64,000 nt of DNA from a virus (lineage: Duplodnaviria; Heunggongvirae; Uroviricota; Caudoviricetes). Of this stretch, positions 1 through 64,000 are shown in pieces; within the stretch, counting starts at the first letter, position 1; every line of letters starts with the position of its first letter. The stretch lies in IMG/VR virus record IMGVR_UViG_3300025299_000102; one strand, 5' to 3'. Made by a program: the position numbers and the translations under genes. The notes under the pieces were generated by a model. The model had not been told where the DNA came from. It ran no database searches and worked only from the letters and a program-made list of their open reading frames with translations.

Positions 1-765
1 ATGTCTGGGGATTTTCTTTTCACCCTTACCCCACAATCCATGGTTTCGTACATACAGCGCGTTTCGCTCACTGGTCCCGACGACCAAACCGATATTTCAA
101 AGCTCATCGACCTGGCCGCACGGTATCCCTTCGTTGAATGGGCACTTCTGTACGTGCCTCATAATGAAGGGGCGCCACGCAATCCAACAAAACACTGGCG
201 CCAGGCATTCTTTAAGCACCTGGCTCATCAAAGCGCCGTTCACCTTTGTGGGGAACTCGCATTCAGGCAGCTGCTGTCTAATGACCTTCCTGAGGACATT
301 CTGGTGGCGCCGCGGCTGCAGCTGAACATTAACGCTCGCCGCCGGGAGTTCACCGACGACGAAGTCATCAGGGTCTATTCCCGAGCACTCGCTTTTGGCC
401 CAGACATCATCCTGCAATATCACCCAGGAACGGCCGCGAGTATTGAACGCTTTATTCAACAAGTGCCTGCCGCCCACCTGGACAGGGTTCACGTGCTACT
501 GGATTCTTCACTTGGGCTTGGGCGTGCACCAGACAAGTGGGCTTGCCCGGAAACCTTAAAGCACCGCTACGTTGGATTCGCAGGCGGAATCAGCCCAGAT
601 AACATCAACGCTGTCGTCACTGCGGTCGAGGGTATTGGCATGCCCTGTTGGATTGATATGGAAAGCGGCATTCGAACTGACAATCAGCTCGACGCAGCAA
701 AGGCCGAAATTGTGCTTAAAGCAGTCTTTGGGCACGACTATAAAGAACGAGTAACTGTCCTTTGA
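1..765 (+). CDS. hypothetical protein (254 aa)
   Basis: Long ORF starting at window edge; no motif I can assign; weak GG(I/L)SPDN-type glycine motif only. Confidence 0.45.
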   Translation: MSGDFLFTLTPQSMVSYIQRVSLTGPDDQTDISKLIDLAARYPFVEWALLYVPHNEGAPRNPTKHWRQAFFKHLAHQSAVHLCGELAFRQLLSNDLPEDILVAPRLQLNINARRREFTDDEVIRVYSRALAFGPDIILQYHPGTAASIERFIQQVPAAHLDRVHVLLDSSLGLGRAPDKWACPETLKHRYVGFAGGISPDNINAVVTAVEGIGMPCWIDMESGIRTDNQLDAAKAEIVLKAVFGHDYKERVTVL

Positions 766-907
766 ATAGCAAGGAGTCCTAAATCAAAAGCCGACTCCTA
801 ACTCACGCCAGAATTTTTAAAACTTTTTGCTAACAGGGGGCTTTTCTTTAATACGTCTAGCTGCTAAAGTGCAACTCAGCTTCAATTTACAAGGAGGAGT
901 GTACGCA

Positions 908-1195
908 ATGACCACTTACGCTGAGTATCAGGCGCAAATCGCGCAGCTTCAAAAAGAGGCAGCAGCAGTCCGGGAAAACGAAATCGCTGGTGCAAAAGCT
1001 CAGATTCATAAGCTCATGCAGGACTTCAATCTCACGATTGCAGACATTTCGCTGAAACCGAGCAAGGTCGCAAAGGAACGCAAGACTGTTGAAGCCAAAT
1101 ACCGCAATCCCGCGACGGGAGAACTCTGGACGGGCCGTGGCCGAGCACCGCGCTGGCTGGACGGTAAAGACAAAGCTGACTTCCTGATTAAGTAA
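908..1195 (+). CDS. H-NS family nucleoid-associated (xenogeneic silencer-like) protein
   Basis: C-terminus YRNPATGELWTGRGRAPRWL...DFLIK matches H-NS DNA-binding motif (TWTGQGRTP...FLIK); N-terminal heptad/coiled-coil; AGGAGG RBS upstream of ATG at 908 (ORF-track start at 827 lacks RBS). Confidence 0.75.
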   Translation: MTTYAEYQAQIAQLQKEAAAVRENEIAGAKAQIHKLMQDFNLTIADISLKPSKVAKERKTVEAKYRNPATGELWTGRGRAPRWLDGKDKADFLIK

Positions 1196-1288
1196 ATCAG
1201 CACAGATTAAAGCGGCCTAGTGCCGCTTTTTTGCTTTCTGGCAATTATTACATCAATTGCTAGCAATTTGATATCGAAAAGGTCGATT

Positions 1289-2290
1289 ATGTCCTGGTGT
1301 CAATACTCAACCGAAGTACCCGATAAAGACTTCGAGGCTTTTAAAGATGCACTTTCAGCCTTGCTGGAGGTTCCCGCGGCTGCAGTAAAAAACGGGGTTT
1401 CAGAGCTAATTCAACCTGATGGATTCATATCCATTGCCCATGACACCTCCAATAAATTCCTTGCTGCCCGTTGGTTGAAAAACAATCAATGCCATGAGCT
1501 ATTTTTTGTTAAGCCCGCCACGAAGCGCGCACGTATTGGCTACTCCTGTTTAGGTCCAACATTAAAAGCCATTCCCAATCCGCTTTTGCTTTGGCTTGAC
1601 GCCGACCGCCACAAAGTAGACAAACTCCCATCCTTTACAACCCTGTCCGGACTTTTAACCAGTCAGGGCGCGGCTGTGCGTGATGTCGGGACCCACGAAC
1701 GCCAGTTGGAGGCTGACAGCGAGTATCTTAAGCAGCTACTCGCCGAGCAGTCTGATTTACTGCGGCAAACGCAAGCCCAGTTACGCAATGCCCGCCAACG
1801 CCAGGTCCTGGTAGCGGCCGGCGCAGACGATTTACCGTATCCTCCAGCAGCAGACACTTGGGATTTGGTTGAGCTTCCCGAGTGGTGCGCGGAACACGAA
1901 AGCGAAATCGTCGTTCTATCGCGCGCGCGTAATGGCGCCAAGAAGTCCCGCTACGAAGACCCGTCACTTATCCGCACCGCATTAGAGTTACTGGCCGGGC
2001 CTTATCGTGATATGCGCTGCGGGCGTTTATCGCTGGAACAGTTCGAAGCGCATATGCTACCTACAGGCTTGAGGTTCGAGGGCTCGGTTTCTCCGAATAT
2101 TGCAGGTGAGCAGGGGGACACCTACTTCGTGAACTGGGCCGGGCGCCGGCGCTTTCTAGAGTTCCATCTGCTAAAAGGCGGTGGCCGCGACGAGCGCTTT
2201 TGCTTCCGACTCTACTTTTTCTGGGACGAAGAATCTCAGCGAGCCGTGGTCGGTTCGCTTCCGGCCCACCTGGCTAACAGCTTGAGCTAA
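1289..2290 (+). CDS. hypothetical protein
   Basis: ORF 1220..2290; internal ATG at 1289 preferred after terminator-like hairpin 1200-1225. Confidence 0.45.
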   Translation: MSWCQYSTEVPDKDFEAFKDALSALLEVPAAAVKNGVSELIQPDGFISIAHDTSNKFLAARWLKNNQCHELFFVKPATKRARIGYSCLGPTLKAIPNPLLLWLDADRHKVDKLPSFTTLSGLLTSQGAAVRDVGTHERQLEADSEYLKQLLAEQSDLLRQTQAQLRNARQRQVLVAAGADDLPYPPAADTWDLVELPEWCAEHESEIVVLSRARNGAKKSRYEDPSLIRTALELLAGPYRDMRCGRLSLEQFEAHMLPTGLRFEGSVSPNIAGEQGDTYFVNWAGRRRFLEFHLLKGGGRDERFCFRLYFFWDEESQRAVVGSLPAHLANSLS

Positions 2291-2294
2291 GACC

Positions 2295-3227
2295 ATGGCA
2301 AAGATGAAATCGAAAAAAAATGACGCTGGACTTCCGGAAGAAGTTCTCAATAGCTTCAACCGCATCATGCAGGCGGAAGGGAGGAAACTTTATCGTGATT
2401 TGCACATGTTGGCCAAGTGCCAGGTCAGCAGTCCGCGGCTAATGCGATTCCTCGCACCCGAATACTCGGGAGGGAAGTGGATTTGCGATAGCACTCAGAG
2501 CGCCAGGCCATCGTTTGGCTTCAATTCTGTCAACGCGGTAAAAACTGAGCTCAAAGCTCTAGCTGGTGCTGGGAAGCGAAAAGCCATTGCCGCCTATCTC
2601 GTTCCGAGCCCAGTTGACTTAGACATGGGGTTTACGCTGTTCTCGATATTCGGCGACAGCGAAGGCAATTTCGCTATCGGCGTCCAGCTTGATATTGGCT
2701 GCCAGTGGAAGTCCATCGAGTCGGCCCCCTCGGTGCATATCATCGAGTTGCTGATGGAGCAGGATGTCGGCATTGGTGTGAAGTTCTTTGACCGGGCAGC
2801 GCAACGCTTGGTTAAGGACCTGGCCAGTTCTGCCGGCGAAGCGCCGCTATCCGGGCCCGCGCAAGAAAAGTTCTTGGCCGCCTGGCTCAAACGCGAAATG
2901 CGTGAAGTTGGCTCACTCGAAACGCGTGCAACTGGCACCATGCTGGACTCGTTCATGGAGGCGTCCGAAAAGATGCATGAGGTCATGCTCTTGGATGTTA
3001 TCGAGAAAGCTACAAACCAGGAAATTCAGCACGCCAAGCAGGTGCAAAAGCTTCACGCGCGAATTGAGACTGCAGAAAAGCTTGCCCAGGGCAGCCAGGC
3101 ACGCGCGAATCGATTGGAAGCGGAGGCAAAAGAATTGCGCCAGGCCGGCCAGGCTAACAGCGCCAGCCACCAAACGGATTTACGTGACCAGTCTATCGGA
3201 CAGGCCCTGGACAGGCTCTTCGCATAA
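2295..3227 (+). CDS. hypothetical protein (310 aa), C-terminal coiled-coil
   Basis: ORF with plausible start 4 nt after previous stop. Confidence 0.5.
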   Translation: MAKMKSKKNDAGLPEEVLNSFNRIMQAEGRKLYRDLHMLAKCQVSSPRLMRFLAPEYSGGKWICDSTQSARPSFGFNSVNAVKTELKALAGAGKRKAIAAYLVPSPVDLDMGFTLFSIFGDSEGNFAIGVQLDIGCQWKSIESAPSVHIIELLMEQDVGIGVKFFDRAAQRLVKDLASSAGEAPLSGPAQEKFLAAWLKREMREVGSLETRATGTMLDSFMEASEKMHEVMLLDVIEKATNQEIQHAKQVQKLHARIETAEKLAQGSQARANRLEAEAKELRQAGQANSASHQTDLRDQSIGQALDRLFA

Positions 3228-3330
3228 CTCTGGCGGGCGGCCGCAACGTCGCCCGCACTAAGATTCAAAATACATGCGCATTGCGCATTTCATGGTATAC
3301 TGTTTCCCTGTATAAATATTTGGGTTACGT

Positions 3331-3753
3331 ATGCTTGAATTTCTGTTATCGCCGTGCCACCGCGGCGACGCGGCCGGGCGTGTCTATCCGCCCCGCGAGT
3401 TCCCGAACTTGCCGAGCTATGAAGAATCGTTGGACCTCTGGCGCGCGGAGCTCGACCAGGTCATTCCATGCCGGCGCCGACTGGCTCTGGTCTGCTCCAT
3501 CATTCTGGGCGCGCTGTTCCTCCTTATTTCACTGCTGTCATTTGCTTCGATGCCTACGCGCGTCGCAGATGGAAGCTTAGCTCCCGAACTGCTGTATCTC
3601 AGCGGCGTCTTGATGTTTTTCCTTCCTTTGATGTACTTGGGTTGGGCATTCATACAGATGCCTATCAAACCGACAAAAGAACATCACCGCAAAGCACTGG
3701 AGCTAATGCGGGTGTTTCGTGGTAGCCAGCTGGTTAAAGTAGGGGACGAATAA
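3331..3753 (+). CDS. small integral membrane protein
   Basis: Two hydrophobic helices; preceded by TATACT -10 at ~3294 and a perfect palindrome ATGCGCA-T-TGCGCAT. Confidence 0.45.
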   Translation: MLEFLLSPCHRGDAAGRVYPPREFPNLPSYEESLDLWRAELDQVIPCRRRLALVCSIILGALFLLISLLSFASMPTRVADGSLAPELLYLSGVLMFFLPLMYLGWAFIQMPIKPTKEHHRKALELMRVFRGSQLVKVGDE

Positions 3754-4040
3754 TGCCTTTGTTTTTCGTATTGGTGCTAGCGTCCCTTGGCATTTTTTGG
3801 GGAGGCTTCGCGGCCGCCACATTGTGGGGCTGGTTCATGGTTCCATTAGGGCTGCCCGCGATTTCATACTGGCATGCAGCCGGCCTCAGTATGCTGCTCG
3901 AGGTTCTAATGGGTTCCCGCGGTGTCTCGCGGAGCTCCGAGGCTGATGCTGAAAAAGCCGTCTCCTTTGCGCTGTACTGCGCCGTTCTTATCCCTGCCTT
4001 TGGCCTAGTTTTTGGTTTGCTGGTTCACCAGCAAATGTAA
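3753..4040 (+). CDS. small integral membrane protein
   Basis: Start overlaps previous stop (TAATG); 3 predicted TM helices. Confidence 0.45.
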   Translation: MPLFFVLVLASLGIFWGGFAAATLWGWFMVPLGLPAISYWHAAGLSMLLEVLMGSRGVSRSSEADAEKAVSFALYCAVLIPAFGLVFGLLVHQQM

Positions 4041-4074
4041 GCCGGTGCCTGGCTGCACATAACTATACCTTCGC

Positions 4075-5793
4075 ATGAACAAACAACTTACCATTTCCCT
4101 GGGGCAAATCAACCCAACCATTGGCGACTTCAAGGGCAACATCACTCTGATGCGCAATGCGGCCTTTGAGGCGCAAGCAGCTGAGGCTGACATGGTGGTG
4201 TTCCCAGAGCTATCCCTCACAGGCTATAGCCCAAGCGACCTGCTGGACGACAACATGTTCCAGCAACGCCTCGAACAGGCTCAGTCCGCCCTCTATGAAG
4301 CGTCCAAGGCTACTCCTGACGTTTATTGGGTAGTCGGATTGCCTATTCGTCGCTCCGGCCGTGGCGGCCGGCCGTATTACAACGCGCTGCAGGTGCTTCT
4401 CAATGGTGAAGTGGTCCACACCCAGTACAAGCAGCTCCTACCTACGTATGGCGTGTTCGATGAGCGGCGCCATTTCGAGCCAGGCCCTGACGTTGGCAAG
4501 GTCTTGCGAATCCGAGGGGTGACTATCGGATGGTTGGTCTGCGAAGACGCATGGAACGACACTGGCCTGGATTACCCAGTCAATCCGTTCCAGCGGCTGG
4601 CCGACGCATCGCCGGACTTGGTCATTTCGATAAACGCAAGTCCAAGTCACAAAGGCAAGCGTCAAGTTCGCCATTCGGTGATTTCCAAGGCCTGCGCGCG
4701 GCATAAACTTCCACTGGTTTATGTCGCCCAGGTCGGCGGCCATGACCAGCTGGTTTTCGATGGCGCATCGTTCGCGGTAAATGCTACAGGGGAAGTCGTA
4801 TTCGAGGCCAAGCGTTTTGACTCGGATGTCCCTACCATTCGACTGGATGTCGAGAGCCAGGCCTTTATGTCCGAAACTGGCGAGAAGCTGCCCCCAGTGG
4901 CTGCGGAGGGGTTGCCTGTGATGGAGTTCTACCGGCAGCAGCTTGTACTGGGAATCCGCGACTATGCGCGCCGCTGTGGCTTCACCAAAGCCCTGCTTGG
5001 CATGTCGGGTGGTATCGACTCCGCGCTGACCCTGATGCTGGCGGTCGAAGCGCTCGGAGCCCCGAACGTCGTGGCCGTGACGATGCCGTCCACCTACTCG
5101 AGCGAAGGTAGCGTGCTCGATTCCGAGTTGATGTGTCAGAACCTGGGAGTGCAGCTCATTGAGCTACCTATCCAGGAGATGGTCGACCAGTCATGCAAAT
5201 CGTTCGAAGCCAATGTCGGGGAGGCTCCGCGTGGGCTGGCTCTTGAGAACCTGCAGGCACGCATCCGCGGCATGATGCTGATGACTTACTCGAACCAGTA
5301 CGGCCAATTGTTGCTCACGACCGGGAATAAGAGTGAGCTTTCGGTAGGGTTCTGCACGCTCGGCGGCGACGTGCTGGGAGGCTTGTGCGTGCCCGGTGAC
5401 CTTTATAAAACGGAGGTAGTAGCGCTGTGCGAGCACATTAACGCTTCATACGGTCGAGAAGTAATTCCCGTGGCCATTATTACGAAGCCGCCGTCGGCCG
5501 AACTTTCACCAGGCCAGATGGACACCGACTCTTTGCCGCCATACCCAGTTCTGGATGAAATCCTGAAAGTGCACATTGAAGGCGACTTGCTCGATGTAGA
5601 AGAGCGCCGGCACGCCAATGCCGTGGTTCGCGGCCTAATGGCCGGACACAAAGGCCTCGACACAGTTGTCAAGGTGCGTCAGCTGATTGCACGCAGCGAG
5701 TACAAGCGCCGCCAGGCGCCACCCGTAATTCGAGTTCGTGCTCGCGCATTCGGTGTCGGGCGTCAAGTACCAATTACTGCTAAGCAATACTAA
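4075..5793 (+). CDS. nadE: glutamine-dependent NAD+ synthetase (CN-hydrolase domain + NAD synthase domain)
   Basis: N-terminal nitrilase-type domain (VVFPEL...; C in GWLVCED) and C-terminal PP-loop GMSGGIDSALTL, 572 aa typical of two-domain NadE. Confidence 0.85.
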   Translation: MNKQLTISLGQINPTIGDFKGNITLMRNAAFEAQAAEADMVVFPELSLTGYSPSDLLDDNMFQQRLEQAQSALYEASKATPDVYWVVGLPIRRSGRGGRPYYNALQVLLNGEVVHTQYKQLLPTYGVFDERRHFEPGPDVGKVLRIRGVTIGWLVCEDAWNDTGLDYPVNPFQRLADASPDLVISINASPSHKGKRQVRHSVISKACARHKLPLVYVAQVGGHDQLVFDGASFAVNATGEVVFEAKRFDSDVPTIRLDVESQAFMSETGEKLPPVAAEGLPVMEFYRQQLVLGIRDYARRCGFTKALLGMSGGIDSALTLMLAVEALGAPNVVAVTMPSTYSSEGSVLDSELMCQNLGVQLIELPIQEMVDQSCKSFEANVGEAPRGLALENLQARIRGMMLMTYSNQYGQLLLTTGNKSELSVGFCTLGGDVLGGLCVPGDLYKTEVVALCEHINASYGREVIPVAIITKPPSAELSPGQMDTDSLPPYPVLDEILKVHIEGDLLDVEERRHANAVVRGLMAGHKGLDTVVKVRQLIARSEYKRRQAPPVIRVRARAFGVGRQVPITAKQY

Positions 5794-5836
5794 ACTGATT
5801 GACCGATGATTAAATACTTGCCAAAGTGTTGCTTTG

Positions 5837-5845
5837 TGGTATAAT
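5837..5845 (+). promoter_or_regulatory. extended -10 promoter (TGgTATAAT)
   Basis: TGnTATAAT ending 9 nt before the predicted 5' end of the tRNA-like RNA. Confidence 0.4.
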
Positions 5846-5854
5846 GCAATTCAT

Positions 5855-5982
5855 CTCCCTGTGGCTGAGCTGGCTTAAGGCGGCGGACTCTAAACCCGAT
5901 GCGAAACCTGCTCTTGGCTACGGACTTTTGTTCGATGCAAGACTGGCGTTTGCCGTGGGTTCGAATCCCACCAGGGGGACCA
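5855..5982 (+). ncRNA. oversized tRNA-like RNA (7-bp acceptor stem, D-arm-like hairpin, canonical T-arm GTGGGTTCGAATCCCAC, discriminator A, CCA); 128 nt
   Basis: 3' end GTGGG-TTCGAAT-CCCAC-CAGGGGG-A-CCA; 5' CTCCCTG pairs with CAGGGGG (one G.U); GCTG/CGGC D-stem with GG loop; middle ~70 nt does not fold as a normal anticodon arm. Confidence 0.5.
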
Positions 5983-6030
5983 ATTTAAAGTAGTTGCCAT
6001 CATGAATGGGCAGCTATTTGCAGCAAAACA

Positions 6031-6056
6031 AACCCGCATTTTGCGGGTTTTCTTTT
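6031..6056 (+). terminator. intrinsic terminator
   Basis: AAACCCGCAttttGCGGGTTTT + T-tract ~50 nt after the tRNA-like 3' end. Confidence 0.6.
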
Positions 6057-6180
6057 ATACGTTCGAAAAGTCTGCAAATGTGAAGTCCAGCCAGTCCGGC
6101 CGCATTTTTTCATGGCCCAACGCGTGGTCAGCAAAGAATCTTTGCTATACGGAGTGTCAAAACCAAAAGGAGGAAACACC

Positions 6181-6468
6181 ATGCCCACGAACGAAGAACT
6201 TGTGCAACAACTGCAAGAACGCGGCATTACCCCGCACGACCTGGACGACACCATCCTGGCACTCATTCACGACAAGAATGCTGACCTGATTGCCTCGATG
6301 CCGGCGGCCTCGTCGACCACCATCATGCAGAACATCGCAACTGAAGCTCGTTTGCTGACTCAGAAAGGCCTGGCCGCTCAGGTCGAATGGATGGACAGCT
6401 ACTACAACAACCGCGAGTACCTGGTCTGGGCTCTCACCGGTTACCTGCGACTGCCTCTCGCCGCCTAA
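6181..6468 (+). CDS. hypothetical small protein (95 aa)
   Basis: AAGGAGGA RBS 6 nt upstream of ATG 6181; followed by terminator. Confidence 0.5.
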   Translation: MPTNEELVQQLQERGITPHDLDDTILALIHDKNADLIASMPAASSTTIMQNIATEARLLTQKGLAAQVEWMDSYYNNREYLVWALTGYLRLPLAA

Positions 6469-6470
6469 CT

Positions 6471-6502
6471 AAAAAGCCACCGGTATGGTGGCTTTTTCTT
6501 TT
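6471..6502. terminator. bidirectional intrinsic terminator
   Basis: AAAAAGCCACCggtatGGTGGCTTTTTCTTTT between convergent genes. Confidence 0.6.
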
Positions 6503-6513
6503 GCGGCTTGCGG

Positions 6514-7023
6514 TTAGGCCGCTTTCTGCTGCTGTCGAAGCCTGACGGTCATGCTTGTGTGTTGCGACACCGTCGGCAGCAAGATACGCTCTACGATGGA
6601 TATGGCTTCATCCAGGCTGTCCACCACATAGCCACAACATTCCAGCAGCATTGGGTGCACATGTACCTTATCGTGCTTTCCTATGACCAGCACGATTTGC
6701 TTTCGGGCTGAGTCGGCCCAGGCAATCTCCATAACGGTACCGATGGAGACTTTTGGCGCGTCAAGCAGATTTACCAGCACTGCGTCAGCACGCATGCAGT
6801 CGAAGCGGTCGCGCGACGTAATCCCCTTTGCTGAGCTCAGGGGATGCTGCTCGTATGAAGCAGCAATCGCTTTCTCGTTGGCTAAATACTCTTTGTGCCG
6901 CATCGGCGAGAGTACTTGCAGTTGCGCGTCCATGTTCTGCGAGACATAGTCACGCCAATCGGTAGCAGTGCCATACGATGCGTCTGTAATTGGCCCGGCC
7001 AAATAGACCAGTTTCCTATTCAT
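6514..7023 (-). CDS. nucleoside 2-deoxyribosyltransferase-like protein
   Basis: N-terminal VYLAGPITD...W motif characteristic of nucleoside 2-deoxyribosyltransferase/DNPH1 (Rcl) family. Confidence 0.55.
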   Translation of the reverse strand: MNRKLVYLAGPITDASYGTATDWRDYVSQNMDAQLQVLSPMRHKEYLANEKAIAASYEQHPLSSAKGITSRDRFDCMRADAVLVNLLDAPKVSIGTVMEIAWADSARKQIVLVIGKHDKVHVHPMLLECCGYVVDSLDEAISIVERILLPTVSQHTSMTVRLRQQQKAA

Positions 7024-7038
7024 TGTTTTCCTTAAAAA

Positions 7039-7455
7039 TTACACCAGCGCCAGCCGACGATATTGCACGTAAACGTTGTCACGGGTTAGGGCGTGGCCCT
7101 CATACATCATTTCTGGCTCGGTCCAGTCCCAGAGGTCCCGAACGACCAGGGTAGGGATAACACCTGCAGTGGCGTGCGCAAACTCCATATCGAGCAGTCG
7201 AAGCGAACCGCTAACATAAGGAATGACGCGAAGTGCTTTTTCTAACTTCTCTTTAATGGTTAGTTCAGCAGGCAGCAACGCTGTAATGTCGAGTAGCTCA
7301 CCAGGTGCTAGTGCCAGCGCAGCGTCTACGATGGCTAAGCCCAGCTCTTGTTCTTCCAATTCCTTGGTTGGCGATTCAGGGCGCCGGCGAGCGTATTCGA
7401 TGCGCCAGTTGAAGTGTTCCACCGCTTCTGCGCGAACGGATTCATTGGTTCTCAT
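7039..7455 (-). CDS. hypothetical protein
   Basis: ORF; ATG at 7455 overlaps stop of upstream gene (ATGA). Confidence 0.4.
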   Translation of the reverse strand: MRTNESVRAEAVEHFNWRIEYARRRPESPTKELEEQELGLAIVDAALALAPGELLDITALLPAELTIKEKLEKALRVIPYVSGSLRLLDMEFAHATAGVIPTLVVRDLWDWTEPEMMYEGHALTRDNVYVQYRRLALV

Positions 7456-8066
7456 GCGGCGACTCCATACAGTTTTCGACATGCTTCCTCATTCGCCTGC
7501 TGGCGCTGAGCTGCTTCCTTATCCTCTTCCGATTTCGTATGCAGGGCATGCATGATACCCACATCAAATACATACAAAATCTCTCGCTCGGCTATGGCCA
7601 GGTCACGCCACGCTAGCACCGCAGGAGCGCCGGCCTCAACGTAAGTCAACGCCTTGTGGCATTCGCCGGACGCAATTACTGGGCATAGCAAATCGAGTTG
7701 TTCTTCGATGGAATAGTAAACCTCCGGGTAGACCATGCAGCTCACCAGGCTAGCCACCAACGCCAAAATCAGTGTCAAAGCTAGCGCGCCGATTGGATAT
7801 TCATGGCGCTGCAAGATTGCCGCATGGTTTGTTGCGTCAAGTATGGACGCTGTGAACAGCAAGAGTAGAATTGCACCGAGTGAGGCACAAAATGCAATGG
7901 CAGTCCGCCCACGCCAAAGGCTCGCACGCTCAAGTTGTTTCTTAAGCGAAGCGGTTTCGATTTTTACTGCATCTGGCGTAGTCATTCTTTCGGCCATCGG
8001 TAGTGCGCCCCAGTATCTCGTCCATTTAGCTTGACGAGCAAGTGACAGCAGTTCTTGTCGGTGCAT
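7452..8066 (-). CDS. membrane protein
   Basis: Two strong hydrophobic helices; translational coupling to downstream gene. Confidence 0.45.
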   Translation of the reverse strand: MHRQELLSLARQAKWTRYWGALPMAERMTTPDAVKIETASLKKQLERASLWRGRTAIAFCASLGAILLLLFTASILDATNHAAILQRHEYPIGALALTLILALVASLVSCMVYPEVYYSIEEQLDLLCPVIASGECHKALTYVEAGAPAVLAWRDLAIAEREILYVFDVGIMHALHTKSEEDKEAAQRQQANEEACRKLYGVAA

Positions 8067-8222
8067 GAAATTTCCTCACGTAGAAGGCATGAGCCATAAA
8101 GTTTGAGTATGACTAAGAATATACCTTATAATAGCAACTTTGTCCACCATCTAAGCTCCTTGTGTAGTTGACGTCATATACTCTCAAGAGGCCATCTCAC
8201 AAACTATCTAAGGAGGAAATTT

Positions 8223-9125
8223 ATGAAGAAAATAGCAAGTCATGGCGGTTCCTTTCACGCTGATGATGCGCTTGGCATTTCGATGCTGCGCGCGCTGTAT
8301 CCTGATGCGGAAGTTGTTCGCACACGCGACCCGGCCGTTTGGGCTACCTGTGACGCGCTAGTTGACGTCGGCGGTGAACATGACCCCGTGCGCAACCGGT
8401 TCGACCATCACCAGAAGGGCTTTGCGGAGCGTCGCGCAAACGGTATTCCGTACGCAGGCTCAGGCCTGGTCTGGGCTGCCTATGGCGCCCGCTATGTATT
8501 GACCATGGTCGATTGGGCGTCGTACGCCGAAGCTGAAATCATTGCGCGGATGGTCGATGAAAAGCTCATCCAACATGCTGATGCCGTCGACAGCGGTATC
8601 AACGTTCCAGGGTCAATGCACTTCAACCTGTCGGGCATCATCGACACCCTGAACAGCCGCTGGTATGAGCCAGAAGGCGATGATGACCTGCTTTTCGCAG
8701 AAGCAGTTGAACTTGCGGGCACAGTTCTTCGGAACCTGGTGCGTGCGGTCGCAGCTGAATATGCAGCAGCAGACCGAGTTCGTAATGCACAGCAGCTTGC
8801 CGGCGGCCGTATTATCGTGCTTGACGCAGCTCGCCTGCCATACGACCCTGTTGTGGTCAATGAGCTGCCGGACTGCCTCTTCGTGGTGTACCCTGAATCG
8901 ACAGGCAAACAGCACCAGGTCCGAGTTGTTCCGAAGGTTCTGGGTAAGTACGAAGCTCGCGCAGACCTTCCTGAAGCATGGGCCGGCCTTCGTGACGATG
9001 CACTGGCCGCGGCTACCGGTGTCAAGGACGCGGTCTTCTGCCATAACGGTCGCTTCATCTGTGGTGCCGGGTCGAAAGCCGGCGCAATTCGCATGGCTGA
9101 GCTTGCGCTTGAGGCTCTGGAGTAA
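8223..9125 (+). CDS. MYG1/UPF0160 family metal-dependent hydrolase (paralog 1)
   Basis: N-terminal HGGSFHADDALG and DHHQ motifs typical of MYG1/GAMM1 exonuclease family; AAGGAGGA RBS; TTGACG-17-TATACT promoter upstream. Confidence 0.65.
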   Translation: MKKIASHGGSFHADDALGISMLRALYPDAEVVRTRDPAVWATCDALVDVGGEHDPVRNRFDHHQKGFAERRANGIPYAGSGLVWAAYGARYVLTMVDWASYAEAEIIARMVDEKLIQHADAVDSGINVPGSMHFNLSGIIDTLNSRWYEPEGDDDLLFAEAVELAGTVLRNLVRAVAAEYAAADRVRNAQQLAGGRIIVLDAARLPYDPVVVNELPDCLFVVYPESTGKQHQVRVVPKVLGKYEARADLPEAWAGLRDDALAAATGVKDAVFCHNGRFICGAGSKAGAIRMAELALEALE

Positions 9126-9134
9126 GCAATCTCT

Positions 9135-9166
9135 CGCCCACCATTTTTTGGTGGGCGTTTTTTCTT
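9135..9166 (+). terminator. intrinsic terminator
   Basis: CGCCCACCattttttgGTGGGCG + T-tract. Confidence 0.6.
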
Positions 9167-9222
9167 CCGCTAAAGAAAAACCTGCACACTAGGTGCAGGC
9201 TGAGAATAATGCTTTGGTGCGT

Positions 9223-9762
9223 TCAATCCGCGAGCGCATCCAGGTGCGCTTGATGCGCATAGCAGCTATTGCAAATCGGCACCCATTCGCGAGTGTCGTT
9301 GGCTTGTTGGCCACAATAAGCGCACTTACACAGTGTTTTAGTCAGCAGAACTCTCACGCAAACATGATGTCGCGCTGCTGCAGGATAGCCGCTCTTCTTA
9401 CAGATGGGGCAATCTCCAGGTGTATCCAACAAGCCGGCTTTGTCTAAGCTCAAATTTGCAGCTTCTACAAAATCCTTGTCCGATTTGAATTCGCCCCAGG
9501 GTTCCAAGATACCTGCCACGGTAAATAGCTCACTGGGCGTCAACTTCAGATTTGGCATCAGTGTATGCACACGATTTGCCAAAGCGAACAGTTCTGGCGT
9601 CAAAGTTACGTTTCCGGCGGCCGGGCCCGGTGTCCATGTCTTTACCAGTTGGTCAGCCTGCCGGTAAATTTGTCCAACTTTCGTGGGGGACAGCCCCATC
9701 TCGTTGGCCAATTCTTCCATGGTGTTCAAGCTAGGCATCAATACAGTTTCATTAGGGTTCAT
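9223..9762 (-). CDS. putative transcription regulator (HTH + C-terminal C4 zinc finger)
   Basis: Sigma region-4-like helix-turn-helix TMEELANEMGLSPTKVGQIYRQA; C-terminal CPICKK...CKCAYCG...CNSC; GGAGA RBS before ATG 9762. Confidence 0.45.
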   Translation of the reverse strand: MNPNETVLMPSLNTMEELANEMGLSPTKVGQIYRQADQLVKTWTPGPAAGNVTLTPELFALANRVHTLMPNLKLTPSELFTVAGILEPWGEFKSDKDFVEAANLSLDKAGLLDTPGDCPICKKSGYPAAARHHVCVRVLLTKTLCKCAYCGQQANDTREWVPICNSCYAHQAHLDALAD

Positions 9763-9810
9763 GCGTTTCTCCAAAGTTAGTTTCCTCAATCCTGTATAGC
9801 CCGACTTAAG

Positions 9811-9850
9811 TAACTTGCTTGAAGTTACGTTAATCGCTATTTCGTGGTAT
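9811..9850 (+). promoter_or_regulatory. promoter with operator-like inverted repeat (GTAACTT-n5-AAGTTAC) and TATACT -10
   Basis: Inverted repeat overlaps -35 position; -10 GGTATACT at ~9843. Confidence 0.4.
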
Positions 9851-9878
9851 ACTATCGGCTCCACAGGAGAATTTCCAC

Positions 9879-11105
9879 ATGACCGCCATTCAGCAGGAAC
9901 TGCGTCGCCTTGAAGGTTTGACGCCAGAGGCTATCGCCACGCACTTTTTCGACAACTACGGCATCATCGCGCAGCTGCATCATCACGGCGCGCTATGGCT
10001 GTTTGATTATGACCAACTGGCGGCACACAAGCACCGCATGACCGACATGGTTATGGAGTCCCGGGGGCTAATCCTATGCGCAGAAACCCTGGACATTGTG
10101 CGCCGGCCGTTTGCTCGCTTCTTCAACATCGGCGAGGCGCCAGCCTACGAAAGCGACATCGACTATGAGAAGCTGGAAGCTCTGGAAAAAGTGGACGGCA
10201 GCCTGGTCACGCTCTACTACAACAAGGTCACCAATCATTGGCATTTCGGCACCCGTGGCACTCCGTTTGCGGAAGGCCGCAACCGTCATACGGGAAAGGT
10301 AATGTCCGACCTAATTTCGCGCGCAGCTGGCTTGGTCCACAAGCCAGGTACTTCGGAGTTTGACAAGAACCTGCGCAGCGCCGGAATTCTTGACCCAGAC
10401 GTGACTTATCTGTTTGAGTTCATCGGTCCGGACAATCCCCATGTTACTCGCTACACTGAATCCGAGCTTGTGCTTCTCGGCGCTCGGCGGCTTAATGGCA
10501 TTGAATATACGCCGCAAGAGGTCAACTTCTTGTTCAACCTGTTTACGGCGGTTGGTTGGCGAGTCCGCATGCCAAAGCGCTATCCAATCCCGCTGGCGCT
10601 TGGCGGTCTGGCACGCTCGCTTCAGGTTGAGGCCATCAAGAACTGGGTCGCCTCGGCGCCTGAGTTCAAAGGCTTACATGAAGGTGTTGTATGCATCAAC
10701 GCATCCACCGGAAAACGCCTGAAGGTAAAGACCCCGCTGTACTGCGCTGTTCATCTCCAGGGAGATGAAGTGGAAGGACTCAGCATCAGTAAGGCTCGCG
10801 TTGCAGACCTCATTGTCAATGGGGATGCCGATGAGTTCTGTTTGTACTTCCCGGCGTTGGCGCCAAAGGTGCAAGCCATGGCTGGCCAGGTACAGGCCTT
10901 TATCGAAGGTTTGGCTCCCATTTGGGAAGAAGTCAAGGATATCGCGGACCAGAAGGATTTTGCCGTTGCTGTGCAAGCTAAAGCACCTGGTGCTGCATCG
11001 GCCATCTTCTTCCTTGCTCGCAAGACGGGCGTGACGCCCGCTCAGGCTTGGATGGGAATGCCTTTGAACAAAAAGGCATCGCTGGCCGAGAAGCTGGTGG
11101 GGTAA
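9879..11105 (+). CDS. ATP-dependent RNA ligase, T4 Rnl1-like
   Basis: Nucleotidyltransferase motif I EKVDGSLVTLYY (cf. T4 Rnl1 KEDGSLV); size 408 aa; further KxxG motifs. Confidence 0.7.
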   Translation: MTAIQQELRRLEGLTPEAIATHFFDNYGIIAQLHHHGALWLFDYDQLAAHKHRMTDMVMESRGLILCAETLDIVRRPFARFFNIGEAPAYESDIDYEKLEALEKVDGSLVTLYYNKVTNHWHFGTRGTPFAEGRNRHTGKVMSDLISRAAGLVHKPGTSEFDKNLRSAGILDPDVTYLFEFIGPDNPHVTRYTESELVLLGARRLNGIEYTPQEVNFLFNLFTAVGWRVRMPKRYPIPLALGGLARSLQVEAIKNWVASAPEFKGLHEGVVCINASTGKRLKVKTPLYCAVHLQGDEVEGLSISKARVADLIVNGDADEFCLYFPALAPKVQAMAGQVQAFIEGLAPIWEEVKDIADQKDFAVAVQAKAPGAASAIFFLARKTGVTPAQAWMGMPLNKKASLAEKLVG

Positions 11106-11111
11106 TCACCC

Positions 11112-11306
11112 ATGTACATCTTGGCCTACATTCTGATGCTTTTCCACTTCATTGCCGGATTGGCGTGTGGGGTGTACACCTGGGTAACGGGGAAGGATAT
11201 TCCTCACTTCGGCTACATGTCACTCTACACTTCGATTGCGTTGACCCTGGCGTACCTGGTTGTTCTTGAGGTACGCCGCTTTCGGAAAGCACGCCAGGCT
11301 GAATAG
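11112..11306 (+). CDS. small membrane protein
   Basis: 64 aa, two hydrophobic helices; start directly after ligase stop. Confidence 0.4.
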   Translation: MYILAYILMLFHFIAGLACGVYTWVTGKDIPHFGYMSLYTSIALTLAYLVVLEVRRFRKARQAE

Positions 11307-11333
11307 GCGCGTGCCTCAGGAAAGGGCTTCGAT

Positions 11334-11633
11334 TTGAATGGCTTGATTTCCCTATGCCCCGTAGAGATGCTTCTGGTGGTATCACAGTTGCTGCCCATTG
11401 TTCTTTGCCTAAAATTCTGTAAGGCGAACGGGAACAGCGTAGGGTCAAAGGTAGCTGCGGGTGCTTTTTTTATGCTTCAAGGGAGCTGGATTCTGCTTGG
11501 CTTGCTTGCGGCCGAAGACTGCGCCGTCCGTGCCATCATTGTGCACGCGATTCTCGTACCAGCTGCGCTTGTAGGCGTGTATATCGCCTGGCGACAGGGC
11601 AGGCCCTGCCAGCCGGTCAAAAAGCAGGACTAA
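11334..11633 (+). CDS. small membrane protein
   Basis: 99 aa, 3 predicted TM helices. Confidence 0.4.
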   Translation: MNGLISLCPVEMLLVVSQLLPIVLCLKFCKANGNSVGSKVAAGAFFMLQGSWILLGLLAAEDCAVRAIIVHAILVPAALVGVYIAWRQGRPCQPVKKQD

Positions 11634-11666
11634 ATGAAAAGCCGGAGTGCCCCGGCCTTTTCTCTG

Positions 11667-11945
11667 TCACGTCAGTTTGCGGGTATGCTCTTTACCGGCA
11701 CGCGCCTTGTGGCGCCGTTCGTGGCGAGTCTTGTGGTTCAGTCGGCTTTCCTGGGTGTAATCCAGTTTGCGCGCTGCGCCCCGTTCGTCTGGGTCTTCCT
11801 GCCGATGAGCATTGGGTTGTACAGGGTGGGCCAGCAGGTCTTCCAGTTGCCCCATCGACCGCGGCGCCGGGCTCACCCGGGCCTGGCTCACACCAGACAA
11901 GGCCAACAGTGCGGCAAGCAGGGCTGCGTTACGAATGCGTTTCAT
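11667..11945 (-). CDS. small secreted basic protein
   Basis: Signal peptide MKRIRNAALLAALLALSGVSQA; His/Arg/Lys-rich C-terminus. Confidence 0.4.
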   Translation of the reverse strand: MKRIRNAALLAALLALSGVSQARVSPAPRSMGQLEDLLAHPVQPNAHRQEDPDERGAARKLDYTQESRLNHKTRHERRHKARAGKEHTRKLT

Positions 11946-12039
11946 TGCACCTCCTTTTGGTGATGGAAGGTCATATTCTTCCACTCCTGTATAGGGCCGA
12001 ACGCCTTCGCAGTTAACGATTTAAGTGAACTATAAGTGT

Positions 12040-12110
12040 TAACACTTGACAGCATAGTAAACTTTGCTATACTTGCCAACATCTGATAACCGTGAGCTAT
12101 ACTCAGCATC
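12040..12110 (+). promoter_or_regulatory. tandem sigma70-like promoters (TTGACA-17-TATACT and TTGCCA-n-TATACT)
   Basis: Two consensus-like promoters 30 nt apart reading toward 12261. Confidence 0.45.
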
Positions 12111-12260
12111 ATGAAACTGTAGATTTCCTGCCCGCTCCGCTGCACCGCTAGCAACCCAGCTTGGGTTAGCGCACGTGGTCCGCCGCTACTCCATCGATGG
12201 CCTTTGGCCAAAGTACCTGCCATTTCTGGCAATCCTTAACTATCGACTGGAGTAACGCAA

Positions 12261-12626
12261 ATGACCACTATCAACAATTCCATCCTGACTTCCGACGAAC
12301 GCCGTGTTCTGTTCGGCACCTGGCGCTCGCTGTACGCATCTGGCAATGCCGTTGCGTTGGACTTCCTCATCTACGCACTGCTGCGCGGCAAAGACCCGCG
12401 GGCTGGCTTCACGCCAATCAGCAACAGCAATAAGCTGAACAACGGGTCTACCGCGGACCAGTGCTATAAGACCACTCTCCTGGCCGCGTCGAACATGGCC
12501 GGCCACCGCATGTCGGAAAAGGTGCGCGCATTGTTCCCTGACATGAGCGCAGAACGCAATGCCGAGGTAGTTGGCGCCATCTGGCAGGCCGCTACCAACC
12601 TGTACTACGGCAAGAAGGAGGCTTGA
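12261..12626 (+). CDS. hypothetical protein
   Basis: ORF with GGAG-type RBS; long structured 5'UTR. Confidence 0.5.
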   Translation: MTTINNSILTSDERRVLFGTWRSLYASGNAVALDFLIYALLRGKDPRAGFTPISNSNKLNNGSTADQCYKTTLLAASNMAGHRMSEKVRALFPDMSAERNAEVVGAIWQAATNLYYGKKEA

Positions 12627-12627
12627 T

Positions 12628-12966
12628 ATGAAGCCGTACACCTACGTTCTGATTCGCACGGATATCCCACTGGAACAGCAGATGGTGCAGGCCTGTCACG
12701 CTGCACTGGAGGCTGGTCACGCCTTTTCAGCGCCGGCTCAGACTTCTAGCCTCATCGTATGCACCGTGCCAAATCGCGAAGCCCTCCTCGAGGCGCGCGC
12801 ACGCCTGGCGCGTCACGGCATTCAAAGCGAGATGTTCTTCGAGCCTTCCTGGGAGATGGGGCACTCCGCCTTGGGAACCGAGGCTATCACCAATCGTAAG
12901 CAGCGCTTCGTTATGTCGAAGTATCCCCTCTGGCGCGCGCCAGTTTCCGTTCCTGCTGCAGCTTGA
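12628..12966 (+). CDS. peptidyl-tRNA hydrolase, PTH2 family
   Basis: N-terminal YVLIRTDIPL...QACHAAL resembles the PTH2 signature (VVRTDL...GKiaAQcsHAa); ~112 aa; RBS AAGGAGG. Confidence 0.6.
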   Translation: MKPYTYVLIRTDIPLEQQMVQACHAALEAGHAFSAPAQTSSLIVCTVPNREALLEARARLARHGIQSEMFFEPSWEMGHSALGTEAITNRKQRFVMSKYPLWRAPVSVPAAA

Positions 12967-12977
12967 AAGGACTGAAC

Positions 12978-13514
12978 ATGCTCACCAAACACGAACTTGA
13001 CGCTCAACTCGCATCCCTGGCTGCGCTTCAGACGAAAACCCAAACTATGGCCTTCACTGATGAAGAGAAGGAGCAGCTGGCCGAACTGTTACGGGAGGCC
13101 CGGGCTACTGAGCTGCGCGAATGGCGCCGTATGCGAGTCCGGCTTGCTGTCGACGTGCTGTTCCCAACCTGGCGCGGCGGCCGTATCGAGAAGCCAGGGC
13201 ACCCAGCATGGCATGAAAAATCCTGGTGGTGGAACGGCGCGCGCGTGAAAAGCGAGGAGGTGACTGAGGCCGGCGATGTCATCGTACGATTGTCGTCCTA
13301 TGTCGGGGGAGGGGAGACCGACGAAATTGACGAGTTGACCTTAAAGCGCGCCTGGCTCGAAGCCGACGACATGCCTGCGGTCATTCAGTCCTATATGCTG
13401 GCCGAGGCCGCGCGCTTGGAAGCGGAGCGACTGGCCGGCGAACGAGCACGTGCTCAAGCTGAATTAGCGGCTGCGCAGGCAAAACTCGCCAGCCTTGCGA
13501 ATGGAGCTGAGTGA
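12978..13514 (+). CDS. hypothetical protein, C-terminal coiled-coil
   Basis: ATG 12978 with AAAGGA RBS; ORF-track TTG at 12963 overlaps previous stop. Confidence 0.45.
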   Translation: MLTKHELDAQLASLAALQTKTQTMAFTDEEKEQLAELLREARATELREWRRMRVRLAVDVLFPTWRGGRIEKPGHPAWHEKSWWWNGARVKSEEVTEAGDVIVRLSSYVGGGETDEIDELTLKRAWLEADDMPAVIQSYMLAEAARLEAERLAGERARAQAELAAAQAKLASLANGAE

Positions 13515-13567
13515 TGACCAACCTGTAGATTGCTGTACCGCAGAATATTGATGCGCTGGAGCAAAGC

Positions 13568-14107
13568 ATGCGGGGATGCATGCAGTTCCGGTCACAAAAT
13601 GTGCTTGAACATGGTGATGCCGTGCTGGCCAAGTATCGCGAACTTAGGGCTAACGCTCGCGAGGGGCGCTTCCCCGCAGGTTGGCGCCAGCCTAAATGGT
13701 GGACACCTGAGCTTGCAAAACGCTTGGTCGAACTTCAACCAGGAGACGAAGTGATGTCAAATTACTTACGGTACCATGATTGCGGTAAGCCGATTTGTCG
13801 CAGCCAGGATGAAACTGGTAGGCAGCATTTCCCCAATCACGCCGAGGTGTCGGCCAAGCTATGGCAGGGCCTGGGCGGCCATCCGGATGAAGCCTGGCTC
13901 ATGTCCAACGACATGCTGCTGCACATCGGCTCTGCGGCCGACTGTGACGTGTTGAAAGGGCATCGGTTGGCGCCGGCGTTGATTTTCGCATCGCTGGCTG
14001 AAGTGCACTCCAATGCCGAGATGTTCGGCGGCATGGATACTGACAGTTTCAAGGCTAAGGCGAAGCAGCTCGAGCGCCGCGCCTCACAGCTGGTTAAGGA
14101 GGCCTAA
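13568..14107 (+). CDS. putative HD-domain phosphohydrolase
   Basis: H...HD...H...D spacing (LEHGD, YHDCGKP, NHAEVS, DCD) compatible with HD superfamily; tentative. Confidence 0.35.
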   Translation: MRGCMQFRSQNVLEHGDAVLAKYRELRANAREGRFPAGWRQPKWWTPELAKRLVELQPGDEVMSNYLRYHDCGKPICRSQDETGRQHFPNHAEVSAKLWQGLGGHPDEAWLMSNDMLLHIGSAADCDVLKGHRLAPALIFASLAEVHSNAEMFGGMDTDSFKAKAKQLERRASQLVKEA

Positions 14108-14152
14108 GTGCGCAATAAGTTGCTCAGTTTGTCCTGATGCGCAACTTATTGC

Positions 14153-14521
14153 TCAAAAAGGGTCGTCGGCGTCGCAACCTCGGCCCACTCCAAGTGCCTT
14201 TGCCACGTCCGTAGCAATCTCATCTCCGACAGGGCTAGGCGCGTTGGCCTCCTCGGGGGTGAGCGTAATGTCAGGACGCTGGGCTTTGAAGAGATGCACC
14301 AGTGGGCGACGTACCAACCCACAATAGGTTCTGCCATCTTCATGCTCGAGTGCTATGCAAGGACCTACGTGGCAATTCAACAATTCCTCTGCGAGCCGGC
14401 ACGGCTGCACGGTGCAGCAGTAGCCACAGCCGTTGCATGCCTGGCCGAGGGCTGGCTTGGGGAGGGGAAGGATTGCTATCGGAGCGAAAGTCATAGGTGA
14501 ACAAATGGACGAATGGCTCAA
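14153..14521 (-). CDS. cysteine-rich metal-binding protein (CxxCxxCC, UPF0153/YkgJ-like)
   Basis: CNGCGYCCT motif plus additional Cys/His; start uncertain (14521 or 14494). Confidence 0.4.
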   Translation of the reverse strand: MSHSSICSPMTFAPIAILPLPKPALGQACNGCGYCCTVQPCRLAEELLNCHVGPCIALEHEDGRTYCGLVRRPLVHLFKAQRPDITLTPEEANAPSPVGDEIATDVAKALGVGRGCDADDPF

Positions 14522-14764
14522 TCTTAAGCCGGCGCGGTCTGCCCGGCAAGTTTTAGGCCCCGTTGCTGGTCAAAATCGGCCAAAAGTGAGCGACAAGTGC
14601 CGTTGTTGCTCATGGATTGACGTCAAACTGTTTGGTGCTCAAAAATCGACAAATTTGGTGCTCAAAGCGGAAAGCTTCTTCAAAACAACGAGCCAAAAAG
14701 CTCACGTCTAGATGTGTTTTATGGTATACTGTCATTAATTAGAAGAACTTTCGAAAGACATCCT

Positions 14765-15661
14765 ATGTTAGTAATCGCCGTCAGCAGCCGTGCACTGTTC
14801 AACCTGGAAGATGGTCACACCATTTATCAAAACGAGGGTTGGGCTGCCTTCGATGCATACATGCAAAAGCATGAGAAGCGAGCGCTGCGCCCCGGCGTGG
14901 CCTTCCCGCTTATCAAGAAGATGCTGGCGCTGAACACCCCAGGCAAGCGCGACCGCGTCGAAGTCATGCTGCTGTCGTCCAATACGCTGGAGGCCGGCGC
15001 GCGTGTAATGAACTCGGTCCGCCACTACGAGCTGGACATCGAGAGTGCGTTCTTCACCTCCGGAGCTGACCGGTTCCGTATCGCCAAGGCGGGCAACGTT
15101 ACACTGTTCCTGTCGACGAACCCAAGTGAAGTGCGAAAAGCACTAGCGGCCGGTATTGCCAGCGCCAGCGTTATTCCGTCTTCGCGCTTCAATGAAAGTG
15201 CCGGCGACAAGGATAGCCTGGTTATCGCATTCGACGGCGACTCGGTGCTGTTTGACGATTCCGCAGAGAAAGTGCACCAGGCTGAAGGCCTGCCCGCCTT
15301 CCAGGAAAGCGAACGCCGTCAGGCCAAGATTCCGCTCGGTGACGGTCCCTTCAAGCCCGTCTTGCAGGCACTGCACGACATTCAGCAAAGCTTTGACTCG
15401 CGCGATGCCAATCGCCCGTTGCGTGTCGCACTGGTGACCGCCCGCGGCGTGCCTGCTTACGACCGCGTTTTGCGCACTTTCCGCACCTGGGGCGTCCATG
15501 TTGATGAATCCTTCTTCTGCGGCGGTAAAGCCAAAGGCCCGTTTCTCGATGCAATGAACGCTGACCTGTTCTTCGACGACGGCATGCATAACGTCGAATC
15601 CGCGATGCAGTTCGTCCCAGCTTGTCACGTGCCACACGGCATCGTGGGCTCGACGCAATAA
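14765..15661 (+). CDS. HAD-superfamily 5'-nucleotidase-like protein
   Basis: HAD motif I IAFDGDSVLFDDS, LVTARG, terminal FFDDG; upstream ATG 14714 lies inside the TATACT -10 and was rejected. Confidence 0.55.
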   Translation: MLVIAVSSRALFNLEDGHTIYQNEGWAAFDAYMQKHEKRALRPGVAFPLIKKMLALNTPGKRDRVEVMLLSSNTLEAGARVMNSVRHYELDIESAFFTSGADRFRIAKAGNVTLFLSTNPSEVRKALAAGIASASVIPSSRFNESAGDKDSLVIAFDGDSVLFDDSAEKVHQAEGLPAFQESERRQAKIPLGDGPFKPVLQALHDIQQSFDSRDANRPLRVALVTARGVPAYDRVLRTFRTWGVHVDESFFCGGKAKGPFLDAMNADLFFDDGMHNVESAMQFVPACHVPHGIVGSTQ

Positions 15662-15670
15662 GGACTCCCA

Positions 15671-16152
15671 TGGCTATCAAAAACCTCACTGAAGTTCCAC
15701 GTGACCAGCTGGTAGGCAAGTTCATCTGCGAGCCGTCGGTATACGGCGCCCCGTACGGATATCCTGCTGTCATCGAAAAGACTACGGCCGCGCGCTTGAC
15801 ATTCCGCCGCCTCCCGCGGGGCGCGTGGGACAATACACAAAAAGAATGGCAGGTGAGCCCTTCTCTTGTCGCGCCGGCTTCCGATAACGGGGCTGGCGAC
15901 CCGTTCGGGGAGCTGTTTCCAAAGGAAACTAGCCAGCAGTGCAATCATTCCAGCGTAAAACTGGTGTGTGACACTGCCCATGAGGCTATCGGGCTGTACC
16001 ATGCGGCACTTCAGGCCACCAAGGCGATTGAAAAATACAAAAAAGACATGCTGGCCAAACTGGACGCCGATGCGAAGGCCGGCTGGCTGCCTGTTCCATT
16101 CTACCTGGTGCAGGCAGCTCAGGAAAATCCACACACGCCCGGTTCCGAATAA
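15671..16152 (+). CDS. hypothetical protein (paralog A)
   Basis: Shares CDTAhEAIgLyhaalqat motif with next gene. Confidence 0.45.
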
Positions 16153-16457
16153 TGGCTGTTCATGAATTTTCTGCGGTCCCGCTGACTAAACTTCGCGGGA
16201 TGTTCAGCTGTGTCCCCACCAAGGTATTCCCTCAACAGACCGAACTTGAGTATGGACTCCCTGTGCTGATTGAGGTCGCGACACCGAATGTCATTCACTA
16301 TAGCCTCATCAGCGGCACGGCCGACGGCTTCACTCGCTGCTCTAACCGCCTCTTCAGCGAGCGAGCCATCTTCAAGGTAGCGTGTGATACCGCTCAAGAA
16401 GCGATAGAGCTCTGCCGCCAGCATGCCCCGCGCAGTGCCCGTGCTGCGCGTCGTTAA
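16152..16457 (+). CDS. hypothetical protein (paralog B)
   Basis: TAATG overlap with previous gene; shared VACDTAQEAIELCRQHA motif. Confidence 0.45.
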   Translation: MAVHEFSAVPLTKLRGMFSCVPTKVFPQQTELEYGLPVLIEVATPNVIHYSLISGTADGFTRCSNRLFSERAIFKVACDTAQEAIELCRQHAPRSARAARR

Positions 16458-16479
16458 TCAGGCATAATCCATAGTTTTC

Positions 16480-17268
16480 ATGAAGAAAAAGCTCCTCCTC
16501 ATCGACGGCCTAAACATCTTACGCCGCTGCTATGAAGCTAACCCTGCAGGCGATACCGTAGAGAAGGCTGAGGCCGCAGCGAGTTCAGCCCTACAGTCGA
16601 TGCGGCGTGCTGTACGAGCTCACGAGCCAACCCACTGCCTGGTCATTTTCGACGCCGGCGGCCCAACGTGGCGCCATGCTATTTATCCGGACTATAAAGC
16701 ACACCGCAAGCCGATGGCCCCGGTTTTGGCCGCCGAGCTGGAGGGCATGAAGGAACGGATGTCCACGCAGGGCTGGGCGCTAATGGCGCATCCGGGCGAG
16801 GAGGCTGATGACAGCATTTACGGCGTTGCGCAAGCCGCGCGCTTTGAAGATGCGGAGGTTGTCGTCGCTTCAACAGACAAGGACCTCGTCCGCCTGGTTG
16901 CGATGGGCGTCCAGGTGTACAACCATTTCGACCGGGAGTGGCGCGATGCCGCATGGTGCGAGAAGCGCTTTGGGGTTCATCCTGAACTGCTAACAGATTT
17001 CCTTGCTCTGATGGGCGACACCACCGACAACATCCCCGGGGTTGACGGTATTGGCGCCAAAACGGCTGCCAAACTGCTCAACGAACATGGCGGTTTGGCT
17101 CAGGTGCTTGCAGCCGCTGCGGCCGGTAGCGTCAAAGGAGTGGTCGGCGAGCGCCTGGTAAGCCAGCGAGACCGTGCACTGATTTCCCTGGAACTGGCTT
17201 CTTTCCGCAGTACGTTCTCATTTCTGGACCTGTGGTGGGACACCTTGGAGCGACCAGCTATCGCCTAA
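16480..17268 (+). CDS. 5'-3' exonuclease / flap endonuclease (FEN family)
   Basis: LLIDGLNILRR, GEEADD, TTDNIPGV(D)GIG motifs of Pol I 5' nuclease/T5 D15/T4 RNase H family. Confidence 0.8.
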   Translation: MKKKLLLIDGLNILRRCYEANPAGDTVEKAEAAASSALQSMRRAVRAHEPTHCLVIFDAGGPTWRHAIYPDYKAHRKPMAPVLAAELEGMKERMSTQGWALMAHPGEEADDSIYGVAQAARFEDAEVVVASTDKDLVRLVAMGVQVYNHFDREWRDAAWCEKRFGVHPELLTDFLALMGDTTDNIPGVDGIGAKTAAKLLNEHGGLAQVLAAAAAGSVKGVVGERLVSQRDRALISLELASFRSTFSFLDLWWDTLERPAIA

Positions 17269-17361
17269 AAAATCGACACGCAAAAGTAATCAAGGCTGAG
17301 GTCTTTGCATCGGTGATTTCCGCTCTATACGGAGATAGGAAACTTACCTTTACGAGGCCAT

Positions 17362-17523
17362 CATGCAATTCACTTTCTGGTGTGTTCTGCCAAACGGCAA
17401 CCAAAACCCAATCGACACCCACAACCTGTTCGACGCAGCCCGCCGCGCACGCTCGCTTGGCGCCAAGGCTTGCTTCGGCAAGAATCCTGGCACCGGCGCT
17501 TCGTTCTCGGTTAGCATCTAATT
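17362..17523 (+). CDS. small protein (53 aa), own promoter and terminator
   Basis: GAGG RBS; preceded by GCTCTATACGG promoter-like motif (also at 39478); followed by terminator 17533-17560. Confidence 0.3.
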
Positions 17524-17532
17524 CTCTCTCCA

Positions 17533-17560
17533 ACGCCTCCTCTGTGAGGCGTTTTCATTT
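17533..17560. terminator. bidirectional intrinsic terminator
   Basis: AACGCCTCctctgtGAGGCGTTTT. Confidence 0.6.
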
Positions 17561-18169
17561 GCGCGAAGTCATCTCGCGCACGACACCTTGAGCCAGGCGC
17601 TCAATAATCTTTGCCCTCTTCGCGCGCGGTACCGTCACCTCAGGGTGAATGAGGTACTTCAATAGCACGCCACTGGTAGTTTCCAGCCAAGCCACTTCGG
17701 CCTCTTTCATGGCACTCGACATCCTGACCATGACCGGGTTAGGTAAAGCCATTTCCCATTCCGGCCGGCTCAACTGGTCCACGCTAGGGTCGACCAGATA
17801 ATCCTCTACCACGCACACCACATGCCCAACAAAACGGTTGTTTTCCGTGTCCATTCGACCGAGATAGTCGCCTGGGTGCTGATTAATGCCTACGCCCACC
17901 GACCATATGCCCGGCTCGCCCATAGAATTTTTATCCACTGTGCCGGATTTCAGTTGCGCAGCCAGCTTGGGCGAGTAAGCGACGGCTCGGCATACAACCC
18001 GGCTGGCGCTCAATCCCAGCAATTCGGCGGCTCGAACGAAAATCTCGGTAGTCTCGATGCAGGATGTTTTGTGGGCGGGGAAGCTCAGTAGCGCTGCTTT
18101 TCGACAACGCTGAGCCAGTGTCAGGGCGTCGACGGTTGAATTTTCTTGAGGGCAAGCAGCTGTGGGCAT
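17555..18169 (-). CDS. hypothetical protein (204 aa)
   Basis: ORF; no recognisable motif. Confidence 0.5.
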   Translation of the reverse strand: MPTAACPQENSTVDALTLAQRCRKAALLSFPAHKTSCIETTEIFVRAAELLGLSASRVVCRAVAYSPKLAAQLKSGTVDKNSMGEPGIWSVGVGINQHPGDYLGRMDTENNRFVGHVVCVVEDYLVDPSVDQLSRPEWEMALPNPVMVRMSSAMKEAEVAWLETTSGVLLKYLIHPEVTVPRAKRAKIIERLAQGVVREMTSRK

Positions 18170-25711: not shown

Positions 25712-27226
25712 TTACTCGACTGCAGCTGGAGCTGCTTCCGCGGCTGCGGCCGCACCAGCGCCAGCCACGGCACCAGCAGTCACATCGGCAGTAATTGCGC
25801 CAACCAGGGCACCAGCCGTAGCGCCGTTACCCAGCAGGGGAGCCAGTCCGTTCAGCAGTTGTTTGCCTTCCTCGGTCTGACCCAGAGCAGTCAGCATGCC
25901 CGACAGCTTCAGACCACCAGCCGGTGTGAACAGGTCGCCCAGTTTGGCCACACCTTGCTGCATGTCGCCGGAATTGGCGATGACCTTCAGGTCTGCTTGC
26001 TGCATTGCACGTGCCATTTCCAGGCCTACGTCTCGGCCGGCTTCGACCTGCTTTACCGAAATCAGGTATTGCTGGTAGGCCGGGTTCGTACCGATTTCCT
26101 TTGCCAGCGTGATTTGGGTGGCGACAGGTGCCATCAGACTGGCTTGTTCCGCGGCGGCGACTGCTTCACCTTTGGCTTTGATACCTTCAGCGTCCTTCAG
26201 CGCGGCGGCCAGACCACCTTCGGCCTTGGTCACAGTAGCCTGACGCTCTGCGTCGGCCTTGGTCACGGTCACCTGGCGCTCCGCGTCTGCCTGCACCACT
26301 TGAACTTCGCGACTTGCTTCTGCCGAAACCACCGACACTTTTTTGTGCTGTTCAGCCTGCACGACGGCGACTTCACTTTGGATTTGCGCGTCTGCGACTT
26401 CATTCACCTTCTTCACCGCCATGTCGCGCTCTGCGGTGGTTTTGGCTGCCGACATGATTTCCTGCTTGGAGAGCTCGTTGGCGATACCTACGGCTTTATC
26501 CTTCTCGGCGGTACGCAGTCCAACTTGTTGGGCCGCGTCCTGGCGCTGGACATCAACAGTACGGCGCGCGTCGATTTCGGCCAGCTCAGCTTGGCGGTTG
26601 TTCTCAGCCACTTTGACGCGGCTTTCCATCTCGATGCGGGACTTTTCTTTCGCCATCACGTTGGCAATGACGGTACTGCCTTTAGCATCGACCAGATTCA
26701 TGAACTCAATGGTTTTAACAGTGACAACGCCCCATTGCTTCACCTGCTCTTGCACTTCCTCAGTAAACTGGCTGCCCAGTTCCGAACGCGACTGCATGAT
26801 GTGCTCGAGGGTATTCGTTGCGAGCACCCGTCGTACTGCGCCTTGCAGAACCGCATGCAGGTCGGTCTTCAGCTCACTGAACGTGGCAACACGTTGCGCT
26901 GCGGTTTCAGCATTGTCCACACGGAAAAATGCGACCGCAGTTACCTCAAATGGTAAACGGGCCTGGTCGTAGGCTTCGTAGTCAGAAAGAGCCACCTGGA
27001 AGATGCTTTCTGGGAATTCCGTCACGGTAATACCCAGCTTAGGCACCCAGCTCGGGAATGCATAGTAGGTGTTGCCGGCCTCTTTGCCGCGACCATAAGG
27101 CGTGCTCGACCGGGTCGTCTGCACAATGTGCACCATGTTCGTTGGCACGACGCGGCGCAGGAAGATTGCGGCGGTCAAGCTGCCGATGCCGGCCAGCGCC
27201 AGCAAAACAAATAACATAACTAGCAT
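25712..27226 (-). CDS. flotillin-like SPFH/band-7 protein
   Basis: N-terminal TM + SPFH domain followed by long Ala/Glu-rich coiled-coil (EA repeats) and Gly/Ala tail, as in YqiK/flotillins. Confidence 0.7.
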   Translation of the reverse strand: MLVMLFVLLALAGIGSLTAAIFLRRVVPTNMVHIVQTTRSSTPYGRGKEAGNTYYAFPSWVPKLGITVTEFPESIFQVALSDYEAYDQARLPFEVTAVAFFRVDNAETAAQRVATFSELKTDLHAVLQGAVRRVLATNTLEHIMQSRSELGSQFTEEVQEQVKQWGVVTVKTIEFMNLVDAKGSTVIANVMAKEKSRIEMESRVKVAENNRQAELAEIDARRTVDVQRQDAAQQVGLRTAEKDKAVGIANELSKQEIMSAAKTTAERDMAVKKVNEVADAQIQSEVAVVQAEQHKKVSVVSAEASREVQVVQADAERQVTVTKADAERQATVTKAEGGLAAALKDAEGIKAKGEAVAAAEQASLMAPVATQITLAKEIGTNPAYQQYLISVKQVEAGRDVGLEMARAMQQADLKVIANSGDMQQGVAKLGDLFTPAGGLKLSGMLTALGQTEEGKQLLNGLAPLLGNGATAGALVGAITADVTAGAVAGAGAAAAAEAAPAAVE

Positions 27227-27410
27227 AATTAGGATATCTCCTTAAAATTGGGGCCTTACTTCGAGGATGAAGTCTCGGCAATATACCGTGTAATACGCTA
27301 TGCGTCAAGCAAGCCGCAGATATCAGGCTTATCCGCGGCTATACTCAGGGTCAAAACAACTCCCCACTACGGCGCGCGGCGCCGTTTTGCGCATCCAAGG
27401 AATCCTGCTT

Positions 27411-28094
27411 ATGCCGTACACGTCAGCACCGCTTTCGCTCGAATACTGGTCCCGCCTTCAAGCACGCGTGGACACTGAATACCAGGCCCAGCTCGGCCGC
27501 TTGCAGGAAGCTTTTAAGCCGACTGCCGCAACGGTCGACAACTTCGAACAGGTTCAGCGCAATGCGCAGCTTCGCCGTGATGCTGTTTTCGAGCAACTAC
27601 GGGAAATGGAGAGCATGCATGTTCTGCAGATGGTTCTAGGCAGCCAGGTGCGGAATGCCTTGTACCGGGCTGAAATCCCGGATGTCGAGGCACACATTGC
27701 CTGTCTGCGTGCTGTAGCAGGCCTGTTCGACGAGTTCCTTATTGGGCTGCCGCGGCGCGCGCCGGCAGAGCAGGAACTGCAGAACCTGGTGACCCAATTC
27801 GCGGCAATGCGCTCTGGCGGCAATAGTGAGACGCTCGTCGCTGAACGCCAGCGGCTTCGCACCCAGGTACTGAGCCTGCCCGTACTCGGGGCAGAAGACA
27901 CCAGTGACCACGAACGCTCCCTGCGGTCGCTGCACGCCAATATCGACCAGCAGGAAACCGCCCTCCAGAACCTGCGCGTCAGCACCACAATGACTCTGCG
28001 GCTGCCGGACGACCTCGCCGCCCTGGTTGCGAAATTTGGCGTGGAATTGACGCAGGATGTGCCAGCCCAAGCTGCGCCCACAGAAGAAAGCTAA
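27411..28094 (+). CDS. hypothetical protein
   Basis: ATG 27411 downstream of GGCTATACTCAG promoter motif at ~27335; earlier ATG 27300 would precede the promoter. Confidence 0.4.
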   Translation: MPYTSAPLSLEYWSRLQARVDTEYQAQLGRLQEAFKPTAATVDNFEQVQRNAQLRRDAVFEQLREMESMHVLQMVLGSQVRNALYRAEIPDVEAHIACLRAVAGLFDEFLIGLPRRAPAEQELQNLVTQFAAMRSGGNSETLVAERQRLRTQVLSLPVLGAEDTSDHERSLRSLHANIDQQETALQNLRVSTTMTLRLPDDLAALVAKFGVELTQDVPAQAAPTEES

Positions 28095-28142
28095 GTGACA
28101 ATCAGGCTATTTGGCGCTATAATTCACCGATAGGAGAGGTGA

Positions 28143-28637
28143 TTGCGCACGTCATACGAAGAAGCTGTAAAGCGCGGTTGGATTAAGCCTGATGATGTCC
28201 CGAAAGCGGCCAGGCCCAGTCGCGCCCGAAAAGCTGACATTGAGACTGAAGAGCAGACTGAGGTCATCAAAAAATTCCGGGAGCAGTACCCTGATATCGG
28301 CGAGCTGCTAATTCACCCTCCGAATGGCGGCTTCCGCAAGAATGCATTTGAAGGCTGGCGGCTGAAACAGGCCGGCGTTCGCGCGGGGGTAAGCGACCTG
28401 TTCTTGCCTATTGCACGCGGCGGATATTTCGGCCTGTGGATTGAGTTCAAGGCGGCCCCTCCCAATAACGCTCCCGTGTCCGATAATCAGAAAAAATGGC
28501 TGGAGCTCATGGCGGCGCAGGGATATGCTACGCACATCTGTCTAGGTGTTGAGGCAGCCATGAAGGTGCTCGACGAATACATGGCCCTGCCGCTGACGAA
28601 AGTGGCCCGTACCCGGAAAACCGCCAGCCCGGCCTAA
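28143..28637 (+). CDS. VRR-NUC domain nuclease (PD-(D/E)xK)
   Basis: E..EQ..V...PNGG..R..G..KGV.D...P..G..GLWIEFK...S..Q..W pattern; TTG start with GGAGAGG RBS. Confidence 0.55.
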   Translation: MRTSYEEAVKRGWIKPDDVPKAARPSRARKADIETEEQTEVIKKFREQYPDIGELLIHPPNGGFRKNAFEGWRLKQAGVRAGVSDLFLPIARGGYFGLWIEFKAAPPNNAPVSDNQKKWLELMAAQGYATHICLGVEAAMKVLDEYMALPLTKVARTRKTASPA

Positions 28638-28644
28638 GCACGAT

Positions 28645-29109
28645 ATGCGCATCTCACGACTACTTTCGGCGACGGTGGCGCTTGTGCTTTGTTCCCCTGT
28701 CTTTGCCCAGCAGGCAATCAAGGAACTGAGCGGGGCGCTGACCCTAAATTCCGGGCTGGATTTGACGTACGCAGGTCCAGTTCTCTACCGGGCGACACTG
28801 CATACACGCACTGGCCTAGATTGTCAGTTGACAGGCACATTCACCGTCCGTAAAGGTGCTGAACACAAGCCGCGCTGGCTGGAAGCGCTGCCCAATTCAT
28901 CGTTCATTCATTGCCCAGGCCAGGCTCCGGCACTGGTGTCTGGTCATATTTTCCCGGTGGTTTGGATGCCGCCTCAGACAGTATGGTGCCGGGACAAGAC
29001 GTCCAAGGGCAAATGCCAAGCCTATTCTGCTGCGGCTGGCGCCGGGATTACTGCGCTATGGGTAACTTGGCATGCGATGACAAGTAAGGGTTCCGCTAAA
29101 CGCAAATGA
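28645..29109 (+). CDS. secreted protein
   Basis: Signal peptide LLSATVALVLCSPVFA; Cys-containing. Confidence 0.45.
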   Translation: MRISRLLSATVALVLCSPVFAQQAIKELSGALTLNSGLDLTYAGPVLYRATLHTRTGLDCQLTGTFTVRKGAEHKPRWLEALPNSSFIHCPGQAPALVSGHIFPVVWMPPQTVWCRDKTSKGKCQAYSAAAGAGITALWVTWHAMTSKGSAKRK

Positions 29110-29140
29110 AAACCCGCACCATGAAAGTGCGGGTTGAGTT

Positions 29141-29374
29141 TTAGTGCGATTCCGTTTCGATATGCCACCAGCCACGGTGTTCAGTCTCACCATCGGCCGA
29201 CATCACGCACAGCTCGCCTTGATTGACCCCGTCACGGATGAGGGTTTCGATATGCTCAATTGAGCATTCGTCCAGCTCAGTCGGTGGCTGGATTTCGCCG
29301 ACCGCGCGCACAAACCACGAAATGCGGTGCTGCAGGATTTCGGTGATGTTGTTGCCCTTTTTCATGATGTTCAT
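29141..29374 (-). CDS. hypothetical small acidic protein (77 aa)
   Basis: ORF preceded on minus strand by terminator 29107-29140. Confidence 0.4.
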   Translation of the reverse strand: MNIMKKGNNITEILQHRISWFVRAVGEIQPPTELDECSIEHIETLIRDGVNQGELCVMSADGETEHRGWWHIETESH

Positions 29375-29544
29375 GGTTGCCCTTTAGAGTGCTTGAAATT
29401 GAGATGACCTACGTTGAAGTATAGTGCGCAACATGCAAAGCGAGAACTAGCACTAATTTCAGTGATAACTCACTGACTTAGCATTGCCGTATGTGCTGTT
29501 TTCAGCTATAATAGTCACATATTCAATGCACCACTTCTTTCGCT

Positions 29545-30468
29545 ATGATTGACTCCCTCAGCATCAAGCCGCAGGCTGAAAGTGTCCTGCCTTGGGCCGC
29601 GAAGCTTGACTATTTCAAGGCCCACCCTGTGACCGAATTCAAGCCGGGTTTGAACATCCTATTCGGACTCAACGGGTCGGGCAAAAGCACCGTACTGCAA
29701 CTACTGGCCACGACCTTGGCTGCTGCCCAAGGCGGCACGTCGGTGGTGACGTCATCCTGGATGAGGGAAGTGCTGGGCTTCGATGATAAAGGTCATAAGG
29801 TTCCGTGCGAGGTCGTTCACGATGGGCAGCCGGTGATGTTCTTTGATGCTCGGGCACAGGAAGGCCTGATTGGCGGCTCGTTCGATGACGACTTCTTCAA
29901 TCTGGGAGTTGCTAACTCGATGGCCAAGGGCTCGACCGGCCAACTTAACCTGCGGCGCCTCGACAGGCTGCTCAGTGTACTGGTGGAAAAGCGCGCCAAT
30001 CCCGAATCTGGCAAGACGCAAAAATCGCCTGCGGATAAACCGAAACGAGTCGGCCGGACTGCCAAGAGCTTTGAGCGCAAAGCTTCAAACCAAAGTCTTG
30101 TTCCAGAAGGATTTCCAGAGGAAATCGTATGGAAGGTGTCACGTGGTCATGTAAATGACCACTGGGCCAATCGCTTCGCATTGATTGAAGAACTGCTGGC
30201 GCCTAAGCGCGCATCCGGACCAAAGACCCTAATTTTCGACGAACCTGAATCGGGCTTCTCGCTGCCCTGGCAAGCTGGCTTGTGGGCAAACATCTTTTCG
30301 AGAATCGACCCTGCCAAGTTCCAGGTCATCGTAGCCACTCATAGCCCATTCGCATTGGGTATCCCAGGCGCGAACTACATCGAAATGAGTCCAGGCTACT
30401 TGGCCGAAAGCATTGCAGCAACGCTGACGCTGTTTGAGCGTCCAATTTACCATTCGGAGACCAAATGA
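29545..30468 (+). CDS. minimal ABC/SMC-type ATPase (AAA_21-like)
   Basis: Walker A GLNGSGKST, Walker B LIFDEPESG, C-terminal VIVATHSP(F) motif typical of RecF/SMC-like and OLD/Abi-type ATPases. Confidence 0.65.
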   Translation: MIDSLSIKPQAESVLPWAAKLDYFKAHPVTEFKPGLNILFGLNGSGKSTVLQLLATTLAAAQGGTSVVTSSWMREVLGFDDKGHKVPCEVVHDGQPVMFFDARAQEGLIGGSFDDDFFNLGVANSMAKGSTGQLNLRRLDRLLSVLVEKRANPESGKTQKSPADKPKRVGRTAKSFERKASNQSLVPEGFPEEIVWKVSRGHVNDHWANRFALIEELLAPKRASGPKTLIFDEPESGFSLPWQAGLWANIFSRIDPAKFQVIVATHSPFALGIPGANYIEMSPGYLAESIAATLTLFERPIYHSETK

Positions 30469-31310
30469 AGGCCCCTATCCGCTTGCCGCATGATGCAACC
30501 AGTGAGGCGGAAGTTCGCCAATATTTCGACACCCGCGCGCGCCAGTTGTTGCATGAAGATTTCCGATGGTCCGGGACCCTGAACTGGGCCTCTGGGTTCG
30601 AGGGGGACGTGTATCAAACCACATTCATTGAGCTCGGCAAAAACCCCTTTGCCTCCTACTTTATCCTGCCGCATGCTCGCGGCAAGGGCATCCTGCGCAG
30701 ACTGGTTGAGCGCGGCACGCCTATCGTCACTGTGCCTGACTGCAATATCGAAGAAGCGCTCAAGCACGTCGGCGCGAACTACCGCCTGGCCGGCCGGCTG
30801 ACCGAGACCGTTGAGTACCGGCTCATTCAGGCCGACTATGGCAGTAAACGTGCCCAGCGCAGCCAGGTGTTCCTCATGAACCACATCGACGAAGGTTTGG
30901 CCGTAATGGCTTGGGCCGGCGCGTCTGAGCGAGCCATGCGTGCGTTCTGCCTGCACCCGCTGGTTCAGGATGATGCGAGTCTGTCCCTGAACTTCGAGCG
31001 AGTCGCCCTGGAGGTGACTGCGCAACCTGACGGTGCTGCAGTTCTGGCGCTTGCGATGGAGTATCGCTCCGTGGCCAATGAATACCTGGCTCACTGCGTT
31101 ATGCGGCCAAATGGCATTCGGTTGAGCCCAGTGCAGGACGTGAATCAGATGCTTGTCGGCGACAAGGTTCAGAACTTCAAAGACTTCCAGCAGTACCACG
31201 CAACGACACATGAAAACCGCGACCGCCTGACCGAGTATTTCCAGCAGTGGGTCACCGCCCTGGGCGTCGCGGATAAGTATGAAACCCTGAAATCATGGCT
31301 TCCGGCCTGA
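30465..31310 (+). CDS. hypothetical protein, translationally coupled partner of the ATPase
   Basis: ATGA start/stop overlap with upstream ATPase; 281 aa; no known motif recognised. Confidence 0.5.
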   Translation: MKAPIRLPHDATSEAEVRQYFDTRARQLLHEDFRWSGTLNWASGFEGDVYQTTFIELGKNPFASYFILPHARGKGILRRLVERGTPIVTVPDCNIEEALKHVGANYRLAGRLTETVEYRLIQADYGSKRAQRSQVFLMNHIDEGLAVMAWAGASERAMRAFCLHPLVQDDASLSLNFERVALEVTAQPDGAAVLALAMEYRSVANEYLAHCVMRPNGIRLSPVQDVNQMLVGDKVQNFKDFQQYHATTHENRDRLTEYFQQWVTALGVADKYETLKSWLPA

Positions 31311-31331
31311 CCTAACCTCACGGAGATTGAA

Positions 31332-31712
31332 TTGAGCCATCCACTTCTCGACCTCGTTAAGTTCAACAAAGACCATCCACCGCGCGACCAAGGCGACGGT
31401 GCATGGAGTCCCCGTCACGTCTATACGCTGTTCCGCAAGCCATGTGAACGCGTCCAGCTCACCATTGAGCAGGCGAATGATATTGGCCACGGGCTATGGC
31501 GTGATGAAGAGCTCTCCAAGGCCGGCATCTTTGCCTCCGACGCCGACTCGCTGGCGTTTGCTGAGAGCCTGAACGCAACCCTCGGTGAGCACCTGTCCAT
31601 CCGCAACCTGGAGCATCTCGTGAAAGTGTTCGCTGGCGAGCTGGCGGCGCGCGAGGCGGCGCGCCAGGCTTCCCTCAGGGCCTCTAATTCACCGCAACTG
31701 GCGGCGGCATAA
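31332..31712 (+). CDS. hypothetical protein (126 aa)
   Basis: ORF 20 nt after previous stop; followed by bidirectional terminator 31733-31751. Confidence 0.4.
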   Translation: MSHPLLDLVKFNKDHPPRDQGDGAWSPRHVYTLFRKPCERVQLTIEQANDIGHGLWRDEELSKAGIFASDADSLAFAESLNATLGEHLSIRNLEHLVKVFAGELAAREAARQASLRASNSPQLAAA

Positions 31713-31772
31713 CGGATACTCTGAAAAGAAAATGCCCCGATATCATCGGGGCAGAGTTTGAACGTGTCCTAA

Positions 31773-32243
31773 TTAGGCCGGCCAGATGCCTTGTTGCACC
31801 TCGCTGACGATAAATGCCGGATTCTGTTTTTCGAACCAGTGCCAGATGTCTTCACGAGGAGTGCCTGGCTGGAAGTTTAGAAACTCGCTCTCGATTTCGT
31901 CGTCAGCGAACTGGTCCGAACCTTGTGCCACGGGCACATCCTGCAGCAACTCCCACAAAATCTTCAGCTCTACCATGGTTCGGCCAACGACAGGGTGCGA
32001 AGCAGCCTTCACTGCGATATAGCACGAATTCCGCACCATTTCGTAGAATAGAGACTCGTCGGCCGGAACTTCGTCGAGGACTGCCGGCGAGATATTGCAT
32101 AATTCGCCCACCATGTTGCCTACGGACGATTCGCTGGTCAGGGCGCGCGATATTGCATCACGCGGGTCATACGCAACAACTTTCCCCGTCGAGTAGATTT
32201 CACCAGAAATAACGGTCCATGCCCAGGTAGTTTTCTGTTTCAT
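31773..32243 (-). CDS. hypothetical protein (156 aa)
   Basis: ORF. Confidence 0.5.
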   Translation of the reverse strand: MKQKTTWAWTVISGEIYSTGKVVAYDPRDAISRALTSESSVGNMVGELCNISPAVLDEVPADESLFYEMVRNSCYIAVKAASHPVVGRTMVELKILWELLQDVPVAQGSDQFADDEIESEFLNFQPGTPREDIWHWFEKQNPAFIVSEVQQGIWPA

Positions 32244-32348
32244 ATATTTCTCCTTTGTTAATAAATGGCCTGAACCTCCGTATAGGCGAAAAAATACCCC
32301 GCAAGAGCGGGGTACGTGCTGATGGCGCTTATTGGCGTCGACAGTGAA

Positions 32349-32930
32349 TTACTTGCGGTTAACCGCAGTATTTTTGTTCACCATGAAGCCCAGCGGAGTC
32401 TTATCCTTGACGAACTTGATAAGGGCGCCATTGCCCGAGCTTTGCGTCTCGATGGCGACCACGGCGCCGGCCTTTACAGCCAGGCCAGTCACCAGGCTGG
32501 TAGCGACATCCATATCCAGCATGGCGTTGCTCGATGCACTCTTGAGGAACAGGCGGGACGTGTCACCGTGACCAACTACTTTCACGACGGTCCACTTCGG
32601 ATTTGCCCGGCCGATATCAAACAGCGTCTGGAAGGATGGCTCAGCTGCTTTCTCGCCTTTTAGCGACATCATAAGCGGCGCGCCAGCGACGGTCGAGGCG
32701 CCAGTAATGCTCACGGTGGCCTGGTCAATAGCCGCAGCTGCTGCCGCGGCCGCTGGAACGATTGCGGCACCGCCGGTAGCAGCAGTGGCAACCGCTGCAG
32801 CCGCCATGGAGGCGCCGGCAACGGCAACCGCTGCGGCAGTCTGCCCAGCAGATTTAGCTTCTGGGGTTGGCGAGGCTTGCGATGCCAGAGCGGTGGACAG
32901 CAAGGCGATAGTCAGAATGGTCTTTTTCAT
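32349..32930 (-). CDS. secreted Ala-rich protein
   Basis: Signal peptide MKKTILTIALLSTALASQA; poly-Ala region. Confidence 0.5.
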   Translation of the reverse strand: MKKTILTIALLSTALASQASPTPEAKSAGQTAAAVAVAGASMAAAAVATAATGGAAIVPAAAAAAAAIDQATVSITGASTVAGAPLMMSLKGEKAAEPSFQTLFDIGRANPKWTVVKVVGHGDTSRLFLKSASSNAMLDMDVATSLVTGLAVKAGAVVAIETQSSGNGALIKFVKDKTPLGFMVNKNTAVNRK

Positions 32931-33019
32931 AACGGTTCTCCGTAAAAAGTAAGTTTTGTCCTACACCGCGTGTTACACGCCTCGATGGGACGGATTGTGT
33001 TGCAAGGTTCAGTTAAGGT

Positions 33020-33463
33020 TCACTGCACAACTTCTTCTGGTAGTGCCGCTGCCAGTTTGTCGACCGTGTCGCTGGCGCTGGCCGGCAACAAGACCAGGGC
33101 ACCCTGCACCGGAAGGCACATTCCTGCACCAAGTTCACCCCGGTATAGCTGTGCGGTCCAGACCCCAGCGCTGCTATCAAGCACCGTCGCCAGTGCCGTG
33201 CGCTGTGATTCAGGTAGCGTCATCAAAAGCTCGACCACCCTGGTCGGTTCCAGAATGCTTGTGCTGCAGCCAGAGGAAGGGAGTGGTGCCATTTGCATTC
33301 CCGCGGCCTTCGCGGCCGCAAGCGCCAGGTCGCCGGCCGCCGACAGGGCAATGCCAGCACTAAGCGGGGTTGGCGCCGTACCGTCTTCGGACGAAGAACA
33401 GGCGGAAAGACTTAGGGCGCAGCAGATGGCCAGCGCGCGCGTGATGAGGGAAAGTTTAGGCAT
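33020..33463 (-). CDS. putative lipoprotein
   Basis: Signal peptide with lipobox-like LSLSAC. Confidence 0.5.
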   Translation of the reverse strand: MPKLSLITRALAICCALSLSACSSSEDGTAPTPLSAGIALSAAGDLALAAAKAAGMQMAPLPSSGCSTSILEPTRVVELLMTLPESQRTALATVLDSSAGVWTAQLYRGELGAGMCLPVQGALVLLPASASDTVDKLAAALPEEVVQ

Positions 33464-33478
33464 GGCTACGGACCGGAG

Positions 33479-33919
33479 TCAGGTTCCCTGCGCCACATAG
33501 CGTAGGGTTCGAGCGTTCGTCAGCAATTTCGTGCGCTCATCCAGTATAGATTTCGCTTCACGAATCAATTTCGCCGTTGACTTGTAGTGCTCGCTCTTGC
33601 GCTTCAGGGCCAAAATTGGCTCCCGGTCTTGCGCGTCCAAGTTCGTGCCCATCAAAACGCCAGGCTTATCGGTCGTACCCTGCGTCCAGTTGTACTGGAC
33701 CCACCGCGGATGCGGGCAGCCGGTGCAGCCCGGGCCGCATGGATACAGCTCAAGGCAAACCGCCCCCGAGGTCACAGGCTGGGCCGCCTTGATTTCATCA
33801 TGCAGTTCGGCTAGCCGCGAGTTGAGCCAATGCAGTCGGTCGAGAACCTGGTGAAACATCTTTTCAATTTTGGTCTCAGCCGAGATAGCTGCTTCGCGCG
33901 CCTGGACAATATCAGTCAT
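33479..33919 (-). CDS. hypothetical protein with CxxC pairs
   Basis: CGPGCTGCPHP motif. Confidence 0.45.
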   Translation of the reverse strand: MTDIVQAREAAISAETKIEKMFHQVLDRLHWLNSRLAELHDEIKAAQPVTSGAVCLELYPCGPGCTGCPHPRWVQYNWTQGTTDKPGVLMGTNLDAQDREPILALKRKSEHYKSTAKLIREAKSILDERTKLLTNARTLRYVAQGT

Positions 33920-34062
33920 TCAACGCGTGCGAGGAGCTTTTGGCTCCTCAATTATGTACAATAATCCATAGTATACCATAAATAGCTGCTATTCGCTATC
34001 CCAAAGCCCATAAAAGCAAAACCCCGGCATGCCGGGGTTTTAGGTGCAGAGAGGCGCTCTGC

Positions 34063-35220
34063 TTAGTGCATGTGAGCGGCGCCGTGCTCAGCCATACCTT
34101 TGTTCAGGGAGTCGGCGTGTGGCAGCGCGAACTGGAACTCGCCGCAGTGCTGGCAGGCGGTGGTGTTGATTGGCTCGTGATAGCCTTGAATGCAGTCCAG
34201 GCCCATGTCTTTCAGGATATGGCTTGCCAGTGCTACTTCTTCTTGGCCATCAGCGGTCACGACCGGCAACTCCAGCGTCGCCACGACGTTCTTGGTCAGG
34301 CGGGAGGTTAGCGTTACGCCGACCATGAAGGTATCGTCCGATTGACGCACAGCGTAGGGAGCCACCAGCGCGGCCAGACCGTTAGGTTCCACGCCAGAGT
34401 GGACGCAAACATTCATCATCATTTCACGGAATTGCACATCCATGCGCAGGCGTTCGCCCATCGACAAGGCTTGTGTGAATGGTTGCGGCAGCGAAGCCAC
34501 ATGCACAGCGAAGTCTTTGCCCAGCGATGCCGACAACGTTTCAGTTGCCCACTGGCTCATGCGGTTCATCGTTTGAGCCGAGCCCATTGGCATGGTCGGG
34601 GTCAGTCCTTCAGGGTTGAAGGCTACGAATGGCAGGTAATACAGGCTTACACCCTTGCCAACATTGCCAGTATCGACACCGGTAGTGAAGTCCAGCTGTT
34701 TACTTTCGCCGCGAACTACCTCGCGAGCTTCGTGCGGCAGACGCACCAAGGAACCCAGGTCGGTATTGCGAATCTGTTCGTCGGAATACAGCGCCGGGAC
34801 AATGAAGGTCCAGCCAGTGCGATTGCCGTTGGCCTTAATGGCGGACAGGCCCAACTGCTGCAGCAGGCAACCCGACATCTTCAGGGCATTCAGATTGCGT
34901 TGCAGGGGCAGAATCGAAGGCAGGGTTGCATCTGTGCTTACGACCACTGGCAGCAGCCACAGTCCCAAGGTGCCGCCGCAGTCCAGCAAGTGGAAGTTAG
35001 TGGCGCGGTCCAGGGCGGCCGTCAGCTGCGGGCCAAGGGCCTCTGGGCAGCTATCCAGAGCTTCAGTGAACGATTGTTGAGGCTGACCCGACAAAACGGC
35101 CTCTTGAATCAGTGCAGCGGTGGATACCAGTGCGGTCGCGCAATCATGTTCAGTTTTCGCGGAGGCCAGGCATTCCAGGGAAACCATCAGAGAAGAAGGG
35201 GTCAGTGCAGCAGAAGTCAT
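34063..35220 (-). CDS. hypothetical protein (~385 aa)
   Basis: ORF; ATG 35220 preferred; AT-rich promoter island upstream. Confidence 0.5.
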   Translation of the reverse strand: MTSAALTPSSLMVSLECLASAKTEHDCATALVSTAALIQEAVLSGQPQQSFTEALDSCPEALGPQLTAALDRATNFHLLDCGGTLGLWLLPVVVSTDATLPSILPLQRNLNALKMSGCLLQQLGLSAIKANGNRTGWTFIVPALYSDEQIRNTDLGSLVRLPHEAREVVRGESKQLDFTTGVDTGNVGKGVSLYYLPFVAFNPEGLTPTMPMGSAQTMNRMSQWATETLSASLGKDFAVHVASLPQPFTQALSMGERLRMDVQFREMMMNVCVHSGVEPNGLAALVAPYAVRQSDDTFMVGVTLTSRLTKNVVATLELPVVTADGQEEVALASHILKDMGLDCIQGYHEPINTTACQHCGEFQFALPHADSLNKGMAEHGAAHMH

Positions 35221-35562
35221 CGGGTAAGGTTCCTTGTTTGTCCGTGGTATCGTGTACCACCATGGGACAGAACTATACCGTGTGACGCCACTTTTGTCAA
35301 GTGATTGGGCGAAAACCAACCTTGTTTTAAGCCTAATTCTGCCCAAAACTACGTAGTACTACCGACGAATCGGCACAAAAATACCATTTTCGTAACTATT
35401 ATAGCTCAAAATTATAACTTATGCATTACAAAATGTAACGCCAAAATTACAACCGTGTACGAGTTAACTTCACAACCGCGTCAGTTCGCGTGTACATGCG
35501 TGTAATGTAAACTCAATTCTATCCAATACTCACCCCTTCTTTTCCTAGAGTATTCCCTCTAG

Positions 35563-35844
35563 TTATGCCCCGCTTGGAGTGTCCCAGTCGTTTTGCGGCA
35601 TAGCTGGCCGGGCAACGAGCTTTCCGCGGTGCTCTTTCTCGGACTGGCAGCGCACGCAACGGATGCGGCCCATGTCCAGACGTGCCTTAGGAATGTCATC
35701 CCCACAGTCGATGCAGGTCACTCCATCGAAGTCTGGGTGGGTCTCTGGTGCGTTGGCGCGGCGCGCGGCCGCAATGCCGCCGTCCGCCAAAGAGGCGGCC
35801 AGGGCTGCTGCCTCGTCAATCGGGTCAGCGTGTCGTTCAAACAT
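35563..35844 (-). CDS. TraR/DksA-family C4 zinc-finger protein
   Basis: CIDCGDDIP...RIRCVRCQ (C-x2-C-x17-C-x2-C) at C-terminus. Confidence 0.6.
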   Translation of the reverse strand: MFERHADPIDEAAALAASLADGGIAAARRANAPETHPDFDGVTCIDCGDDIPKARLDMGRIRCVRCQSEKEHRGKLVARPAMPQNDWDTPSGA

Positions 35845-36062
35845 GGCAGGTCCTTCACCTGAGTTTTCCCAGTTCAGGCAAAAAGCGCCCCGCATAGTCA
35901 GCGGGGCAGGGTTGAGGATGCATCTGTGCGCTGGGTCGCACGCGATTGACCAGTATAGGTGCGCGCAACTTGACAAACTCGACAAATTAGCTATTTGTTG
36001 ATATACTATGAAATACCCATTGTTGCACCTATCAACTTGACCGACCTCCGGTCGGAGCATAA

Positions 36063-38342
36063 ATGTCTACTATTCTTGCAATTACTGAGAAACCCTCGGT
36101 CGCGAAAACCTTGGCGGCTTGGCTGGCAAAAACGTATGGTTTTACAGCGCGCTCCTGTGGCTCGTACATCCAAGTGGGCCATTACCAAGTGGGCTGGCTG
36201 TACGGGCACATGCTGGAGAACTATGAGCCCCACGACTACGACCCAATGTATCGAAAGTGGAGCGTCACCCACTTGCCCTTCTTCCCAGGCGAATGGAAAT
36301 TGAAGGTTCGCGAAGAAGTCGATAAAAAGACTGGCAAGAAGACCGGTAAGCCTGACCCGGGCACCCTGGCTCAAATCAACGCCCTGAAAGTTCTGATGAA
36401 AGACGCGACCGAGATTATCGGCGCGGGCGACCCGGACCAGGAAGGCCAGCTGCTTCAAGATGAATTCTTGATTTGGGCAGGCAACCGCGCGCCAGTCAAG
36501 CGCCTCTGGCTGGCTGCAACCGACGACGCCTCGGTCGCTAAAGCCTGGGCAGCGATGAAGCCCAACAGCGAGTATGCGGGGTATTTCTGGTCGGCCCTAT
36601 CCCGCTCGCAAGGTGACTTTGCTTCCGGTATCAATCTTTCGCGAGCATGCACGTTGGCCTCGCAAGCCAATGGTGGCAATGCGGTGCTTCCTGTCGGACG
36701 AGTGCAAACTCCGACGCTGGCGCTGATTGTTGAGCTCGAAAAGCGCATCCGCCACTTTAAGCCGGTCGATTACTACACGCCATTCATCGCCTTGGCGACA
36801 AGCCCGGCGTTCAAAGCATCCTGGTCGCCAGACAAGGAAAAGGACGCCCGACTCGACCCTGAAGGACGTCTGCTGGACAAGAAGGTTACCCAGGCTATCG
36901 TGGACGCCTGCAAGAAGGCCGGTAAAGCTACGGTAACCAGCGTCAAGGCGACCAAGGGGAAGGAAGGTCCAAAGCTGCCATTCTCCTTGTCGACCCTCCA
37001 GGAGCACATGTCCAAACGATTTGGCATGGGTGTGCAGGATGTGCTGAAGTTTGCGCAGGCTCTCTATGAGAAGAAGATTGCGACGTATCCGCGTACCGAT
37101 TGCGAATACCTCCCGGAATCGCAGCACGAAGAAGCCGCGGACATCTTCAAGGGACTGCGTGCTGGTATCAAGGAGCTTGGCGCTGCGCCAGGCAAGGCCG
37201 ACCTGTCTATCAAATCGCGTGCGTACAACGACAAGAACGTTACCGCCCACCACGCAATCGTTCCGCGTCCAACGACGCTCGCCCAACTGGCCGACCTGTC
37301 CGCGCAAGAACGTCTGGTTTGGATTGAGGTCGCCAAGCGGTATCTGCTCCAGTTCTTCCCTGCTGCAGAGTTCCTGAAGTCGGAAATCGAACTGCTGTGC
37401 GCCGGCGAACAGTTCTTTGTGTCAGGCAAGGTCTTCACCTCGCGCGGGTGGAAAGACGCGTTTGCGGCTGAAGGCGATGAGGGTGAGGAAGAGAAGGGCT
37501 CCGGTAAAACGCTGCCGAAGGTCGAAAAAGGCGACGTCTTGACCCTTGCCGATGCAGGGTTCGACTCGACCACGACCAAAGCTCCTGAGCGGTTCACCGA
37601 GGGCACCTTGATTGCTGCGATGAAGGCGGTTCACAAGTACGTGAGCGATGCAAGGCTCAAGGCTATTCTGCGTGAGAACATCGGCATCGGTACGGAAGCA
37701 ACTCGTGCAAACATCATCGGCGAGCTGTTCGGCCGGAAGTTTATCGAGCTGAACAAGAAGAAGGACATTGTCCCTACCGACCTGGGCGAGCAGTTTATTG
37801 ACGCACTGCCACGTCAGATTACGGCTCCGGACATGACTGCCATGTGGCAGCAGGCCATGGACGACATCAAAAAAACCAAGGAAGCGGGCTACAAGGCATT
37901 CATGGCCGCCCAGCAGAAGTGGTTGACCGATATCGTCAATGAAGTTCCTGGCTGGTTCCTGGGTAAAGCGCTTATTCGAAAAGACCTGAAGTCGACCGTC
38001 AAGGTCAAGGAAACCGAGCACACTTGCCTGAAATGCTCCAGTGCCTTGAAACACATTGAAGGCAAATTTGGCTGGTTCTTCGGCTGCCAGAACGACGCCT
38101 GCAAAGCTGTATTCAAGGACGTCGAAGGTAAGCCCGTCGAAAAAGTCGCGGCGCCAACCGGTAAGGTGACCATCGCTGGCATCGACTCGGGCTCCAAGTG
38201 CACGAAGTGCAAGAAGGGCGAAATGCAGGTCCGCGTGTGCGGTCCGGCCAGCAAAACGCCCGGCAAGCAGTTCCTGTCGTGCTCGAATTTCTTCGCAAAA
38301 ACGGCCAAGACGAAATGCGACCACAGCGTCTGGCCGACTTGA
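36063..38342 (+). CDS. type IA DNA topoisomerase (topoisomerase III-like) with C-terminal zinc ribbons
   Basis: N-terminal Toprim LAITEKPSVAK; 759 aa; C-terminal CLKCSS...CQNDAC and CTKCKKG...CSNFF zinc-ribbon repeats. Confidence 0.8.
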   Translation: MSTILAITEKPSVAKTLAAWLAKTYGFTARSCGSYIQVGHYQVGWLYGHMLENYEPHDYDPMYRKWSVTHLPFFPGEWKLKVREEVDKKTGKKTGKPDPGTLAQINALKVLMKDATEIIGAGDPDQEGQLLQDEFLIWAGNRAPVKRLWLAATDDASVAKAWAAMKPNSEYAGYFWSALSRSQGDFASGINLSRACTLASQANGGNAVLPVGRVQTPTLALIVELEKRIRHFKPVDYYTPFIALATSPAFKASWSPDKEKDARLDPEGRLLDKKVTQAIVDACKKAGKATVTSVKATKGKEGPKLPFSLSTLQEHMSKRFGMGVQDVLKFAQALYEKKIATYPRTDCEYLPESQHEEAADIFKGLRAGIKELGAAPGKADLSIKSRAYNDKNVTAHHAIVPRPTTLAQLADLSAQERLVWIEVAKRYLLQFFPAAEFLKSEIELLCAGEQFFVSGKVFTSRGWKDAFAAEGDEGEEEKGSGKTLPKVEKGDVLTLADAGFDSTTTKAPERFTEGTLIAAMKAVHKYVSDARLKAILRENIGIGTEATRANIIGELFGRKFIELNKKKDIVPTDLGEQFIDALPRQITAPDMTAMWQQAMDDIKKTKEAGYKAFMAAQQKWLTDIVNEVPGWFLGKALIRKDLKSTVKVKETEHTCLKCSSALKHIEGKFGWFFGCQNDACKAVFKDVEGKPVEKVAAPTGKVTIAGIDSGSKCTKCKKGEMQVRVCGPASKTPGKQFLSCSNFFAKTAKTKCDHSVWPT

Positions 38343-38409
38343 TGTAGCAACCTCGCAGCGCACCAGGATTACTCAGTGATTCTGGTGTGTTCTTTTAGGA
38401 CAACCTCAA

Positions 38410-39456
38410 ATGGACAATCAAATGACCGACCTCAAAAACTCTGTTCCTCGCGGCGTAGCCTCATTGATGTTTGCCGCTTGCGTCATTGCGGCTCTCGCTC
38501 TGCACACGATTCCAGCTCTGCTTGCGGGCCTGCTCGCTTTCGTCTTGACCAGCAGCCTGCTCAATGCCCTGCGGCGCTGGGACCCGAAACTCAAGTTGGT
38601 TTCGCATACTTTGCTGTCCAGTGTCATCGTCGGCATCGGCTCGCTCGCAGTGCTGGCGGCAATCAGCACCCTGGTTGCCCGACTGCTGGGCGGCGAAAAC
38701 CTGCGCGAGTTCATGCTCACCCTGGCGGAAACCATCACCCAGGCAAAACAATACCTGCCTGATTCAATCGCGGCCGCAATTCCTGATTCGCTTATGGAAA
38801 TGCGCGAGTTGGCCGCCGGCGCGCTGAAGGAGCATGCCAATGCGGTTGCTGGATTCGGCACTCACCTGCTGCATAGCGTTCTTCTCACCCTGATTGGCTG
38901 GATTGCTGGGGTGCTGGCTGCAGTAAGTATGGCAGCGCATCCAAAGACCAGTGCCCAATCTCAAGAAGCTCCAGCCTTTTATGCGACATGGCACCGTCTG
39001 TGGGGGCAGCTGTCGCTGTCTTTCAAAAATGTTGCTTGGGCTCAGGCAAAAATCGCAGCGCTCAACTCTCTATTCACTGGTTTGTTCTTGTTGTTGGTTA
39101 TGCCGAAACTCGGTTGGAGCCTGCCATATGCCAAAACGCTCGTTCTAGCCACTTTTGTCTGCGGTCTGCTGCCCGTGCTGGGCAATCTCATGTCCAATGC
39201 TCTCATTTGCGTGCTGGCGCTGAGCGTCGCGTTTCCGGCCGCAGTCGTTTCACTGGTCTACCTGGTCGTGATTCACAAAGTTGAATACCTGCTCAACGCA
39301 CGTATTCAGGGTAAAGAAATCGGTGCCGCGACCTGGGAGCTGCTTATCGTGCTGTTCGCGTTTGAGCTGCTGTTCGGCCCTGCGGGCATGGTAGCCGCTC
39401 CGGTAATTTATGCCTTTATCAAGGCAGAATTCAAGCGTGCTGCTTGGCTCTCGTAA
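38410..39456 (+). CDS. polytopic membrane protein (possibly AI-2E/UPF0118 transporter-like)
   Basis: ~8 TM helices, 348 aa. Confidence 0.4.
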   Translation: MDNQMTDLKNSVPRGVASLMFAACVIAALALHTIPALLAGLLAFVLTSSLLNALRRWDPKLKLVSHTLLSSVIVGIGSLAVLAAISTLVARLLGGENLREFMLTLAETITQAKQYLPDSIAAAIPDSLMEMRELAAGALKEHANAVAGFGTHLLHSVLLTLIGWIAGVLAAVSMAAHPKTSAQSQEAPAFYATWHRLWGQLSLSFKNVAWAQAKIAALNSLFTGLFLLLVMPKLGWSLPYAKTLVLATFVCGLLPVLGNLMSNALICVLALSVAFPAAVVSLVYLVVIHKVEYLLNARIQGKEIGAATWELLIVLFAFELLFGPAGMVAAPVIYAFIKAEFKRAAWLS

Positions 39457-39532
39457 TTTGTGTATCTCACAGGCAGCTTTCGCTCTATACGGCACTAAGG
39501 ACACAACGATTAATTTTTCTTAGAGGCTAAAT

Positions 39533-40489
39533 ATGACGACAACTGTCAAACTAATCACGCATGACCGCGTGGTCCATGCGGACGATGCATTTGCTGTGGC
39601 AATCCTGCGGATTGCCTTTGGCGAAGTGGCTGTAATTCGTACCCGTAACCCTGAAATCCTCTATGTCGAGGCAGGGAAGCCGGATACATTCCTGCTCGAT
39701 GTAGGCGGGCGCTACGACCCTGAACAGCGCCTGTTCGACCATCACCAGCCGGAAGGTGCAGGTTACCGCAACATGCAGGTTTCGCCTCCAGAATGGCCGT
39801 ATGCAACTGCTGGCCTGGTCTGGAAGCATTACGGTGCCCAAGCCGTTCGTGCGCTGCATCCGTTTCTGAACGAAGAAGGTGTTCAAGAACTGGTGCAGCA
39901 CATCGACGACATCCTGTTGAAGTACATCGATGCGGTCGATTGTGGCGTACGCCTCAAGACCTCCGGACCATCCGTGTCCGCAATTATCGGTAGCTTCAAC
40001 TCGGCCTGGTTTGAGAAGGAGGAGGATGCGTTTCCACTGGCGAATTCTGTCGCCCAGGTGATTCTGTCCAACTTCATCAAGCGCCATGCCGGAAAGGTTC
40101 TGGCCCGTGACAAGGTGCGTCATGCGGAGTCTCGCATGGATGGTCGTGTACTTCTGCTGGAGGAATGCGTTCCTTGGGTTGAAGTTGTCATGGATGAAAT
40201 GCCCGACGTGATGTTTGTCGTGTATCCAGTTCGTGATGAATCGGAGACCATCCTCCAATGGCAGCTGCGTGCGGCGGCCAACAAGGATAAAACTCCACGT
40301 GTGATGCTCCCTCAAGCCTGGGGCGGGTTGGAGCGCAATGCTCTGGCACGTGTTTCTGGCGAACGAGATGCTGTGTTTTGTCACCGTTCGCGGCACCTCG
40401 CCGGAGCTATGTCTCAGGAAGGTGTCATGCACATGGCTGACATGGCAATTCGTGAGCACGTTCAGTCCGCGGAGCTGTTGGCCGCGTAG
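39533..40489 (+). CDS. MYG1/UPF0160 family metal-dependent hydrolase (paralog 2)
   Basis: THDRVVHADDAFA and DHHQ motifs; collinear with 8223..9125 product. Confidence 0.65.
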   Translation: MTTTVKLITHDRVVHADDAFAVAILRIAFGEVAVIRTRNPEILYVEAGKPDTFLLDVGGRYDPEQRLFDHHQPEGAGYRNMQVSPPEWPYATAGLVWKHYGAQAVRALHPFLNEEGVQELVQHIDDILLKYIDAVDCGVRLKTSGPSVSAIIGSFNSAWFEKEEDAFPLANSVAQVILSNFIKRHAGKVLARDKVRHAESRMDGRVLLLEECVPWVEVVMDEMPDVMFVVYPVRDESETILQWQLRAAANKDKTPRVMLPQAWGGLERNALARVSGERDAVFCHRSRHLAGAMSQEGVMHMADMAIREHVQSAELLAA

Positions 40490-40598
40490 TTGCTTTTCTG
40501 ACTTAATTCCCCCAGGTTTTTGCCTGGGGGTTTTTTCCTTTTCAAGGGAAAGAAATTTGGAGGGTTTTCCTATACTGAATACCCTCACTTTTGGAGTA

Positions 40599-41999
40599 AT
40601 GATGCTGTCTTCGGAACCCGTCCAAGTCAACGACGTAGCGAATGCCAACACCCTTAAGTACGTTCTCGACACAAACGTACTGCTGCATGACCCCGCCGCA
40701 CTGTTCCGCTTCCAGGAGCACGACATCTACCTCCCACTGGTCGTTCTTGAAGAACTTGACCGGCACAAGAAAGGCGTTGAGGACCTGGCGCGCAACGCAC
40801 GCCAGGTGACCCGTAGCCTGGACAACCTGCTGCAGCACGGCTCGATGGAACAAGGCTTTGCCCTCGCTGGCGCCTCGGAAGGTCGCGCCACCGGCAAACT
40901 GTACTTCCGGGAATCGACTGACCTCAACGACCAGGATGGCCCGGTCGGGCTGCAAGAGGGTAAAGCAGACAACCAGATTCTCGCCTGCGCGCGTAACCTC
41001 CTCCATGCACACGGCAATGCAGTTCTGGTCACCAAGGATATCAACCTGCGGGTCAAGGCGCTGGCGCTTAAAGTCCCCGCACAGGATTACCGCAGTGACC
41101 GTGTGCTTTCCGATGAAGACATCCTTCCAACGGGCTACATGGAAATTGATGCCTCCTTCTGGCTCGAACATGGCGTCACCGAGAAGAGCTACTTCCGCCG
41201 CAATAAAGTGCAGGCTGTGCGGGTGCCCACGCAACTCCCGGTCAATTCGTTCTTGGTCGAGCAAATCGAACGTAACGACCGCAAGAAAACCCGCCTGTGG
41301 CGTGTTGAAAGCTTCTCGTCCGAAGGTTCGGTACTTCTGGCTATCCCAAGCCAAGCGCCAAGCGATAATCCGCTGATTAGCGCACAAAATGAAGAACAGC
41401 AGATGGCGCTAAACCTGCTGCATGACACGAACGTGGACTTCGTTGCACTGCTAGGTAAGGCAGGCTCCGGGAAGACGCTGCTGGCGCTGGCCGCCGGCCT
41501 GGAGCAGGTGAGCGCTGGCCTTTTCGATAAAGTACTGATTACCCGCGCCACGGTTCCTCTGGGGGATGATATCGGCTTCTTGCCGGGCACCGAGGAAGAA
41601 AAGATGGCGCCATGGCTGAAAGGCACGCTGGAAGACCAGTATGTGGCTCTGCAGTTGGATGAAAAGAATCCTCTGCGTCAGAAGGTTGTCGTGGCCTCGA
41701 TGTCGTTCATGCGCGGCCGCAGCTTCCCTCGCACCTTCCTTATCCTCGATGAAGGCCAAAATCTGCGGCCAGAGCAGATGCGTGCACTGCTGACCCGTGC
41801 GGGCGAAGGCACCAAAATCGTGGTGACCGGCAACCTTGCCCAGATTGATACGCCGTATCTCGATGAAGGTACTTCGGGTCTTACCTGGGCGGCAAAGAAC
41901 CTGCATGACTGGCCGCACGCAGGACACATCATCCTGCCGCGCGGTGTCCGCAGCCGGCTGGCGACCTATGTCGAAGACATCGCAGCCAAGAAAACGTAA
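40599..41999 (+). CDS. phoH: PhoH2 (PIN domain + PhoH-like ATPase)
   Basis: N-terminal PIN (YVLDTNVLLHD); Walker A GKAGSGKT, VLITRATVPLGDDIGFLPGTEEEK, ILDEGQNL motifs of PhoH; GGAG RBS before ATGATG 40599. Confidence 0.8.
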   Translation: MMLSSEPVQVNDVANANTLKYVLDTNVLLHDPAALFRFQEHDIYLPLVVLEELDRHKKGVEDLARNARQVTRSLDNLLQHGSMEQGFALAGASEGRATGKLYFRESTDLNDQDGPVGLQEGKADNQILACARNLLHAHGNAVLVTKDINLRVKALALKVPAQDYRSDRVLSDEDILPTGYMEIDASFWLEHGVTEKSYFRRNKVQAVRVPTQLPVNSFLVEQIERNDRKKTRLWRVESFSSEGSVLLAIPSQAPSDNPLISAQNEEQQMALNLLHDTNVDFVALLGKAGSGKTLLALAAGLEQVSAGLFDKVLITRATVPLGDDIGFLPGTEEEKMAPWLKGTLEDQYVALQLDEKNPLRQKVVVASMSFMRGRSFPRTFLILDEGQNLRPEQMRALLTRAGEGTKIVVTGNLAQIDTPYLDEGTSGLTWAAKNLHDWPHAGHIILPRGVRSRLATYVEDIAAKKT

Positions 42000-42011
42000 C
42001 GTGTAACTGAA

Positions 42012-42584
42012 ATGGACCGACGCGAATTCCTTAAACAGGGTATGCGTCTGGGTGTAGCGACCGCGGGGAGCCTAGTGCTCCCCCCTGGTTTTACGGCTCA
42101 GGTGCTTGCTTCAGACCTCGGATTTGACCTGACCAAAGGTTCCCGAGTGCTCAACCTCACTCGTCCAGAGACTGGCGAGCGGCTGCACCTTGAGTACCTG
42201 CGCAATGGCAAATGGTTGGACAACTCCTACACCTACCTTTGCTGGCTGATGCGAGACATCCATGTAAACCAGCCGTTCGCCATGGATTACAACCTCATCG
42301 GCATCCTGGATTGGACGCAATGGTTCTTGGCACAGCATGGCTACACTAAGCCGCTCCAGATTTTGTCGGGCTACCGGTCCCCGCATACAAACCAGAACAC
42401 GGAAGGCGCGGCTAAAAACTCGCAGCACCTGTACGGCAAGGCCATTGACCTGCGAATTCCAGGCTTGTCGGCCGAATACCTCGGAAAACTGTTTCAATGG
42501 CTGTCACGAGGCGGCGTGGGAGTCTATCCTGGTAGCGAATTTGTCCACATCGACACCGGGCGAGTGCGCACTTGGCGCGGCTAA
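42012..42584 (+). CDS. Tat-secreted YcbK/DUF882 (peptidase M15-like) protein
   Basis: Twin-arginine signal RREFLK; SGYRSP..N and H..GKA.D zinc-peptidase-like motifs. Confidence 0.6.
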   Translation: MDRREFLKQGMRLGVATAGSLVLPPGFTAQVLASDLGFDLTKGSRVLNLTRPETGERLHLEYLRNGKWLDNSYTYLCWLMRDIHVNQPFAMDYNLIGILDWTQWFLAQHGYTKPLQILSGYRSPHTNQNTEGAAKNSQHLYGKAIDLRIPGLSAEYLGKLFQWLSRGGVGVYPGSEFVHIDTGRVRTWRG

Positions 42585-42624
42585 CCATTAAAAAAAAACA
42601 CCCACTGTTAAGTGGGTGGTTGAG

Positions 42625-43125
42625 TTACAGATAGCCAACTGCAGTAGGCGGGAGGCCCAGGCGTTGTGCAACATGAATAGCATGCTGTCCTGTCGGCATG
42701 GTGCCGCGCTCCCAGTTTTGCAGCGTAGTGATGGGTATGCCCCAAGCTGCCGCAAATTCCCTCAAATTCAGCCCCAGTTGCATTCTCTTTGCGATAATCA
42801 GCGTCGCAATATCAATAACCGGAGAGGGCGCCTGCTTAGTCAAACGCAGCGCGCGCTGAATGCGGAGAGTTTGAACTGCGTCTGTCGGATAGCTAAGCAA
42901 GTTAAGTCCCAGTAGTCGCGCTACGCGGACCAGCTTCAGTCCTTTCGGTATGCGCAATTCCGTCTCCCAACCGGCCAAATCGCTTCCGGTAATCCCGGTC
43001 ATCAACTCGACCAAATCAGCCCGCGTCCAACCATTTGCACTGCGGAGACTGCTCAAGCCTTGTGCGATGTCTCGCTTAAGCTTTGCATCCGATTTCTGCG
43101 GTGCAGTTTGCACGTGTTGTTCCAT
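42625..43125 (-). CDS. XRE-type helix-turn-helix regulator
   Basis: C-terminal LREFAAAWGIPITTLQNWERG HTH. Confidence 0.5.
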   Translation of the reverse strand: MEQHVQTAPQKSDAKLKRDIAQGLSSLRSANGWTRADLVELMTGITGSDLAGWETELRIPKGLKLVRVARLLGLNLLSYPTDAVQTLRIQRALRLTKQAPSPVIDIATLIIAKRMQLGLNLREFAAAWGIPITTLQNWERGTMPTGQHAIHVAQRLGLPPTAVGYL

Positions 43126-43129
43126 AATA

Positions 43130-44520
43130 TCCTCAAGTCAGATTCAAACCAGTTAGGTGTTTTTCCACTTCAAGGTATAGTTCCAGGAACGTAAAAACCC
43201 CGGTTGACCCGGGGTTTGAGGTTAGCCGCGGCGAATTTCGCCGGCATATTCTTGACGTCCGCCCAGCCCTAAAGGGCAGGGATTCCTGCTGCCAGGCCCG
43301 CACGTCCGCGGGCGAGGATGTTCTTGGCGGCATTGACATCGCGGTCGTGTTCCGCGTTGCAAGCACAGCACTGCCATCCTCTTATTCCAAGACCTGCGAC
43401 ACCTTTCGGCCCCGTGCGTGAACCGCAGCACGAACAAGTCTGGGTGGAAAACGCTTCATTGACTTCCTCGAACCATACGCCGGCGTCAGCGCACTTGTAC
43501 TGCAGCATGGTTCGGAATGCACGCCAGCCGGCATCGAGCACGGACTTCGCCATGCCGGTTTTTGCCAGGGCGGCCGCATTCACGTTGCCTACGAAGATAG
43601 CACCATACTCGCGTGCGAGCGTGGTACTGAATTTGTGCAAGGCGTCCTTGCGCCTGTTTGCTATTTTTGCATGCAGGGCTTTGACGCGTTGTTTCTTATT
43701 CGCCCGCTGAGCCATCGCCAACGCCGGCTCCAGGTCCCGATAGAACCGGTTTGCCTCGAGTGTCTCGCCAGTGCTGAGCGCAGCGAAGTCTTTCAGGCCC
43801 AGGTCGATACCGACTTCCCGGGTGGTGGTACTGCGCGCTGGCTTGGAGAACTTGACCGTAACGTTCAGGTACCAACGGCCACGGCTATCCTCGCTGAACG
43901 AGCCAGGTCCCAGTTCGAATTGGCTTAGGCTGTAGCTGTCCCACAGCGAAAACGGTTGACCACAATACCAGAGCTGGCCCTGTCGGTATCGCAAGGCTGA
44001 TGCCTTAAACGGTACCCAACCTAATGACCTGCGTGCGCCACCTGATTTGCGCCAGGCCAACCGCCGTTTATTAAATTGTCGCCGCCGAGTGACCAGTTCC
44101 TTGCTAATTGCCTGTACCGTTTGCGAATGGAGTGATAGACCTACTTTTGTCGCACCTGACGTGTAGCGGTCCAACTCAATGTTTGAGCAGAATCGTCCCT
44201 CGCGTTCTAACACTTTTACAGCTAGCTCGTTACAGAAGTTCCACACGAAGTTAACTTCCCGAGCCTGTGCGCGCAAGAACGCACTGTGCTTGTCTTTCAG
44301 TCTAAGGCGCAAGGTTCGTATTGTCGACGAAGAACTACTGGTCATATGTACAGTATATTCGATGCCCGCCGTATCAGCAAGTCACTGGATGCGCCCAACA
44401 TCCCCGGCCTTTAGGCCGGAGCCTTCGAATACCTCTTTGAGCCTGCCTGCGACTAACGCATCCTTCAGTTCACCGCACCGGACATAGCCCAGGCTTGGAG
44501 TTATTGCTCATAGGTATAAG
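43130..44520 (-). mobile_element. IS200/IS605-family insertion element carrying only tnpB (IS1341-like)
   Basis: TnpB ORF flanked by subterminal hairpins (AAACCCCGGttgaCCCGGGGTTT 43196-43218; CCCCGGCCtttaGGCCGGAG ~44395-44415; GGCCGtttaGCGGCC ~44523); boundaries approximate. Confidence 0.55.
43269..44345 (-). CDS. tnpB: TnpB (OrfB) RNA-guided endonuclease-type transposase accessory protein
   Basis: 358 aa; RuvC-like residues and C-terminal zinc finger CSCCGS...CCACNAEHDRDVNAAKNI typical of IS605 OrfB. Confidence 0.8.
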   Translation of the reverse strand: MTSSSSSTIRTLRLRLKDKHSAFLRAQAREVNFVWNFCNELAVKVLEREGRFCSNIELDRYTSGATKVGLSLHSQTVQAISKELVTRRRQFNKRRLAWRKSGGARRSLGWVPFKASALRYRQGQLWYCGQPFSLWDSYSLSQFELGPGSFSEDSRGRWYLNVTVKFSKPARSTTTREVGIDLGLKDFAALSTGETLEANRFYRDLEPALAMAQRANKKQRVKALHAKIANRRKDALHKFSTTLAREYGAIFVGNVNAAALAKTGMAKSVLDAGWRAFRTMLQYKCADAGVWFEEVNEAFSTQTCSCCGSRTGPKGVAGLGIRGWQCCACNAEHDRDVNAAKNILARGRAGLAAGIPAL

Positions 44521-44580
44521 CGGCCGTTTAGCGGCCTCCGCAAATACGCTATACGCATGGACTTTTTGACGTGACCGACC

Positions 44581-45093
44581 ATGATTGATTTCCTTGCCAC
44601 CTTGTTAGCCGACCTGCCGCCCGGCGCCGTCGCCATGTACCTTGGCCTGGCCATTTTTACTGTGCTGCTCCTGCGCTGTACTGCGCGGCCGTCCGTGTTT
44701 GCAGTTATCGCGTTGCCAGGTACGGCTATGCACGAGGCCTCACACCTAGTTGTGGGGAAACTTCTCGGTGCGCAGCCTGTTTCCATGTCCCTCTGGCCGA
44801 AAGACTTGGGGGGAGGGCGGTGGCAGTTGGGCGCGGTAGGCTTCACAAACCTGACCTGGTGGAATGCGCCGTGGACGGCAATGGCACCAATGCTTTTGGC
44901 CCCATTGTCACTTTGCCTTGCACTTATCTGGGCATACCCAGCTTTCGAGTCTGGTGCCAGCGTGCACGGCGCCTTCGCGCTGTACGTGTGCGCCAGCATC
45001 CTGCAGGCATCCTGGCCAAGCTCAACGGACTTCAAAGAGGCACTACCAGGGCTGGTCATCCTTGGCCTGCTCGGTGCCTGGGCGCTTCAATGA
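44581..45093 (+). CDS. membrane protein with HExxH motif (putative membrane zinc metalloprotease)
   Basis: MHEASHLVVG within TM-rich protein. Confidence 0.4.
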   Translation: MIDFLATLLADLPPGAVAMYLGLAIFTVLLLRCTARPSVFAVIALPGTAMHEASHLVVGKLLGAQPVSMSLWPKDLGGGRWQLGAVGFTNLTWWNAPWTAMAPMLLAPLSLCLALIWAYPAFESGASVHGAFALYVCASILQASWPSSTDFKEALPGLVILGLLGAWALQ

Positions 45094-45152
45094 CGTTCCT
45101 ATACTAATGAACCCATATCGGGCCGCCCGGTGGTGGCCTGGAGAATTCGTCC

Positions 45153-45548
45153 ATGAACCTTATCGACTACACACATCCTGACCGTGTTCCGGCGTTGTAC
45201 CTGCCGGACAACCGGCGCTCGCCGAGTTTCTACATTCGCCTGGACGAGCTGCCGCCTGGTCATCGCTTCTACTCGATTCACTGGGCCCTATTCCGCTATC
45301 CAGAATGGCTGGACGGGGGTTCTGCCTGGGTCCACTCCAAAGCAATTTATGAGGACCTGCAGCGCGTAGCGGCCGAAAAGGGCGTCGATGTGACTCAATT
45401 GCGACCGGTCGTCGGAAGCGATGACCCGGGCTATGACGAAGCGCTTGCCCAGGCCCTGCGCACCTTTGACCTCCGCCCAATGGTGGCCGAGGTCGTCCCT
45501 CGCAAGCTGACGATGCCGTCGGCAGCTGCTGTAACCGCTGGAGAGTAA
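45153..45548 (+). CDS. hypothetical protein (131 aa)
   Basis: ORF. Confidence 0.45.
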   Translation: MNLIDYTHPDRVPALYLPDNRRSPSFYIRLDELPPGHRFYSIHWALFRYPEWLDGGSAWVHSKAIYEDLQRVAAEKGVDVTQLRPVVGSDDPGYDEALAQALRTFDLRPMVAEVVPRKLTMPSAAAVTAGE

Positions 45549-45549
45549 T

Positions 45550-46899
45550 ATGGCAATTGCACAAACCTCGGCCGACGAACTTCTTGACCAGTTCAAGGCG
45601 TCACGTATGCGCGCTTCGTCCGACAAGGAAGCACAAAACCAAGAAGCACGGCTGCGCTTGCGTGATTCAGTCGTTCAGCTGCGTGAGCCAAACTCGCATC
45701 CGTCTTCGCCTGCCAGCACGTCTCAGCCAACATTCAAGATTGGCGATGCAAAGGGCTTCCCCTTTGTTCCTGAACGTGGGGAAGTTACGCCTGGGAGCGG
45801 AAACATGTCACCCAAAGCTTCCGAGGCGTTCTTTTCCCACATGCAGGACGCCGCATCCCGGTCGGATGCAAATTCGCGCGATGCCAGTGTTGGCAAGGCC
45901 GCAAAAGCAATTGCGCACGACTGGGCCGAGAAGCATGGCCTCACGGGTCACCACGGAAAAGAAGGAATGCTCGCTCACGCGCTCCACGAAGCTCGCGCCC
46001 AGGCTGCGTTTGTCTCGCGCGAAATCGGACAAAAGCTCGGTTTGAACCCGCTCGAGTCTACGCTTATCGGCCACTCCCTGGAGCGCGCGCTGGAAAAGGA
46101 AGGCTTCAAAGTCTTCGCCAACCACGCCATCGATAAAGGTGCCGAATTCTTCAAGGCCACGGCTTCGTCGGTGGCCCATGCCTCCGGTATGCGTCACGCA
46201 CTCGAAGAAAATCTGAGCAAGTCCCTTAACTGGATGGCAACCCATGGCGTCACCAAAGATGCGCTGAAAGAGGCCCTGGGCAAGCACGCCGGCAAACTTG
46301 CGGTTGTCGCAGAGCTGTCGCAGCATCCCGAAGTCATGCAGCGCGTGGCCTACACTATGTCCAAGTCCGACAAGGTTCTGGACGGGGTACTGATGCTGGC
46401 CAAGGATGATGAGTTCCGCAAGGGGATTGGTTCCCTTACCCTTGCCGCCGGCGAAACCGTCGCCAGCGTCAACAAGGGCGTCGGGTCCGTGGCCATCCTG
46501 GCCGGTTCGGCGCTGAAAGGGGATTCTACCGAAGATACGGCCCGTCATGCATTCCGAGCAGCTTTGACGGTGCTGGGCGGCGCGGCAGGCGGCCTGGCCG
46601 GCGGTGGCGTGGCTAGCTTGGCAACCGGTACCGCCGGCGCCATGGCAGGTAGCTGGGCGGCAGACAAGATTCTTGACCTCTATGACAAGCACATGGGGAA
46701 AGGTCCGCACGTTCAAGAGCGAACCGTCAACAAAGATGAAGTCGTCGCTGGCGCAAAGGTTATCGCTGACCGGGTCTCACACCGAATGGCAGAGGAGGGT
46801 GGACATGCCGCCAAGAGCGCGTTGTCGCCTGCCCTGGCCGAACGTGGCCGAGAAATGGAACGCGAGTACAGCCTGGGTAAGAGCGCGGGCCACAGCTAA
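45550..46899 (+). CDS. hypothetical protein with Gly-rich hydrophobic C-terminal segment
   Basis: 449 aa; GGAAGGLAGGGVASLATGTAGAMAG segment. Confidence 0.5.
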   Translation: MAIAQTSADELLDQFKASRMRASSDKEAQNQEARLRLRDSVVQLREPNSHPSSPASTSQPTFKIGDAKGFPFVPERGEVTPGSGNMSPKASEAFFSHMQDAASRSDANSRDASVGKAAKAIAHDWAEKHGLTGHHGKEGMLAHALHEARAQAAFVSREIGQKLGLNPLESTLIGHSLERALEKEGFKVFANHAIDKGAEFFKATASSVAHASGMRHALEENLSKSLNWMATHGVTKDALKEALGKHAGKLAVVAELSQHPEVMQRVAYTMSKSDKVLDGVLMLAKDDEFRKGIGSLTLAAGETVASVNKGVGSVAILAGSALKGDSTEDTARHAFRAALTVLGGAAGGLAGGGVASLATGTAGAMAGSWAADKILDLYDKHMGKGPHVQERTVNKDEVVAGAKVIADRVSHRMAEEGGHAAKSALSPALAERGREMEREYSLGKSAGHS

Positions 46900-46913
46900 T
46901 ATGGCTCTACAAG

Positions 46914-46945
46914 AAAAGCCCCTCGCAAGGGGCTTTTCGTTTTTA
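46914..46945 (+). terminator. intrinsic terminator
   Basis: AAAAGCCCCTCGCAAGGGGCTTTTCGTTTTT. Confidence 0.65.
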
Positions 46946-47065
46946 AGGTAATAGAAATACCTCAGCCAATACTTGCTGTTATTGCCGTTTCATGCGATAC
47001 TAGTCGAGTTAAAACCTGAATTTGTTATCGTGAAAACAACCAGTCATCCCCATGAAGTCGGCGCA

Positions 47066-47722
47066 TCACCGCACGCCGTAGGTACGCAGGAAGCTCAAGT
47101 CGAGCGTCCAGGCGCGCTTCGACAGCTCAATTTGGCGCTTCTCAACCTTCTCCAGCTCGGTAGTCAGCACCTTGGCGTCCCAATCATTCAGCCACTGCAG
47201 ACGCTCGTAAACCTGGTCCAGCCGGCCAATTCGATTGGCATAGCCCAGGTGCTTAGCTTTATGGCAGGTCGGGCATAGGCAAAGCAGCCCGCGAAGCGCC
47301 TGAACTCCGGTCTTTTCATCAAACTTCCATGCCTCGTGTGCTTCGACATGAGGTTCGCCGCGCGAGCCGCACGCGACGCAGGTGTTGCCGGCCGCCTGGT
47401 AGCAGAACTTACGCAAGCGGTCCCATTCCGTTTCTGAAAAGAGGGAGCGCAGGTTGGCCTCCCAGGTCGTAGTGGGAAGCATATCTGGCAGCAGGACCGG
47501 CGCCGGCGGGTTCCCGCGGTACTGCCATTTACGAGGCAACCACTCTTCGAAGGGCTCTAGGTAGGCATCGGAAGGTACATGGTACCCACGCTTTTCGGTG
47601 TACAGCCCGCCGGCGCGCAGAAAGCGCTGGCTATCCCAATACGGAACGCAGCAGGGGATAAATTCTTCTCCGCTCGGCGGAACAGTTAGGGTGGTATGGC
47701 GTGAGTTTAGAGCGTTTCGCAT
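47066..47722 (-). CDS. hypothetical zinc-finger protein
   Basis: CVACGS...H...H...CLCPTCH (possible HNH-like fold). Confidence 0.4.
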   Translation of the reverse strand: MRNALNSRHTTLTVPPSGEEFIPCCVPYWDSQRFLRAGGLYTEKRGYHVPSDAYLEPFEEWLPRKWQYRGNPPAPVLLPDMLPTTTWEANLRSLFSETEWDRLRKFCYQAAGNTCVACGSRGEPHVEAHEAWKFDEKTGVQALRGLLCLCPTCHKAKHLGYANRIGRLDQVYERLQWLNDWDAKVLTTELEKVEKRQIELSKRAWTLDLSFLRTYGVR

Positions 47723-48114
47723 AGCTGGTTCCGAAAAAAGAACCCTGGCAAAGCCAGGATTCAGGAGTTAGCGGATAACGATGAGGCATTTCGTTTTGCT
47801 GGGCAAATAGCGGCAGGAAACGTTGACGTCGCCCGCACGAGTGCTGGAGGCCTTCGGATGCTGGCAGAAGCCCATCCCCGGACATTGGCCTCGGGTCTCT
47901 TTCCAGTTTTGACAATTTCCGCATGTGTCAGCGGTTTCGGTTTGATTAGGCACGGTATTTCCTTTCATATCTTTTTGATGTCCTGTGACCCTTTGTATAG
48001 CTCAAAAGAAGCAGTGTGCAATTGATGGATTTAGCACTATACGTTCACGTAGGCACATATACCGAGCGGTGGTTATCCGCCCTCGATTCTAAGTTTATTT
48101 ACGCATAGGAAAAA

Positions 48115-49584
48115 ATGATGAAAAAATTCCACTGGTTTGATAACGCTGCTGAACTGTTGGCCCTGGGTTCGCCACAACCTACGATGAACGCGACCGAGAT
48201 GTATGCTGGTCCTTTCCCGATGGTGCTGGATGAACTCAATCCAGACGACACGCCAGGTCCACGCCAAAGCCACGAGCTGGTGAGCTCGCGCATCTACCAG
48301 GTAAAGGTAGGTGCAGACGTGTATGCTGCGGTGGTGCTTTGCCGTATCGAAGCGGGCAAGCCACAGTGGACAGTTTACTGTGGCGACGAGCAAGCTGACG
48401 GCAAGCAAACGCTGGACGGCAAGACTCTGGCGGGTAAAATGCGTGCGGATGCGGCAGCCAACGTTTCGTTGGCTAACATGATGGAAGCATCTGGCTGGGT
48501 GAATTCGGTTCCTGACCAAAACACCGGTTGTGGCTTCTGGCGCATGTTGGCTCGCGGTCTGGCTAAAGTCCCGGCTGTGGTCAAGATTTGCCCGCATACG
48601 CAGATTGCGTTGTCTCTGCTTCAAGAGAGCGACCTGAAAGCCATGGCAACGGAGGTTCAGGACTGGAAGGATGGTAAAGTTGCAGCCGTTGTAGCTCCAA
48701 CTGGTCCGCTCTCTCCAGAGGAGGAAGCTTTCCATGACGCGGCCTTCATCCAGCACGTACTGCTGGCTGGTGAACGCGGTGCTGGTAAGTCCTGGCTGGC
48801 TCGTGCAGCGGCTGCTCAGCATGACGCCGTCTACCTCGAGATGCAGATGCATCCCTCCATGGAAGCATGGGAGTTCCGTGCACATGACCGCGCCTGGAAC
48901 GGCAAAGTCTACACGGTGCTGGGTAAGCTCGCTGAAGCTGTGTACTGGATTCAACAGGGTAAGAAGGTCATTCTGTGTATGGACGAGTTCTTGAACATGA
49001 ACCCGCTCTACACGACTGCCATCAACTCCCCGCTGACCCTGACCGACGACGACCACTACATCATTGAGACTGGCCGCATCATCGACTTAGGCGATGGTAT
49101 CGGTCAAATCGAAACGGTGAAAGTGCCGGCCGACAAGTTCTGGGTGGTTGCGACGACTAACATCGGCGCCCGCTACAACCTGGACAAGATGGCACCGTCG
49201 GTACGTGCTCGCTTCCAAATCATCCTGATGAATACCAACCCAGAACGTACCAAGACGATTCTCGAAAAGACTCTCGCTAAGTACGGTATGCCGTTGGCAT
49301 TCGCAGAAATGTTCAAGAAGTTCATCGAGGCAGCTAACCAGGCTGTTGCGGAGAACACCTTGGATGAGGAGGCAACGACTCGTCTGGCGTGCAATGTGGT
49401 GCGCGCTGTTCATCTGAAGGCCAAACGCGACCGCAAGTCGTACCCTTCGGTTGCACTGTGGCTGCCGGTCATCAAGAAGCAACTGCTGCGAGAAATCGCG
49501 CAGGTAGTGAACTTCGAACTGGGACCGTTGGACGTAGAGCAGGAACTGCACTTCAAGGGTCTCGTCGACGCATCCTTCAAGTAA
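48115..49584 (+). CDS. CobS-like / MoxR-type AAA+ ATPase
   Basis: Walker A GERGAGKS, Walker B ILCMDEF; paired with downstream vWA protein as in phage cobS/cobT modules. Confidence 0.6.
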   Translation: MMKKFHWFDNAAELLALGSPQPTMNATEMYAGPFPMVLDELNPDDTPGPRQSHELVSSRIYQVKVGADVYAAVVLCRIEAGKPQWTVYCGDEQADGKQTLDGKTLAGKMRADAAANVSLANMMEASGWVNSVPDQNTGCGFWRMLARGLAKVPAVVKICPHTQIALSLLQESDLKAMATEVQDWKDGKVAAVVAPTGPLSPEEEAFHDAAFIQHVLLAGERGAGKSWLARAAAAQHDAVYLEMQMHPSMEAWEFRAHDRAWNGKVYTVLGKLAEAVYWIQQGKKVILCMDEFLNMNPLYTTAINSPLTLTDDDHYIIETGRIIDLGDGIGQIETVKVPADKFWVVATTNIGARYNLDKMAPSVRARFQIILMNTNPERTKTILEKTLAKYGMPLAFAEMFKKFIEAANQAVAENTLDEEATTRLACNVVRAVHLKAKRDRKSYPSVALWLPVIKKQLLREIAQVVNFELGPLDVEQELHFKGLVDASFK

Positions 49585-49704
49585 GTACCAGTATTGAAAA
49601 CCTCATCTCCCGGGCTTTGCCTGGGAGATTTCCCGCGAAACGGCTGTACTGCAGCCTCTTTCGAGGATTGCTTTCAGTGCTGATTACTAATTAGGAGAAG
49701 AAAT

Positions 49705-51741
49705 ATGTCGAGTGGATTTTTGCTGGCCGATGCGCTTTCGAAAGTTTTGCGCAGGCCATACCAACAAGGTGATATGACCATTACGCTCAACTATCTGGTT
49801 GAGGGTCTTAAAATCGGTGCCTATCGTGTGATGTTGAAGCGTGACTTCGACACCGCATGCTGGATTCCACCGGTCGGGAAACGTGCTTCGCATTCCATCT
49901 ACTACGGTGACCGCATGGTCGCTCGCGTGCTGGAGCGCTTCGTGAGTGTGAACGAAATCGAGATGCCTGCAGCGAAAGACTTTGTTGCTCAAGTCAAAGC
50001 TGAAGTCACACGCGAAAAAGAAGCAATGCGGCTGGCCAAGGAAGCGCGCGATAAGGCCGGAACTCTGCCTGCAATGAAAGGTAAGGTTCCAGCGCTTCCC
50101 AAGTCGAATCCGATGTCCTTGAAAACTCGCCTGCTGGACGCGCAGCTGCAATGGCTGCATGACAACGGCGAAAAAGAACAGTGGGAACTGTTCCTGGAAT
50201 GGTTGCTCAAGGCTGTGGCGTCTTATGGCCGCCACGAACGTGAGCATGCCCGTAATACGCCTCAGGATATGAAGCAGGTCAATCGCGACCTGAAGACCCT
50301 GGGCATTCCGTTCAAGTACTTCAACTTGTTTGAGGACGCACGCATCGAACACATCTCCCGGAAGGAATTGGGCGGCAAGTTCGATTGGATGATGTTTGAG
50401 GAACTGGCTCCGGCCAACCACCCATTCAACATCTTCCTGCGCTGCATTCAGTTTGAAGGCGAGCAGGACGTCATTGCCCTCAACAGCGAGGACCCTTACG
50501 CTAAGGACCCTTCGCTGACGATTGGCCACATCGCTGAATCCGTCGAAACCTACTACCAGAAGGCGTGCGGCTGCAAAACGGCCGAACACCTTTACCCCAT
50601 CATCCTTGAGTTCTTGGAAGAATTCAAGGAAGACCTGGAAGAAGAAGAACCTCCTTCGGGTGGTTCAGGTGACGGGGAAGAAGGCGAGGGTGGTGGTGGA
50701 GGCAGCAGTAGTGCTCCACCTTCCGGTTCGGGTTCCAAGGGCCGTGGTAAGAAGGGCCCTGAGTCCGAAGATGAAGACGAAGGGGAAGACAATGGCGCCG
50801 GCGAACGTGCTGGGGACCTGTCTACGGCCGCTGATGCAGCGGACAAGGGGGACGAATTCTTCGACGACTTCGAAAAAGACGCGGATGTCATCGGCGGTAC
50901 TGATGCGGAAGGCAAAGCTGCTGAAGCTAAGGCAAAGGAGGCAATCGATGGTGCAAAGAAACCTGCACCAAAGAGTGGCGAGGGTGGCGGCCAGGGTGAG
51001 GCTGGTTCAGTTGAACCATCTGAGTCTGGTGGCCAAGCCAAACCTGAACACTTCCTGGCTAAGCATTCTGGCGAAATGGATGACGTCTACCGAAAACGTG
51101 TCGACAACCTAACCAGTATGTTGATGCGCATGTTTAAGACGCATTCATTGCCAGCGGCAGTGGAAACTCCTGGGCAGCGTATGTCTGGGCGCCATTTGGC
51201 CCACGGCGAGCTGCGTTGGCTGCATAAACGGGTATTCGGAGGCAAAGGGAAACGCAAGTACACCATTGTCTTTGACTGCTCTGGTTCCATGGCTGGCAAA
51301 CCCACCCGGGAAGGCAAGTTGTTGGTTCTGGCGCTGAACAACCTGGCCAAGCGCGGCTTTTTGGAAGGTAAGCTCATCCTATCGGGATACCCAAACGGCC
51401 GCCCTGGCTGGTTGACGTATGATTTCCCGGTTGCGGAAGATGTGGTCCTCCGAATCAACCCATGCCATGGCTCTGAAGGTCTCCAGTCTGCACTGGCCGA
51501 CAATCTGAAGCACATTACTGGCATGGATGATGTGTTTGTAGTTACTGATGCAAACATCTGCGATGCTCCCCTCAATCGTGACCAGTTTGCGAAACGCCGC
51601 GTATGGCCTGTGGGCTTGTATGTGGGGTCTCGTAAAATGGCAACGGAGATGGAAGTGCATTTCCCGCAGAACATCATTCGTGACACCATTGAAGAAGTGG
51701 TGGAAGCGATGTTGACGCGTAACCGTCGTACTGTTGGCTAA
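49705..51741 (+). CDS. CobT-like protein (acidic Gly/Glu-rich linker + C-terminal vWA/MIDAS)
   Basis: Acidic low-complexity region EEEEPPSGGSGDGEEGEGGGGG...; VFDCSGSM MIDAS motif near C-terminus. Confidence 0.6.
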   Translation: MSSGFLLADALSKVLRRPYQQGDMTITLNYLVEGLKIGAYRVMLKRDFDTACWIPPVGKRASHSIYYGDRMVARVLERFVSVNEIEMPAAKDFVAQVKAEVTREKEAMRLAKEARDKAGTLPAMKGKVPALPKSNPMSLKTRLLDAQLQWLHDNGEKEQWELFLEWLLKAVASYGRHEREHARNTPQDMKQVNRDLKTLGIPFKYFNLFEDARIEHISRKELGGKFDWMMFEELAPANHPFNIFLRCIQFEGEQDVIALNSEDPYAKDPSLTIGHIAESVETYYQKACGCKTAEHLYPIILEFLEEFKEDLEEEEPPSGGSGDGEEGEGGGGGSSSAPPSGSGSKGRGKKGPESEDEDEGEDNGAGERAGDLSTAADAADKGDEFFDDFEKDADVIGGTDAEGKAAEAKAKEAIDGAKKPAPKSGEGGGQGEAGSVEPSESGGQAKPEHFLAKHSGEMDDVYRKRVDNLTSMLMRMFKTHSLPAAVETPGQRMSGRHLAHGELRWLHKRVFGGKGKRKYTIVFDCSGSMAGKPTREGKLLVLALNNLAKRGFLEGKLILSGYPNGRPGWLTYDFPVAEDVVLRINPCHGSEGLQSALADNLKHITGMDDVFVVTDANICDAPLNRDQFAKRRVWPVGLYVGSRKMATEMEVHFPQNIIRDTIEEVVEAMLTRNRRTVG

Positions 51742-51912
51742 CTATCTGGGCCGGAGGAATCCGGTCCAGTAAGCCTAAGGCATATATGGTCTAGCCGCAC
51801 GTATGTGCTGCCGAAGATTCAACCTCTAGCCACCCACACCAGGGTGGCTTTTCTTTTGTCCGATAAAAAACAAGCCCACCAGGAGGTGGGCTTGCAGAGT
51901 TACATCATTCAG

Positions 51913-52713
51913 CTAGTTCAACGACACGGACTCGCCAGTGATACGATTGATGATGCGCGCATCGTGGCCTTCTTTCAGAATGTCCTCAGCATTGCTGCGA
52001 GCTGCTTTCAGGCTGTCAAACGAATGGTCAGCCAGCCATCCGGCAACCGAACCTCCCTCACAGCGATAAGTCATGTCGAAGCCCAATATAGCTGGCTGCT
52101 CCAAGACTTCCGCTGTTGCCTTCTCATCTGTCACCTTTGCCAGCACGATGCCGCGGACTGGCATCAGCTTGCCGTCAGGCGTCACCAGGATGTCATTGTA
52201 GCTAACCAGGAAGGGCGTATCGCCCGTGCTGGCTGTCGTCACAATATCACCCCTGCGAACATCCTTAGGCAGTTCGCGTACCTGCAGCAGTCGGGGCTGA
52301 TACCCAAGTGGGTACTCCTGCAAGTGCAGGGTTACCTTTTGGACCGGCGCGTTTTTCGCACCGCCACCGAGCAATTCTGCAAACTGCAGAATGTGTTTTG
52401 GTGAGCCGCTTACTGCATGCGTACGAATCAGCAGAGGAAGCCAGCATTCCTTGTTCAGTACGGCATCGTTTAGCTTCAGGGTTTCCCCATCCACCACAAA
52501 TACCATCCCGAACCGGGCGCACCAGTCAACGAGCGCTTGAAGCGGATTCGCAACCAGGTCCTGCAGCGCCTCCCATTGCTGCTCGGCCGGCAGCGCCTGC
52601 CGCAAGATGTCACGCCCAGAAAGAAACACTGGGTTATTACGCAGGAGCCGGATAAGCTGACCGGTCGGTCCAACCACGGTAATCCCCAATTCAGTTTCCA
52701 TGCTAGAGAGCAT
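51913..52713 (-). CDS. hypothetical protein (266 aa), downstream partner of GHKL ATPase
   Basis: 33 nt after GHKL gene on same strand. Confidence 0.5.
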   Translation of the reverse strand: MLSSMETELGITVVGPTGQLIRLLRNNPVFLSGRDILRQALPAEQQWEALQDLVANPLQALVDWCARFGMVFVVDGETLKLNDAVLNKECWLPLLIRTHAVSGSPKHILQFAELLGGGAKNAPVQKVTLHLQEYPLGYQPRLLQVRELPKDVRRGDIVTTASTGDTPFLVSYNDILVTPDGKLMPVRGIVLAKVTDEKATAEVLEQPAILGFDMTYRCEGGSVAGWLADHSFDSLKAARSNAEDILKEGHDARIINRITGESVSLN

Positions 52714-52746
52714 GTGATTCTCCTTTTCCTTTAGGCCTATGGCCGA

Positions 52747-55203
52747 TTAGCGATACACGGCAGCCAAGGCCACGCATAAATCTTTCACCGCGTCCGCCGG
52801 CGCAGCACCATTACTGGTGGTCATCATGCGTAGCAGCGGAAACCGTGTCAGCAGATTCCTGTACACCAGGTCATAATTCACCATGCCCTGGTGCTTCAAG
52901 CGCTCCAGCGAATCCAGAAGTTCCGTGCGGTCCTTCGTATCCGTTGGCTGCGCAGCCAAGTGATTGCCAAAGCGGATTAGACCACCGCAAAGTTTGCCGA
53001 AGTTCTGATTCACAATTGCGGACTTATGCAATTTAGTGGTCCCAGTTAGCAAATCGACGTGAGGTGAAATCTCCTTGTCGAACTGCGTTCCGGTCAACTC
53101 CAAGCGGGGGCTCTTTGCTAGCATCTCGCACAGGTTGGTAAACTGCCAGCATTCGGATACTTGTCGAACCTTTTTCCCCGCCAGGACGTTTTGAACGTCA
53201 GGGCGAGCAACTAGCTCCGATAGCAGGGCCTCCACTGGTTTCCAGGATTTAAGAGCTTTGACTTCAGCTATCGTTGCTTCGTCGATTTCGTTGTCAATGA
53301 AATCGGCCTCGCTCATCTCAAGTAACCCTTCAGCATCGGCTTCATCAATCGCTTGACGAAGTTCTGCTGCTTGTTTGGGATTGAGAAGATACAGGCGGTC
53401 GACTTTCACAGCCTCCAAAATGTGCTCAAGTCCGCCTTCCGACCCGTAACTAGCGTGCAAATGGCCAAGCTGGGAATCTTTAGCAAAGCCGGCCAGCGCC
53501 CCGCCATCCTTTTCCAGCCACACGCGAACAGGCTCCGTGGTGCTGATAGCCATCATGTTCATCGGCTCCGTCACCTGCTTGTCCGCTTTAACAGAGAAAT
53601 ACGTCAAGGCAGCTCGCCGGCTCACTGAACTACGTGAACCTGCTTCCCGCGGTACGTCCGGCATTTTCGAGGTGAGTATAATTTCCAACTCACCAAGGAA
53701 TGCTTTCGAGACCGAGTCAGCCGCTGCTTTCGCTTCGCCAGCAACGGTTGAAGCAAAAAAGATGAACTGACGATGCTTGTTGTTGTTCACCCAAGCTCGA
53801 GCTCGCTGCGTTCCGCCAGACTTCATGTCATCCACCAGCAGGATGACGGGGTCATTTGCGATGAAGGTCTGTGCAACGTAAGAACCTTTTTCAGCAGGAA
53901 TCGCAATTCGGCCAGAAACTACATAGGCCGCACGCATAGTTCCACTTCCCTTGCTGGTGTATTTCAACTTCAGGTCGTCTCCCGACGCTGAAATCGGCAT
54001 ACGCAGCTTGCCATTCCACTCATACCCACCTGTAGCCGTTTTCAGCGTCTTGTTAAGCACATACTCAATTTTCTCCTGCGGTGTGTTCTTGATGTACTGC
54101 TGCCGGGTGCTCTTCGCAAACCAATGCCAGGCCTCGGTATTTCCGAGCAGATTAGAAAGCAAAGCTCTAGGTGTTAGGCCAGGCAAGGAATATAGCTCCT
54201 GCGCCTTCGCAACAACAGCTTTTCCGGCTGCAGCGTCTATGCGTTTCAAGAGTTCGTTTACTTCGTCGGTGTATTTAATTTCTTCACGTGACGGCATGAA
54301 CGGAATCTTGAACGACATCGGGACCTCAACTACCATTCCCTCCTCAAACACTGACTCCACGTCGGTAGGTGTTTGAACATGGAAAGGCAAGCCGCCTACG
54401 CCAAATTCTTTGTTAGTCATGACCAACAAAGAACCCTTCTGCGTGCCCTGACGATGGTACTTCAGATTCGACCCCTTCATGGGGTAAACACGAACCCCTT
54501 TCAGACCCGAATCCACCGTTCCCAGGTCCAGTACTGTGCCCGAGAATTCTGGCAGCATGGTTGGTAGGGCGCCGAGGTTGTCCACTGTGAAGGAGTCTCC
54601 CATAGTCAGCTGCATCACTTCTTTCAGCCAGGCCACAGCCCGCAGAGCTTCAGCGATGTCAGTTTCTTTGACAGGGAAGTACACCCTGGTTCCAACTACA
54701 GAGCCCGGCACCTCAGAGGCCTTTTGCACACGAGGCTTCAAGCCGTCGCCCTGGAATTGGAAGTAAGTACGTTCCACCATGTCACTTTCGTGGCAGGTAG
54801 TGATGTAGCACTCACGGATATAACCGTAAGCTGCCCATCGCCCTACGCCCAGGCCGCCGGCCGCGTTGTTATCGCCTTCCTTAGTTGATTTGCCAAACGA
54901 CAGATAACCGTTAGGGTCTTCCATGAAGGTCTGCGTCATGCCAGAGCCTTTGTCGATGACGGTAATCATCGGATTAGCGATGGTCGGCAACTGCACCAGT
55001 ACGCCTTCAGCGAACGACAAACCAGCACGTCGCGACGCATCACAGGCATTCTGAATGGCCTCACGAATGGCCGACATCAAGATGAACGCATACACTGTGG
55101 ACAGCATCTCCATCAGTGCACCATTCAAGTTGACCGTCGCATCCATCGCGCTGCCCATTGCCGTCACATCCGCCTTTTTCGAGTCGGTTGCAATAATTGC
55201 CAT
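52747..55203 (-). CDS. GHKL-superfamily ATPase, Hsp90-like N-terminal domain (818 aa)
   Basis: N-box REAIQNACDA (cf. Hsp90 RELISNASDA), G1 IDKGSGMT, G2 GGLGVGRWAAYGY (cf. GQFGVGFYSAF). Confidence 0.6.
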   Translation of the reverse strand: MAIIATDSKKADVTAMGSAMDATVNLNGALMEMLSTVYAFILMSAIREAIQNACDASRRAGLSFAEGVLVQLPTIANPMITVIDKGSGMTQTFMEDPNGYLSFGKSTKEGDNNAAGGLGVGRWAAYGYIRECYITTCHESDMVERTYFQFQGDGLKPRVQKASEVPGSVVGTRVYFPVKETDIAEALRAVAWLKEVMQLTMGDSFTVDNLGALPTMLPEFSGTVLDLGTVDSGLKGVRVYPMKGSNLKYHRQGTQKGSLLVMTNKEFGVGGLPFHVQTPTDVESVFEEGMVVEVPMSFKIPFMPSREEIKYTDEVNELLKRIDAAAGKAVVAKAQELYSLPGLTPRALLSNLLGNTEAWHWFAKSTRQQYIKNTPQEKIEYVLNKTLKTATGGYEWNGKLRMPISASGDDLKLKYTSKGSGTMRAAYVVSGRIAIPAEKGSYVAQTFIANDPVILLVDDMKSGGTQRARAWVNNNKHRQFIFFASTVAGEAKAAADSVSKAFLGELEIILTSKMPDVPREAGSRSSVSRRAALTYFSVKADKQVTEPMNMMAISTTEPVRVWLEKDGGALAGFAKDSQLGHLHASYGSEGGLEHILEAVKVDRLYLLNPKQAAELRQAIDEADAEGLLEMSEADFIDNEIDEATIAEVKALKSWKPVEALLSELVARPDVQNVLAGKKVRQVSECWQFTNLCEMLAKSPRLELTGTQFDKEISPHVDLLTGTTKLHKSAIVNQNFGKLCGGLIRFGNHLAAQPTDTKDRTELLDSLERLKHQGMVNYDLVYRNLLTRFPLLRMMTTSNGAAPADAVKDLCVALAAVYR

Positions 55204-55379
55204 AATTTACCTCCGTTAGATAATTGAAAACTCAGAAAGCGCAAGCTTCGCGCCCTATATGTGCCTACAAGGCCGTATAGCTCTCTGCGAAAGGCGTTCC
55301 TGATGTTATGCAGACCGAATTAAGACCCAGGCCGTCCCAGCGGTTTAGGCGCGGGCGCGTCGGGCTGACCAGTACCCCT

Positions 55380-55505
55380 AAGCAGTACGGTCGATTAATG
55401 ATATATCGTTGATAAATAACGTATTTTACGCTATTATGCGTTTATACGCTATACGAAAACGGACATATAGTCCGTGTCAACCCGCCGGGTTGCACACGTG
55501 TGAAC
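55380..55505. promoter_or_regulatory. AT-rich intergenic region with clustered palindromes and short direct repeats
   Basis: ACGGACatataGTCCGT, CAACCCGcCGGGTTG, CACACGTGTG in tandem; TACGCTAT repeats; CGATtaatgatatATCG. Confidence 0.4.
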
Positions 55506-55524
55506 ATTACGAGAGGAAACAACT

Positions 55525-56700
55525 ATGACTATCACTTGCCTGAGCCAGGTTGCATTGCATTGCAAAGACGGTAGCAGCGACAAGCTGTACATTATCCAGG
55601 TGCAGGAGGAGACTACTGCGGCTGGAACTAAGTACAAGACTGTGGGCTACTACGGTCGTAGGGGCGGCACCTTGAACACCTCTCAGAAGTTTGAGGGGCC
55701 TAGTCTCGCAGCCGCAAATGCGAAATCCAATGCCTTGGAAAAGGAGAAGCGGGGCAAGGGTTACGACGACTATACAGACCCAATTCCTGGGATGCCTTCG
55801 GCTGCACCTAAGTTCGGCGGTCCTGCGGTGGCATCTGCTGCGGCTGCAGTAGCTGCTGCGGTGCCCCCTAAGAAGGCATCCGTAGGGCCGCTGCCTATGC
55901 TCGCTGAAGTCGCGGACGAAGCTCGTGCAGAAGTGCTGATGTCCGACCCAGACTGGGTGGGGCAAAAGAAGTACGACGGTGAGCGCGTGACGGTTTCTAT
56001 TCGTCGAAACGGTATCCAGGCATATAACCGAAAAGGCGAGGAGCGCGCACTGTCCGGGCCGGCAGAAGCTTCTTTGAAGCGACTGGTTGCACGTACGGAC
56101 TTCAGCGATGACCGTGAGACGGTTCTCGATGGTGAACTGATGGGTGACGTGTACGTTGCCTATGACGTCCTTGTTCTGCGCGATAACGACATTCGCAAGA
56201 CGTCGTACGAAGAACGTTACTATCAGCTGGAAGCGCTGCTCGAAGACAACCTCGGGCTGCTGGCCGAAACCGCCTGGACCGAAGAGGCAAAGCGTGCCAT
56301 GTACGCTCGTGCCTTGAAAGAGGGTTGGGAAGGCATGATGTTCCGTAATGTGGAAGGCAACTACGTTACCGGACGCACGCCGCTCCTGCTGAAGTTCAAG
56401 CTCTGGGCTACTGCAACTTGCCGTGTTTTGACGGTGAACTCGAAGCGTTCTGTTCAACTCGCCCTGCGAGACGAACACGACAACGAACAGTTCTGCGGCA
56501 ATGTCACGGTGCCGGTCAATCAGGACATCCCTACCGGCGATGACCTGGTCGAAGTTCGCTACCTCTATGCAATGGAAGGTGGCAGCTTGTACCAACCAGT
56601 GCTGATTCGTGTGCGTACAGACATCGATGAGGCAGACCTGCGTTCAACCCTGCGACAAGCACCGCCAGAAAAGCGTGAACCTCTGGCTGCTGCCGCATAA
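55525..56700 (+). CDS. ATP-dependent DNA ligase with N-terminal WGR domain
   Basis: WGR-like KLYIIQV...VGYYGRRGG...KGY; ligase motifs KKYDGERV (I), DGELM (III), EGMMFR (IV), LLKFK (V). Confidence 0.8.
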   Translation: MTITCLSQVALHCKDGSSDKLYIIQVQEETTAAGTKYKTVGYYGRRGGTLNTSQKFEGPSLAAANAKSNALEKEKRGKGYDDYTDPIPGMPSAAPKFGGPAVASAAAAVAAAVPPKKASVGPLPMLAEVADEARAEVLMSDPDWVGQKKYDGERVTVSIRRNGIQAYNRKGEERALSGPAEASLKRLVARTDFSDDRETVLDGELMGDVYVAYDVLVLRDNDIRKTSYEERYYQLEALLEDNLGLLAETAWTEEAKRAMYARALKEGWEGMMFRNVEGNYVTGRTPLLLKFKLWATATCRVLTVNSKRSVQLALRDEHDNEQFCGNVTVPVNQDIPTGDDLVEVRYLYAMEGGSLYQPVLIRVRTDIDEADLRSTLRQAPPEKREPLAAAA

Positions 56701-56788
56701 AACACCTCACTCGGCCCGGTCACTTTTGTGACTGGGCCTTTTTCTATACTGGGTTTCGGCGCGTTGGCGTCTTTTCTCAGAAAGAACC

Positions 56789-57754
56789 ATGTTTTATCGA
56801 AAAAATAGTGAAGGTGAGGTCCTGACGCAGGAATCCCTGGTAGCAGAGCTTCTCAAAGAGCGAAAGCGTGACCGGCGCGCGGGCCTGTTGAAAACCGCGT
56901 TCTTCGTGCTGGCGGGTATCGCATATTTTTGGTGGTGGTCGGCCATCTTCAATTTTGGTGGCGCTCAGGGTGAGGTTGAAACGAGCAAGCCATTTGCGGC
57001 CGTCGTCAAGATTTCAGGCATGATTAGCCCTGACAGTGAAGCCAGCTACGAAGTATTGGCCCCTACACTCAAAAAGGCGTTTGAGCATCCCAACTCCAAA
57101 GGCGTGGTCTTGGCCATCAACAGCCCTGGCGGCACGCCCGTGCAGTCTGCACTCATCCACGACCTCATTGTCAAGCTGAAGAAAGAAACCGGCAAGCCGG
57201 TGGTTGCGGTCGGCGAAGATATGATGACATCTGGCGCCTACATGATTGCTGTTGCGGCTGACCAGCTTGTCGTCAATCGCTCAACCGTAACTGGCTCGGT
57301 AGGGGTGATTTCTTCCGGCTTCGGATTTAGCGGGTTGATGGATAAGCTCGGTGTCGAGCGCCGTGTTGCGACTGCCGGCCAGTCCAAAAATCTCCTGGAC
57401 CCGTTCAGCCCTCAGACCGAAAACAGCATCGCAAAGCAGCACGAGCTGCTGTCGGCTATCCACGGGCACTTCATCGACATCGTTAAAGCAGGGCGTGGCG
57501 ACCGGCTAGACCTGCATACCAAAGGCCTTTTTGAAGGCACTGTCTGGACAGGCGAGGAAGCAGTGAAGCTCGGCGTGGTGGATGAACTGGGTGACATGCA
57601 GGGTGCTGCTAAGAAGTACCTCGGTGTCGATACCGTTGTCTCGCTGTCCCGCCGGAAGCCAATGCTTCAATCCTTGCTGGATACCGCTGGAGTCAAAGTG
57701 GCAAACTCGGTCATCAACAGCTCGGTTCAAATGCCAATGGCAACCTTCCAGTAA
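56789..57754 (+). CDS. sppA: S49-family peptidase (SppA/SohB-like)
   Basis: N-terminal TM; GKPVVAVGEDMMTSGAYMIAVAAD...GSVGVISSGFGFSGLMDKLGVE catalytic Ser/Lys regions of S49. Confidence 0.75.
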   Translation: MFYRKNSEGEVLTQESLVAELLKERKRDRRAGLLKTAFFVLAGIAYFWWWSAIFNFGGAQGEVETSKPFAAVVKISGMISPDSEASYEVLAPTLKKAFEHPNSKGVVLAINSPGGTPVQSALIHDLIVKLKKETGKPVVAVGEDMMTSGAYMIAVAADQLVVNRSTVTGSVGVISSGFGFSGLMDKLGVERRVATAGQSKNLLDPFSPQTENSIAKQHELLSAIHGHFIDIVKAGRGDRLDLHTKGLFEGTVWTGEEAVKLGVVDELGDMQGAAKKYLGVDTVVSLSRRKPMLQSLLDTAGVKVANSVINSSVQMPMATFQ

Positions 57755-57772
57755 GGCTGTAAGGCCTTCTAA

Positions 57773-57997
57773 CTAGCCGCCGCGCTCTTCGGAGTCGGCG
57801 GCTTCTTCATGTTCAACAAGCTCGACCTCGTTGAAGCCATCCATGAACGACACCGCAACCAGGTATCCGGACGCCAGCGTTAAGGCGAGCGCAATAAAGT
57901 CAAACTCGGCGCCAGTGAGTGCTGTTTCAGCATGGCAGATGCCGGACAAGATGAAGAAACTGAGGTAGAGTCCTTGTGGCGCGCTAGTCCAGCTCAT
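57773..57997 (-). CDS. small membrane protein
   Basis: Internal ATG chosen to avoid 76-nt overlap with next gene. Confidence 0.3.
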   Translation of the reverse strand: MSWTSAPQGLYLSFFILSGICHAETALTGAEFDFIALALTLASGYLVAVSFMDGFNEVELVEHEEAADSEERGG

Positions 57998-58044
57998 TAC
58001 CCAAGTCTCCTTGAGTCCGCGGCCTACTCTTCGAAGTAGTGTGC

Positions 58045-58449
58045 TCACATTGCGGCCTTCGGCGTGCGCACATAGCAAAGCAGTAGCCGCAGCAGCGCGA
58101 ACAGGCACCAACCAGACCAAACCAGCGTGGCAGTGTCAACAACACCCCGGCTGCCAAACAGCGATACCACGGTAACAATCAGCCAGCTGCACGCGGCTTG
58201 GGCTATGTACAGGCCACCTACAGCGCCTGAAAGTCGTGCAGGTAGAGCCCAGAATACGAGGATGGTCAGTGTCGACGCCAGGATAGTGAAAAGACTGGGC
58301 TGACCTACCAGGTACTGCACCAGCATGTCAGCGGCGACGGCGCCAACCAACCAGCCGCGCGCCTGGCCAGGCGTAGCCTTCCAGTACGGGTCCGTAAAGT
58401 CAACACGTAAGGTTAGCGGGTCGAGGAATCGTTTGATAAGAAACAGCAT
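58045..58449 (-). CDS. membrane protein
   Basis: 4 TM helices. Confidence 0.4.
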   Translation of the reverse strand: MLFLIKRFLDPLTLRVDFTDPYWKATPGQARGWLVGAVAADMLVQYLVGQPSLFTILASTLTILVFWALPARLSGAVGGLYIAQAACSWLIVTVVSLFGSRGVVDTATLVWSGWCLFALLRLLLCYVRTPKAAM

Positions 58450-58460
58450 GGCCTAAGACA

Positions 58461-58682
58461 TCATACTTGTGAAAGAGAGGGTGCCGCCTGTTCGTCGTCG
58501 TCGGAAGAAGTATCCTCGTCATCCAGTCGAACGCAGGCTTCGCTGGTCTCTCCAGGCACGCACAGAAATACTTGCGAGGCAGGGGCCGGCACCAAGTGCT
58601 GGCCAATGTTCAGTCCCATGCCAAAAAGCATACCCACCACCAGCACGAGGGCGGACAACTTCAAGGCCCCTAAAACTCTCAT
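58461..58682 (-). CDS. small membrane protein with acidic tail
   Basis: ATGA overlap with upstream gene. Confidence 0.35.
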   Translation of the reverse strand: MRVLGALKLSALVLVVGMLFGMGLNIGQHLVPAPASQVFLCVPGETSEACVRLDDEDTSSDDDEQAAPSLSQV

Positions 58683-59170
58683 GGAGCGTTGACCGCCGGC
58701 GCCATGCCTGACCGTTCCCCGAATGTGCCAAGCAGTCGGCGACCAACTGCGTAACGCCAAGCAAAGAACGACGTGACGGCCACCACGGGCCAGGTAATCG
58801 CCGGCGCGTTGCCGGCGGCGGCCAGCACTGGGCGCATTGCATTGAGAATCGGCCCTGCCAGCACCAGGGCACAGACGAGCAGCAGACCGCCGCCGGCGAT
58901 GGATAGGACGCTTGCGGGCTTCAGGTTCTCAAACTTCGGCTCGATGAATAACAAAGACAGCCAACCAGCTGCGAAGTAGGCGCAGTGGCGCTGGAAGGTG
59001 CCGCGCTGCGACTCTTTCAGCAGCTGAGCATAGAGGCGATTTTGCCAAACTTGTGGGTTCATGTCGCTAGTATAACCAAATTCAGTAATTGCGCAAGTGC
59101 TATACCGGATAGGCCATTTTGCCAGCGTATTGCTGGTGTAACTACTTTGAGGAAAAATCATGAGCACCAA
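58679..59170 (-). CDS. membrane protein
   Basis: 4 TM helices; start uncertain. Confidence 0.4.
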   Translation of the reverse strand: MVLMIFPQSSYTSNTLAKWPIRYSTCAITEFGYTSDMNPQVWQNRLYAQLLKESQRGTFQRHCAYFAAGWLSLLFIEPKFENLKPASVLSIAGGGLLLVCALVLAGPILNAMRPVLAAAGNAPAITWPVVAVTSFFAWRYAVGRRLLGTFGERSGMAPAVNAP

Positions 59171-59492
59171 CAGTGAATGCCTGTTTATTCAAGTGCGAGC
59201 CGACCAATGGTATTACGTACTGGAGGACTCCAATGCACCAAAAAATGCATGGGACTGGCGCGAATATGCCACTGCATACGGCCCCTTCCCCTCGGAAGAT
59301 GCCGCTGATGAGCATCTCCGGGACAACCATTCAAATCCAGGCGGGGCGACTATTCAATCGTTGGCTGACGGTGAAACTGAGCTGAGCCTCGAAAAAGATG
59401 GCGTGCTTAAGAAGCTTATCGAGGAGGCGCCGAAAAACACTCGACCAACAGGCCATAGCTCGTTTGGGTTCGGCATTCGTCGTCGGTTCTAA
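59160..59492 (+). CDS. hypothetical protein (110 aa)
   Basis: ORF. Confidence 0.45.
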   Translation: MSTNSECLFIQVRADQWYYVLEDSNAPKNAWDWREYATAYGPFPSEDAADEHLRDNHSNPGGATIQSLADGETELSLEKDGVLKKLIEEAPKNTRPTGHSSFGFGIRRRF

Positions 59493-59516
59493 ATCTCTTC
59501 CAAAGCTCCGTGCATC

Positions 59517-60083
59517 TTGATGCCGGAGCTTTTTCTATACTCAGAATCGGCGCTCAGCGCCTCTTCTTTTGTGACTATGACTGGACGCGGACATCGATGG
59601 ACTGGGCTGGGCGCGGCCTTTATGGCGGCCGCGTTGGCGCGGCTTAGCGGCATGCCGGAGTTTTCCGAAATCGCTGCAGCTGTTGTTGCCGCTTTCTCAA
59701 CAACCATGCCTGACTGGATTGAAATTCCGTTCTACCGCGACGGCGTCCGCACTGGTTCTTTGATTACTCACCGAACGATAACCCATTGGCCCCCGCTTTG
59801 GGCCAGTCTGATTGCTTGGTGTGCCCACGATGGCTCCATCATTGGCGCCATCGGCATCGGCGCTGCAGTCGGGTCGCTCTACCATATTTTCGGTGACGCC
59901 CCGAATCCGATGGGAGTCCCATGGTTGCTGCCGCATAAGCGCCTTCGCTTCGGTAAGAAGGGGTGGTGGCGCTCTGGACAACACGAAATCCTGATGACGC
60001 TGTTCTTCACTGCTCTCGGCTTTTTGACGTGGCACTTTGCCGGCGGCACCGCGGCCTACGACTTGACAAAATCTGTACTTTAA
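59517..60083 (+). CDS. membrane-bound metal-dependent hydrolase-like protein (DUF457/YdjM-like)
   Basis: TM-rich with conserved His (HRTITHWPP, HDGS, YHIFGD); tentative. Confidence 0.35.
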   Translation: MMPELFLYSESALSASSFVTMTGRGHRWTGLGAAFMAAALARLSGMPEFSEIAAAVVAAFSTTMPDWIEIPFYRDGVRTGSLITHRTITHWPPLWASLIAWCAHDGSIIGAIGIGAAVGSLYHIFGDAPNPMGVPWLLPHKRLRFGKKGWWRSGQHEILMTLFFTALGFLTWHFAGGTAAYDLTKSVL

Positions 60084-60139
60084 GGTACATTTCGTTATCA
60101 GTTAACCTTCTTTGTAGTGCCGCCGCCGATACACGTCCT

Positions 60140-60499
60140 ATGAACTCGTTGCACATCAATTTACCGCACGCACAGCGTCCCTTCGGGCCGTCGCAGGTAT
60201 TGATGTATTACGACGGCCCGTTGCTCTTCTGGCTGCCATGTGATGGCCGCCGGCTGCTGGCAATGGCCATCCTGGGTTCCGAGTATCGCTATCCGTTTTT
60301 AGTTCTTGAGCTCTCCGACGCACAGGTTCTTGCGCTGGAGTCCAATCAGCTGTCCTTGCGCGCGGCTTCGCTCGAGGCCCAGGCTACATGGGTGATTCCT
60401 GACTACGATGCTGAAGAGTTGGCGCTCGTGCCACTGGCAGCTATTCCGGATGAGTGGCTGGCTGGAGACGTTTTCTTGAAGCCAAAGGCCAGCGCATGA
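60140..60499 (+). CDS. hypothetical protein
   Basis: ATG 60140; ATGA overlap with next gene. Confidence 0.45.
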   Translation: MNSLHINLPHAQRPFGPSQVLMYYDGPLLFWLPCDGRRLLAMAILGSEYRYPFLVLELSDAQVLALESNQLSLRAASLEAQATWVIPDYDAEELALVPLAAIPDEWLAGDVFLKPKASA

Positions 60500-60855
60500 C
60501 CGTCGCTCTCTATGGGTCGATGACAAGCCCTGACATCCTGGCCCAGCTAGACAAAGCCAAACTGCAGCCAGAGAAATGGTCTGTTTACTTGGTTCGGGGT
60601 AATTCCTGTCAGCGAACGGTGGCGCAAAACAAGCTTTTCCGGTCGGTACTTCGGAAACTGGCACAGCAGACCGGCCGCCCTGTCCAGTACTGGAGCGACT
60701 TCCTGGTCGAGCGTTTCTTGGGCTACGATGAGGTCATCACCGAAGACGGGTACAAGCGCAACGTATTGCCGTCTACTGCAGATTTAACGGTGGCTGAGTT
60801 CACTGACTTCCTCAATGCCTGCCTGATTTTCGCCTCCGAGAATCAAATTAGCTAA
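60496..60855 (+). CDS. NinB/Orf-like recombination mediator (tentative)
   Basis: CQRTVAQNKLFRSVLRKLAQQTG resembles the NinB/Orf-family QN..LH..L..IA.Q.G motif. Confidence 0.4.
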   Translation: MTVALYGSMTSPDILAQLDKAKLQPEKWSVYLVRGNSCQRTVAQNKLFRSVLRKLAQQTGRPVQYWSDFLVERFLGYDEVITEDGYKRNVLPSTADLTVAEFTDFLNACLIFASENQIS

Positions 60856-60999
60856 GCAAATCAGCTATACAGTCTGATGTCGAATCCGACCATTGGCTTG
60901 CATTAAGCCAATGTTTTGTCGCGCGTGGTAGACATATACATATTTCCACGTTATACTACTCGACAAATTCCCTTCGTGTTTACCTCAAGGACTTACTGT

Positions 61000-61869
61000 A
61001 TGCTGAAGAAAACCCTGGTGGCGATGGCTGCCGTTATTGGCGGCGCCGCCGCTATGCCTGCCCTGGCGGCCAATGCACTGAAGTGCGAGCCGCCGGTGGT
61101 GCAGGTGCCTGCTGACCTCGAAACCGGTGTCGCACAATACACCGTTCAATGCGTGGGCGCCAATGGCCTGGCCGTAACCCCATCCGTGCTGTTCTCCGGT
61201 GAAGTCTGGGCACACGGCACTCCTCCGTACGACATTAAAGCGTCGTACAGCATCGACATCCGCGGCGCTCACGCCAAGAAAGTCGGGCTGGATGCTCGCG
61301 ACGACCAAGTCGCAAACGGCGTCATCCGCGCCAGCACCGTTTCGGTTGCATCGTTGCCGTCTCAGTTTGCCGCCCAGACTGAATGGGACGCCAAGTCAAG
61401 CACCCTGTCCATCGAAGAAAAGCCTGGCGTGTGGCGCGCCTTCGTCATCGACCATGTTGCCGACGCTGGCGACTCACTGTCCGACGCTGGTGAAGCTTCC
61501 GCGCCAGTTAAGAATGGCCGCTCGAATTCCAAAGTAATTCTCGGCAAGACGTATTCACGCTTTGCGGGCAAGGGCGCCGACCAGCCCATCGTGACTGCTC
61601 AGCTGGGTCTGCGCGACGGCAAATTTGAAGTGCTGCTGGGTGAAACTCGCGCGGCAGGCCAGCAGGCTGTGCAAGATGCGCTGCTGAAGCTGGACAAAAA
61701 GCCTACCGATGTTACTCGCGCGTGGGCGCTGGCGGCCGTTGCCCAGTTCCTGGGCCTGTCGGATGAAGTGCGCTACGCCGAAATGAAGGTTGCGGCACAC
61801 AACCCGCAACTGCTGGAAGAATTCCAGCAGAACGTGCAGCGTATCAAGCCTTACCAACTGGCTCGTTAA
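61000..61869 (+). CDS. secreted protein (290 aa)
   Basis: Signal peptide MLKKTLVAMAAVIGGAAAMPALA; AAGGA RBS. Confidence 0.5.
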   Translation: MLKKTLVAMAAVIGGAAAMPALAANALKCEPPVVQVPADLETGVAQYTVQCVGANGLAVTPSVLFSGEVWAHGTPPYDIKASYSIDIRGAHAKKVGLDARDDQVANGVIRASTVSVASLPSQFAAQTEWDAKSSTLSIEEKPGVWRAFVIDHVADAGDSLSDAGEASAPVKNGRSNSKVILGKTYSRFAGKGADQPIVTAQLGLRDGKFEVLLGETRAAGQQAVQDALLKLDKKPTDVTRAWALAAVAQFLGLSDEVRYAEMKVAAHNPQLLEEFQQNVQRIKPYQLAR

Positions 61870-61932
61870 TCACACCTGCACCATGCGTCGGCTGCGGCCG
61901 GCGCTCTTCTTTTATCCTTGAAGGATTGACTG

Positions 61933-64000
61933 ATGAAACTGAAGACCATTGCCCTCGCGATGATGCTCGCGACCGGTAGCGCGTATGCCGCGCCGGCGCT
62001 GCAAACCTGCTCTCCAATGGAGGTGACCCACAACGGCGCTGCGGGCATCTCCTACAGCCTCTCTTGCGAAGCTGGTGGATGGGCGCTGAAGTACACCGGC
62101 TCCGTGCCAGCTGGTGCAGATGCGATTACTGCGCAGTACCGCGTCCAGGTTCGCAATGCCGACGGCGCTAACTTCACCAACAACCGCGCTGTACGCCTGC
62201 CGTCCCCAGCGATGCTGGGTCAGGCCTTGGTCCGCGAGGCTATCGTTCTGGACAATGGCGACCTGGCTTTGCGTGATTGCCCTGACTTTGGCTGTACCCT
62301 GTACCGCCCCCTGGGTAACGCCGAAAAGCTTGCCAAAGCGACCATCACGATTACCCCTGAGGTTAAACGCCTCAATGAAGAAGCCCTTCGCTTGACCCAG
62401 GAATTGGCTGCCCGCCAGATTCAGCTGGATGCCCAAAAAGCTGATATCGAGGTGCTTAAGGCATTAGCCCAGCACCGTGCGGACCAGCTCGCTGCAGCTG
62501 AAAAGTCCCTGGCAGACCTGCAAGGCGCCTTCCAGGCTGCGAAGGAGCAGAATGCGGCGGACATTGCCGGCTTGCTGCAATCCAGTCAGGCCGACCTGAA
62601 AAAAGCCAGCGAGGCAGCGGACGCCAAGGCAAACGGTCAGATGGCCAGTATGTCGTCGCAGCTGGCCGCCGCTGGCGCCTCTCTGGCAAAAGCTCAAGCT
62701 GACTTCAACGAGTGCTCGTTGGCACACAATGAAGCCGCAGCCGCACAGAAAAAGGCATCCGAAGACGTCGAGTCGCTCAATAAGAAGCTTGTCGACCTGC
62801 AGGAGGCCTTGGCTGCCGCAGGCGAGAAGCTGAAAACCGAGCAAGACGGCTTCGCTTCCGAGCGCAACGACCTGCAAACAAAACAAGCCCAGCTGCTTTC
62901 TGCGAAGAACTCCGACCTCGCAACGGCTCAAGCAAGCCTTTCCGGCGCCAACAGCCAAGTAGCGGACCTGTCTGACCAAGTTGCCGGCCTGGAACGCGCT
63001 CTCAACTTGGCTCAGCAGGAGTTGAAATCAGCCAAGGACGCTCTTGTTGCCCGCGATGCTGAGTTCAGCGCCAAAACTACTGAACTGGTTGTTCAGCGTG
63101 CTGACCTGGAAGCCGCACATGCGGCCGCCCGACAAGCTATTGCGGAATTGAAGTCGCACCATGCTGCACAGGTTGAAAACCTGCAAGCTTCCTTCAACAA
63201 AGCGTCGGATGAACTTGCCGCTTTGTCCGCAAAGGCAAATGCCAAGGAACTGGAGCTGGCTGAAAAAGTGGCCAGCCAGTCTAAGCTGGCCGCGGAGCAG
63301 GACGCAGACCTGCACGACGTGCGCTCGCGTGTGGAGCTCGCAGCAAGTCAGCTCGAGCAACAGGCAAAGAAGGTTGCGGACCTGGAGCAAAGCTTGGCGG
63401 CCGCCCGGCAGACCATTGCTGAGGCTCAGAACGCCAAAGCAGATAACCTGGCTGCGCTGGATGAAGCAGTCGCCTCTACGAGTGAAGCCCGTGCGGTGGC
63501 TGAGCAACGTGCACAGCAACTGGCAGAAGCCCAAAAAGCGTTGGATGACTGTTCTGCAGCTCATCAGCGGGAACTCGCAGCACTCACGGCTAGCCTCGCC
63601 GCAAACCAATCGACCACGGAAGCAGAAGTCGGCGACCTCAGAAAGGAAGTTTCCGGCCTGACCACTGAACGCAACGTTGCCAAGGAAGAAACTTCTCGCC
63701 TTACGGCTGAGCTGGCCGAGCTCAGCGCCGCCATGGACAAACTCGAGCTTGAGCGCACGGATGCGTTGAAGGGCGCCCAGACTGTGGCCAAAGAGATGCT
63801 TGCGGCCTTGGACCAATTCCAGGAGCTGCTGGCAGCCAAAGCCGACGTCGACAAGGCGCTGGAGACCACCACCAACAAAGTTTTCGAACTGTCGACTAAG
63901 CTCGATGCGGCAAACCTTACCCGCGACCTGGCAATGCAAGCCGCAACCGCCGCTAATTCGGATGCAGATACCCAGGCGCTGAAGAATCAGGAACTGGCAC
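61933..64000 (+). CDS. large secreted coiled-coil protein (partial; continues beyond window)
   Basis: Signal peptide MKLKTIALAMMLATGSAYA; Cys-containing N-domain then >550 aa continuous Ala/Glu/Leu/Gln coiled-coil; no stop before window end. Confidence 0.6.
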   Translation, partial: MKLKTIALAMMLATGSAYAAPALQTCSPMEVTHNGAAGISYSLSCEAGGWALKYTGSVPAGADAITAQYRVQVRNADGANFTNNRAVRLPSPAMLGQALVREAIVLDNGDLALRDCPDFGCTLYRPLGNAEKLAKATITITPEVKRLNEEALRLTQELAARQIQLDAQKADIEVLKALAQHRADQLAAAEKSLADLQGAFQAAKEQNAADIAGLLQSSQADLKKASEAADAKANGQMASMSSQLAAAGASLAKAQADFNECSLAHNEAAAAQKKASEDVESLNKKLVDLQEALAAAGEKLKTEQDGFASERNDLQTKQAQLLSAKNSDLATAQASLSGANSQVADLSDQVAGLERALNLAQQELKSAKDALVARDAEFSAKTTELVVQRADLEAAHAAARQAIAELKSHHAAQVENLQASFNKASDELAALSAKANAKELELAEKVASQSKLAAEQDADLHDVRSRVELAASQLEQQAKKVADLEQSLAAARQTIAEAQNAKADNLAALDEAVASTSEARAVAEQRAQQLAEAQKALDDCSAAHQRELAALTASLAANQSTTEAEVGDLRKEVSGLTTERNVAKEETSRLTAELAELSAAMDKLELERTDALKGAQTVAKEMLAALDQFQELLAAKADVDKALETTTNKVFELSTKLDAANLTRDLAMQAATAANSDADTQALKNQELA

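What the first reader, a model, noticed from the sequence alone, without database searches (positions are those of the whole stretch)
5829..6060. Oversized tRNA-like RNA gene (128 nt) with canonical acceptor/T-arm/CCA but expanded anticodon region, own extended -10 promoter and terminator
The 3' end GTGGG-TTCGAAT-CCCAC-CAGGGGG-A-CCA is a textbook T-arm, acceptor strand, discriminator and encoded CCA. A perfectly complementary 5' strand CTCCCTG lies 121 nt upstream, followed by TG and a GCTG/CGGC D-stem-like hairpin with a GG loop. The ~70 nt between the D-arm and T-arm do not fold as a 17-nt anticodon arm. I can only build small hairpins, e.g. GGAC-UUUU-GUUC and GCAAG-ACUGGCG-UUUGC. A TGnTATAAT promoter ends 9 nt before the 5' end and an intrinsic terminator follows ~50 nt after CCA. 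The element is therefore a tRNA with a ~35-40 nt insertion/intron, or a tRNA-mimic regulatory RNA. Bacterial YrlA-type Y RNAs have tRNA-like modules. It may function with the tRNA-centred enzymes encoded nearby (RNA ligase, PTH2, ThrRS-like).
Basis: seen in the sequence. Interest (0 to 1): 0.75.

Follow-up and report, generated by a model that had tools for sequence, protein, structure and literature searches.

The report
Amber-suppressor tRNA with giant extra arm
This is a real, separately transcribed transfer RNA gene that reads the UAG stop codon and carries a variable arm about three times the usual maximum length; it sits at a conserved place in a family of half-megabase phage-like elements of Burkholderia-type bacteria, where relatives hold normal or otherwise deformed versions of the same stop-codon-reading tRNA.

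Summary
The 128-nt gene at 5855-5982 is confirmed, with its promoter and terminator. A normal 17-nt anticodon arm lies at 5883-5899. Its loop is CUCUAAA, so the anticodon is CUA and the tRNA reads the amber stop codon. The surplus is a 55-nt variable region at 5900-5954, predicted to form an imperfect hairpin of about 19 base pairs.

Rfam's tRNA model matches end to end (36.9 bits, threshold 29). ARAGORN finds nothing.

Related 0.5-0.72 Mb elements carry a tRNA(CUA) gene at the same syntenic place. The anticodon loop is invariant, but the body differs:
- canonical 73-74 nt;
- D-arm-less, 68-70 nt;
- class II-like with a 32-nt variable region.

Across ten versions the acceptor, anticodon and T stems covary strongly.

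The best reading is a phage-borne amber-suppressor tRNA with an extreme variable arm. Decoding is inferred, not shown. The 64-kb window shows no TAG recoding, and the amino acid is unknown.

The Y-RNA and intron readings are not supported. Unrelated phage contigs hold tRNA(CUA) genes with 25-35-nt variable regions, so this is an extreme variant of a recurring kind.

The parts
5818..5845 (+). Sigma-70-type promoter: -35 TTGCCA (5818-5823), 16-nt spacer, extended -10 TGgTATAAT (5837-5845)
   Evidence: 11 of 12 consensus positions plus TG. The -10 ends 9 nt before tRNA position 1. The same 9-nt spacing, ending in 'cat', is seen in L021, L024 and L025.
5855..5861 (+). Acceptor stem, 5' strand CUCCCUG (positions 1-7)
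   Evidence: Pairs 7 of 7 with 5972-5978. All 7 acceptor pairs show changes on both sides across the 10 homologues.
5862..5882 (+). U8 G9, then a D arm GCUG-AGCUGGCUUA-AGGC of class II (Ser/Tyr-like) form with G18 G19, then G26
   Evidence: Rfam alignment. G10-C25, C11-G24 and U12.G23 are shared with L002 and L005.
5883..5899 (+). Anticodon arm GCGGA-CUCUAAA-CCCGA; anticodon CUA at 5890-5892; U33 and A37 present
   Evidence: The loop is invariant in all 10 homologues. Three of the five stem pairs covary; 27-43 and 31-39 are often mismatched.
5900..5954 (+). 55-nt variable region, predicted as an imperfect hairpin of about 19 bp. Pairings: GCGAA/UUUGC, CC/GG, G-C, UCUUG/CAAGA, U-A, CGGAC/GUUCG; loop UUUU at 5926-5929
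   Evidence: -15.8 kcal/mol, z = -1.76, 14 of 200 shuffles fold as well. It is inserted between model positions 45 and 46 in the Rfam alignment. No second copy exists in the window.
5955..5971 (+). T arm GUGGG-UUCGAAU-CCCAC
   Evidence: T stems are 100% paired in all 10 homologues, with 3 pairs changed on both sides.
5972..5982 (+). Acceptor 3' strand CAGGGGG, discriminator A5979, encoded CCA 5980-5982
   Evidence: CCA is encoded in all homologues; the discriminator is A in 9 of 10.
5991..6016 (+). 3' trailer hairpin UAGUUGCC / GGCAGCUA (8 bp, 10-nt loop)
   Evidence: Read directly from the sequence. Function unknown; presumably removed during 3' maturation.
6030..6056 (+). Intrinsic terminator AAACCCGCA-UUU-UGCGGGUUU followed by a U run
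   Evidence: 9 pairs, 5 of them G-C. A terminator also follows most of the homologues.

Best explanation
This is a functional tRNA gene with anticodon CUA, that is, an amber (UAG) suppressor. It has a class II-like cloverleaf whose variable arm has grown to 55 nt, giving a 128-nt mature RNA.

How it most likely works, each step marked shown or inferred:
- It is transcribed on its own from a strong extended -10 promoter, probably starting 2-3 nt upstream of position 1. Transcription stops at an intrinsic terminator about 70 nt past the mature end. The sequence signals are shown; transcription itself is inferred.
- Host RNase P and 3' nucleases trim it to the encoded CCA (inferred).
- It is aminoacylated by a synthetase that tolerates both a changed anticodon and a long extra arm. 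The best guesses are LeuRS, SerRS or TyrRS. A73 favours Leu or Tyr; the D arm and anticodon arm look Ser-like. This step is inferred and unresolved.
- It then inserts that amino acid at UAG codons of the roughly 570-kb phage-like element or its host (inferred).

The gene is the local version of a tRNA(CUA) locus conserved in a family of 0.5-0.72 Mb elements of Burkholderiaceae. Selection there holds the anticodon loop, the acceptor/T minihelix and the CCA end. [quoted passage not shown]
For:
- U8, A14, G18 G19, U33, A37 and the T loop UUCGAAU are in place (read from the sequence).
- Position 15 and the base before the T stem co-vary: G/C in the window, A/U in L002 and L005. This is my own numbering of those positions.
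- A tRNA(CUA) gene sits between NadE/H-NS and MYG1 plus Rnl1-type ligase in nine independent relatives. Each has its own promoter-like -10 and an encoded CCA, and most are followed by a terminator.
- The loop CUCUAAA is identical in all ten versions, while the flanking intergenic DNA cannot be aligned.
- On the ten-sequence core alignment, 92.9% of cells pair against 65.6% in shuffles. Thirteen of 17 pairs change on both sides. The covariation score is 0.663 against 0.173 (0 of 500 shuffles reach it), and slid registers reach at most 0.216.
- L002 and L005 carry a 32-nt variable region at the same position. In L005 it is a perfect 12-bp hairpin, z = -3.58.
- Unrelated phage contigs carry well-scoring tRNA(CUA) genes with 25-35-nt variable regions, so long extra arms on phage suppressors recur.
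- TAG is the rarest stop codon: 8 of 86 ORFs in the window and 13 of 171 called genes in relatives. TAA is preferred. This is the pattern reported for standard-code phages that carry suppressor tRNAs (bioRxiv 10.1101/2021.08.26.457843).
- Engineered amber suppressors with aptamer-extended V arms remain active in E. coli (PMC7590224).
Against: - No UAG target was found. Coding density is 91.5% in the standard code. It rises no more with TAG read as sense (93.8%) than with TGA (93.8%) or TAA (94.0%).
- TAG-ended ORFs have only short, unconserved extensions.
- The anticodon stem has only 3 Watson-Crick pairs, with G27.A43 and A31.C39 mismatches.
- L002 and L005 have 1-2 acceptor-stem mismatches. 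Close relatives have D-arm-less versions that ordinary bacterial translation would be expected to handle poorly.
- The window's variable-arm fold is only marginally better than shuffles (z = -1.76), and L002's is no better (z = 0.04).
- ARAGORN does not call the gene.
- There are no expression, charging or proteomic data.
Confidence: 0.6

Rival explanations
1. It is a tRNA-shaped RNA that is not used for decoding. It could act as a decoy, sponge or regulator that presents a conserved anticodon stem-loop and a CCA-ended minihelix. One version is bait for a host anticodon nuclease or another tRNA-targeting defence. Another is an RNA held by an element-encoded protein through the long arm.
For: - Only the anticodon loop, the acceptor/T minihelix and CCA are conserved. 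D and variable arms are lost or inflated among close relatives.
- No UAG targets were found in 64 kb.
- Synteny with RNA-repair-type genes (MYG1 exonuclease, Rnl1-type ligase) is conserved.
- Stems carry mismatches.
Against: - A decoy has no evident need for exactly CUA with U33 and A37 A38, the context favoured by efficient amber suppressors. That preference is established knowledge of suppressor tRNAs, not tested here.
- Five relatives carry perfectly canonical tRNA(CUA) genes scoring 59-68 bits at the same locus.
- No known anticodon nuclease targets a CUA tRNA, because cells have none.
Confidence: 0.2
2. It is a decaying relic. A once-normal suppressor tRNA gene is degenerating through insertions in the variable region and mismatches, and is no longer under selection in this lineage.
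For: - Rfam scores are low for the long-arm forms (32-37 bits against 59-68 for the canonical forms) and for the D-arm-less forms (L021 33.1, L025 35.0).
- L024 has a mutated T loop (UUAGAUU) and is not detected even at E <= 0.1.
- The 31-39 pair is mismatched in the window, L002, L005 and L024.
Against: - The promoter (11 of 12 plus TG), terminator, CCA, all seven anticodon-loop bases and the T loop are intact.
- Stems change by compensatory double substitutions, including within the long-arm and D-arm-less groups.
- The window's acceptor stem is 7 of 7 and its T stem 5 of 5.
Confidence: 0.1
3. It is a bacterial Y RNA (YrlA-like) with a tRNA-like module. It would work with the Ro-like DUF2828/VWA protein encoded at 18549-19925.
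For: - A DUF2828/DUF7788/VWA protein, whose homologues are annotated 'RNA-binding protein' in RefSeq phage records, is encoded in the window.
- RNA-repair-type genes lie nearby.
Against: - No Y-RNA family hit even at E <= 10.
- The ends form an acceptor stem with CCA, not a protein-binding terminal helix.
- The protein gene is 12.6 kb away, has no TROVE domain hit and has no sequence match to solved Ro structures.
- Relatives have plain 73-nt tRNAs at the same locus.
Confidence: 0.03
4. It is a tRNA interrupted by an intron of about 50 nt that is spliced out, perhaps resealed by the neighbouring RNA ligase, to give a normal-size tRNA.
For: An Rnl1-type RNA ligase is encoded 3.9 kb downstream and is syntenic in relatives. 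The surplus is one continuous block.
Against: - The block sits in the variable region, not in the anticodon loop.
- It is far too short for a group I intron. No splicing endonuclease was found among the ORFs scanned.
- Relatives show 32-nt hairpins at the same position, and canonical forms keep the same ligase synteny.
- Class II tRNAs naturally carry an arm at this position.
Confidence: 0.03

Closest known systems
Class II (long-variable-arm) bacterial tRNAs: tRNA-Ser, tRNA-Leu, tRNA-Tyr
   Same: - 7/5 acceptor/T configuration.
- 3-bp D stem with a large D loop containing GG.
- A helical extra arm between the anticodon arm and the T arm.
- The D arm (UGGCUGAGCUGGCUUAAGGC) and the anticodon arm (xCGGx-CUCUAAA-xCCGx) resemble tRNA-Ser. 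This comparison is from memory of E. coli sequences and was not tested here.
- A73 is as in tRNA-Leu and tRNA-Tyr.
   Different: - The variable region is 55 nt (about 19 bp). Normal class II arms are roughly 13-21 nt, and the standard numbering provides for only 7 bp plus a 5-nt loop.
- The anticodon is a stop-codon reader.
- Positions 27-43 and 31-39 are mismatched.
- A BLAST search against E. coli genomes gave no match, so no identity could be assigned.
Phage-encoded suppressor tRNAs (Sup-CUA and others) of crAss-like, Lak and other huge phages
   Same: A tRNA with a stop-codon anticodon carried by a very large phage-like genome. Stop usage favours TAA and is poor in TAG, as reported for standard-code relatives of recoded phages (bioRxiv 10.1101/2021.08.26.457843).
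   Different: - No in-frame TAG was found in the 64 kb examined.
- The host clade is Burkholderiaceae rather than gut Bacteroidota or Firmicutes.
- The gene is solitary, with its own promoter and terminator, rather than part of a tRNA array.
- The variable arm is extreme.
tRNA(CUA) genes with 25-35-nt variable regions in IMG/VR phage contigs (L151, L156, L159/L165, L162/L166, L164, L169), found here
   Same: The CUCUAAA loop, a full cloverleaf, an over-long variable region and frequent failure of ARAGORN to call them. L002 and L005 (32 nt) fall inside this range.
   Different: They are unrelated in sequence and genomic context. They score higher (53-59 bits) and have clean stems. The longest variable region is 35 nt, against 55 nt in the window.
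allo-tRNAs (Mukai et al., PMC5389517) and engineered aptamer-tagged allo-tRNAs (PMC7590224)
   Same: Long V arm, non-standard anticodons including CUA, and origin in metagenomes or phages. The engineered versions show that a lengthened V arm is compatible with amber suppression in E. coli and can serve as a protein handle.
   Different: allo-tRNAs are defined by an 8/4 or 9/3 acceptor/T arrangement. This RNA is 7/5.
YrlA-type bacterial Y RNAs
   Same: They contain a tRNA-like module and occur near RNA-repair genes.
   Different: In this RNA the ends form an aminoacyl acceptor stem with CCA, and there is an anticodon arm. There is no Rfam hit and no adjacent Ro gene.
tRNA-Pyl and tRNA-Sec(CUA)
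   Same: Anticodon CUA. ARAGORN labels the canonical relatives 'tRNA-Pyl' for that reason. Geodermatophilaceae genomes carry class II tRNA(CUA) genes. I recall these as UAG-reading tRNA-Sec, from memory.
   Different: tRNA-Pyl has a 3-nt variable loop and a small D loop. Bacterial tRNA-Sec has an 8/5 arrangement, a 6-bp D stem and G73. Neither description fits this RNA.

Membership tests
tRNA (Rfam RF00005) | Full-length match to the covariance model at or above the gathering score | tested here: met
   36.9 bits against 29, model positions 1-71 of 71, 5855-5979.
tRNA (Rfam RF00005) | Cloverleaf stems supported by covariation among homologues | tested here: met
   Ten syntenic homologues: 92.9% of cells paired, 13 of 17 pairs changed on both sides, 0 of 500 shuffles reach the score. 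[quoted passage not shown]
tRNA (Rfam RF00005) | Detected by a dedicated tRNA finder | tested here: not met
   ARAGORN reports 0 genes in the window and in L002-L006. It also misses other phage tRNA(CUA) genes with variable regions of 28 nt or more, so this reflects a limit of the tool. tRNAscan-SE was not available.
tRNA (Rfam RF00005) | Mature RNA is processed, ends in CCA and is aminoacylated | not testable with these tools
   CCA is encoded (5980-5982). There are no expression or charging data.
Amber suppressor tRNA | 7-nt anticodon loop with U33 and anticodon CUA | tested here: met
   CUCUAAA at 5888-5894, invariant in 10 homologues.
Amber suppressor tRNA | UAG codons that need to be read (in-frame TAG or conserved readthrough extensions) | tested here: not met
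   No TAG-specific gain in coding density. Extensions are short and unconserved. Only 64 kb of about 570 kb, plus about 15 kb from each relative, could be examined.
Genome-wide TAG reassignment (code-15-like phage) | Low coding density in the standard code, restored when TAG is read as sense | tested here: not met
   91.5% in the standard code; 93.8% with TAG as sense, equal to the TGA and TAA controls.
Class II tRNA (Ser/Leu/Tyr type) | Helical extra arm of more than 10 nt between positions 45 and 48 | tested here: met
   A 55-nt region predicted as a hairpin, z = -1.76. L005 has a perfect 12-bp hairpin, z = -3.58. L002 is weak, z = 0.04.
Class II tRNA (Ser/Leu/Tyr type) | Identity elements of one particular synthetase | tested here: inconclusive
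   A73 fits Leu or Tyr and not Ser. The D and anticodon arms look Ser-like. There is no BLAST match to E. coli tRNA genes.
allo-tRNA | 8/4 or 9/3 acceptor/T-stem arrangement | tested here: not met
   The arrangement is 7/5.
YrlA / bacterial Y RNA | Match to a Y-RNA model; terminal helix that binds Ro; adjacent rsr gene | tested here: not met
   No hit at E <= 10. The ends form an acceptor stem. The DUF2828/VWA gene is 12.6 kb away, has no TROVE domain and no match to solved Ro proteins.
Intron-containing bacterial tRNA | Group I intron in the anticodon loop | tested here: not met
   The insert is 50-55 nt and lies in the variable region. No intron family hit was found.
tmRNA | tRNA-like ends plus a tag reading frame | tested here: not met
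   Neither ARAGORN nor Rfam finds a tmRNA in the window.

The most novel reading that the evidence does not exclude
The oversized variable arm is a handle for an element-encoded protein, so that UAG decoding becomes private to the infected cell. One candidate is the N-terminally truncated ThrRS-like synthetase at 21262-22527, whose anticodon-binding stretch differs from canonical ThrRS. Another is the DUF2828/VWA RNA-binding protein. In effect this would be a natural orthogonal synthetase/suppressor-tRNA pair, or a protein-gated suppressor. The rapid turnover of the tRNA body among relatives (canonical, D-arm-less, long-arm) would then reflect co-evolution with that partner or escape from host tRNA-targeting defences.
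Probability: 0.1. Interest if true: 0.85.

Novelty: new variant of a known kind. Interest (0 to 1): 0.5.

Why it matters
- Scale. If the RNA is charged and decodes UAG, it would be, to my knowledge, the natural tRNA with the longest variable arm: 55 nt, for a 128-nt tRNA.
- Tolerance of the translation machinery. Together with its relatives it would show how much of a tRNA body (D arm, variable arm, stem mismatches) can vary while the anticodon loop and acceptor/T minihelix are kept. That bears on what bacterial translation tolerates and on the design of orthogonal suppressor tRNAs.
- Stop-codon reading outside the gut. It extends stop-codon-reading tRNAs to a family of 0.5-0.7 Mb phage-like elements of soil Burkholderiaceae that appear to use the standard code. 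This is the situation proposed as the first step towards stop-codon recoding.
- Annotation. Standard tRNA finders miss such genes, so suppressor tRNAs with long arms are probably under-counted in phage genomes.

Tried and rejected
- Close DNA relatives in cultured phages: none. megablast of 4000-8000 found nothing. blastn of the gene gave only a 45-nt chance-level hit.
- Three exact-pattern scans and one protein-pattern scan of IMG/VR found no member of this family. The clade is absent from that collection.
- The JGI metagenome pattern scan returned only L002's contig plus ordinary Gln-like class I suppressors.
- GTDB genomes. A pattern for long-arm CUA tRNAs found nothing.
- A phage-specific neighbour (the 204-aa ORF) had only one distant homologue. 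MYG1 proved the useful anchor.
- L030, reached through a MYG1 homologue, is a different phage with ordinary tRNAs.
- An all-frame search for conserved in-frame TAG was swamped by antisense and out-of-frame alignments and was discarded. The targeted version found nothing.
- Amino-acid identity by BLAST to E. coli tRNA genes. The window gene gave no match. The canonical relative's best hit is a plasmid tRNA-Asn at 82% over 55 nt, which is uninformative. My initial impression that it looked Lys-like was therefore dropped.
- The idea that the variable-arm tip loops (UUUU, CUUG, CUUGA) act as pseudo-anticodons was considered. It was set aside as unsupported, because the loops are 4-5 nt and CUUG is a common stable tetraloop.
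- Ro-likeness of the DUF2828 protein: no PDB sequence match and no useful literature.
- The 'head maturation protease' PHROG hit is an S49/SppA peptidase that also occurs on plasmids. Whether the element is a phage or a megaplasmid stays open.
- PTH2 was not found.
Full report
WHAT IS THERE

Rfam's tRNA model (RF00005) matches 5855-5979 on the + strand from model position 1 to 71. The score is 36.9 bits against a gathering score of 29. E is 4e-4 for the whole 64-kb window against 4227 families and 3e-6 for the local 500 nt. It is the only Rfam match in the window.

ARAGORN finds no tRNA in the window.

A sigma-70-type promoter, TTGCCA-16-TGgTATAAT, lies at 5818-5845. It matches 11 of 12 consensus positions plus the extended -10 and ends 9 nt before position 1. 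An intrinsic terminator lies at 6030-6050 and is followed by a U run.

ANATOMY

The Rfam alignment places the parts as follows.
- Acceptor stem: 5855-5861 with 5972-5978, paired 7 of 7.
- U8 G9, then a D arm at 5864-5881 with G18 G19.
- Anticodon arm: 5883-5899, GCGGA-CUCUAAA-CCCGA.
- T arm: 5955-5971, GUGGG-UUCGAAU-CCCAC.
- Discriminator A5979 and encoded CCA at 5980-5982.

The anticodon is CUA (5890-5892), preceded by U33 and followed by A37 A38. The stem has three Watson-Crick pairs flanked by G27.A43 and A31.C39.

All the surplus sequence lies between the anticodon arm and the T arm. That gives a 55-nt variable region at 5900-5954. Folded alone, it forms an imperfect hairpin of about 19 bp with a UUUU tip. 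The energy is -15.8 kcal/mol, z = -1.76, and 14 of 200 shuffles fold as well.

The whole RNA does not fold much better than its shuffles (z = -1.45). The forced cloverleaf (-46.0) is within 1 kcal/mol of the unconstrained optimum (-46.7).

GENOMIC SETTING

The flanking NadE protein (4075-5793) occurs on 14 contigs, 11 of them 0.2-1 Mb long; the longest is 572 kb. It is about 70% identical to NadE of Bordetella, Burkholderia and Rhodoferax.

Genes identified in the window:
- MYG1 exonuclease (8223-9125) and an Rnl1-type RNA ligase (9879-11105);
- a 5'-nucleotidase, a FEN-type exonuclease and a DUF2828/VWA protein (18549-19925);
- a ThrRS catalytic core with anticodon-binding domain but no N-terminal part (21262-22527; TIGR00418, 391 bits);
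- topoisomerase IA, PhoH-PIN, TnpB, an ATP-dependent ligase, an RIIA-like protein and an S49 peptidase.

The element therefore looks like a huge phage. The hallmark hits are weak, however. The S49 peptidase also occurs on plasmids. Related 0.6-Mb contigs come from Burkholderia ubonensis, B. multivorans and Paraburkholderia isolates, including the complete replicon CP123191.1. I therefore call it a phage-like element.

HOMOLOGUES

NadE and MYG1 homologues led to nine independent related loci with conserved gene order: NadE, usually an H-NS-like gene, the RNA gene, a ~97-aa ORF, then MYG1 and the RNA ligase.

Every one has a tRNA-like gene with the loop CUCUAAA at this place, with a -10-like box upstream and an encoded CCA; most are followed by a terminator. 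The bodies fall into three types.
- Canonical class I, 73-74 nt: L023, L026/L027, L028, L029. Rfam scores are 59-68 bits. ARAGORN labels them 'tRNA-Pyl cta'.
- D arm replaced by a connector of about 12 nt, 68-70 nt: L021, L024, L025. L021 and L024 need a one-base bulge in the acceptor stem. L024 also has an altered T loop and escapes Rfam even at E <= 0.1.
- Class II-like with a 32-nt variable region, 104 nt: L002-L004 and L005/L006, scoring 35.6 and 32.3 bits. The window belongs with this type but has 55 nt.

By MYG1 identity, the window's nearest relatives (77-80%) include both D-arm-less (L021, L024, L025) and long-arm (L005) forms. The window shares with the D-arm-less genes the exact 9-nt spacing from the -10 box to position 1, ending in 'cat'. 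The genes are therefore orthologous, and the body has changed quickly.

IS IT UNDER SELECTION AS A tRNA?

I cut each of the ten versions down to acceptor, anticodon and T arms; the bulged base of L021 and L024 was removed. On this alignment (A1), 92.9% of cells form standard pairs against 65.6% in shuffles. Thirteen of 17 pairs change on both sides. The covariation score is 0.663 against 0.173 (0 of 500 shuffles reach it), and slid registers give at most 0.216.

T stems are paired in every sequence, with eight different stem sequences. The seven loop bases of the anticodon arm never vary, although the flanking intergenic DNA cannot be aligned. This is what a constrained RNA looks like, not a pseudogene.

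The weak points:
- The 27-43 and 31-39 pairs are often mismatched.
- L002 and L005 have one and two acceptor mismatches.
- Support for the long arm itself rests on three sequences. L005 forms a perfect 12-bp hairpin (z = -3.58). The window is marginal, and L002 is no better than shuffles (z = 0.04).

DOES THE ELEMENT USE UAG AS A SENSE CODON?

In the window, greedy ORF maps cover 91.5% in the standard code. Coverage is 93.8%, 93.8% and 94.0% when TAG, TGA or TAA respectively is read through. There is no TAG-specific signal.

The 7-8 TAG-ended ORFs have extensions of 11-32 codons with no conserved homologue. Some of these ORFs are probably spurious antisense frames.

TAG is the rarest stop codon: 8 of 86 ORFs in the window, against 49 TAA. 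In the called genes of relatives it accounts for 13 of 171. Borges et al. report this TAA-rich, TAG-poor pattern, together with acquired suppressor tRNAs, in standard-code relatives of recoded phages.

Only about 11% of the element could be inspected. Decoding therefore remains an inference from the anticodon and from its conservation.

WHICH AMINO ACID?

This is unresolved.
- A73 (9 of 10 versions) fits Leu or Tyr rather than Ser.
- The D arm of the window and the xCGGx-CUCUAAA-xCCGx arm resemble tRNA-Ser(CGA). That comparison is from my memory of E. coli sequences and is a lead only.
- In L002 and L005, A15 with U before the T stem resembles tRNA-Leu.
- BLAST against E. coli genomes gave no match for the window gene and an uninformative plasmid tRNA-Asn hit for a canonical relative.
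- LeuRS and SerRS do not read the anticodon (PMC11028032 abstract). That would make either a natural route to a suppressor whose arm can grow.

The element's own ThrRS-like enzyme keeps the residues aligned with E. coli E600 and R609. It replaces the conserved RNEKIGxKIRE stretch with GDARLGGKVKS. Whether this changes its anticodon specificity is unknown.

HOW UNUSUAL IS THE ARM?

A pattern scan of IMG/VR for CUCUAAA loops followed 30-60 nt later by a T loop gave 19 loci. After checking stems and scoring with Rfam, six distinct phage tRNA(CUA) genes of 92-105 nt remained. Their variable regions are 25-35 nt (L151, L156, L159/L165, L162/L166, L164, L169; 53-59 bits). ARAGORN misses three of them and mis-reads one.

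Over-long extra arms on phage amber suppressors therefore recur, and the 32-nt forms in L002 and L005 fall inside that range. The window's 55 nt is well beyond it. It also exceeds the 7-bp-plus-loop arm that standard tRNA numbering provides for (own knowledge; numbering scheme described in PMC7954030). Engineered amber suppressors with aptamer-extended V arms work in E. coli (PMC7590224), so length alone does not argue against function.

ALTERNATIVES

- Non-decoding tRNA-like decoy or regulator. This is the main rival. It would explain the plastic body and the missing UAG targets. It does not explain why the loop is exactly a good suppressor loop, nor why five relatives keep a textbook tRNA.
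- Decay. Intact signals and compensatory changes argue against it.
- Y RNA. No model hit at E <= 10, the wrong end architecture and no adjacent Ro gene. The DUF2828 protein has no TROVE domain and no match to solved Ro proteins.
- Intron. Wrong position and size, and intermediate hairpins exist in relatives.

VERDICT

This is a real tRNA(CUA) gene with an exceptional variable arm, belonging to a conserved but structurally unstable suppressor-tRNA locus of a family of huge Burkholderiaceae elements. It is a new, extreme variant of a known kind (phage suppressor tRNAs, class II tRNAs). Interest is moderate. It would rise sharply if the arm proved to recruit an element-encoded synthetase or gatekeeper protein.

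Noticed in passing
L021 4122-4191; L024 4539-4608; L025 4199-4266: The orthologous locus of the window's closest relatives holds tRNA(CUA) genes of 68-70 nt in which the D arm is replaced by a connector of about 12 nt. This resembles some mitochondrial tRNAs. L021 and L024 also need a one-base bulge in the 3' acceptor strand, and L024 has the T loop UUAGAUU. Stems still covary. D-arm-less tRNAs in a bacterial or phage context would be unusual in their own right.
   Followed up: partly
window 6181-6468; also L002 9309-9602, L005 8621-8917, L021 4335-4628, L023 4567-4860, L024 5098-5391, L025 4400-4696, L026 4152-4442: A conserved ORF of 95-98 aa with no family hit always follows the tRNA(CUA) gene. 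Every copy ends in ...NLPLAA, a C-terminus reminiscent of the ssrA/ClpXP 'LAA' degron. A conserved motif GCTATACGGAGTGTCAAAAC lies about 20 nt upstream of its ribosome-binding site and may be an element-specific promoter or operator.
   Followed up: partly
window 21262-22527: The ThrRS-like synthetase consists of a catalytic core and an anticodon-binding domain only, with no TGS or editing domain. The conserved RNEKIGxKIRE stretch of the anticodon-binding domain reads GDARLGGKVKS. Residues aligned with E. coli E600 and R609 are kept.
   Followed up: partly
window 5926-5942: Inside the variable region there is a T-arm-like hairpin, UUUUG-UUCGAUG-CAAGA. It competes with the lowest-energy pairing of the arm. 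It could be a remnant of a partial duplication of the T arm, or chance.
   Followed up: no
window 5991-6016: An 8-bp hairpin (UAGUUGCC / GGCAGCUA) lies in the 3' trailer between CCA and the terminator.
   Followed up: no
L151 3481-3576, L156 9049-9153, L159 1104-1201, L162 13527-13630, L164 1968-2062, L169 7800-7891: Unrelated IMG/VR phage contigs carry tRNA(CUA) genes of 92-105 nt with 25-35-nt variable regions. Some combine these with class I-type D arms. ARAGORN misses or mis-reads four of the six. Long extra arms seem to recur on phage amber suppressors.
   Followed up: partly
L023, L028, L029 and the contigs listed: Elements of this family (0.59-0.72 Mb contigs) occur in assemblies of cultured Burkholderia ubonensis, B. 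multivorans and Paraburkholderia, including the complete replicon CP123191.1 (611 kb). They are absent from IMG/VR and PLSDB. Whether they are megaphages, phage-plasmids or megaplasmids is unresolved. The window has RIIA-like, PhoH and Rnl1 genes, but no capsid or terminase gene was seen.
   Followed up: partly
window, all TAG-ended ORFs: After a TAG-terminated ORF, the next in-frame stop is again TAG in 6 of 8 cases. After TAA- or TGA-terminated ORFs it is TAG in 20 of 78. The likely cause is that several of these ORFs are spurious antisense frames.
   Followed up: partly
window 18549-19925: The DUF2828/DUF7788/VWA protein has homologues in 695 phage records (T4-like and jumbo phages, mycobacteriophages), which RefSeq annotates as 'RNA-binding protein'. 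It has no TROVE domain hit and no PDB sequence match.
   Followed up: partly
L164 3739-4329 and 9894-10298: An IMG/VR phage contig carries a ROOL RNA (337 bits), a tmRNA and 21 tRNA genes next to its long-arm tRNA(CUA).
   Followed up: no
L031-L110: GTDB genomes of Geodermatophilaceae (Geodermatophilus, Blastococcus, Modestobacter, Klenkia) carry a conserved class II-size tRNA(CUA) gene. Methanosarcina hits are tRNA-Pyl. Neither is related to the window's family.
   Followed up: no
window 43269-44345 (-); L023 11882-13322; L026-L028: The elements carry a TnpB/Cas12f-like gene (window), a SMODS-SLATT (CBASS-type) gene pair (L023) and a BglII/BamHI-type restriction endonuclease (L026-L028).
   Followed up: no

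Follow-up and report, generated by a model that had tools for sequence, protein, structure and literature searches.

The region 9879-17268 of the window (the whole 64-kb stretch analysed here, which belongs to a giant mobile element of ~570 kb and 56% GC) is predicted from its sequence to be not one cluster but a series of four or more transcription units, interrupted by genes on the minus strand. One of these units, comprising o121, a PTH2-like gene, o183 and an HD-like gene, is a conserved module shared with jumbo phages and giant elements. We consider it slightly more probable than its opposite that RNA- and DNA-handling are the tasks of separate units, in which the module would clean the tRNA 3' end, an Rnl1 ligase lacking Pnk would seal 5'-P/3'-OH breaks, and a 5'-nucleotidase and a flap endonuclease would belong to the DNA side.

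Genes and predicted transcription units

A sequence-only reading of this DNA had placed genes for an Rnl1 ligase, PTH2, HD, 5'-nucleotidase and FEN within this region, and NadE, a ThrRS core and a tRNA-like RNA elsewhere in the window. All were found at the positions given below, and the five genes of the region lie on the + strand.

4075-5793: NadE
5855..5982, + strand: tRNA-like gene with anticodon CUA, amber-suppressor type (Rfam tRNA model, 36.9 bits)
8223..9125, + strand: MYG1/UPF0160 protein, DHH-type 3'-5' RNA exonuclease family (PF03690, 2.4e-75; PDB MYG1 exonuclease 24ah, 2.7e-41)
9879..11105, + strand: Rnl1-family ATP-dependent RNA ligase, 408 aa (PF09511, phrog_562)
11112..11633, + strand: two small hydrophobic ORFs, tm64 and tm99, of 64 and 99 aa (ORF list; gene calls in L001)
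12261..12626, + strand: o121, first gene of the module (promoter scan; homologues in L005, L007 and L054)
12628..12966, + strand: PTH2-fold protein of a divergent subfamily (AF2 model and Foldseek, family profile matches)
12963..13514, + strand: o183, "middle" gene of the module (poorly conserved; position between the PTH2-like and HD-like genes constant)
13568..14107, + strand: HD-superfamily phosphohydrolase, 179 aa (phrog_14850, fold matches)
14714..15661, + strand: cN-I type 5'-nucleotidase, first gene of the FEN unit (PF06189)
15622..16457, + strand: two small ORFs, o176 and o101, of 176 and 101 aa, between nucleotidase and FEN (ORF list)
16480..17268, + strand: 5'-3' exonuclease/flap endonuclease (FEN), DNA replication and repair (PF02739, PF01367, phrog_107)
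18549..19925, + strand: DUF2828/DUF7788/vWA protein (phrog_850, annotated "RNA-binding protein")
21262..22527, + strand: ThrRS catalytic and anticodon-binding core (matches E. coli ThrRS residues 233-610)

The units are MYG1; Rnl1-tm64-tm99; o121-PTH2-o183-HD; and 5'-nucleotidase-o176-o101-FEN. In a promoter and terminator scan, most of their boundaries carried consensus-type promoter and/or terminator matches. For example, MYG1 is apparently monocistronic with a terminator at 9135-9157, a terminator-like hairpin (11641-11656) follows the tm64/tm99 pair, and a promoter (TTGACA-16-TATACT, 12046-12073, 11/12 sigma-70-type match) lies upstream of o121, the first of four closely packed module genes. 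These matches and the intervening minus-strand genes argue against the single RNA end-healing cluster that had been proposed for the region.

Of the ~77 ORFs in the window, about 10 concern RNA or translation, namely NadE, the tRNA-like gene, two MYG1 copies, Rnl1, PTH2-like, HD-like, TROVE-like, ThrRS and PIN-PhoH. The ThrRS core lacks the N-terminal part of full-length ThrRS. The product of 18549..19925 may be Ro/TROVE-like, as judged from its vWA architecture; its gene is conserved after FEN in L007, and phage ME3 has a homologue 6 kb upstream of its module.

The PTH2-like/HD-like module and its tRNA neighbourhood

The assignment of the second module gene to PTH2 holds at the level of the fold and through profile matches of its family. 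Its AF2 model had a pLDDT of 94.8, and the best 13 Foldseek PDB matches were all solved Pth2 structures (TM 0.58-0.76, E 3e-6 to 3e-3), followed by the uncharacterised Atu0240 at rank 14 and Pth2 again at rank 15. Of 34 family members, 20 matched PF01981 with E<0.01, the lowest value being 8.4e-6; the protein of the window itself scored 20.5 bits, under the cut-off of 23. The family, which comprises 1081 50%-identity clusters at E<=1e-10, has the invariant residues Q21, H24, E72-P73, G78 and R93. In Sulfolobus Pth2, catalysis reportedly depends on the Lys before the Q..HA motif and on the Asp in which the central strand ends. The Asp position aligns with the invariant E72, and the position of the canonical catalytic Lys is Q17 here and Q or H across the family. 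Because this Lys is missing and the Pfam score is below the cut-off, the protein may not be a peptidyl-tRNA hydrolase.

The HD assignment likewise stands on fold and metal ligands, and the protein of the window gave no match to PF01966, which was matched by 7 of 37 relatives (best 8.1e-6). The protein matches phrog_14850 at 5.8e-46, and its metal-ligand set H..HD..H..H..D (H15, H70, D71, H87, H91 and D115) was invariant in 37 sequences. It adopts an HD fold, for which the HD-type domain of a tRNA nucleotidyltransferase is the nearest solved counterpart; the best structural matches were a tRNA nucleotidyltransferase and a glycyl-tRNA synthetase beta subunit. No significant sequence match was obtained with the small alarmone hydrolase (SAH) families.

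The PTH2-like gene accompanied the HD-like gene, either adjacent or fused, in all 13 loci examined. Module loci were found in phages RsoM2USA, GAP32, ME3, Arash, pT24, XacN1 and RAS14, in the 635 kb uncultured phage LR745206 and in the giant-element contigs L005, L007, L054 and L056. Fusions occur in both orders, HD+PTH2 (P0145, P0147, P0180, XacN1 ORF364 and RAS14) and PTH2+HD (P0380, P0383 and pT24 BPT24_235), and accessory genes are also fused, o121 to PTH2 in P0284 and PTH2 to the middle gene in P0360, where the latter is of an alternative type with an RsoM2USA_92-like Cys motif. None of the 10 phage loci had an Rnl1 gene within 10 kb of the module. This, together with the constant pairing in all 13 loci, indicates that the conserved partner of HD is the PTH2-like protein and not Rnl1.

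Suppressor tRNA genes (CUA or UCA) lie 0.2-2.6 kb from the module in L007, L054, L056, ME3, Arash, GAP32 and pT24, and 6-13 kb from it in the window, L005 and RsoM2USA; none lies within 10 kb in XacN1, RAS14 or LR745206. In Arash, the CUA tRNA is the closest to the module among 21 tRNAs. This proximity, assessed by locus counts, is in part due to the tendency of jumbo-phage translation genes to cluster in general. The tRNA-like gene of the window, which was not detected by ARAGORN, encodes its own CCA end, is enlarged by an insert of 50 nt where the variable loop lies, and has a promoter-like site at 5818-5845 and a terminator-like hairpin at 6030-6050; its tRNA(CUA) orthologues in L005 and L007 are of normal length.

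We propose that the module returns the 3' end of tRNA to a clean CCA-OH. Its PTH2-fold subunit would act on A76 by hydrolysing a group bound there as an ester (peptidyl, N-acyl-aminoacyl or aminoacyl), and its HD subunit would free the A76 ribose of a phospho-ester (2',3'-cyclic phosphate, 2'/3'-phosphate or pyrophosphate). HD-type alarmone hydrolases have been described that reverse toxSAS pyrophosphorylation of the tRNA CCA end (bioRxiv 10.1101/2021.04.30.441581). The cleaned tRNA could then be recharged after attack by a toxin or defence system, and the suppressor tRNA(CUA/UCA) that recurs nearby may be the substrate that the module prefers, or may be regulated together with it. A stronger form of this idea, which we regard as improbable, is that the module is a dedicated system for the co-encoded suppressor tRNA (CUA/UCA), that by controlling the charging or 3'-end state of this tRNA it might turn stop-codon read-through on or off, and that this system is common to jumbo phages and to the 500-640 kb elements in cultured Burkholderia/Paraburkholderia. 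If so, a defined enzymatic partner would be at hand for the suppressor tRNAs that have long gone unexplained in jumbo phages with the standard code, XacN1 among them.

Instead of acting on tRNA, the module might degrade an alarmone or a small-molecule immune signal, for example (p)ppGpp/(pp)pApp, an ADP-ribose derivative or cyclic oligonucleotides. We consider this very unlikely, since the best structural matches of the HD-like protein are enzymes of tRNA, its obligate partner has the fold of a tRNA-ester enzyme, tRNA genes recur beside the module, and PADLOC returned no hits.

The Rnl1 ligase, the nucleotidase/FEN unit and the carrier element

The ligase had been called a member of the Rnl1 family, and profiles and motifs bear this out (PF09511, 44.1 bits with a cut-off of 28.3; phrog_562, 5.5e-44); these Rnl1-type matches rule out a relative of DNA ligases or capping enzymes. 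The protein carries EKVDGS and matches the T4 Rnl1 structure 2c5u at 3e-05 with the motif register in agreement. Nucleotidyltransferase motifs I (KxDGS), III, IV (EGxV) and V (KxK), the Rnl1-specific upstream Arg and the K/R-F-F-N motif are all intact, and K104/D106/G107/S108, E180, E268-G269, K282, K284, R62 and R80-F81-F82-N83 were invariant in 21 homologues. The score against TIGR02308, the T4 RnlA equivalog model, was 57.9 bits with a cut-off of 242.25, which indicates the same family but not an equivalog. Towards the C-terminal tRNA-specificity domain known from such ligases, the PHROG alignment extends to residue 379, and the PDB and Pfam alignments end at residue 212.

No kinase had been evident to the sequence-only reading, and this proved correct for the 64 kb: the window contained no Walker-A kinase candidate, and tblastn with the Pnkp of phage phiPMW found no homologue in the window or in L001-L008. 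The same search located a Pnkp gene within 10 kb of Rnl1, mostly directly downstream, in at least 25 of the 41 viral loci with the closest Rnl1 relatives. Here, tm64 and tm99 adjoin the 3' side of Rnl1, at the position of Pnkp in the closest phage relatives. T4-style healing of 5'-OH ends is thus not available locally, and because 64 of ~570 kb are visible, Pnkp may exist elsewhere in the element. Unless such a kinase exists, Rnl1 would seal only 5'-P/3'-OH breaks, as from metal-dependent tRNases. MYG1, which is upstream of Rnl1 in all relatives, might trim the ends; since this adjacency occurs within one element family only, it may also be inherited synteny.

The 5'-nucleotidase and flap nuclease assignments are both sound. 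The former matches PF06189 with 352 bits (2e-105, profile positions 6-299 of 302) and carries the HAD-type motif DxDx(T/V) as FDGDSV at residue 174; the latter matches PF02739 (111 bits, 5.5e-32; N-terminal resolvase-like domain) and PF01367 (79.5 bits, 2.7e-22; C-terminal SAM-fold domain). The nucleotidase gene remains with FEN in L007/L008, and o176 and o101, which look like paralogues by eye, both match one L007 ORF (17282-17611). The nucleotidase looks like a gene co-transcribed with FEN for nucleotide and DNA metabolism, not for end-healing; the two enzymes would serve the nucleotide pool and DNA replication.

It had been suggested that an HD/HAD phosphatase pair substitutes for the kinase. 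In its full form, this is one kinase-less pathway in which the ends of broken tRNAs would be healed by HD and/or HAD and then sealed by Rnl1, with PTH2 removing stalled peptidyl-tRNA. All of the genes lie within 7.4 kb, the B. ubonensis and Paraburkholderia relatives keep their neighbourhood, Rnl1 has an undamaged active site, the HD protein is similar in fold to the HD-type domain found in tRNA nucleotidyltransferases, and PMC7824862 counts HD-like and HAD phosphatases among the RNA-repair enzymes of jumbo phages. However, the genes belong to separate predicted units, 5'-OH ends cannot be prepared by any kinase of the window, and the phage modules lack a nearby Rnl1. Relatives carry insertions of variable cargo (CBASS, a BglII-type restriction enzyme) that separate Rnl1 from the other genes. 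HD is coupled to the PTH2-like protein and HAD to FEN; PF06189 is a mononucleotidase family, near-absent from phages, and nothing ties it to RNA ends. We therefore regard a single pathway as improbable.

A somewhat less improbable alternative, although still an unlikely one, is that nothing is coupled beyond the PTH2-like/HD-like pair, the remainder being inherited backbone synteny, and that Rnl1 has another task, for example maintaining RNA in general or acting non-catalytically, as T4 Rnl1 does when tail fibres are attached. The Rnl1 neighbourhood is conserved only in close relatives (60-73% identity), unrelated Rnl1 loci have nothing in common but PhoH (4 loci) or TROVE-like (2 loci) genes, and the name of the Rnl1 PHROG family records the dual role in T4. 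However, the number of RNA- and translation-related ORFs in the window suggests a theme rather than chance, and in Paraburkholderia the module has moved to the opposite side of MYG1-Rnl1, yet still adjoins it. Separate RNA- and DNA-handling units remain our preferred reading.

The viral origin attributed to this DNA is in part doubtful. The carrier, of which 64 kb out of ~570 kb were read, may be a phage or a plasmid. Of phage-type features, the window yielded only an S49 protease and an rIIA-like N-terminus; it had no PHROG matches to structural genes and no megablast match to phages or plasmids. A search of IMG/VR gave no match for the element family, and MYG1 and PF06189 were near-absent among 50,697 phage records. 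The relatives of the element are stand-alone contigs of 500-640 kb and replicons in Burkholderia and Paraburkholderia genome assemblies.

Comparison with known systems

Iyer, Anantharaman, Krishnan, Burroughs and Aravind (2021, Viruses 13:63; PMC7824862) describe, in the sections consulted, a jumbo-phage counter-defence set of Rnl1/Rnl2/RtcB ligases, PTH2, ROT/TROVE, PIN-PhoH, HAD, HD and calcineurin phosphatases, NAD+ synthesis genes and tRNAs. Most of these genes are present in the window. The suggested role in counter-defence or translation support is plausible and agrees with these sections. Counter-defence, like the substrates and the direction of action, is inferred, whereas the identities of the genes, the folds, the conserved residues, the conservation and fusions of the module, its nearness to tRNA genes and the local lack of Pnkp are shown by the analysis. 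The claim that PTH2 is uncommon on phages is wrong for jumbo phages. The general theme of RNA repair and PTH2 in jumbo phages is thus already published, whereas the module and its suppressor-tRNA link appear undescribed: the same sections contain no description of a fused or adjacent PTH2-like/HD-like module, its accessory genes or a suppressor-tRNA neighbourhood. In contrast to the jumbo phages treated there, the carrier, an element of ~570 kb, occurs in bacterial assemblies as a replicon of its own, and its MYG1 and cN-I nucleotidase genes are of cellular type.

Compared with solved Pth2 (PF01981; 3erj, 1q7s, 1xty), the PTH2-like protein shares the fold, the Q..HA motif and an acidic residue ending the central strand; however, identity is 10-19%, the Lys position is altered, the loop after it is shorter, and the protein is always paired with or fused to HD. 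Unlike the HD domain of CCA-adding enzymes, the HD-like protein, whose activity is predicted, stands alone without a nucleotidyltransferase head, and it may likewise be compared with HD-type small alarmone hydrolases. The closest phage Rnl1 homologues (phiPMW type, ~31% identity) keep the classic Rnl1-Pnkp pair beside tRNA and NAD-salvage genes. With the Rnl1 (RnlA) and Pnkp repair system of T4, which counters PrrC, the element shares a PF09511 ligase that keeps motifs I/III/IV/V and the N-terminal Rnl1 residues, whereas in the window and related loci Pnkp is absent, two small membrane ORFs take its place, and MYG1 is the conserved neighbour.

Gene organization and the RNA ligase

The sequence-only reading had proposed that an Rnl1-type RNA ligase, a PTH2, an HD phosphohydrolase, a 5′-nucleotidase and a flap nuclease (FEN) form one RNA end-healing cluster with a counter-defence role. 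We located the following genes in this region.

Genes at 8223–17268 of the window
8223–9125, +, MYG1/UPF0160 (PF03690, 2.4e-75; PDB MYG1 exonuclease, 2.7e-41)
9879–11105, +, Rnl1-family RNA ligase (PF09511, 44.1 bits, cut-off 28.3; phrog_562, 5.5e-44)
11112–11633, +, two small hydrophobic ORFs
12261–12626, +, o121
12628–12966, +, PTH2-like
12963–13514, +, o183
13568–14107, +, HD-like
14714–15661, +, 5′-nucleotidase (PF06189, 2e-105)
15622–16457, +, two small ORFs, paralogue-like in appearance
16480–17268, +, 5′-3′ exonuclease/FEN (PF02739 and PF01367)

Minus-strand ORFs (9223–9864, 11667–12232 and 14153–14521) separate the gene groups, and o121, PTH2-like, o183 and HD-like are tightly packed. 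A consensus scan placed terminators immediately 3′ of MYG1 (9135–9157), 3′ of the small ORFs trailing Rnl1 (11641–11656) and ~260 nt 3′ of FEN (17532–17553), and a promoter with an 11/12 consensus match ahead of o121 (12046–12073). Given these intervening ORFs and promoter/terminator matches, the 'cluster', MYG1 included, amounts to at least four transcription units. The observation was confirmed, with all five genes present at 9879–17268, and its interpretation was borne out in part. The 5′-nucleotidase–FEN unit is best read as serving nucleotide and DNA metabolism. NadE (4075–5793), a tRNA-like RNA (5855–5979) and a ThrRS core with catalytic and anticodon-binding parts (21262–22527, +) were found elsewhere in the window, as had been noted. 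The ThrRS core (phrog_18916, 9e-114) matches residues 233–610 of E. coli ThrRS and thus lacks the N-terminal part. The toxSAS FaRel2 is described as selecting tRNA-Gly and tRNA-Thr, a choice that may or may not be relevant to this core.

Profile and motif checks agreed with the Rnl1-type assignment of the ligase. In an alignment of 21 homologues, K104 and D106–S108 (motif I lysine and DGS), E180, E268-G269, K282 and K284 were invariant, as were the upstream R62 and the R80-F81-F82-N83 motif, and the conserved residues lay in register with those of T4 Rnl1 (2c5u) in HMMER. An equivalog relationship with T4 RnlA was rejected (TIGR02308, 57.9 bits against a cut-off of 242). The nearest phage homologues (~31% identity) are of the phiPMW type with a classic Rnl1–Pnkp pair; in phiPMW, a tRNA cluster precedes RNA ligase, a small ORF, polynucleotide kinase, PRPP synthetase and Nampt, in that order. 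Using phiPMW Pnkp as a tblastn query, we found a homologue in at least 25 of 41 viral Rnl1 loci, mostly directly 3′ of Rnl1 and in a few loci 2–6 kb off or upstream. Neither the window nor any locus of its giant-element family gave a match in this search, and a Walker-A search for other kinase candidates found none within the 64-kb window.

MYG1 lies upstream of Rnl1 in every member of the giant-element family, with a variable gene between them. A general MYG1–Rnl1 pairing was rejected, as MYG1 was near Rnl1 in 0 of 41 viral loci and is nearly absent from phage records. Whereas Rnl1 is paired with Pnkp in T4 and in the phiPMW type, the window Rnl1 has a MYG1 neighbour instead. Without Pnkp, this ligase would be suited only to breaks with 5′-P/3′-OH ends, which would be expected from metal-dependent tRNases (PIN, Toprim, HNH), and MYG1 may trim RNA ends. 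A second MYG1 paralogue (39533–40489, +; PF03690, 3.3e-55) lies directly upstream of a PIN-PhoH protein, whose ORF (40338–41999, +) it overlaps; each MYG1 copy hence adjoins an RNA-acting enzyme.

The PTH2-like/HD-like module

The window PTH2-like protein scored 20.5 bits with Pfam PTH2 (PF01981), just under the cut-off of 23. The family profile matched a solved peptidyl-tRNA hydrolase (E = 0.006), and the top 13 Foldseek matches of the AF2 model (pLDDT 94.8) were solved Pth2 structures (TM 0.58–0.76). Q21, H24 and E72-P73 are kept across the family, which comprises 1081 clusters at 50% identity (E ≤ 1e-10). The catalytic Lys of Sulfolobus Pth2 precedes the Q..HA motif; in the PTH2-like family the aligned position is Q or H. 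The PTH2 assignment thus holds for the fold, and 20 of 34 relatives match PF01981, but with this Lys replaced and the window protein below the Pfam cut-off, it does not extend to enzymatic identity. In the deposited record of RsoM2USA, the PTH2-like gene (L009, 5060–5389) is without annotation, and in that of GAP32 (L010, 5645–6486) the PTH2-like and HD-like genes are broken into several short 'hypothetical protein' CDSs.

The window HD-like protein itself has no Pfam match. However, PF01966 is matched by 7 of 37 relatives, and the metal-ligand residues H15, H70-D71, H87, H91 and D115 are invariant in 37 sequences. The best structural matches were a tRNA nucleotidyltransferase, whose HD-type domain is the closest solved fold, and a glycyl-tRNA synthetase beta subunit; GppA/PPX, PgpH, HD-GYP, SpoT, MESH1 and small alarmone hydrolases ranked lower. 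Foldseek matches were weak. In the phage collection, nearly all members of this family come from genomes >180 kb.

A PTH2-like gene accompanied the HD-like gene in every HD-like locus examined.

Arrangement of PTH2-like and HD-like genes (P numbers, homologous proteins)
Adjacent: GAP32, ME3, Arash
One or two genes between: window, B. ubonensis (L005), Paraburkholderia (L007), RsoM2USA, L054, L056, LR745206
Fused HD+PTH2: XacN1 ORF364, RAS14, P0145/P0147/P0180
Fused PTH2+HD: pT24 BPT24_235, P0380, P0383

Accessory fusions also occur, namely o121+PTH2-like (P0284) and PTH2-like with an RsoM2USA_92-type Cys-motif domain (P0360). The order o121/PTH2-like/middle gene/HD-like recurs in L054, an unrelated giant-element contig, whose middle gene shows only a weak hint of similarity to o183; homology of o183 to the RsoM2USA middle gene was rejected (no BLASTP match). 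The Paraburkholderia module is placed 5′ of MYG1 instead of 3′ of Rnl1, and no Rnl1 was found within 10 kb of the module in ten phage loci. The idea that the HD/PTH2 proteins are known defence components was rejected (no PADLOC matches). On the best-supported interpretation, HD-like and PTH2-like proteins make up a single functional module, directed at tRNA, with up to two accessory proteins.

PTH2 had been called uncommon on a phage. However, the jumbo-phage counter-defence repertoire as outlined by Iyer et al. 2021 (PMC7824862) already includes it, together with RNA ligases, TROVE proteins, PIN-PhoH, HAD, HD and calcineurin phosphatases, NAD synthesis and tRNAs, so that neither the general idea nor 'PTH2 in phages' is new. 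In the portions of the literature covered by our search, we found no description of PTH2-like and HD-like genes as an obligate module, of the fusions and accessory genes of this module, or of suppressor tRNAs in its vicinity. Nor did we find one of an Rnl1 that lacks Pnkp and adjoins MYG1, or of the 0.5–0.64 Mb Burkholderia-associated carrier family.

The carrier element

The exact window Rnl1 protein was found on contigs of up to 572 kb, and homologues of 60–73% identity on 500–643 kb contigs labelled B. ubonensis, B. multivorans and Paraburkholderia, including L005 (LPBK01000018.1, 640 kb), L007 (CP120438.1, 619 kb) and L008 (CP123191.1, 611 kb), the latter two reported as whole contigs. Members of the family are found in metagenomes and, as contigs or replicons of their own, in Burkholderia/Paraburkholderia assemblies; the GC content is ~56%, termed low-GC (window, 52–59%). 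The region gave no megablast match in phage and plasmid collections (PLSDB copy included). The family was absent from IMG/VR and GTDB representatives, where exact-pattern/profile scans gave only Rnl1 genes of ~30% identity. Searching the literature for megaplasmids or jumbo phages of such size in Burkholderia returned nothing relevant (PMC5614643 is on pC3). Given its absence from the searched collections, the carrier family may merit its own description.

Phage-type genes (Rnl1, the HD/PTH2 module, phrog_850, phage-type ThrRS, rIIA-like N-terminus, PIN-PhoH) are found together with cellular-type ones (two MYG1, cN-I nucleotidase, histone-deacetylase-family protein, topoisomerase IA, AI-2E transporter, and an H-NS-family gene recorded in L001, an identical metagenome locus); MYG1 and PF06189 are almost missing from 50,697 phage records. 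When ~50 ORFs of the window were searched with PHROG and Pfam for virion, packaging, conjugation and partition genes, only the rIIA-like protein and an S49 protease were informative. On the evidence of these 64 kb, the carrier may be a giant phage, a phage-plasmid or a megaplasmid.

Further genes of the window
18549–19925, +, DUF2828/DUF7788/vWA protein (phrog_850 'RNA-binding protein', 1e-113)
29545–31310, +, ABC-type ATPase and 281-aa ORF (no family match)
43269–44345, −, TnpB/Cas12f-like gene
52747–55203, −, rIIA-like HATPase N-terminus (phrog_612, 2e-29)
55525–56700, +, WGR-domain ATP-dependent DNA ligase
56789–57754, +, S49 protease (phrog_53 'head maturation protease', 2e-41)

The variable slots of the family hold CBASS (SMODS+SLATT) or a BglII-type restriction enzyme. 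The ABC-type ATPase has partial AriA/PtuA (PARIS/Septu-type) matches (best 5e-13, profile ends only), and with the 281-aa ORF may constitute a two-gene defence system of the element. The DUF2828/DUF7788/vWA protein, possibly Ro/TROVE-like, is kept 3′ of FEN in Paraburkholderia; phage ME3 has a homologue 6 kb 5′ of the module, with a short CCA-adding-enzyme gene nearby.

Suppressor-type tRNAs and a proposed role at the tRNA 3′ end

The tRNA-like gene of the window (5855–5982, +, anticodon CUA) has an anticodon loop CUCUAAA, an encoded CCA, and its own promoter-like site (5818–5845) and terminator (6030–6050). It totals 125 nt, including 50 nt inserted at the variable loop, scored 36.9 bits with the tRNA model and was overlooked by ARAGORN. 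L001 carries an identical gene, and L005 and L007 carry normal 76–77-nt tRNA(CUA) genes. Counted by locus, suppressor-type tRNAs adjoin the module in most of those examined, including unrelated jumbo phages.

Suppressor-type tRNA genes at module loci (tRNA(CUA) unless stated)
B. ubonensis L005: normal length, 3′ of NadE as in the window; ~12.5 kb from module
Paraburkholderia L007: 4068–4144, 0.14 kb upstream of o121
L056: 6415–6485, between PTH2 and HD
ME3: 0.45 kb upstream of module
Arash: 0.46 kb downstream of module; nearest among 21 tRNAs
GAP32 (L010): 8774–8846, 2.3 kb from module
pT24: 2.6 kb from module
L054: tRNA(UCA), 4511–4586, 2.1 kb from module
RsoM2USA: 12 kb from module
Coordinates by locus number: L060 9157–9230, L059 10949–11023, L058 7021–7095, L063 32439–32516

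No suppressor tRNA was found within 10 kb of the module in XacN1, RAS14 or LR745206; XacN1 is nevertheless reported to encode two suppressor tRNAs (CUA) whose target is not known (PMC5852040). TAG recoding in the window was rejected: TAG terminates 6 of 77 ORFs, and read-through gives no rise in coding density. The link to the module gives a starting point for asking why giant phages with the standard code encode such tRNAs.

Attack on tRNA has become a prominent theme of phage–host conflict, and the toxins and defence systems involved include anticodon nucleases, PARIS, Septu/retron PtuAB, toxSAS (e.g. CapRel) and GNAT toxins; to our knowledge, few counter-measures have been described, namely T4 Rnl1/Pnkp and phage tRNAs. 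Pth detoxifies GNAT-acetylated aminoacyl-tRNA, and the HD domain of the E. coli CCA-enzyme has 2′,3′-cyclic phosphodiesterase and phosphatase activity. The Pth2-type ester-hydrolase and tRNA-nucleotidyltransferase-like HD folds, the intact HD metal site and the recurrent tRNA genes point to the tRNA acceptor end as a common substrate. Given these shared pointers, we propose that the PTH2-like and HD-like proteins would jointly strip ester- and phospho-ester-linked groups off A76, every substrate named for these enzymes being one that we infer. If this is true, a widespread, fusion-supported two-enzyme tRNA 3′-end module would represent a new class of counter-measure, and the in vitro test is easy. 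HD-type alarmone hydrolases are described as undoing CCA-end pyrophosphorylation by toxSAS, the CapRel subfamily included (10.1101/2021.04.30.441581), and this activity provides a precedent for the phospho-ester half of the proposed role.

Follow-up and report, generated by a model that had tools for sequence, protein, structure and literature searches.

The analysed DNA, hereafter called the window, is a single stretch of 64,000 nucleotides, and the locus of interest comprises two co-directional genes on its plus strand: an ATPase gene (ORF A, 29545–30468, 307 aa) and a gene for a partner protein (ORF B, 30465–31310, 281 aa). Translation appears to pass from the first to the second through a GGAG Shine-Dalgarno sequence (30456–30459) and an ATGA stop/start overlap (30465–30468), together spanning 30456–30468 on the plus strand. 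Homologue matches (260 for the ATPase and 665 for the partner) show that both genes are real. An earlier note on this DNA had described the two reading frames, the Walker A, Walker B and ATHSP motifs and the ATGA overlap, all of which were confirmed in position. The note had also given the pair its own promoter. A promoter-like sequence, TTGCCG-17-TATAAT (29484–29512, plus strand), is indeed found 32 nt 5' of the ATPase start and agrees with the consensus in 10 of 12 positions, but such sites occur in the region at chance level (2 observed versus 2.4 expected), and it therefore points to a promoter only weakly.

Downstream of the partner gene lies a third co-directional ORF of 126 aa with a TTG start (31332–31712, plus strand), which is preceded at a distance of 6 nt by a GGAG sequence (31322–31325). 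Its product matched no family among the Pfam, PHROG and NCBIfam profiles. Two related loci (L057 and L302) keep this ORF, L005 has a truncated form and L217 has none; it probably shares a transcript with the ATPase and partner genes. The pair had been regarded as an autonomous cassette bracketed by terminators, and both GC-rich hairpins exist. The left one (29111–29135), with a terminator-like score on either strand, lies between a plus-strand ORF (28645–29109) and a minus-strand ORF (29141–29374), the latter separating it from the promoter-like site. The right one (31733–31753) lies between the third ORF and a minus-strand ORF (31773–32243), and since its T-run is on the minus-strand side, it primarily serves as terminator of this convergent gene. 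Moreover, because the third ORF precedes the right hairpin and the minus-strand ORF follows the left one, the "cassette" holds more than the pair, and the idea of an autonomous unit of just two genes had to be abandoned.

As judged by its motifs, the 307-aa product is a minimal ATPase of the ABC/SMC superfamily, as the earlier note had stated, and it is complete. It matched Pfam AAA_21 well above the cut-off (E 3.9e-12; 47.3 bits versus 27 bits) in two stretches, one covering the P-loop and the other the Walker B/H-loop region. In an alignment of 51 homologues, the Walker A/P-loop GLNGSGKST (residues 41–49, 29665–29691) contains invariant N43, G46, K47 and S48, the Walker B and D-loop sequence LIFDEPESG (residues 229–237, 30229–30255) invariant D232, E233 and P234, and the H-loop ATHSP (residues 264–268, 30334–30348) invariant H266 and S267. 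Going by position, Q62 (29728–29730), within AAAQGG, is probably the Q-loop residue, both Q62 and G63 being invariant, and GSTGQ (residues 129–133, 29929–29943), at the N-terminus of helix 131–146, would represent an ABC signature-like motif in which S130 and G132 are invariant. A basic, low-complexity insert (about residues 147–200, 29983–30144; all these features are on the plus strand) is present in close relatives only, is modelled with pLDDT values of 55–84 and appears as a gap in homologues at about 40–45% identity. The ATHSP sequence had been taken as a hallmark of the RecF/SMC-like ATPases found in defence systems; the H-loop is there, but the structure lies at least as near to the heads of transporters, SMC or UvrA as to the OLD and PtuA ATPases of defence. 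The PADLOC search that had been proposed gave partial matches of the ATPase to AriA and PtuA models, but none for the partner. Among PDB sequences, the ATPase matched AriA with an E-value of 3.9e-5. In a tblastn search of isolated phages the ATPase found no match.

The ATPase might instead serve an ABC transporter, of a housekeeping or cargo kind, as its nucleotide-binding subunit, its adjacency to the partner being irrelevant. This possibility is brought up by JGI auto-annotation of the ATPase as "EcfA2" and by NCBIfam P-loop matches to transporter ATPases. These matches remained far below the cut-offs, however, with scores of no more than 24 bits where 172–700 bits are required. The family is also found on jumbo-phage contigs, and it has a reduced helical subdomain with the family-specific motifs HDGQP and FDDDF. 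Together with the lack of any conserved gene beside the ATPase in 57 loci, these features make a transporter role highly improbable.

The partner had been described as a protein of no recognisable family and not an obvious TOPRIM or HNH nuclease. It is indeed neither of these, and its fold is of the HD type. The lack of a family applies to Pfam, NCBIfam and PADLOC, but not to PHROG: residues 115–273 match phrog_21276 with an E-value of 8e-50, and the fold is recognisable. According to its AF2 model (pLDDT 97.1), the partner is composed of a GNAT-like N-domain and an HD-fold C-domain resembling that of RSH hydrolases. The N-terminal alpha/beta domain (residues 1–110, 30465–30794, plus strand) is probably a truncated GNAT fold in this model. 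Its order of elements (beta-beta-beta-helix-beta-helix-beta) and an R-G-x-G sequence ahead of a helix are compatible with the topology and the acetyl-CoA motif A (R/Q-x-x-G-x-G/A) of GNAT acetyltransferases; the motif-A-like sequence is RGKG (30678–30689, plus strand), in which R72 and G73 are conserved in 93% and 88% of the sequences, respectively. On the other hand, the domain comprises only about 110 residues and is without the N-terminal beta1-alpha1-alpha2 arm that is usual in GNATs. The window partner itself had no Pfam GNAT match; several members of its family gave sub-threshold matches to Acetyltransf_7, _1, _3 and _10 (six to Acetyltransf_7), matches to the four families not being deduplicated. 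The GNAT-like domain is present in 28 of the 87 sampled partner loci and in most top-scoring cluster representatives. JGI and UniRef label partner homologues as GNAT.

The C-domain (residues 111–281, 30795–31307, plus strand; phrog_21276) is all-helical, and in the model its nearest structural relatives are the small alarmone hydrolases (SAHs), SpoT and MESH1. A profile-profile hhalign comparison with MESH1 aligned 156 columns (E about 0.007), in which the NH, H(D/P), DKxxN and EYFxW elements were matched; the MESH1 profile was low in diversity, with only vertebrate MESH1 among the matches listed. With single sequences, hhalign aligned the DKxxN/EYF region only. Conservation of the partner residues was determined from 133 sequences. 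H140 of H140-I-D-E143 (30882–30893) is 99% conserved and stands opposite the MESH1 metal ligand H35, and E143 (96%) is a near-invariant acidic residue specific to the partner family. D233-K-V-Q-N237 (31161–31175), conserved to 98–100%, stands opposite D122-K-L-Y-N126 of MESH1 (motifs HD5/HD6). Thus H140, D233, K234 and N237 all align with MESH1 motif residues and are at least 98% conserved, in an alignment whose E-value is only 0.007. The equivalent of the HD1 arginine may be R129 or R132: hhalign sets R129 opposite R24 of MESH1, and the invariant R132 is a few residues off that column.

The central motif, in contrast, is altered. H164-P165-L-V-Q168-D-D170 (30954–30974; all three motifs on the plus strand) stands opposite the HD...ED motif of MESH1 (H61 D62 T V E65 D66), with a proline in place of the ligand aspartate D62 and a glutamine in place of the catalytic glutamate E65, and these replacements are themselves conserved (H164 98%, P165 99%, Q168 98% and D170 90%). 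The roles of the MESH1 active-site residues have been described, and the E65A mutation inactivates the enzyme (bioRxiv 10.1101/325266). Aph1 is inactivated by an HD-to-AA change. Since the equivalents of both D62 and E65 are replaced in the partner, canonical alarmone hydrolysis by it is doubtful. One consequence might be that the HD-fold domain is catalytically dead and acts as a sponge or decoy for an alarmone-like nucleotide, or as a binder of a host RSH-pathway protein. The invariant P165 and Q168 would agree with this, as would the retention of the base- and phosphate-contacting residues D233, K234 and N237 and of the invariant R132 near the R24 column. However, about 20 polar residues of the partner, including H245, H249, E143, E199 and D240, are 94–100% conserved, and D170 90%, which resembles a working catalytic centre, and a carboxylate to make up for the lost ligand might come from H140-x-x-E143. 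We therefore consider a dead domain unlikely.

At the sequence level the partner family is isolated. It forms 1,169 representative clusters at 50% identity, many of them on jumbo-phage contigs, and three independent fusions with NUDIX domains were found. The window partner did not match Pfam HD_4, which was reached by only 2 of 55 family members (best E 0.021), nor did it match any PDB sequence. The partner has the RSH-type HD fold, as modelled, and is without HD_4 sequence membership, the HD dyad and the ED pair. Near the partner, no RSH synthetase, toxSAS, Apk-type synthetase or known defence gene was seen. Searches of the literature on jumbo-phage alarmone hydrolases and on ppGpp hydrolases in anti-defence gave nothing relevant to this family.

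Whether the two genes travel together bears directly on the earlier proposal of a two-gene system of ATPase and effector. The partner was found beside the ATPase only in the window, in L003 (identical), in L005, in L057 and in L302. About 57 other loci of the ATPase family (at least 180 bits) are without the partner, and none of the 87 other partner loci has the ATPase within 5–6 kb by profile search, with nothing even at E ≤ 10 in L217–L221. L217 is syntenic with the window: a VRR-NUC gene is followed directly by the partner and then by Metallophos and Topo IA genes, and the ATPase is absent. In L302 an 87-aa ORF intervenes between ATPase and partner, showing that the ATGA overlap is not conserved, and in L303 the ATPase occurs in a different context. 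No gene recurred beside the ATPase (57 loci) or the partner (90 loci) in more than 8 loci. At an Achromobacter locus, two candidates for an equivalent of the partner, namely the gene 3' of the ATPase and a GNAT gene close by, proved unrelated to it. About 15 more pairs of ATPase and partner matches were found on contigs of equal length, a proxy for co-occurrence with coordinates unchecked, with ATPase identities of about 56–75%. Every examined pair belongs to one syntenic element lineage, so that common descent explains their linkage. Co-occurrence across diverse contexts, as expected of a conserved two-gene defence system, was not found, and we conclude from the independent gene distributions, the missing ATPase in L217 and the extra ORF in L302 that the pair is not a conserved two-gene module.

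A module restricted to this lineage is a different matter. Here the ATPase would sense or regulate and the GNAT/HD-fold protein would be the effector of an abortive-infection/exclusion or anti-defence system of two genes, or of three with 31332–31712. Such a module would be consistent with the same-strand arrangement, the overlap with its Shine-Dalgarno sequence, the promoter-like site upstream and the retention of the pair in the window, L005, L057 and L302, to which the pairs of unchecked adjacency on equal-length contigs may add; moreover, in defence systems AAA_21 ATPases often serve as sensors or scaffolds, in line with the partial PADLOC matches. Nevertheless, the confinement to a single syntenic lineage, the solo occurrence of both genes elsewhere, the partner without ATPase in L217, the broken overlap in L302, the blindness of PADLOC to the partner and an ATPase structure as close to transporter as to defence heads all argue against it, and we regard it as quite improbable. 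The ATGA overlap, the good Shine-Dalgarno sequence and adjacency in at least four distinct loci leave room for a functional link specific to the lineage.

The window had been taken as phage DNA. Proof of this was not obtained: PHROG and Pfam searches of 20 large ORFs and of 10 near the locus revealed no capsid, terminase, portal or tail genes, and megablast of the locus and of the 24 kb surrounding it against INPHARED phages and PLSDB plasmids yielded only 214 bp in a Caballeronia plasmid. A search of IMG/VR for an exact 43-mer from the window likewise gave no match. The same profiles detected no plasmid replication or conjugation genes in the 20 large ORFs of the window. Identical ATPase and partner proteins occur on metagenome contigs of up to 572 kb, and relatives are found in Burkholderia and Paraburkholderia. 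The locus is probably carried by a giant Burkholderiales-associated element. A literature search for an element of Burkholderia ubonensis some 0.6 Mb in size brought up nothing relevant.

The reading that we favour, with moderate confidence, is that ATPase and partner are accessory genes of a very large element, separable in function, which happen to lie side by side and to be co-translated in this sub-lineage, and that the partner acts on a nucleotide signal. The ATPase would then be an orphan, catalytically complete AAA_21 head without effector domain or dedicated partner, presumably dimerising around ATP like other ABC heads and acting on some other, possibly host, target. Of the two genes, that of the partner is the more constant in this neighbourhood, with its usual position beside a VRR-NUC nuclease gene. 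The protein may bind a nucleotide carrying a 3'- or 2'-(pyro)phosphate, such as (p)ppGpp, (p)ppApp, a signal related to these or the pyrophosphorylated end of a tRNA, and either cleave it at a rewired metal site, in which H140, E143, H164 and D233 would replace H, H, D and D, or sequester it. Either activity could weaken the stringent response of the host, or abortive infection that relies on alarmones, while the element replicates. By analogy with phage stand-alone SAHs, which neutralise toxSAS toxins (PMC7229694), the partner is probably a host-manipulation or counter-defence factor directed at nucleotide alarmones. The role in defence or anti-defence that had been assigned to the pair as a module was not upheld, but anti-defence is plausible for the partner alone.

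A more far-reaching proposal, which we offer tentatively and think rather unlikely, is that the combination of a GNAT-like domain with an "HP/Q" RSH-hydrolase fold defines a class of factors from jumbo phages and giant elements that has not been described before, is isolated in sequence and neutralises an alarmone-type signal or pyrophosphorylated tRNA in a non-canonical manner. Such factors may work through the rewired metal site or by sequestration, and the GNAT-like domain might couple this to acyl transfer; in the lineage of the window, an orphan ABC ATPase may have come to control the partner. The partner family is the by-product of greater interest. It includes phrog_21276 and has no entry in Pfam, NCBIfam or PADLOC, and if it acts on alarmones or related nucleotides, a large unannotated clade would be added to the phage-encoded alarmone hydrolases. 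If this is true, jumbo phages, and giant plasmid-like elements too, would seem to face a common obstacle in the stringent response or toxSAS-type immunity. The altered catalytic centre also provides a natural test of how far the HD/ED machinery is needed for catalysis. For genome scans, the lesson is that an ATPase and an unknown protein joined by an ATGA overlap resemble a defence cassette; comparative genomics here shows two independent genes that came together in a variable insertion slot.

Compared with known systems, the window ATPase shares the ABC head, Walker A, Walker B, the ATHSP H-loop and its place in Pfam AAA_21 with the defence ABC ATPases (AriA of PARIS, PtuA of Septu, GajA of Gabija and class 1–2 OLD), but at 307 aa it is without a coiled-coil, TOPRIM or other appended domain, its matches to these proteins are confined to the P-loop and about 50–70 C-terminal residues, and no AriB/TOPRIM, PtuB/HNH or GajB neighbour accompanies it. 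PARIS was rejected since the AriA models cover only the P-loop and residues ~223–269, while PADLOC does not match the partner, whose fold is HD rather than TOPRIM. Septu was rejected because the PtuA matches are partial (15.8 bits versus an NCBIfam cut-off of 500) and no HNH neighbour was found, and OLD/Gabija because the protein is a head only, the GajA model matches only the P-loop and no helicase neighbour was found. With regard to ABC-transporter nucleotide-binding domains (NBDs) and soluble single-head ABC proteins (BtuD, PhnK/PhnL and CcmA), the ATPase differs by having no conserved neighbour gene, by its own conserved motifs, by its phage and giant-element contexts and, in this lineage, by the disordered basic insert; membership of the transporters was rejected on the low NBD scores and on the lack of a conserved neighbour across the 57 loci. 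A toxSAS-SAH type IV toxin-antitoxin system or an Apk-Aph pair was likewise rejected, as the neighbouring ORFs contain no RelA_SpoT/SAS domain and the 90 partner loci share no conserved neighbour. In comparison with the SAHs and RSH hydrolases (MESH1, RelH, PaSAH, Aph1 and the phage proteins PbcSpo and PaSpo), the partner replaces the signature HD aspartate with an invariant proline and the catalytic glutamate of the ED pair with an invariant glutamine, and further invariant residues are peculiar to its family (E143, E199, R201, N205, D240, H245 and H249). The partner nevertheless keeps the equivalents of H35, H61, D122, K123 and N126, and in many phages its C-domain family, like the known phage SAHs, occurs as stand-alone proteins (about 170 aa).

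ORF A (29545-30468, +), encoding the 307-aa ATPase, and ORF B (30465-31310, +), encoding its 281-aa partner, share an ATGA overlap; a GGAG precedes the ORF B start ATG by 5 nt. The ORF pair with its overlap and the Walker A (GLNGSGKST, 29665-29691), Walker B (LIFDEPESG, 30229-30255) and ATHSP (30334-30348) motifs, all on the plus strand, were present exactly as an earlier note on this DNA had described them. Both products are real proteins: several metagenome contigs, of up to 572 kb, encode them in identical form, and 260 homologues of the ATPase and 665 of the partner were found at E<=1e-3. The pair had also been regarded as an autonomous cassette with its own promoter, bracketed by terminators. 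A sigma-70-like site (TTGCCG-17-TATAAT) does exist at 29484-29512 (+), but such sites are no commoner around the locus than expected by chance (2 found, 2.4 expected). GC-rich hairpins are likewise found on the left (29111-29135) and on the right (31733-31753), but the T-run of the latter is on its minus-strand side, indicating that it mainly serves as terminator of the convergent gene at 31773-32243. Moreover, the hairpins enclose two ORFs that had been overlooked, a third co-oriented one (31332-31712, +; 126 aa, TTG start, GGAG 6 nt upstream) preceding the right-hand hairpin, and a small one, ORF77 (29141-29374, -), between the left hairpin and the promoter-like site.

To find both families in other loci, HMMs were run over the six-frame ORFs of fetched loci (49 from GTDB genomes, 80 from metagenomes and 160 from IMG/VR, plus look-ups). 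Among these, adjacency of ATPase and partner was limited to the window, the identical locus L003, the B. ubonensis locus L005 and the metagenome loci L057 and L302. Synteny with the window is seen in L005 (Band_7, a 264-aa ORF, VRR-NUC, ATPase, partner ... topoisomerase IA) as well as in L057 and L302. The partner was absent within 6-7 kb of the ATPase in about 57 other family-level ATPase loci (>=180 bits, 32-55% identity), which include Achromobacter, Variovorax, Burkholderiales MAGs and ten IMG/VR contigs of 83-380 kb, and no other ATPase neighbour was conserved in more than four of them. Likewise, none of 87 other partner loci (28 full-length, 59 C-domain only) had the ATPase within 5-6 kb. 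The arrangement in L217, a syntenic locus with a 56% identical partner (VRR-NUC, partner, Metallophos, ..., topoisomerase IA), is decisive against the pair, as the partner there directly follows VRR-NUC and the ATPase is lacking. The reading of the two genes as a defence or anti-defence module is therefore not supported, although the observation behind it was largely correct.

The space between VRR-NUC (28143-28637) and the partner (28638-30464 in the window) differs in content among L217, L005, L302 and the window, and thus constitutes a variable insertion slot. In L217 nothing occupies it; L005 has the ATPase there, and L302 has the ATPase together with an 87-aa ORF, which parts the two genes and shows that the overlap is not conserved. 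In the window the slot comprises ORF154 (28645-29109; signal-peptide-like N-terminus MRISRLLSATVALVLCSPVFAQQ), a hairpin, the minus-strand ORF77 and the ATPase; of these, ORF154 and ORF77 occur only in the window, with no counterpart in L005, L057, L217 or L302. A local functional link of the ATPase with the partner would agree with their being co-transcribed and translationally coupled in the window's lineage; considering the many loci in which either gene stands without the other, we regard it as unlikely. The adjacency is best explained by a slot insertion in one lineage and not by an ancestral functional pair.

The ATPase is an orphan AAA_21 member of an already known type (Pfam, E 3.9e-12; 47.3 bits versus a cut-off of 27). 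PADLOC models of AriA, PtuA and many further ATPases matched in part, solely within the P-loop and the final ~50 residues of the head; NCBIfam gave P-loop matches only (<=24 bits versus cut-offs of 172-700), and the top PDB sequence match was AriA (E 3.9e-5), over two short stretches. In an alignment of 51 homologues the Walker A Lys, Q62, S130-x-G132 (signature-like, at a helix start), D232-E233, Q243 and H266 were invariant, and the motifs HDGQP and FDDDF were particular to the family. The protein is a complete minimal ABC head, and its ATHSP, previously taken as a hallmark of defence ATPases, is an ordinary H-loop; none of its features links it to those ATPases in particular. A basic Pro/Lys/Ala-rich low-complexity insert after the signature helix (residues ~147-200; 29983-30144, +), modelled with low confidence and predicted to be disordered, is kept only in close relatives (at least about 43-50% identity) and missing from ~270-aa relatives. 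A 53% identical ATPase is carried by a 143-kb contig binned as 'Candidatus Saccharibacteria' (PBTC01000014.1), which has several neighbouring genes in common with a Burkholderiales MAG contig and is probably a mis-binned mobile element.

The window further encodes NAD synthase, an SPFH protein, VRR-NUC, topoisomerase IA, PhoH-PIN, 5'-nucleotidase, an AAA_5 ATPase, an S49 peptidase and a 5'-3' exonuclease, as well as an RNA/nucleotide repair-type set: two MYG1-family exonuclease paralogues (8223-9125 and 39533-40489), a T4-type RNA ligase (9879-11105), a DUF2828/DUF7788 VWA protein (18549-19925), a class-II aminoacyl-tRNA synthetase (21262-22527) and a WGR-domain ATP-dependent ligase (55525-56700). 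A TnpB/IS605 OrfB-type gene (43269-44345, -) has OrfB_IS605 and Cas12f1-like TNB domains, and a similar gene is found in two Achromobacter loci. An 818-aa RIIA-like HATPase_c_3 protein (52747-55203, -) matches PHROG RIIA lysis-inhibitor families (phrog_612, E 2e-29). In locus L303 the ATPase adjoins a comparable gene of 798 aa, accompanied by PcfJ-like genes. Another gene, kept in L005 and L057 (32349-32930, - in the window), encodes a 193-aa protein that carries a signal peptide and an extended Ala-rich stretch; its C-terminus weakly matches the STM0539 family (E 1e-4, below cut-off). A scan of large ORFs detected no capsid, terminase, portal, tail or plasmid genes, and the window had no match in INPHARED, PLSDB or IMG/VR except for 214 bp in a Caballeronia plasmid. 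Homologues of both genes lie on contigs of similar size (572, 596, 611, 615, 619, 631, 640, 643, 668, 699 and 720 kb), some of them from B. ubonensis, B. multivorans and Paraburkholderia isolates, indicating that the host is a giant element, phage-like or a megaplasmid. This suggests a family of ~0.6-0.7-Mb replicons with phage-like nucleic-acid genes. The 920-kb pC3 of B. ubonensis is a different element.

The partner had been said to belong to no recognisable family. This holds for Pfam, NCBIfam and PADLOC, but residues 115-273 match phrog_21276 (function unknown; E 8e-50), and the fold resembles RSH hydrolases; no paper describing the family was found. By tblastn, the C-terminal part is a stand-alone 160-190-aa protein in 48 phage records (among them Pseudomonas Iggy/PBPA162-like, PA5oct, the vB_PpuM series, Xanthomonas XacN1 and Xoo-sp13, Stenotrophomonas phages), and full-length matches occur in Tenacibaculum phage PTm1; no ATPase adjoining the partner-type gene was found in these phage genomes. 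An exhaustive profile search gave 1,169 cluster representatives, 1,032 of them at E<=1e-10, and the near absence of weak matches indicates a sizeable family, isolated in sequence from canonical RSH hydrolases. An AlphaFold model (55-sequence alignment; pLDDT 97.1, pTM 0.93) comprises an alpha/beta domain (1-110) and an all-helical domain (111-281). Structure matches, with their values as tabulated, were Leptospira small alarmone hydrolase (SAH; 7qoe, 13.4), human MESH1 (5vxa, 13.1), SpoT (7qpr, 13.0), RelH (7qoc, 12.6), TdActApo2 (7p1y, 12.3), P. aeruginosa SAH (6z3n, 12.2), the (p)ppApp hydrolase Aph1 (7smg, 11.8), B. subtilis Rel (8acu, 11.1) and Mn-free SpoT (7qps, 9.9). Among 55 members, two matched Pfam HD_4 weakly and 6, 3, 1 and 1 matched four GNAT families weakly; close homologues are named GNAT in JGI and UniRef. 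The N-domain order is beta-beta-beta-[RGKG]-helix-beta-helix-beta, with R72 (93%) and G73 (88%) conserved. A C-terminal NUDIX domain in three independent members or clusters (P0244, P0283, P0269) fits nucleotide-pyrophosphate chemistry.

An N-terminal M23 peptidase is fused to family members in three other clusters (P0233, P0290, P0318); an M23 gene also lies directly upstream of the partner-type gene in XacN1 and nearby in 7 of 90 loci, with L002 3410-4498 noted among these M23 cases. A glutamyl/glutaminyl-tRNA-synthetase-like gene is found 1-2 kb upstream in 6 of 90 partner loci (viral ones, e.g. L267, 2846-4261), possibly hinting at a tRNA-related role or at jumbo-phage clustering of translation genes.

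Profile-profile alignment of 133 partner-family C-domains with a MESH1 alignment (156 columns, pairwise E ~0.007; human sequence identical to 3nr1_A) superposed N139-H140 on MESH1 N34-H35, H164-P165-L-V-Q168-D-D170 on H61-D62-T-V-E65-D66-T, D233-K-V-Q-N237 on D122-K-L-Y-N126, and EYF..W on EYFEW. In MESH1, H35, H61, D62 and D122 bind metal, the E65A and D66K changes severely impair the enzyme, and N126 touches phosphate (bioRxiv 10.1101/325266); the same residue set defines motifs HD1-HD6 of RelH (PMC9293644), and an HD to AA change abolishes Aph1 function (PMC10083569). Among the 133 unique family members, conservation was 100% for R132 and D240, 99% for H140, P165 and N205, 98% for H164, Q168, D233, K234 and N237, 96% for E143, E199 and R201, 95% for H249, 94% for H245 and 90% for D170. 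The family thus retains the fold and most of the site, with fixed Pro and Gln replacing the canonical Asp and Glu; H140-x-x-E143 might supply the absent carboxylate ligand.

The best overall account of both genes, which we favour by a small margin over even odds, is that gene A codes for an orphan ABC ATPase, independent of gene B, and that the gene B product would be a factor aimed at a nucleotide signal. Its RSH-hydrolase-fold pocket would bind a 3'- or 2'-(pyro)phosphorylated nucleotide, and either cleave it at the rewired metal site or sequester it, so that the stringent response or alarmone/toxSAS-type abortive infection would be damped while the element replicates. The GNAT-like domain may bind acyl-CoA or serve as a regulatory or substrate-recognition module. 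We put the alarmone-directed role itself at slightly under an even chance. The main interest, moderate overall, is the unannotated, widespread SAH-like family and not the pair.

As to known systems, the pair, when tested for membership, did not qualify as PARIS, Septu, Gabija/OLD, an ABC transporter or a toxSAS-SAH module, and we are confident that no dedicated two-gene system exists here and that the fold assignments hold. As judged from the model, the partner is folded like an SAH and may work in a similar way, but it fails HD_4 sequence membership and lacks the HD/ED residues, and was therefore filed as a variant SAH-like type, whose novel traits are the fusion to a GNAT-like domain and the HP/Q site. 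Its proposed damping action would be that of known stand-alone phage SAHs, which neutralise every toxSAS toxin tested (PMC7229694).

Follow-up and report, generated by a model that had tools for sequence, protein, structure and literature searches.

A tnpB-only IS200/IS605-family element with a predicted omega-RNA scaffold inside its gene end and a probably defective left tip

What kind of element carries the tnpB gene at positions 43130–44520 of the 64-kb window (the whole stretch of viral DNA analysed, 64,000 nucleotides), where does it end, and can it still move? In prokaryotes, few genes are as common as those of IS200/IS605 elements that carry only tnpB. A previous sequence-only reading had described this one as a TnpB-only element without tnpA, recently inserted in a phage-like backbone, with a candidate omega-RNA region downstream of the gene. 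Our analysis indicated that the locus is very probably a member of the IS200/IS605 family that is non-autonomous and carries tnpB only (IS1341-like); it has retained its nuclease gene and predicted omega-RNA, has a probably defective left tip and is probably immobile. On the minus strand the element extends from about 44436 to 43252 (~1.19 kb), and tnpB is the sole gene between its ends.

The tnpB coding sequence occupies 43269..44345 on the minus strand and encodes 358 aa, as judged by the list of open reading frames and by profile matches. The ORF matched OrfB_IS605 (PF01385) and Cas12f1-like_TNB (PF07282) in Pfam, and guided_TnpB in NCBIfam with 226.6 bits (cutoff 100) over residues 11–346. 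The C-terminal CxxC...CxxC zinc finger noted in the sequence-only reading was found at 43359–43436 (minus strand), and its cysteines C304, C307, C326 and C329 were invariant or nearly so among 120 homologues. Relative to the same 120 homologues the protein is full-length with no truncation. By comparison with its paralogue L084 (dN/dS = 0.12), tnpB is under purifying selection.

The absence of tnpA was also borne out. No Y1 transposase gene was present in the 64-kb window, and a tblastn search of it with three TnpA proteins of related elements gave a best E value of ~1. Three relatives (L017, L049 and L077) do carry a Y1_Tnp gene (PF01797, E 5e-42) divergently upstream of tnpB, so that within the family the window copy counts as non-autonomous. 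Its architecture is that of IS200/IS605, with same-strand subterminal hairpins at the left end (LE, 44402–44421) and the right end (RE, 43262–43281), both kept across loci, and no terminal inverted repeats. Membership in the family is backed, on comparative grounds, by the Y1_Tnp genes beside tnpB in relatives, by covariation between the target and the foot of the hairpin, and by at least 18 element copies in one Sphaerotilus MAG/genome; relatives are multicopy.

A comparison of about 120 related loci placed the right end at 43252 (...GGACGTCAA), 17 nt beyond the tnpB stop codon. About 75 loci share the end ...GGAGGAYGTCAA and have divergent flanks beyond it, and at least 18 Sphaerotilus copies have essentially identical right ends with differing flanks. 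Homology to L084 ends at 43252, and a 28-locus alignment also supported this boundary. In the family-wide alignment, the terminal TCAA (43252..43255, minus strand) marks both the transposon boundary and the boundary between scaffold and guide. The RE subterminal hairpin, CCCTGCCC-TTTA-GGGCTGGG, lies on the minus strand (43262..43285, including a preceding GAAT at 43282–43285) and was conserved with compensatory changes across loci; the stop codon TAG (43269–43271) covers its loop and 3' arm. In IS608, GAAT likewise stands 5' of the RE hairpin, and TCAA lies 10 nt 3' of the hairpin. The right end and omega-RNA had been tentatively assigned to 43130–43268. This was wrong except for the last 17 nt; the boundary is at 43252, and 43130–43251 is thus flanking DNA.

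An omega-RNA is predicted, as the sequence-only reading had supposed, and a subterminal hairpin stood at either end of the element; the predicted RNA lay elsewhere. We analysed 24 loci with RNAalifold and obtained a predicted structure for the 3' part of the scaffold (43252..43393, minus strand), supported by covariation and a covariance model. It includes a covarying long-range helix, GAGGATG/CATCCTC (43375–43381/43314–43320, minus strand), followed by the hairpins GCCCGC-GGACGT-GCGGGC and CTG-GCAG-CAG and then by the RE hairpin. Compensatory base changes supported the scaffold from 43381 to 43252, with four helices. Over 31 pairs, 93.5% were paired versus 35–55% for slid partners; there were 110 double-change cells, and none of 500 shuffles was equally good. 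RNAalifold also proposed pairs upstream of 43381, but these were invariant and hence uninformative.

The covariance model built for the family (R1) matched the window only at 43252–43393 (151 bits, the window copy having been in the training alignment). In 36 independent viral loci R1 likewise matched the tnpB 3' end, as it did in four further relatives outside the training alignment (L085 and L001–L003); backbone relatives that lack tnpB gave no match. An Rfam scan of 42000–46000 at E<=1 gave no match. Synonymous change was suppressed 3- to 4.5-fold at the 3' end of tnpB, as judged by dS and by sliding synonymous identity; dS was 0.18 over residues 298–342 versus 0.82 upstream. The constraint on synonymous sites reached ~43575, and upstream the scaffold may extend to about that point. 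The boundary shared by about 75 loci, the covariation and the covariance-model match place the scaffold inside the gene end and not in the downstream hairpins. The predicted omega-RNA scaffold thus shares its sequence with the last part of tnpB and stops at 43252, the right end, and its putative 5' end would lie within the gene.

The position beside the RE boundary, together with the published TnpB mechanism, gave a predicted guide, GAATATGCCGGCGAAATTCG, at 43232..43251 on the minus strand. The guide would start at 43251 in the flanking DNA and would be 16–20 nt long. Its 20-mer had no match in the 64-kb window except itself. The 16-mer had 41 exact matches in IMG/VR, none longer than 19 nt and none after TYAY(C). 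These were considered as alternative guide targets and were set aside as probably due to chance, by a rough estimate for the size of the collection.

The perfect hairpin that had been proposed as part of the right end does exist, at 43195–43217, with a 5-nt loop instead of the 4-nt 'ttga' reported for it. On the minus strand it reads AAACCCCGG-GTCAA-CCGGGGTTT followed by TT (43193..43217; inverted repeat and single-sequence fold). Its 9-bp arms, AAACCCCGG/CCGGGGTTT, occupy 43195–43203 and 43209–43217, and the loop is TTGAC on the plus strand. It sits 35–57 nt outside the element, past the predicted guide and upstream of the promoter region of the XRE gene. A second small hairpin, CGGCGAA-T-TTCGCCG, was likewise present as an inverted repeat (43229–43243); neither of the two marks the element end. 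In the relative L087, an intrinsic terminator occupies the equivalent place upstream of the XRE homologue. A terminator scanner did not call the 43195–43217 hairpin by its own criteria. The perfect hairpin is terminator-like and most likely stops transcripts from running on into the XRE gene. The assignment of that neighbour as an XRE regulator held, with HTH_3 matches and two HTH domains. The 'membrane protease' on the other side had no Pfam or NCBIfam match and just a HEASH motif, so this label was not upheld; a 63%-identical homologue is named 'Peptidase M50' by one source.

At the left end, the LE subterminal hairpin, CTCCGGCC-TAAA-GGCCGGGG (44402..44421, minus strand), is kept in L084, L169, L001 and many other loci. 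The 4 nt on its 5' side are AAGG (44422–44425, minus strand), the hairpin-proximal part of a 15-nt spacer, AGAGGTATTCGAAGG (44422–44436, minus strand), within the outer left end (44422..44441). In relatives, a T-N-A-N(+C) motif stands 15–18 nt 5' of the LE hairpin, and its bases vary in concert with the 4 nt on the hairpin's 5' side (C:G 14, T:A 5, T:G 1); in L169 the order is TTTACC, 15 nt and LE hairpin. From this family pattern, TTAC is the predicted target motif (TAM) for the window copy. The expected position, 44437–44441, reads CTCAA and not TTAC(C), and the family target motif was not found at the left tip of the window copy. The left boundary is accordingly uncertain and probably defective. 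A search for RE or LE remnants upstream of the left end gave non-significant local alignments (339/500 and 54/500 shuffles equally good). The right end, scaffold, ORF and left-end hairpin are all intact in the window copy, as judged by comparison with its relatives. With the target motif and outer left tip absent at this one locus and no tnpA nearby, the window copy is most likely immobile: a fixed copy whose nuclease and RNA appear to be kept by selection.

The history of the locus bears on the same question. The element is a single copy in the 64-kb window. The identical TnpB protein occurs on 14 contigs, and the three loci that were retrieved (3/3) share the same context. The paralogue L084 is the closest relative, at dS 0.69, and the GC content of the element is like that of its surroundings. 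A recent accessory insertion, as previously proposed, is unsupported by this one shared context (three loci), the dS of 0.69, the matching GC and a left tip without a target motif. When phage and plasmid records were searched at the DNA level for near and distant matches, the tnpB gene alone was matched and no backbone relatives came up, and the flanking 170-aa and XRE proteins had no relatives in IMG/VR; the 'phage-like backbone' was not confirmed. Homologues of the 170-aa protein led to syntenic replicons (L087–L089 and L170), which carry unrelated cargo between an M15 peptidase gene and the 170-aa gene. Neither an empty site nor a second identical copy was found in the data searched, including these syntenic relatives.

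These results bear on the possibility that the locus is a recently inserted, still mobile IS with its right end and omega-RNA in 43130–43268, perfect hairpin included. An intact ORF, hairpins at both ends and multicopy, clearly mobile relatives are what such an element would show. Against it, the family boundary lies at 43252, which leaves the perfect hairpin outside the element, and the hairpin is missing from paralogue L084; the covariance-model match also stops at 43252. The left tip without target motif, the lack of tnpA in the window, the single copy, the shared context of all three retrieved loci and the composition like that of the surroundings also count against it, and we consider a recent mobile IS unlikely.

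A second question is whether the protein is still a nuclease. Alignment to the ISDra2 TnpB structures 8EXA and 8H1J identified the RuvC-I Asp181 codon (43803–43805), the RuvC-III Asp336 codon (43338–43340) and, at the position of the canonical RuvC-II Glu, a Gly253 codon (43587–43589), all on the minus strand. Conservation among homologues pointed to an alternative Glu297 (43455–43457, minus strand), 44 residues from Gly253. D181, G253, E297 and D336 were kept in 118–120 of the 120 homologues, G253 and E297 in 120/120 each. Rearranged TnpB proteins have been defined by Gly or Pro at RuvC-II and an alternative Glu ~45 residues downstream (PMC10691335; PMC10530073). Rearranged proteins in which Gly has replaced this Glu and another Glu compensates are predicted to be active, and among the RIIr clades the largest, RIIr-5, is Glu-to-Gly (PMC10691335); for 'TnpB2', e.g. 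TvTnpB, the rearranged configuration was reported active (PMC10530073). The window protein has Glu-to-Gly at RuvC-II and the conserved alternative Glu 44 residues downstream and, by these residues, belongs to the known 'rearranged RuvC-II' class (TnpB2/RIIr). Glu297 is the presumed catalytic substitute for the RuvC-II Glu, alongside Asp181 and Asp336.

The same Gly might instead mark an exapted, nuclease-inactive TnpB, a TldR-like RNA-guided repressor possibly acting with the adjacent XRE regulator, and it would fit such a role that the copy appears immobile and adjoins a transcription factor gene. Yet the Gly is invariant throughout a large family, multicopy mobile elements included, always together with Glu297, Asp181 and Asp336, in a configuration published as active (PMC10530073) and predicted active (PMC10691335). 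The protein is full-length, the guide is RE-flanking DNA with no other match in the window, and the XRE homologue in L087 occurs without tnpB. A TldR-like repressor is thus very improbable, and both it and a CRISPR effector were rejected on the catalytic residues kept in 120 homologues and on the lack of a repeat array in 40000–48000. We give almost no credence to a miniature type V CRISPR effector (Cas12f-like) in place of a transposon gene, since the PADLOC Cas12f and Cas12u models match just the C-terminal half, the full-length best matches are TnpB models, transposon ends are conserved, and 40000–48000 (+/-4 kb) holds no direct-repeat family or array.

The start of tnpB holds a further feature. 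Here the highest-ranking inverted repeat, TACTGTACATATGACCAGTA (44336..44355, minus strand), overlaps the tnpB start codon (44343–44345), and from its strong likeness to the consensus we take it to be a putative LexA/SOS-like box. Against this consensus it scored 16/20 and was unique in the window; the next best site scored 12/20, and none of 200 shuffles reached 16. A -10-like TATACT (44352–44357, minus strand) overlaps it and would give a leaderless mRNA. Similar boxes occurred in about 25–30 of 87 related loci versus 0.04 expected per 125 nt (17/20 in L169), and the box was missing in most distant and viral relatives. The tnpB promoter is probably in the left end, with its -10 and start site under the LexA-type SOS box. 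A tentative extension of this is that, in this beta/gamma-proteobacterial TnpB clade, tnpB and its omega-RNA belong to the host SOS regulon, with a LexA operator over the -10 and start of a leaderless mRNA and no nuclease produced until DNA is damaged. On that view a giant extrachromosomal replicon would have kept, in the window copy, an RNA-guided nuclease that is immobilised and induced by damage. If true, its possible role would be in homing or in competition among co-resident replicons. We found no description of LexA control of tnpB in the literature searched by full text.

Taken as a working model, expression would start from the left-end promoter covered by the LexA-type SOS box. Transcription of the last part of tnpB plus 17 nt past the stop would yield the omega-RNA scaffold, ending at TCAA (43252–43255), and the next 16–20 nt of flank, from 43251 downward, would serve as guide. 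The perfect hairpin downstream of the element would end read-through before the XRE gene. In the usual cycle known from published work, Y1 TnpA supplied in trans would excise the element as single-stranded DNA via both subterminal hairpins, TnpB with its omega-RNA would then cut the emptied donor site by target motif and guide match, and recombination after the cut would restore the element.

The rearranged-glutamate TnpB class is already described, and the element itself matters little. The analysis does give testable coordinates (for the scaffold, the first guide position and TTAC as predicted TAM) for a compact 358-aa TnpB of this class. It describes an omega-RNA family outside Rfam by a structure and a covariance model, and it adds family-wide covariation support for the IS608 pairing rule between guide and cleavage site. 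It also gives a lead, possible LexA control of tnpB in part of the clade, which would link RNA-guided transposon maintenance with DNA damage.

Among known systems, IS608 of Helicobacter pylori shares the same-strand subterminal hairpins at both ends, the lack of terminal inverted repeats, the GAAT 5' of the RE hairpin and the end TCAA 10 nt 3' of it. In the window element's family, as in IS608, the LE hairpin is preceded at 15–18 nt by a target tetranucleotide, which is TTAC in L169 and in phage Raharianne; its bases vary together with the 4 nt just 5' of that hairpin (AAAG), mirroring the guide/cleavage-site rule of IS608. In contrast to IS608, the window element has no tnpA and no target motif, and its TnpB has a rearranged RuvC-II. 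As in IS1341-type elements, tnpB stands alone between the ends and TnpA would be needed in trans, whereas both the left tip and the target motif seem to be gone from the window copy. With TldR the window copy has in common that a TnpB homologue sits, apparently immobile, beside regulatory genes on a mobile replicon, but its TnpB keeps the catalytic residues (rearranged), is full-length and has ordinary RE flank as guide. With ISDra2 TnpB (PDB 8EXA, 8BF8 and 8H1J) the RuvC–zinc-finger C-terminal half aligned at E 1e-23, D191 with Asp181 and D361 with Asp336, whereas Glu278 aligned with Gly253 and the window TnpB is 50 aa shorter. The ISDra2 omega-RNA similarly overlaps the tnpB 3' end, stops at the right end and takes its guide from the flank; nothing in Rfam matches the predicted window scaffold, whose sequence and helices are family-specific. 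With TnpB2/RIIr the window TnpB shares the Gly that replaces the RuvC-II Glu and, 44 residues downstream, the conserved alternative Glu, and the published TAM of TvTnpB, NTGAC (PMC10530073), equals the target TGAC of the Sphaerotilus subfamily.

The 358-aa ORF at 43269–44345 (minus strand) was correctly called a TnpB of the IS200/IS605 family in the sequence-only reading: its product matched Pfam OrfB_IS605 and Cas12f1-like_TNB and, over residues 11–346, the NCBIfam 'RNA-guided endonuclease TnpB family' (226.6 bits; cutoff, 100), and the zinc-finger CxxC...CxxC cysteines (C304, C307, C326 and C329) were invariant or nearly so among 120 homologues. TnpB homologues numbered in the thousands: of 8000 candidates scored, 7977 reached E ≤ 1e-20. 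In an alignment with solved structures of ISDra2 TnpB, Asp181 corresponded to D191 and Asp336 to D361, and Gly253 occupied the position of the canonical RuvC-II Glu278; Gly253 and Glu297, 44 residues downstream, were both invariant in the 120 homologues. In RIIr-5, the largest clade with a rearranged site, Gly replaces the RuvC-II Glu and an alternative Glu compensates (PMC10691335). Judged from the aligned residues, the window TnpB is a member of this published 'rearranged catalytic site' class. The closest relative of the gene, the paralogue L084 on a 571,992-bp contig, is 87% identical, and a dN/dS of 0.12 between the two indicated that tnpB is under purifying selection. Y1_Tnp (PF01797, E 5e-42) was encoded divergently upstream of tnpB in only 3 of ~85 loci (L017, L049 and L077). 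A tblastn search with these TnpA proteins gave one further, more distant match (locus L031, 35% identity) and none in the 64-kb window, in agreement with the earlier report of no tnpA; the copy is therefore non-autonomous. Overall this is an ordinary IS200/IS605 element, non-autonomous and encoding a TnpB that belongs to the known rearranged class; its interest lies mostly in a precisely defined omega-RNA (the TnpB guide RNA) and in an SOS-box lead.

Nucleotide homology between the window and L084 ran from ~44425 to 43250 and then ended. We aligned the 3′ regions of 28 loci, then scanned all loci, and found a common terminus, ...GGAGGAYGTCAA, in ~75 of them, with unrelated flanks beyond; one Sphaerotilus genome carried at least 18 copies with essentially identical right ends and different flanks. 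The element's terminus in the window is 43252, 17 nt past the tnpB stop codon, which falls inside the right-end hairpin CCCTGCCC-TTTA-GGGCTGGG. In the window copy of this hairpin (43262–43281, minus strand), a T-T mismatch interrupts the stem and the closing position is unpaired, both flagged by the covariance model of the scaffold; in most relatives the stem is perfect (8–9 bp). The terminal heptamer ACGTCAA also occurs at 44566–44572 (minus strand), abutting the start of the upstream 170-aa gene; it may be left over from another element or have arisen by chance, and the surrounding local alignment was not significant.

Upstream of the right-end terminus, four helices were predicted by RNAalifold from 24 non-redundant loci. 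In this structure 93.5% of cells were paired, versus 35–55% with slid partners, and double-change cells numbered 110, versus 12–37 in the slid controls; 0 of 500 shuffles reached the observed values. Elsewhere in the family, GGCGATG/CATCGCC or GAGAATG/CATTCTC takes the place of the long-range helix GAGGATG/CATCCTC, despite its coding location. A covariance model was built on the 142-nt scaffold region, and the search proposed in the sequence-only reading returned a single window site, 43252–43393, at 151 bits, the window copy being among the training sequences. The model also found the tnpB 3′ end in 36 independent viral loci and matched four relatives outside the training alignment (L085 and L001–L003); it gave no match in three tnpB-less backbone relatives (L087–L089), and Rfam held no family matching the region. 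Over the last 45 aligned codons of tnpB, dS dropped from 0.82 to 0.18. The predicted omega-RNA is thus well supported by comparison among loci. The right end and the omega-RNA had both been placed in 43130–43268; the paralogue and the ~75 loci instead set the terminus at 43252, and the helices and the model match lie upstream of it, overlapping the tnpB 3′ end. Because synonymous-codon identity rises from ~0.5 to 0.72–0.88 from residue ~257 (nt ~43575) onward, the sequence used as scaffold, or as an internal promoter, may reach upstream to ~43575; extra pairs predicted upstream of 43381 were invariant and hence uninformative. Given the terminus at 43252, the guide would start at 43251 and read GAATATGCCGGCGAAATTCG.... 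One viral contig (L105) holds two tnpB/omega-RNA units, at 3926–4090 and 5317–5457; their spacing of ~1.4 kb suggests that the insertion was tandem or nested.

The perfect hairpin noted earlier downstream of tnpB is real, with a perfect 9-bp inverted repeat (43195–43203/43209–43217), although the loop has 5 nt rather than 4. It lies 35–57 nt beyond the element, has a T-run and is absent from L084; a second small hairpin is at 43229–43243. In the backbone relative L087, the equivalent position, upstream of its XRE homologue, is occupied by an intrinsic terminator, and we read the window hairpin as a putative terminator that separates tnpB from the XRE gene. The latter (42625–43125, minus strand) encodes two HTH domains, as expected of the XRE regulator said to adjoin tnpB.

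The strongest palindrome of the region, TACTGTACATATGACCAGTA (44355–44336, minus strand), has the tnpB ATG at its centre. It matched the E. coli-type LexA consensus TACTGTATATATATACAGTA at 16/20 positions, with CTG-N10-CAG intact, and was the sole window site at this score; the next best reached 12/20, and 0 of 200 shuffles reached 16. Among 87 related loci, ~25–30, spread over several subfamilies, had boxes at 15–18/20 on the start codon, where 0.04 would be expected per 125 nt; they include L084, L169 (17/20), L001–L003, L010, L016, L023, L018, L028, L032, L037, L050, L062 and L075; distant viral relatives had none. A −10-like TATACT (44352–44357, minus strand) ending 6 nt before the tnpB ATG, together with the lack of a Shine-Dalgarno sequence before it, suggests a leaderless transcript, which would be LexA-repressed and give SOS-controlled expression. 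A full-text literature search found no description of a LexA/SOS-box-like site at a tnpB start.

The insertion had been called recent, which was unsupported, because its context is shared, no empty site was found and the GC content of the element region equals that of its surroundings. An identical TnpB protein occurred on 14 contigs, 11 of them 0.2–1 Mb, and all three retrieved loci encoding it had the same context. In syntenic backbone relatives (170-aa gene, 65–67% identity), the 170-aa gene is separated from the M15 peptidase gene by unrelated genes. This interval is a variable island within a backbone that is otherwise syntenic; it holds XRE and tnpB in the window (~42585–44580) and has counterparts at L087 4174–6000, L088 1273–6000, L089 3031–6000 and L170 5347–7000. 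The cargo in relatives is either XRE with a pair of small genes, or proteins with a PAAR domain, or small genes with an HD-domain protein; the proposed comparison with insertion-less genomes thus met unrelated cargo and no true empty site in the data searched, these relatives included. The 170-aa gene (44581–45093, plus strand) had been taken for a membrane protease, but Pfam and NCBIfam gave no family match; its product shows only a HEASH motif, of the HExxH type, and one source calls a homologue 'Peptidase M50'. The window also encodes NAD synthase, a topoisomerase, RNA and DNA ligases, an aminoacyl-tRNA synthetase, RIIA-like and Ro-like proteins and many unknowns, and no tRNA genes. Its phage-like matches are the RIIA-like protein, RNA ligase and PHROG matches; no phage structural genes were seen in the window. 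F-type conjugation genes, TraU and TrbC, were found on a related contig (593 kb, labelled Burkholderia ubonensis; L169 8561–11179), and no similar phage or plasmid record was found for the backbone. Instead of a huge phage, the ~572-kb replicon may be a megaplasmid. Two MYG1-type exonuclease genes apparently lie within 31 kb, at 8223–9125 (plus strand; Pfam match) and 39533–40489 (plus strand; synteny with L087 and L170 is the sole basis).

At the left end, the hairpin CTCCGGCC-TAAA-GGCCGGGG (44402–44421) and the interior sequence are conserved with relatives, which carry T-N-A-N and then C (TCATC, TTATC, TTACC or TCACC, for example) 15–18 nt 5′ of the hairpin. The window hairpin foot, AAGG, predicts TTAC as target; the expected place (44437–44441) reads CTCAA, and T[TC]A[TC]C occurs nowhere between the hairpin and the next gene. 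Because TTAC is missing, whereas L169, the closest comparable relative (76% aa identity), has TTTACC, 15 nt and then the hairpin, the window copy seems to have lost its outer left tip or to have diverged there. A second hairpin region, GTATTTGCGGAGGCCGCTAAACGGCCG (44520–44549, minus strand), lies ~110 nt beyond the left end on its upstream side. Its resemblance to the left-end segment GTATTCGAAGGCTCCGGCCTAAAGGCCG could mean that it is a partial duplicate of that segment; the alignment was not significant (54 of 500 shuffles scored equally well).

The right end of the window element shares the layout of IS608, in which GAAT lies 5′ of the right-end hairpin and TCAA follows 10 nt on its 3′ side. 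In IS608, a guide tetranucleotide pairs with the cleavage site; this rule is reproduced in the family, where bases 2 and 4 of the target motif covary with bases 1 and 4 of the tetranucleotide just 5′ of the left-end hairpin (left ends of L004–L084, L127 and L169; base-2 counts C:G 14, T:A 5, T:G 1). In the Sphaerotilus MAG (L030–L050), a family member with 56% identity is present in at least 18 near-identical copies, each inserted after TGAC; their left ends read TGAC+C, and the flanks diverge exactly there. This target coincides with the TAM (TnpB target motif) published for TvTnpB, an archaeal rearranged TnpB, which is NTGAC (PMC10530073).
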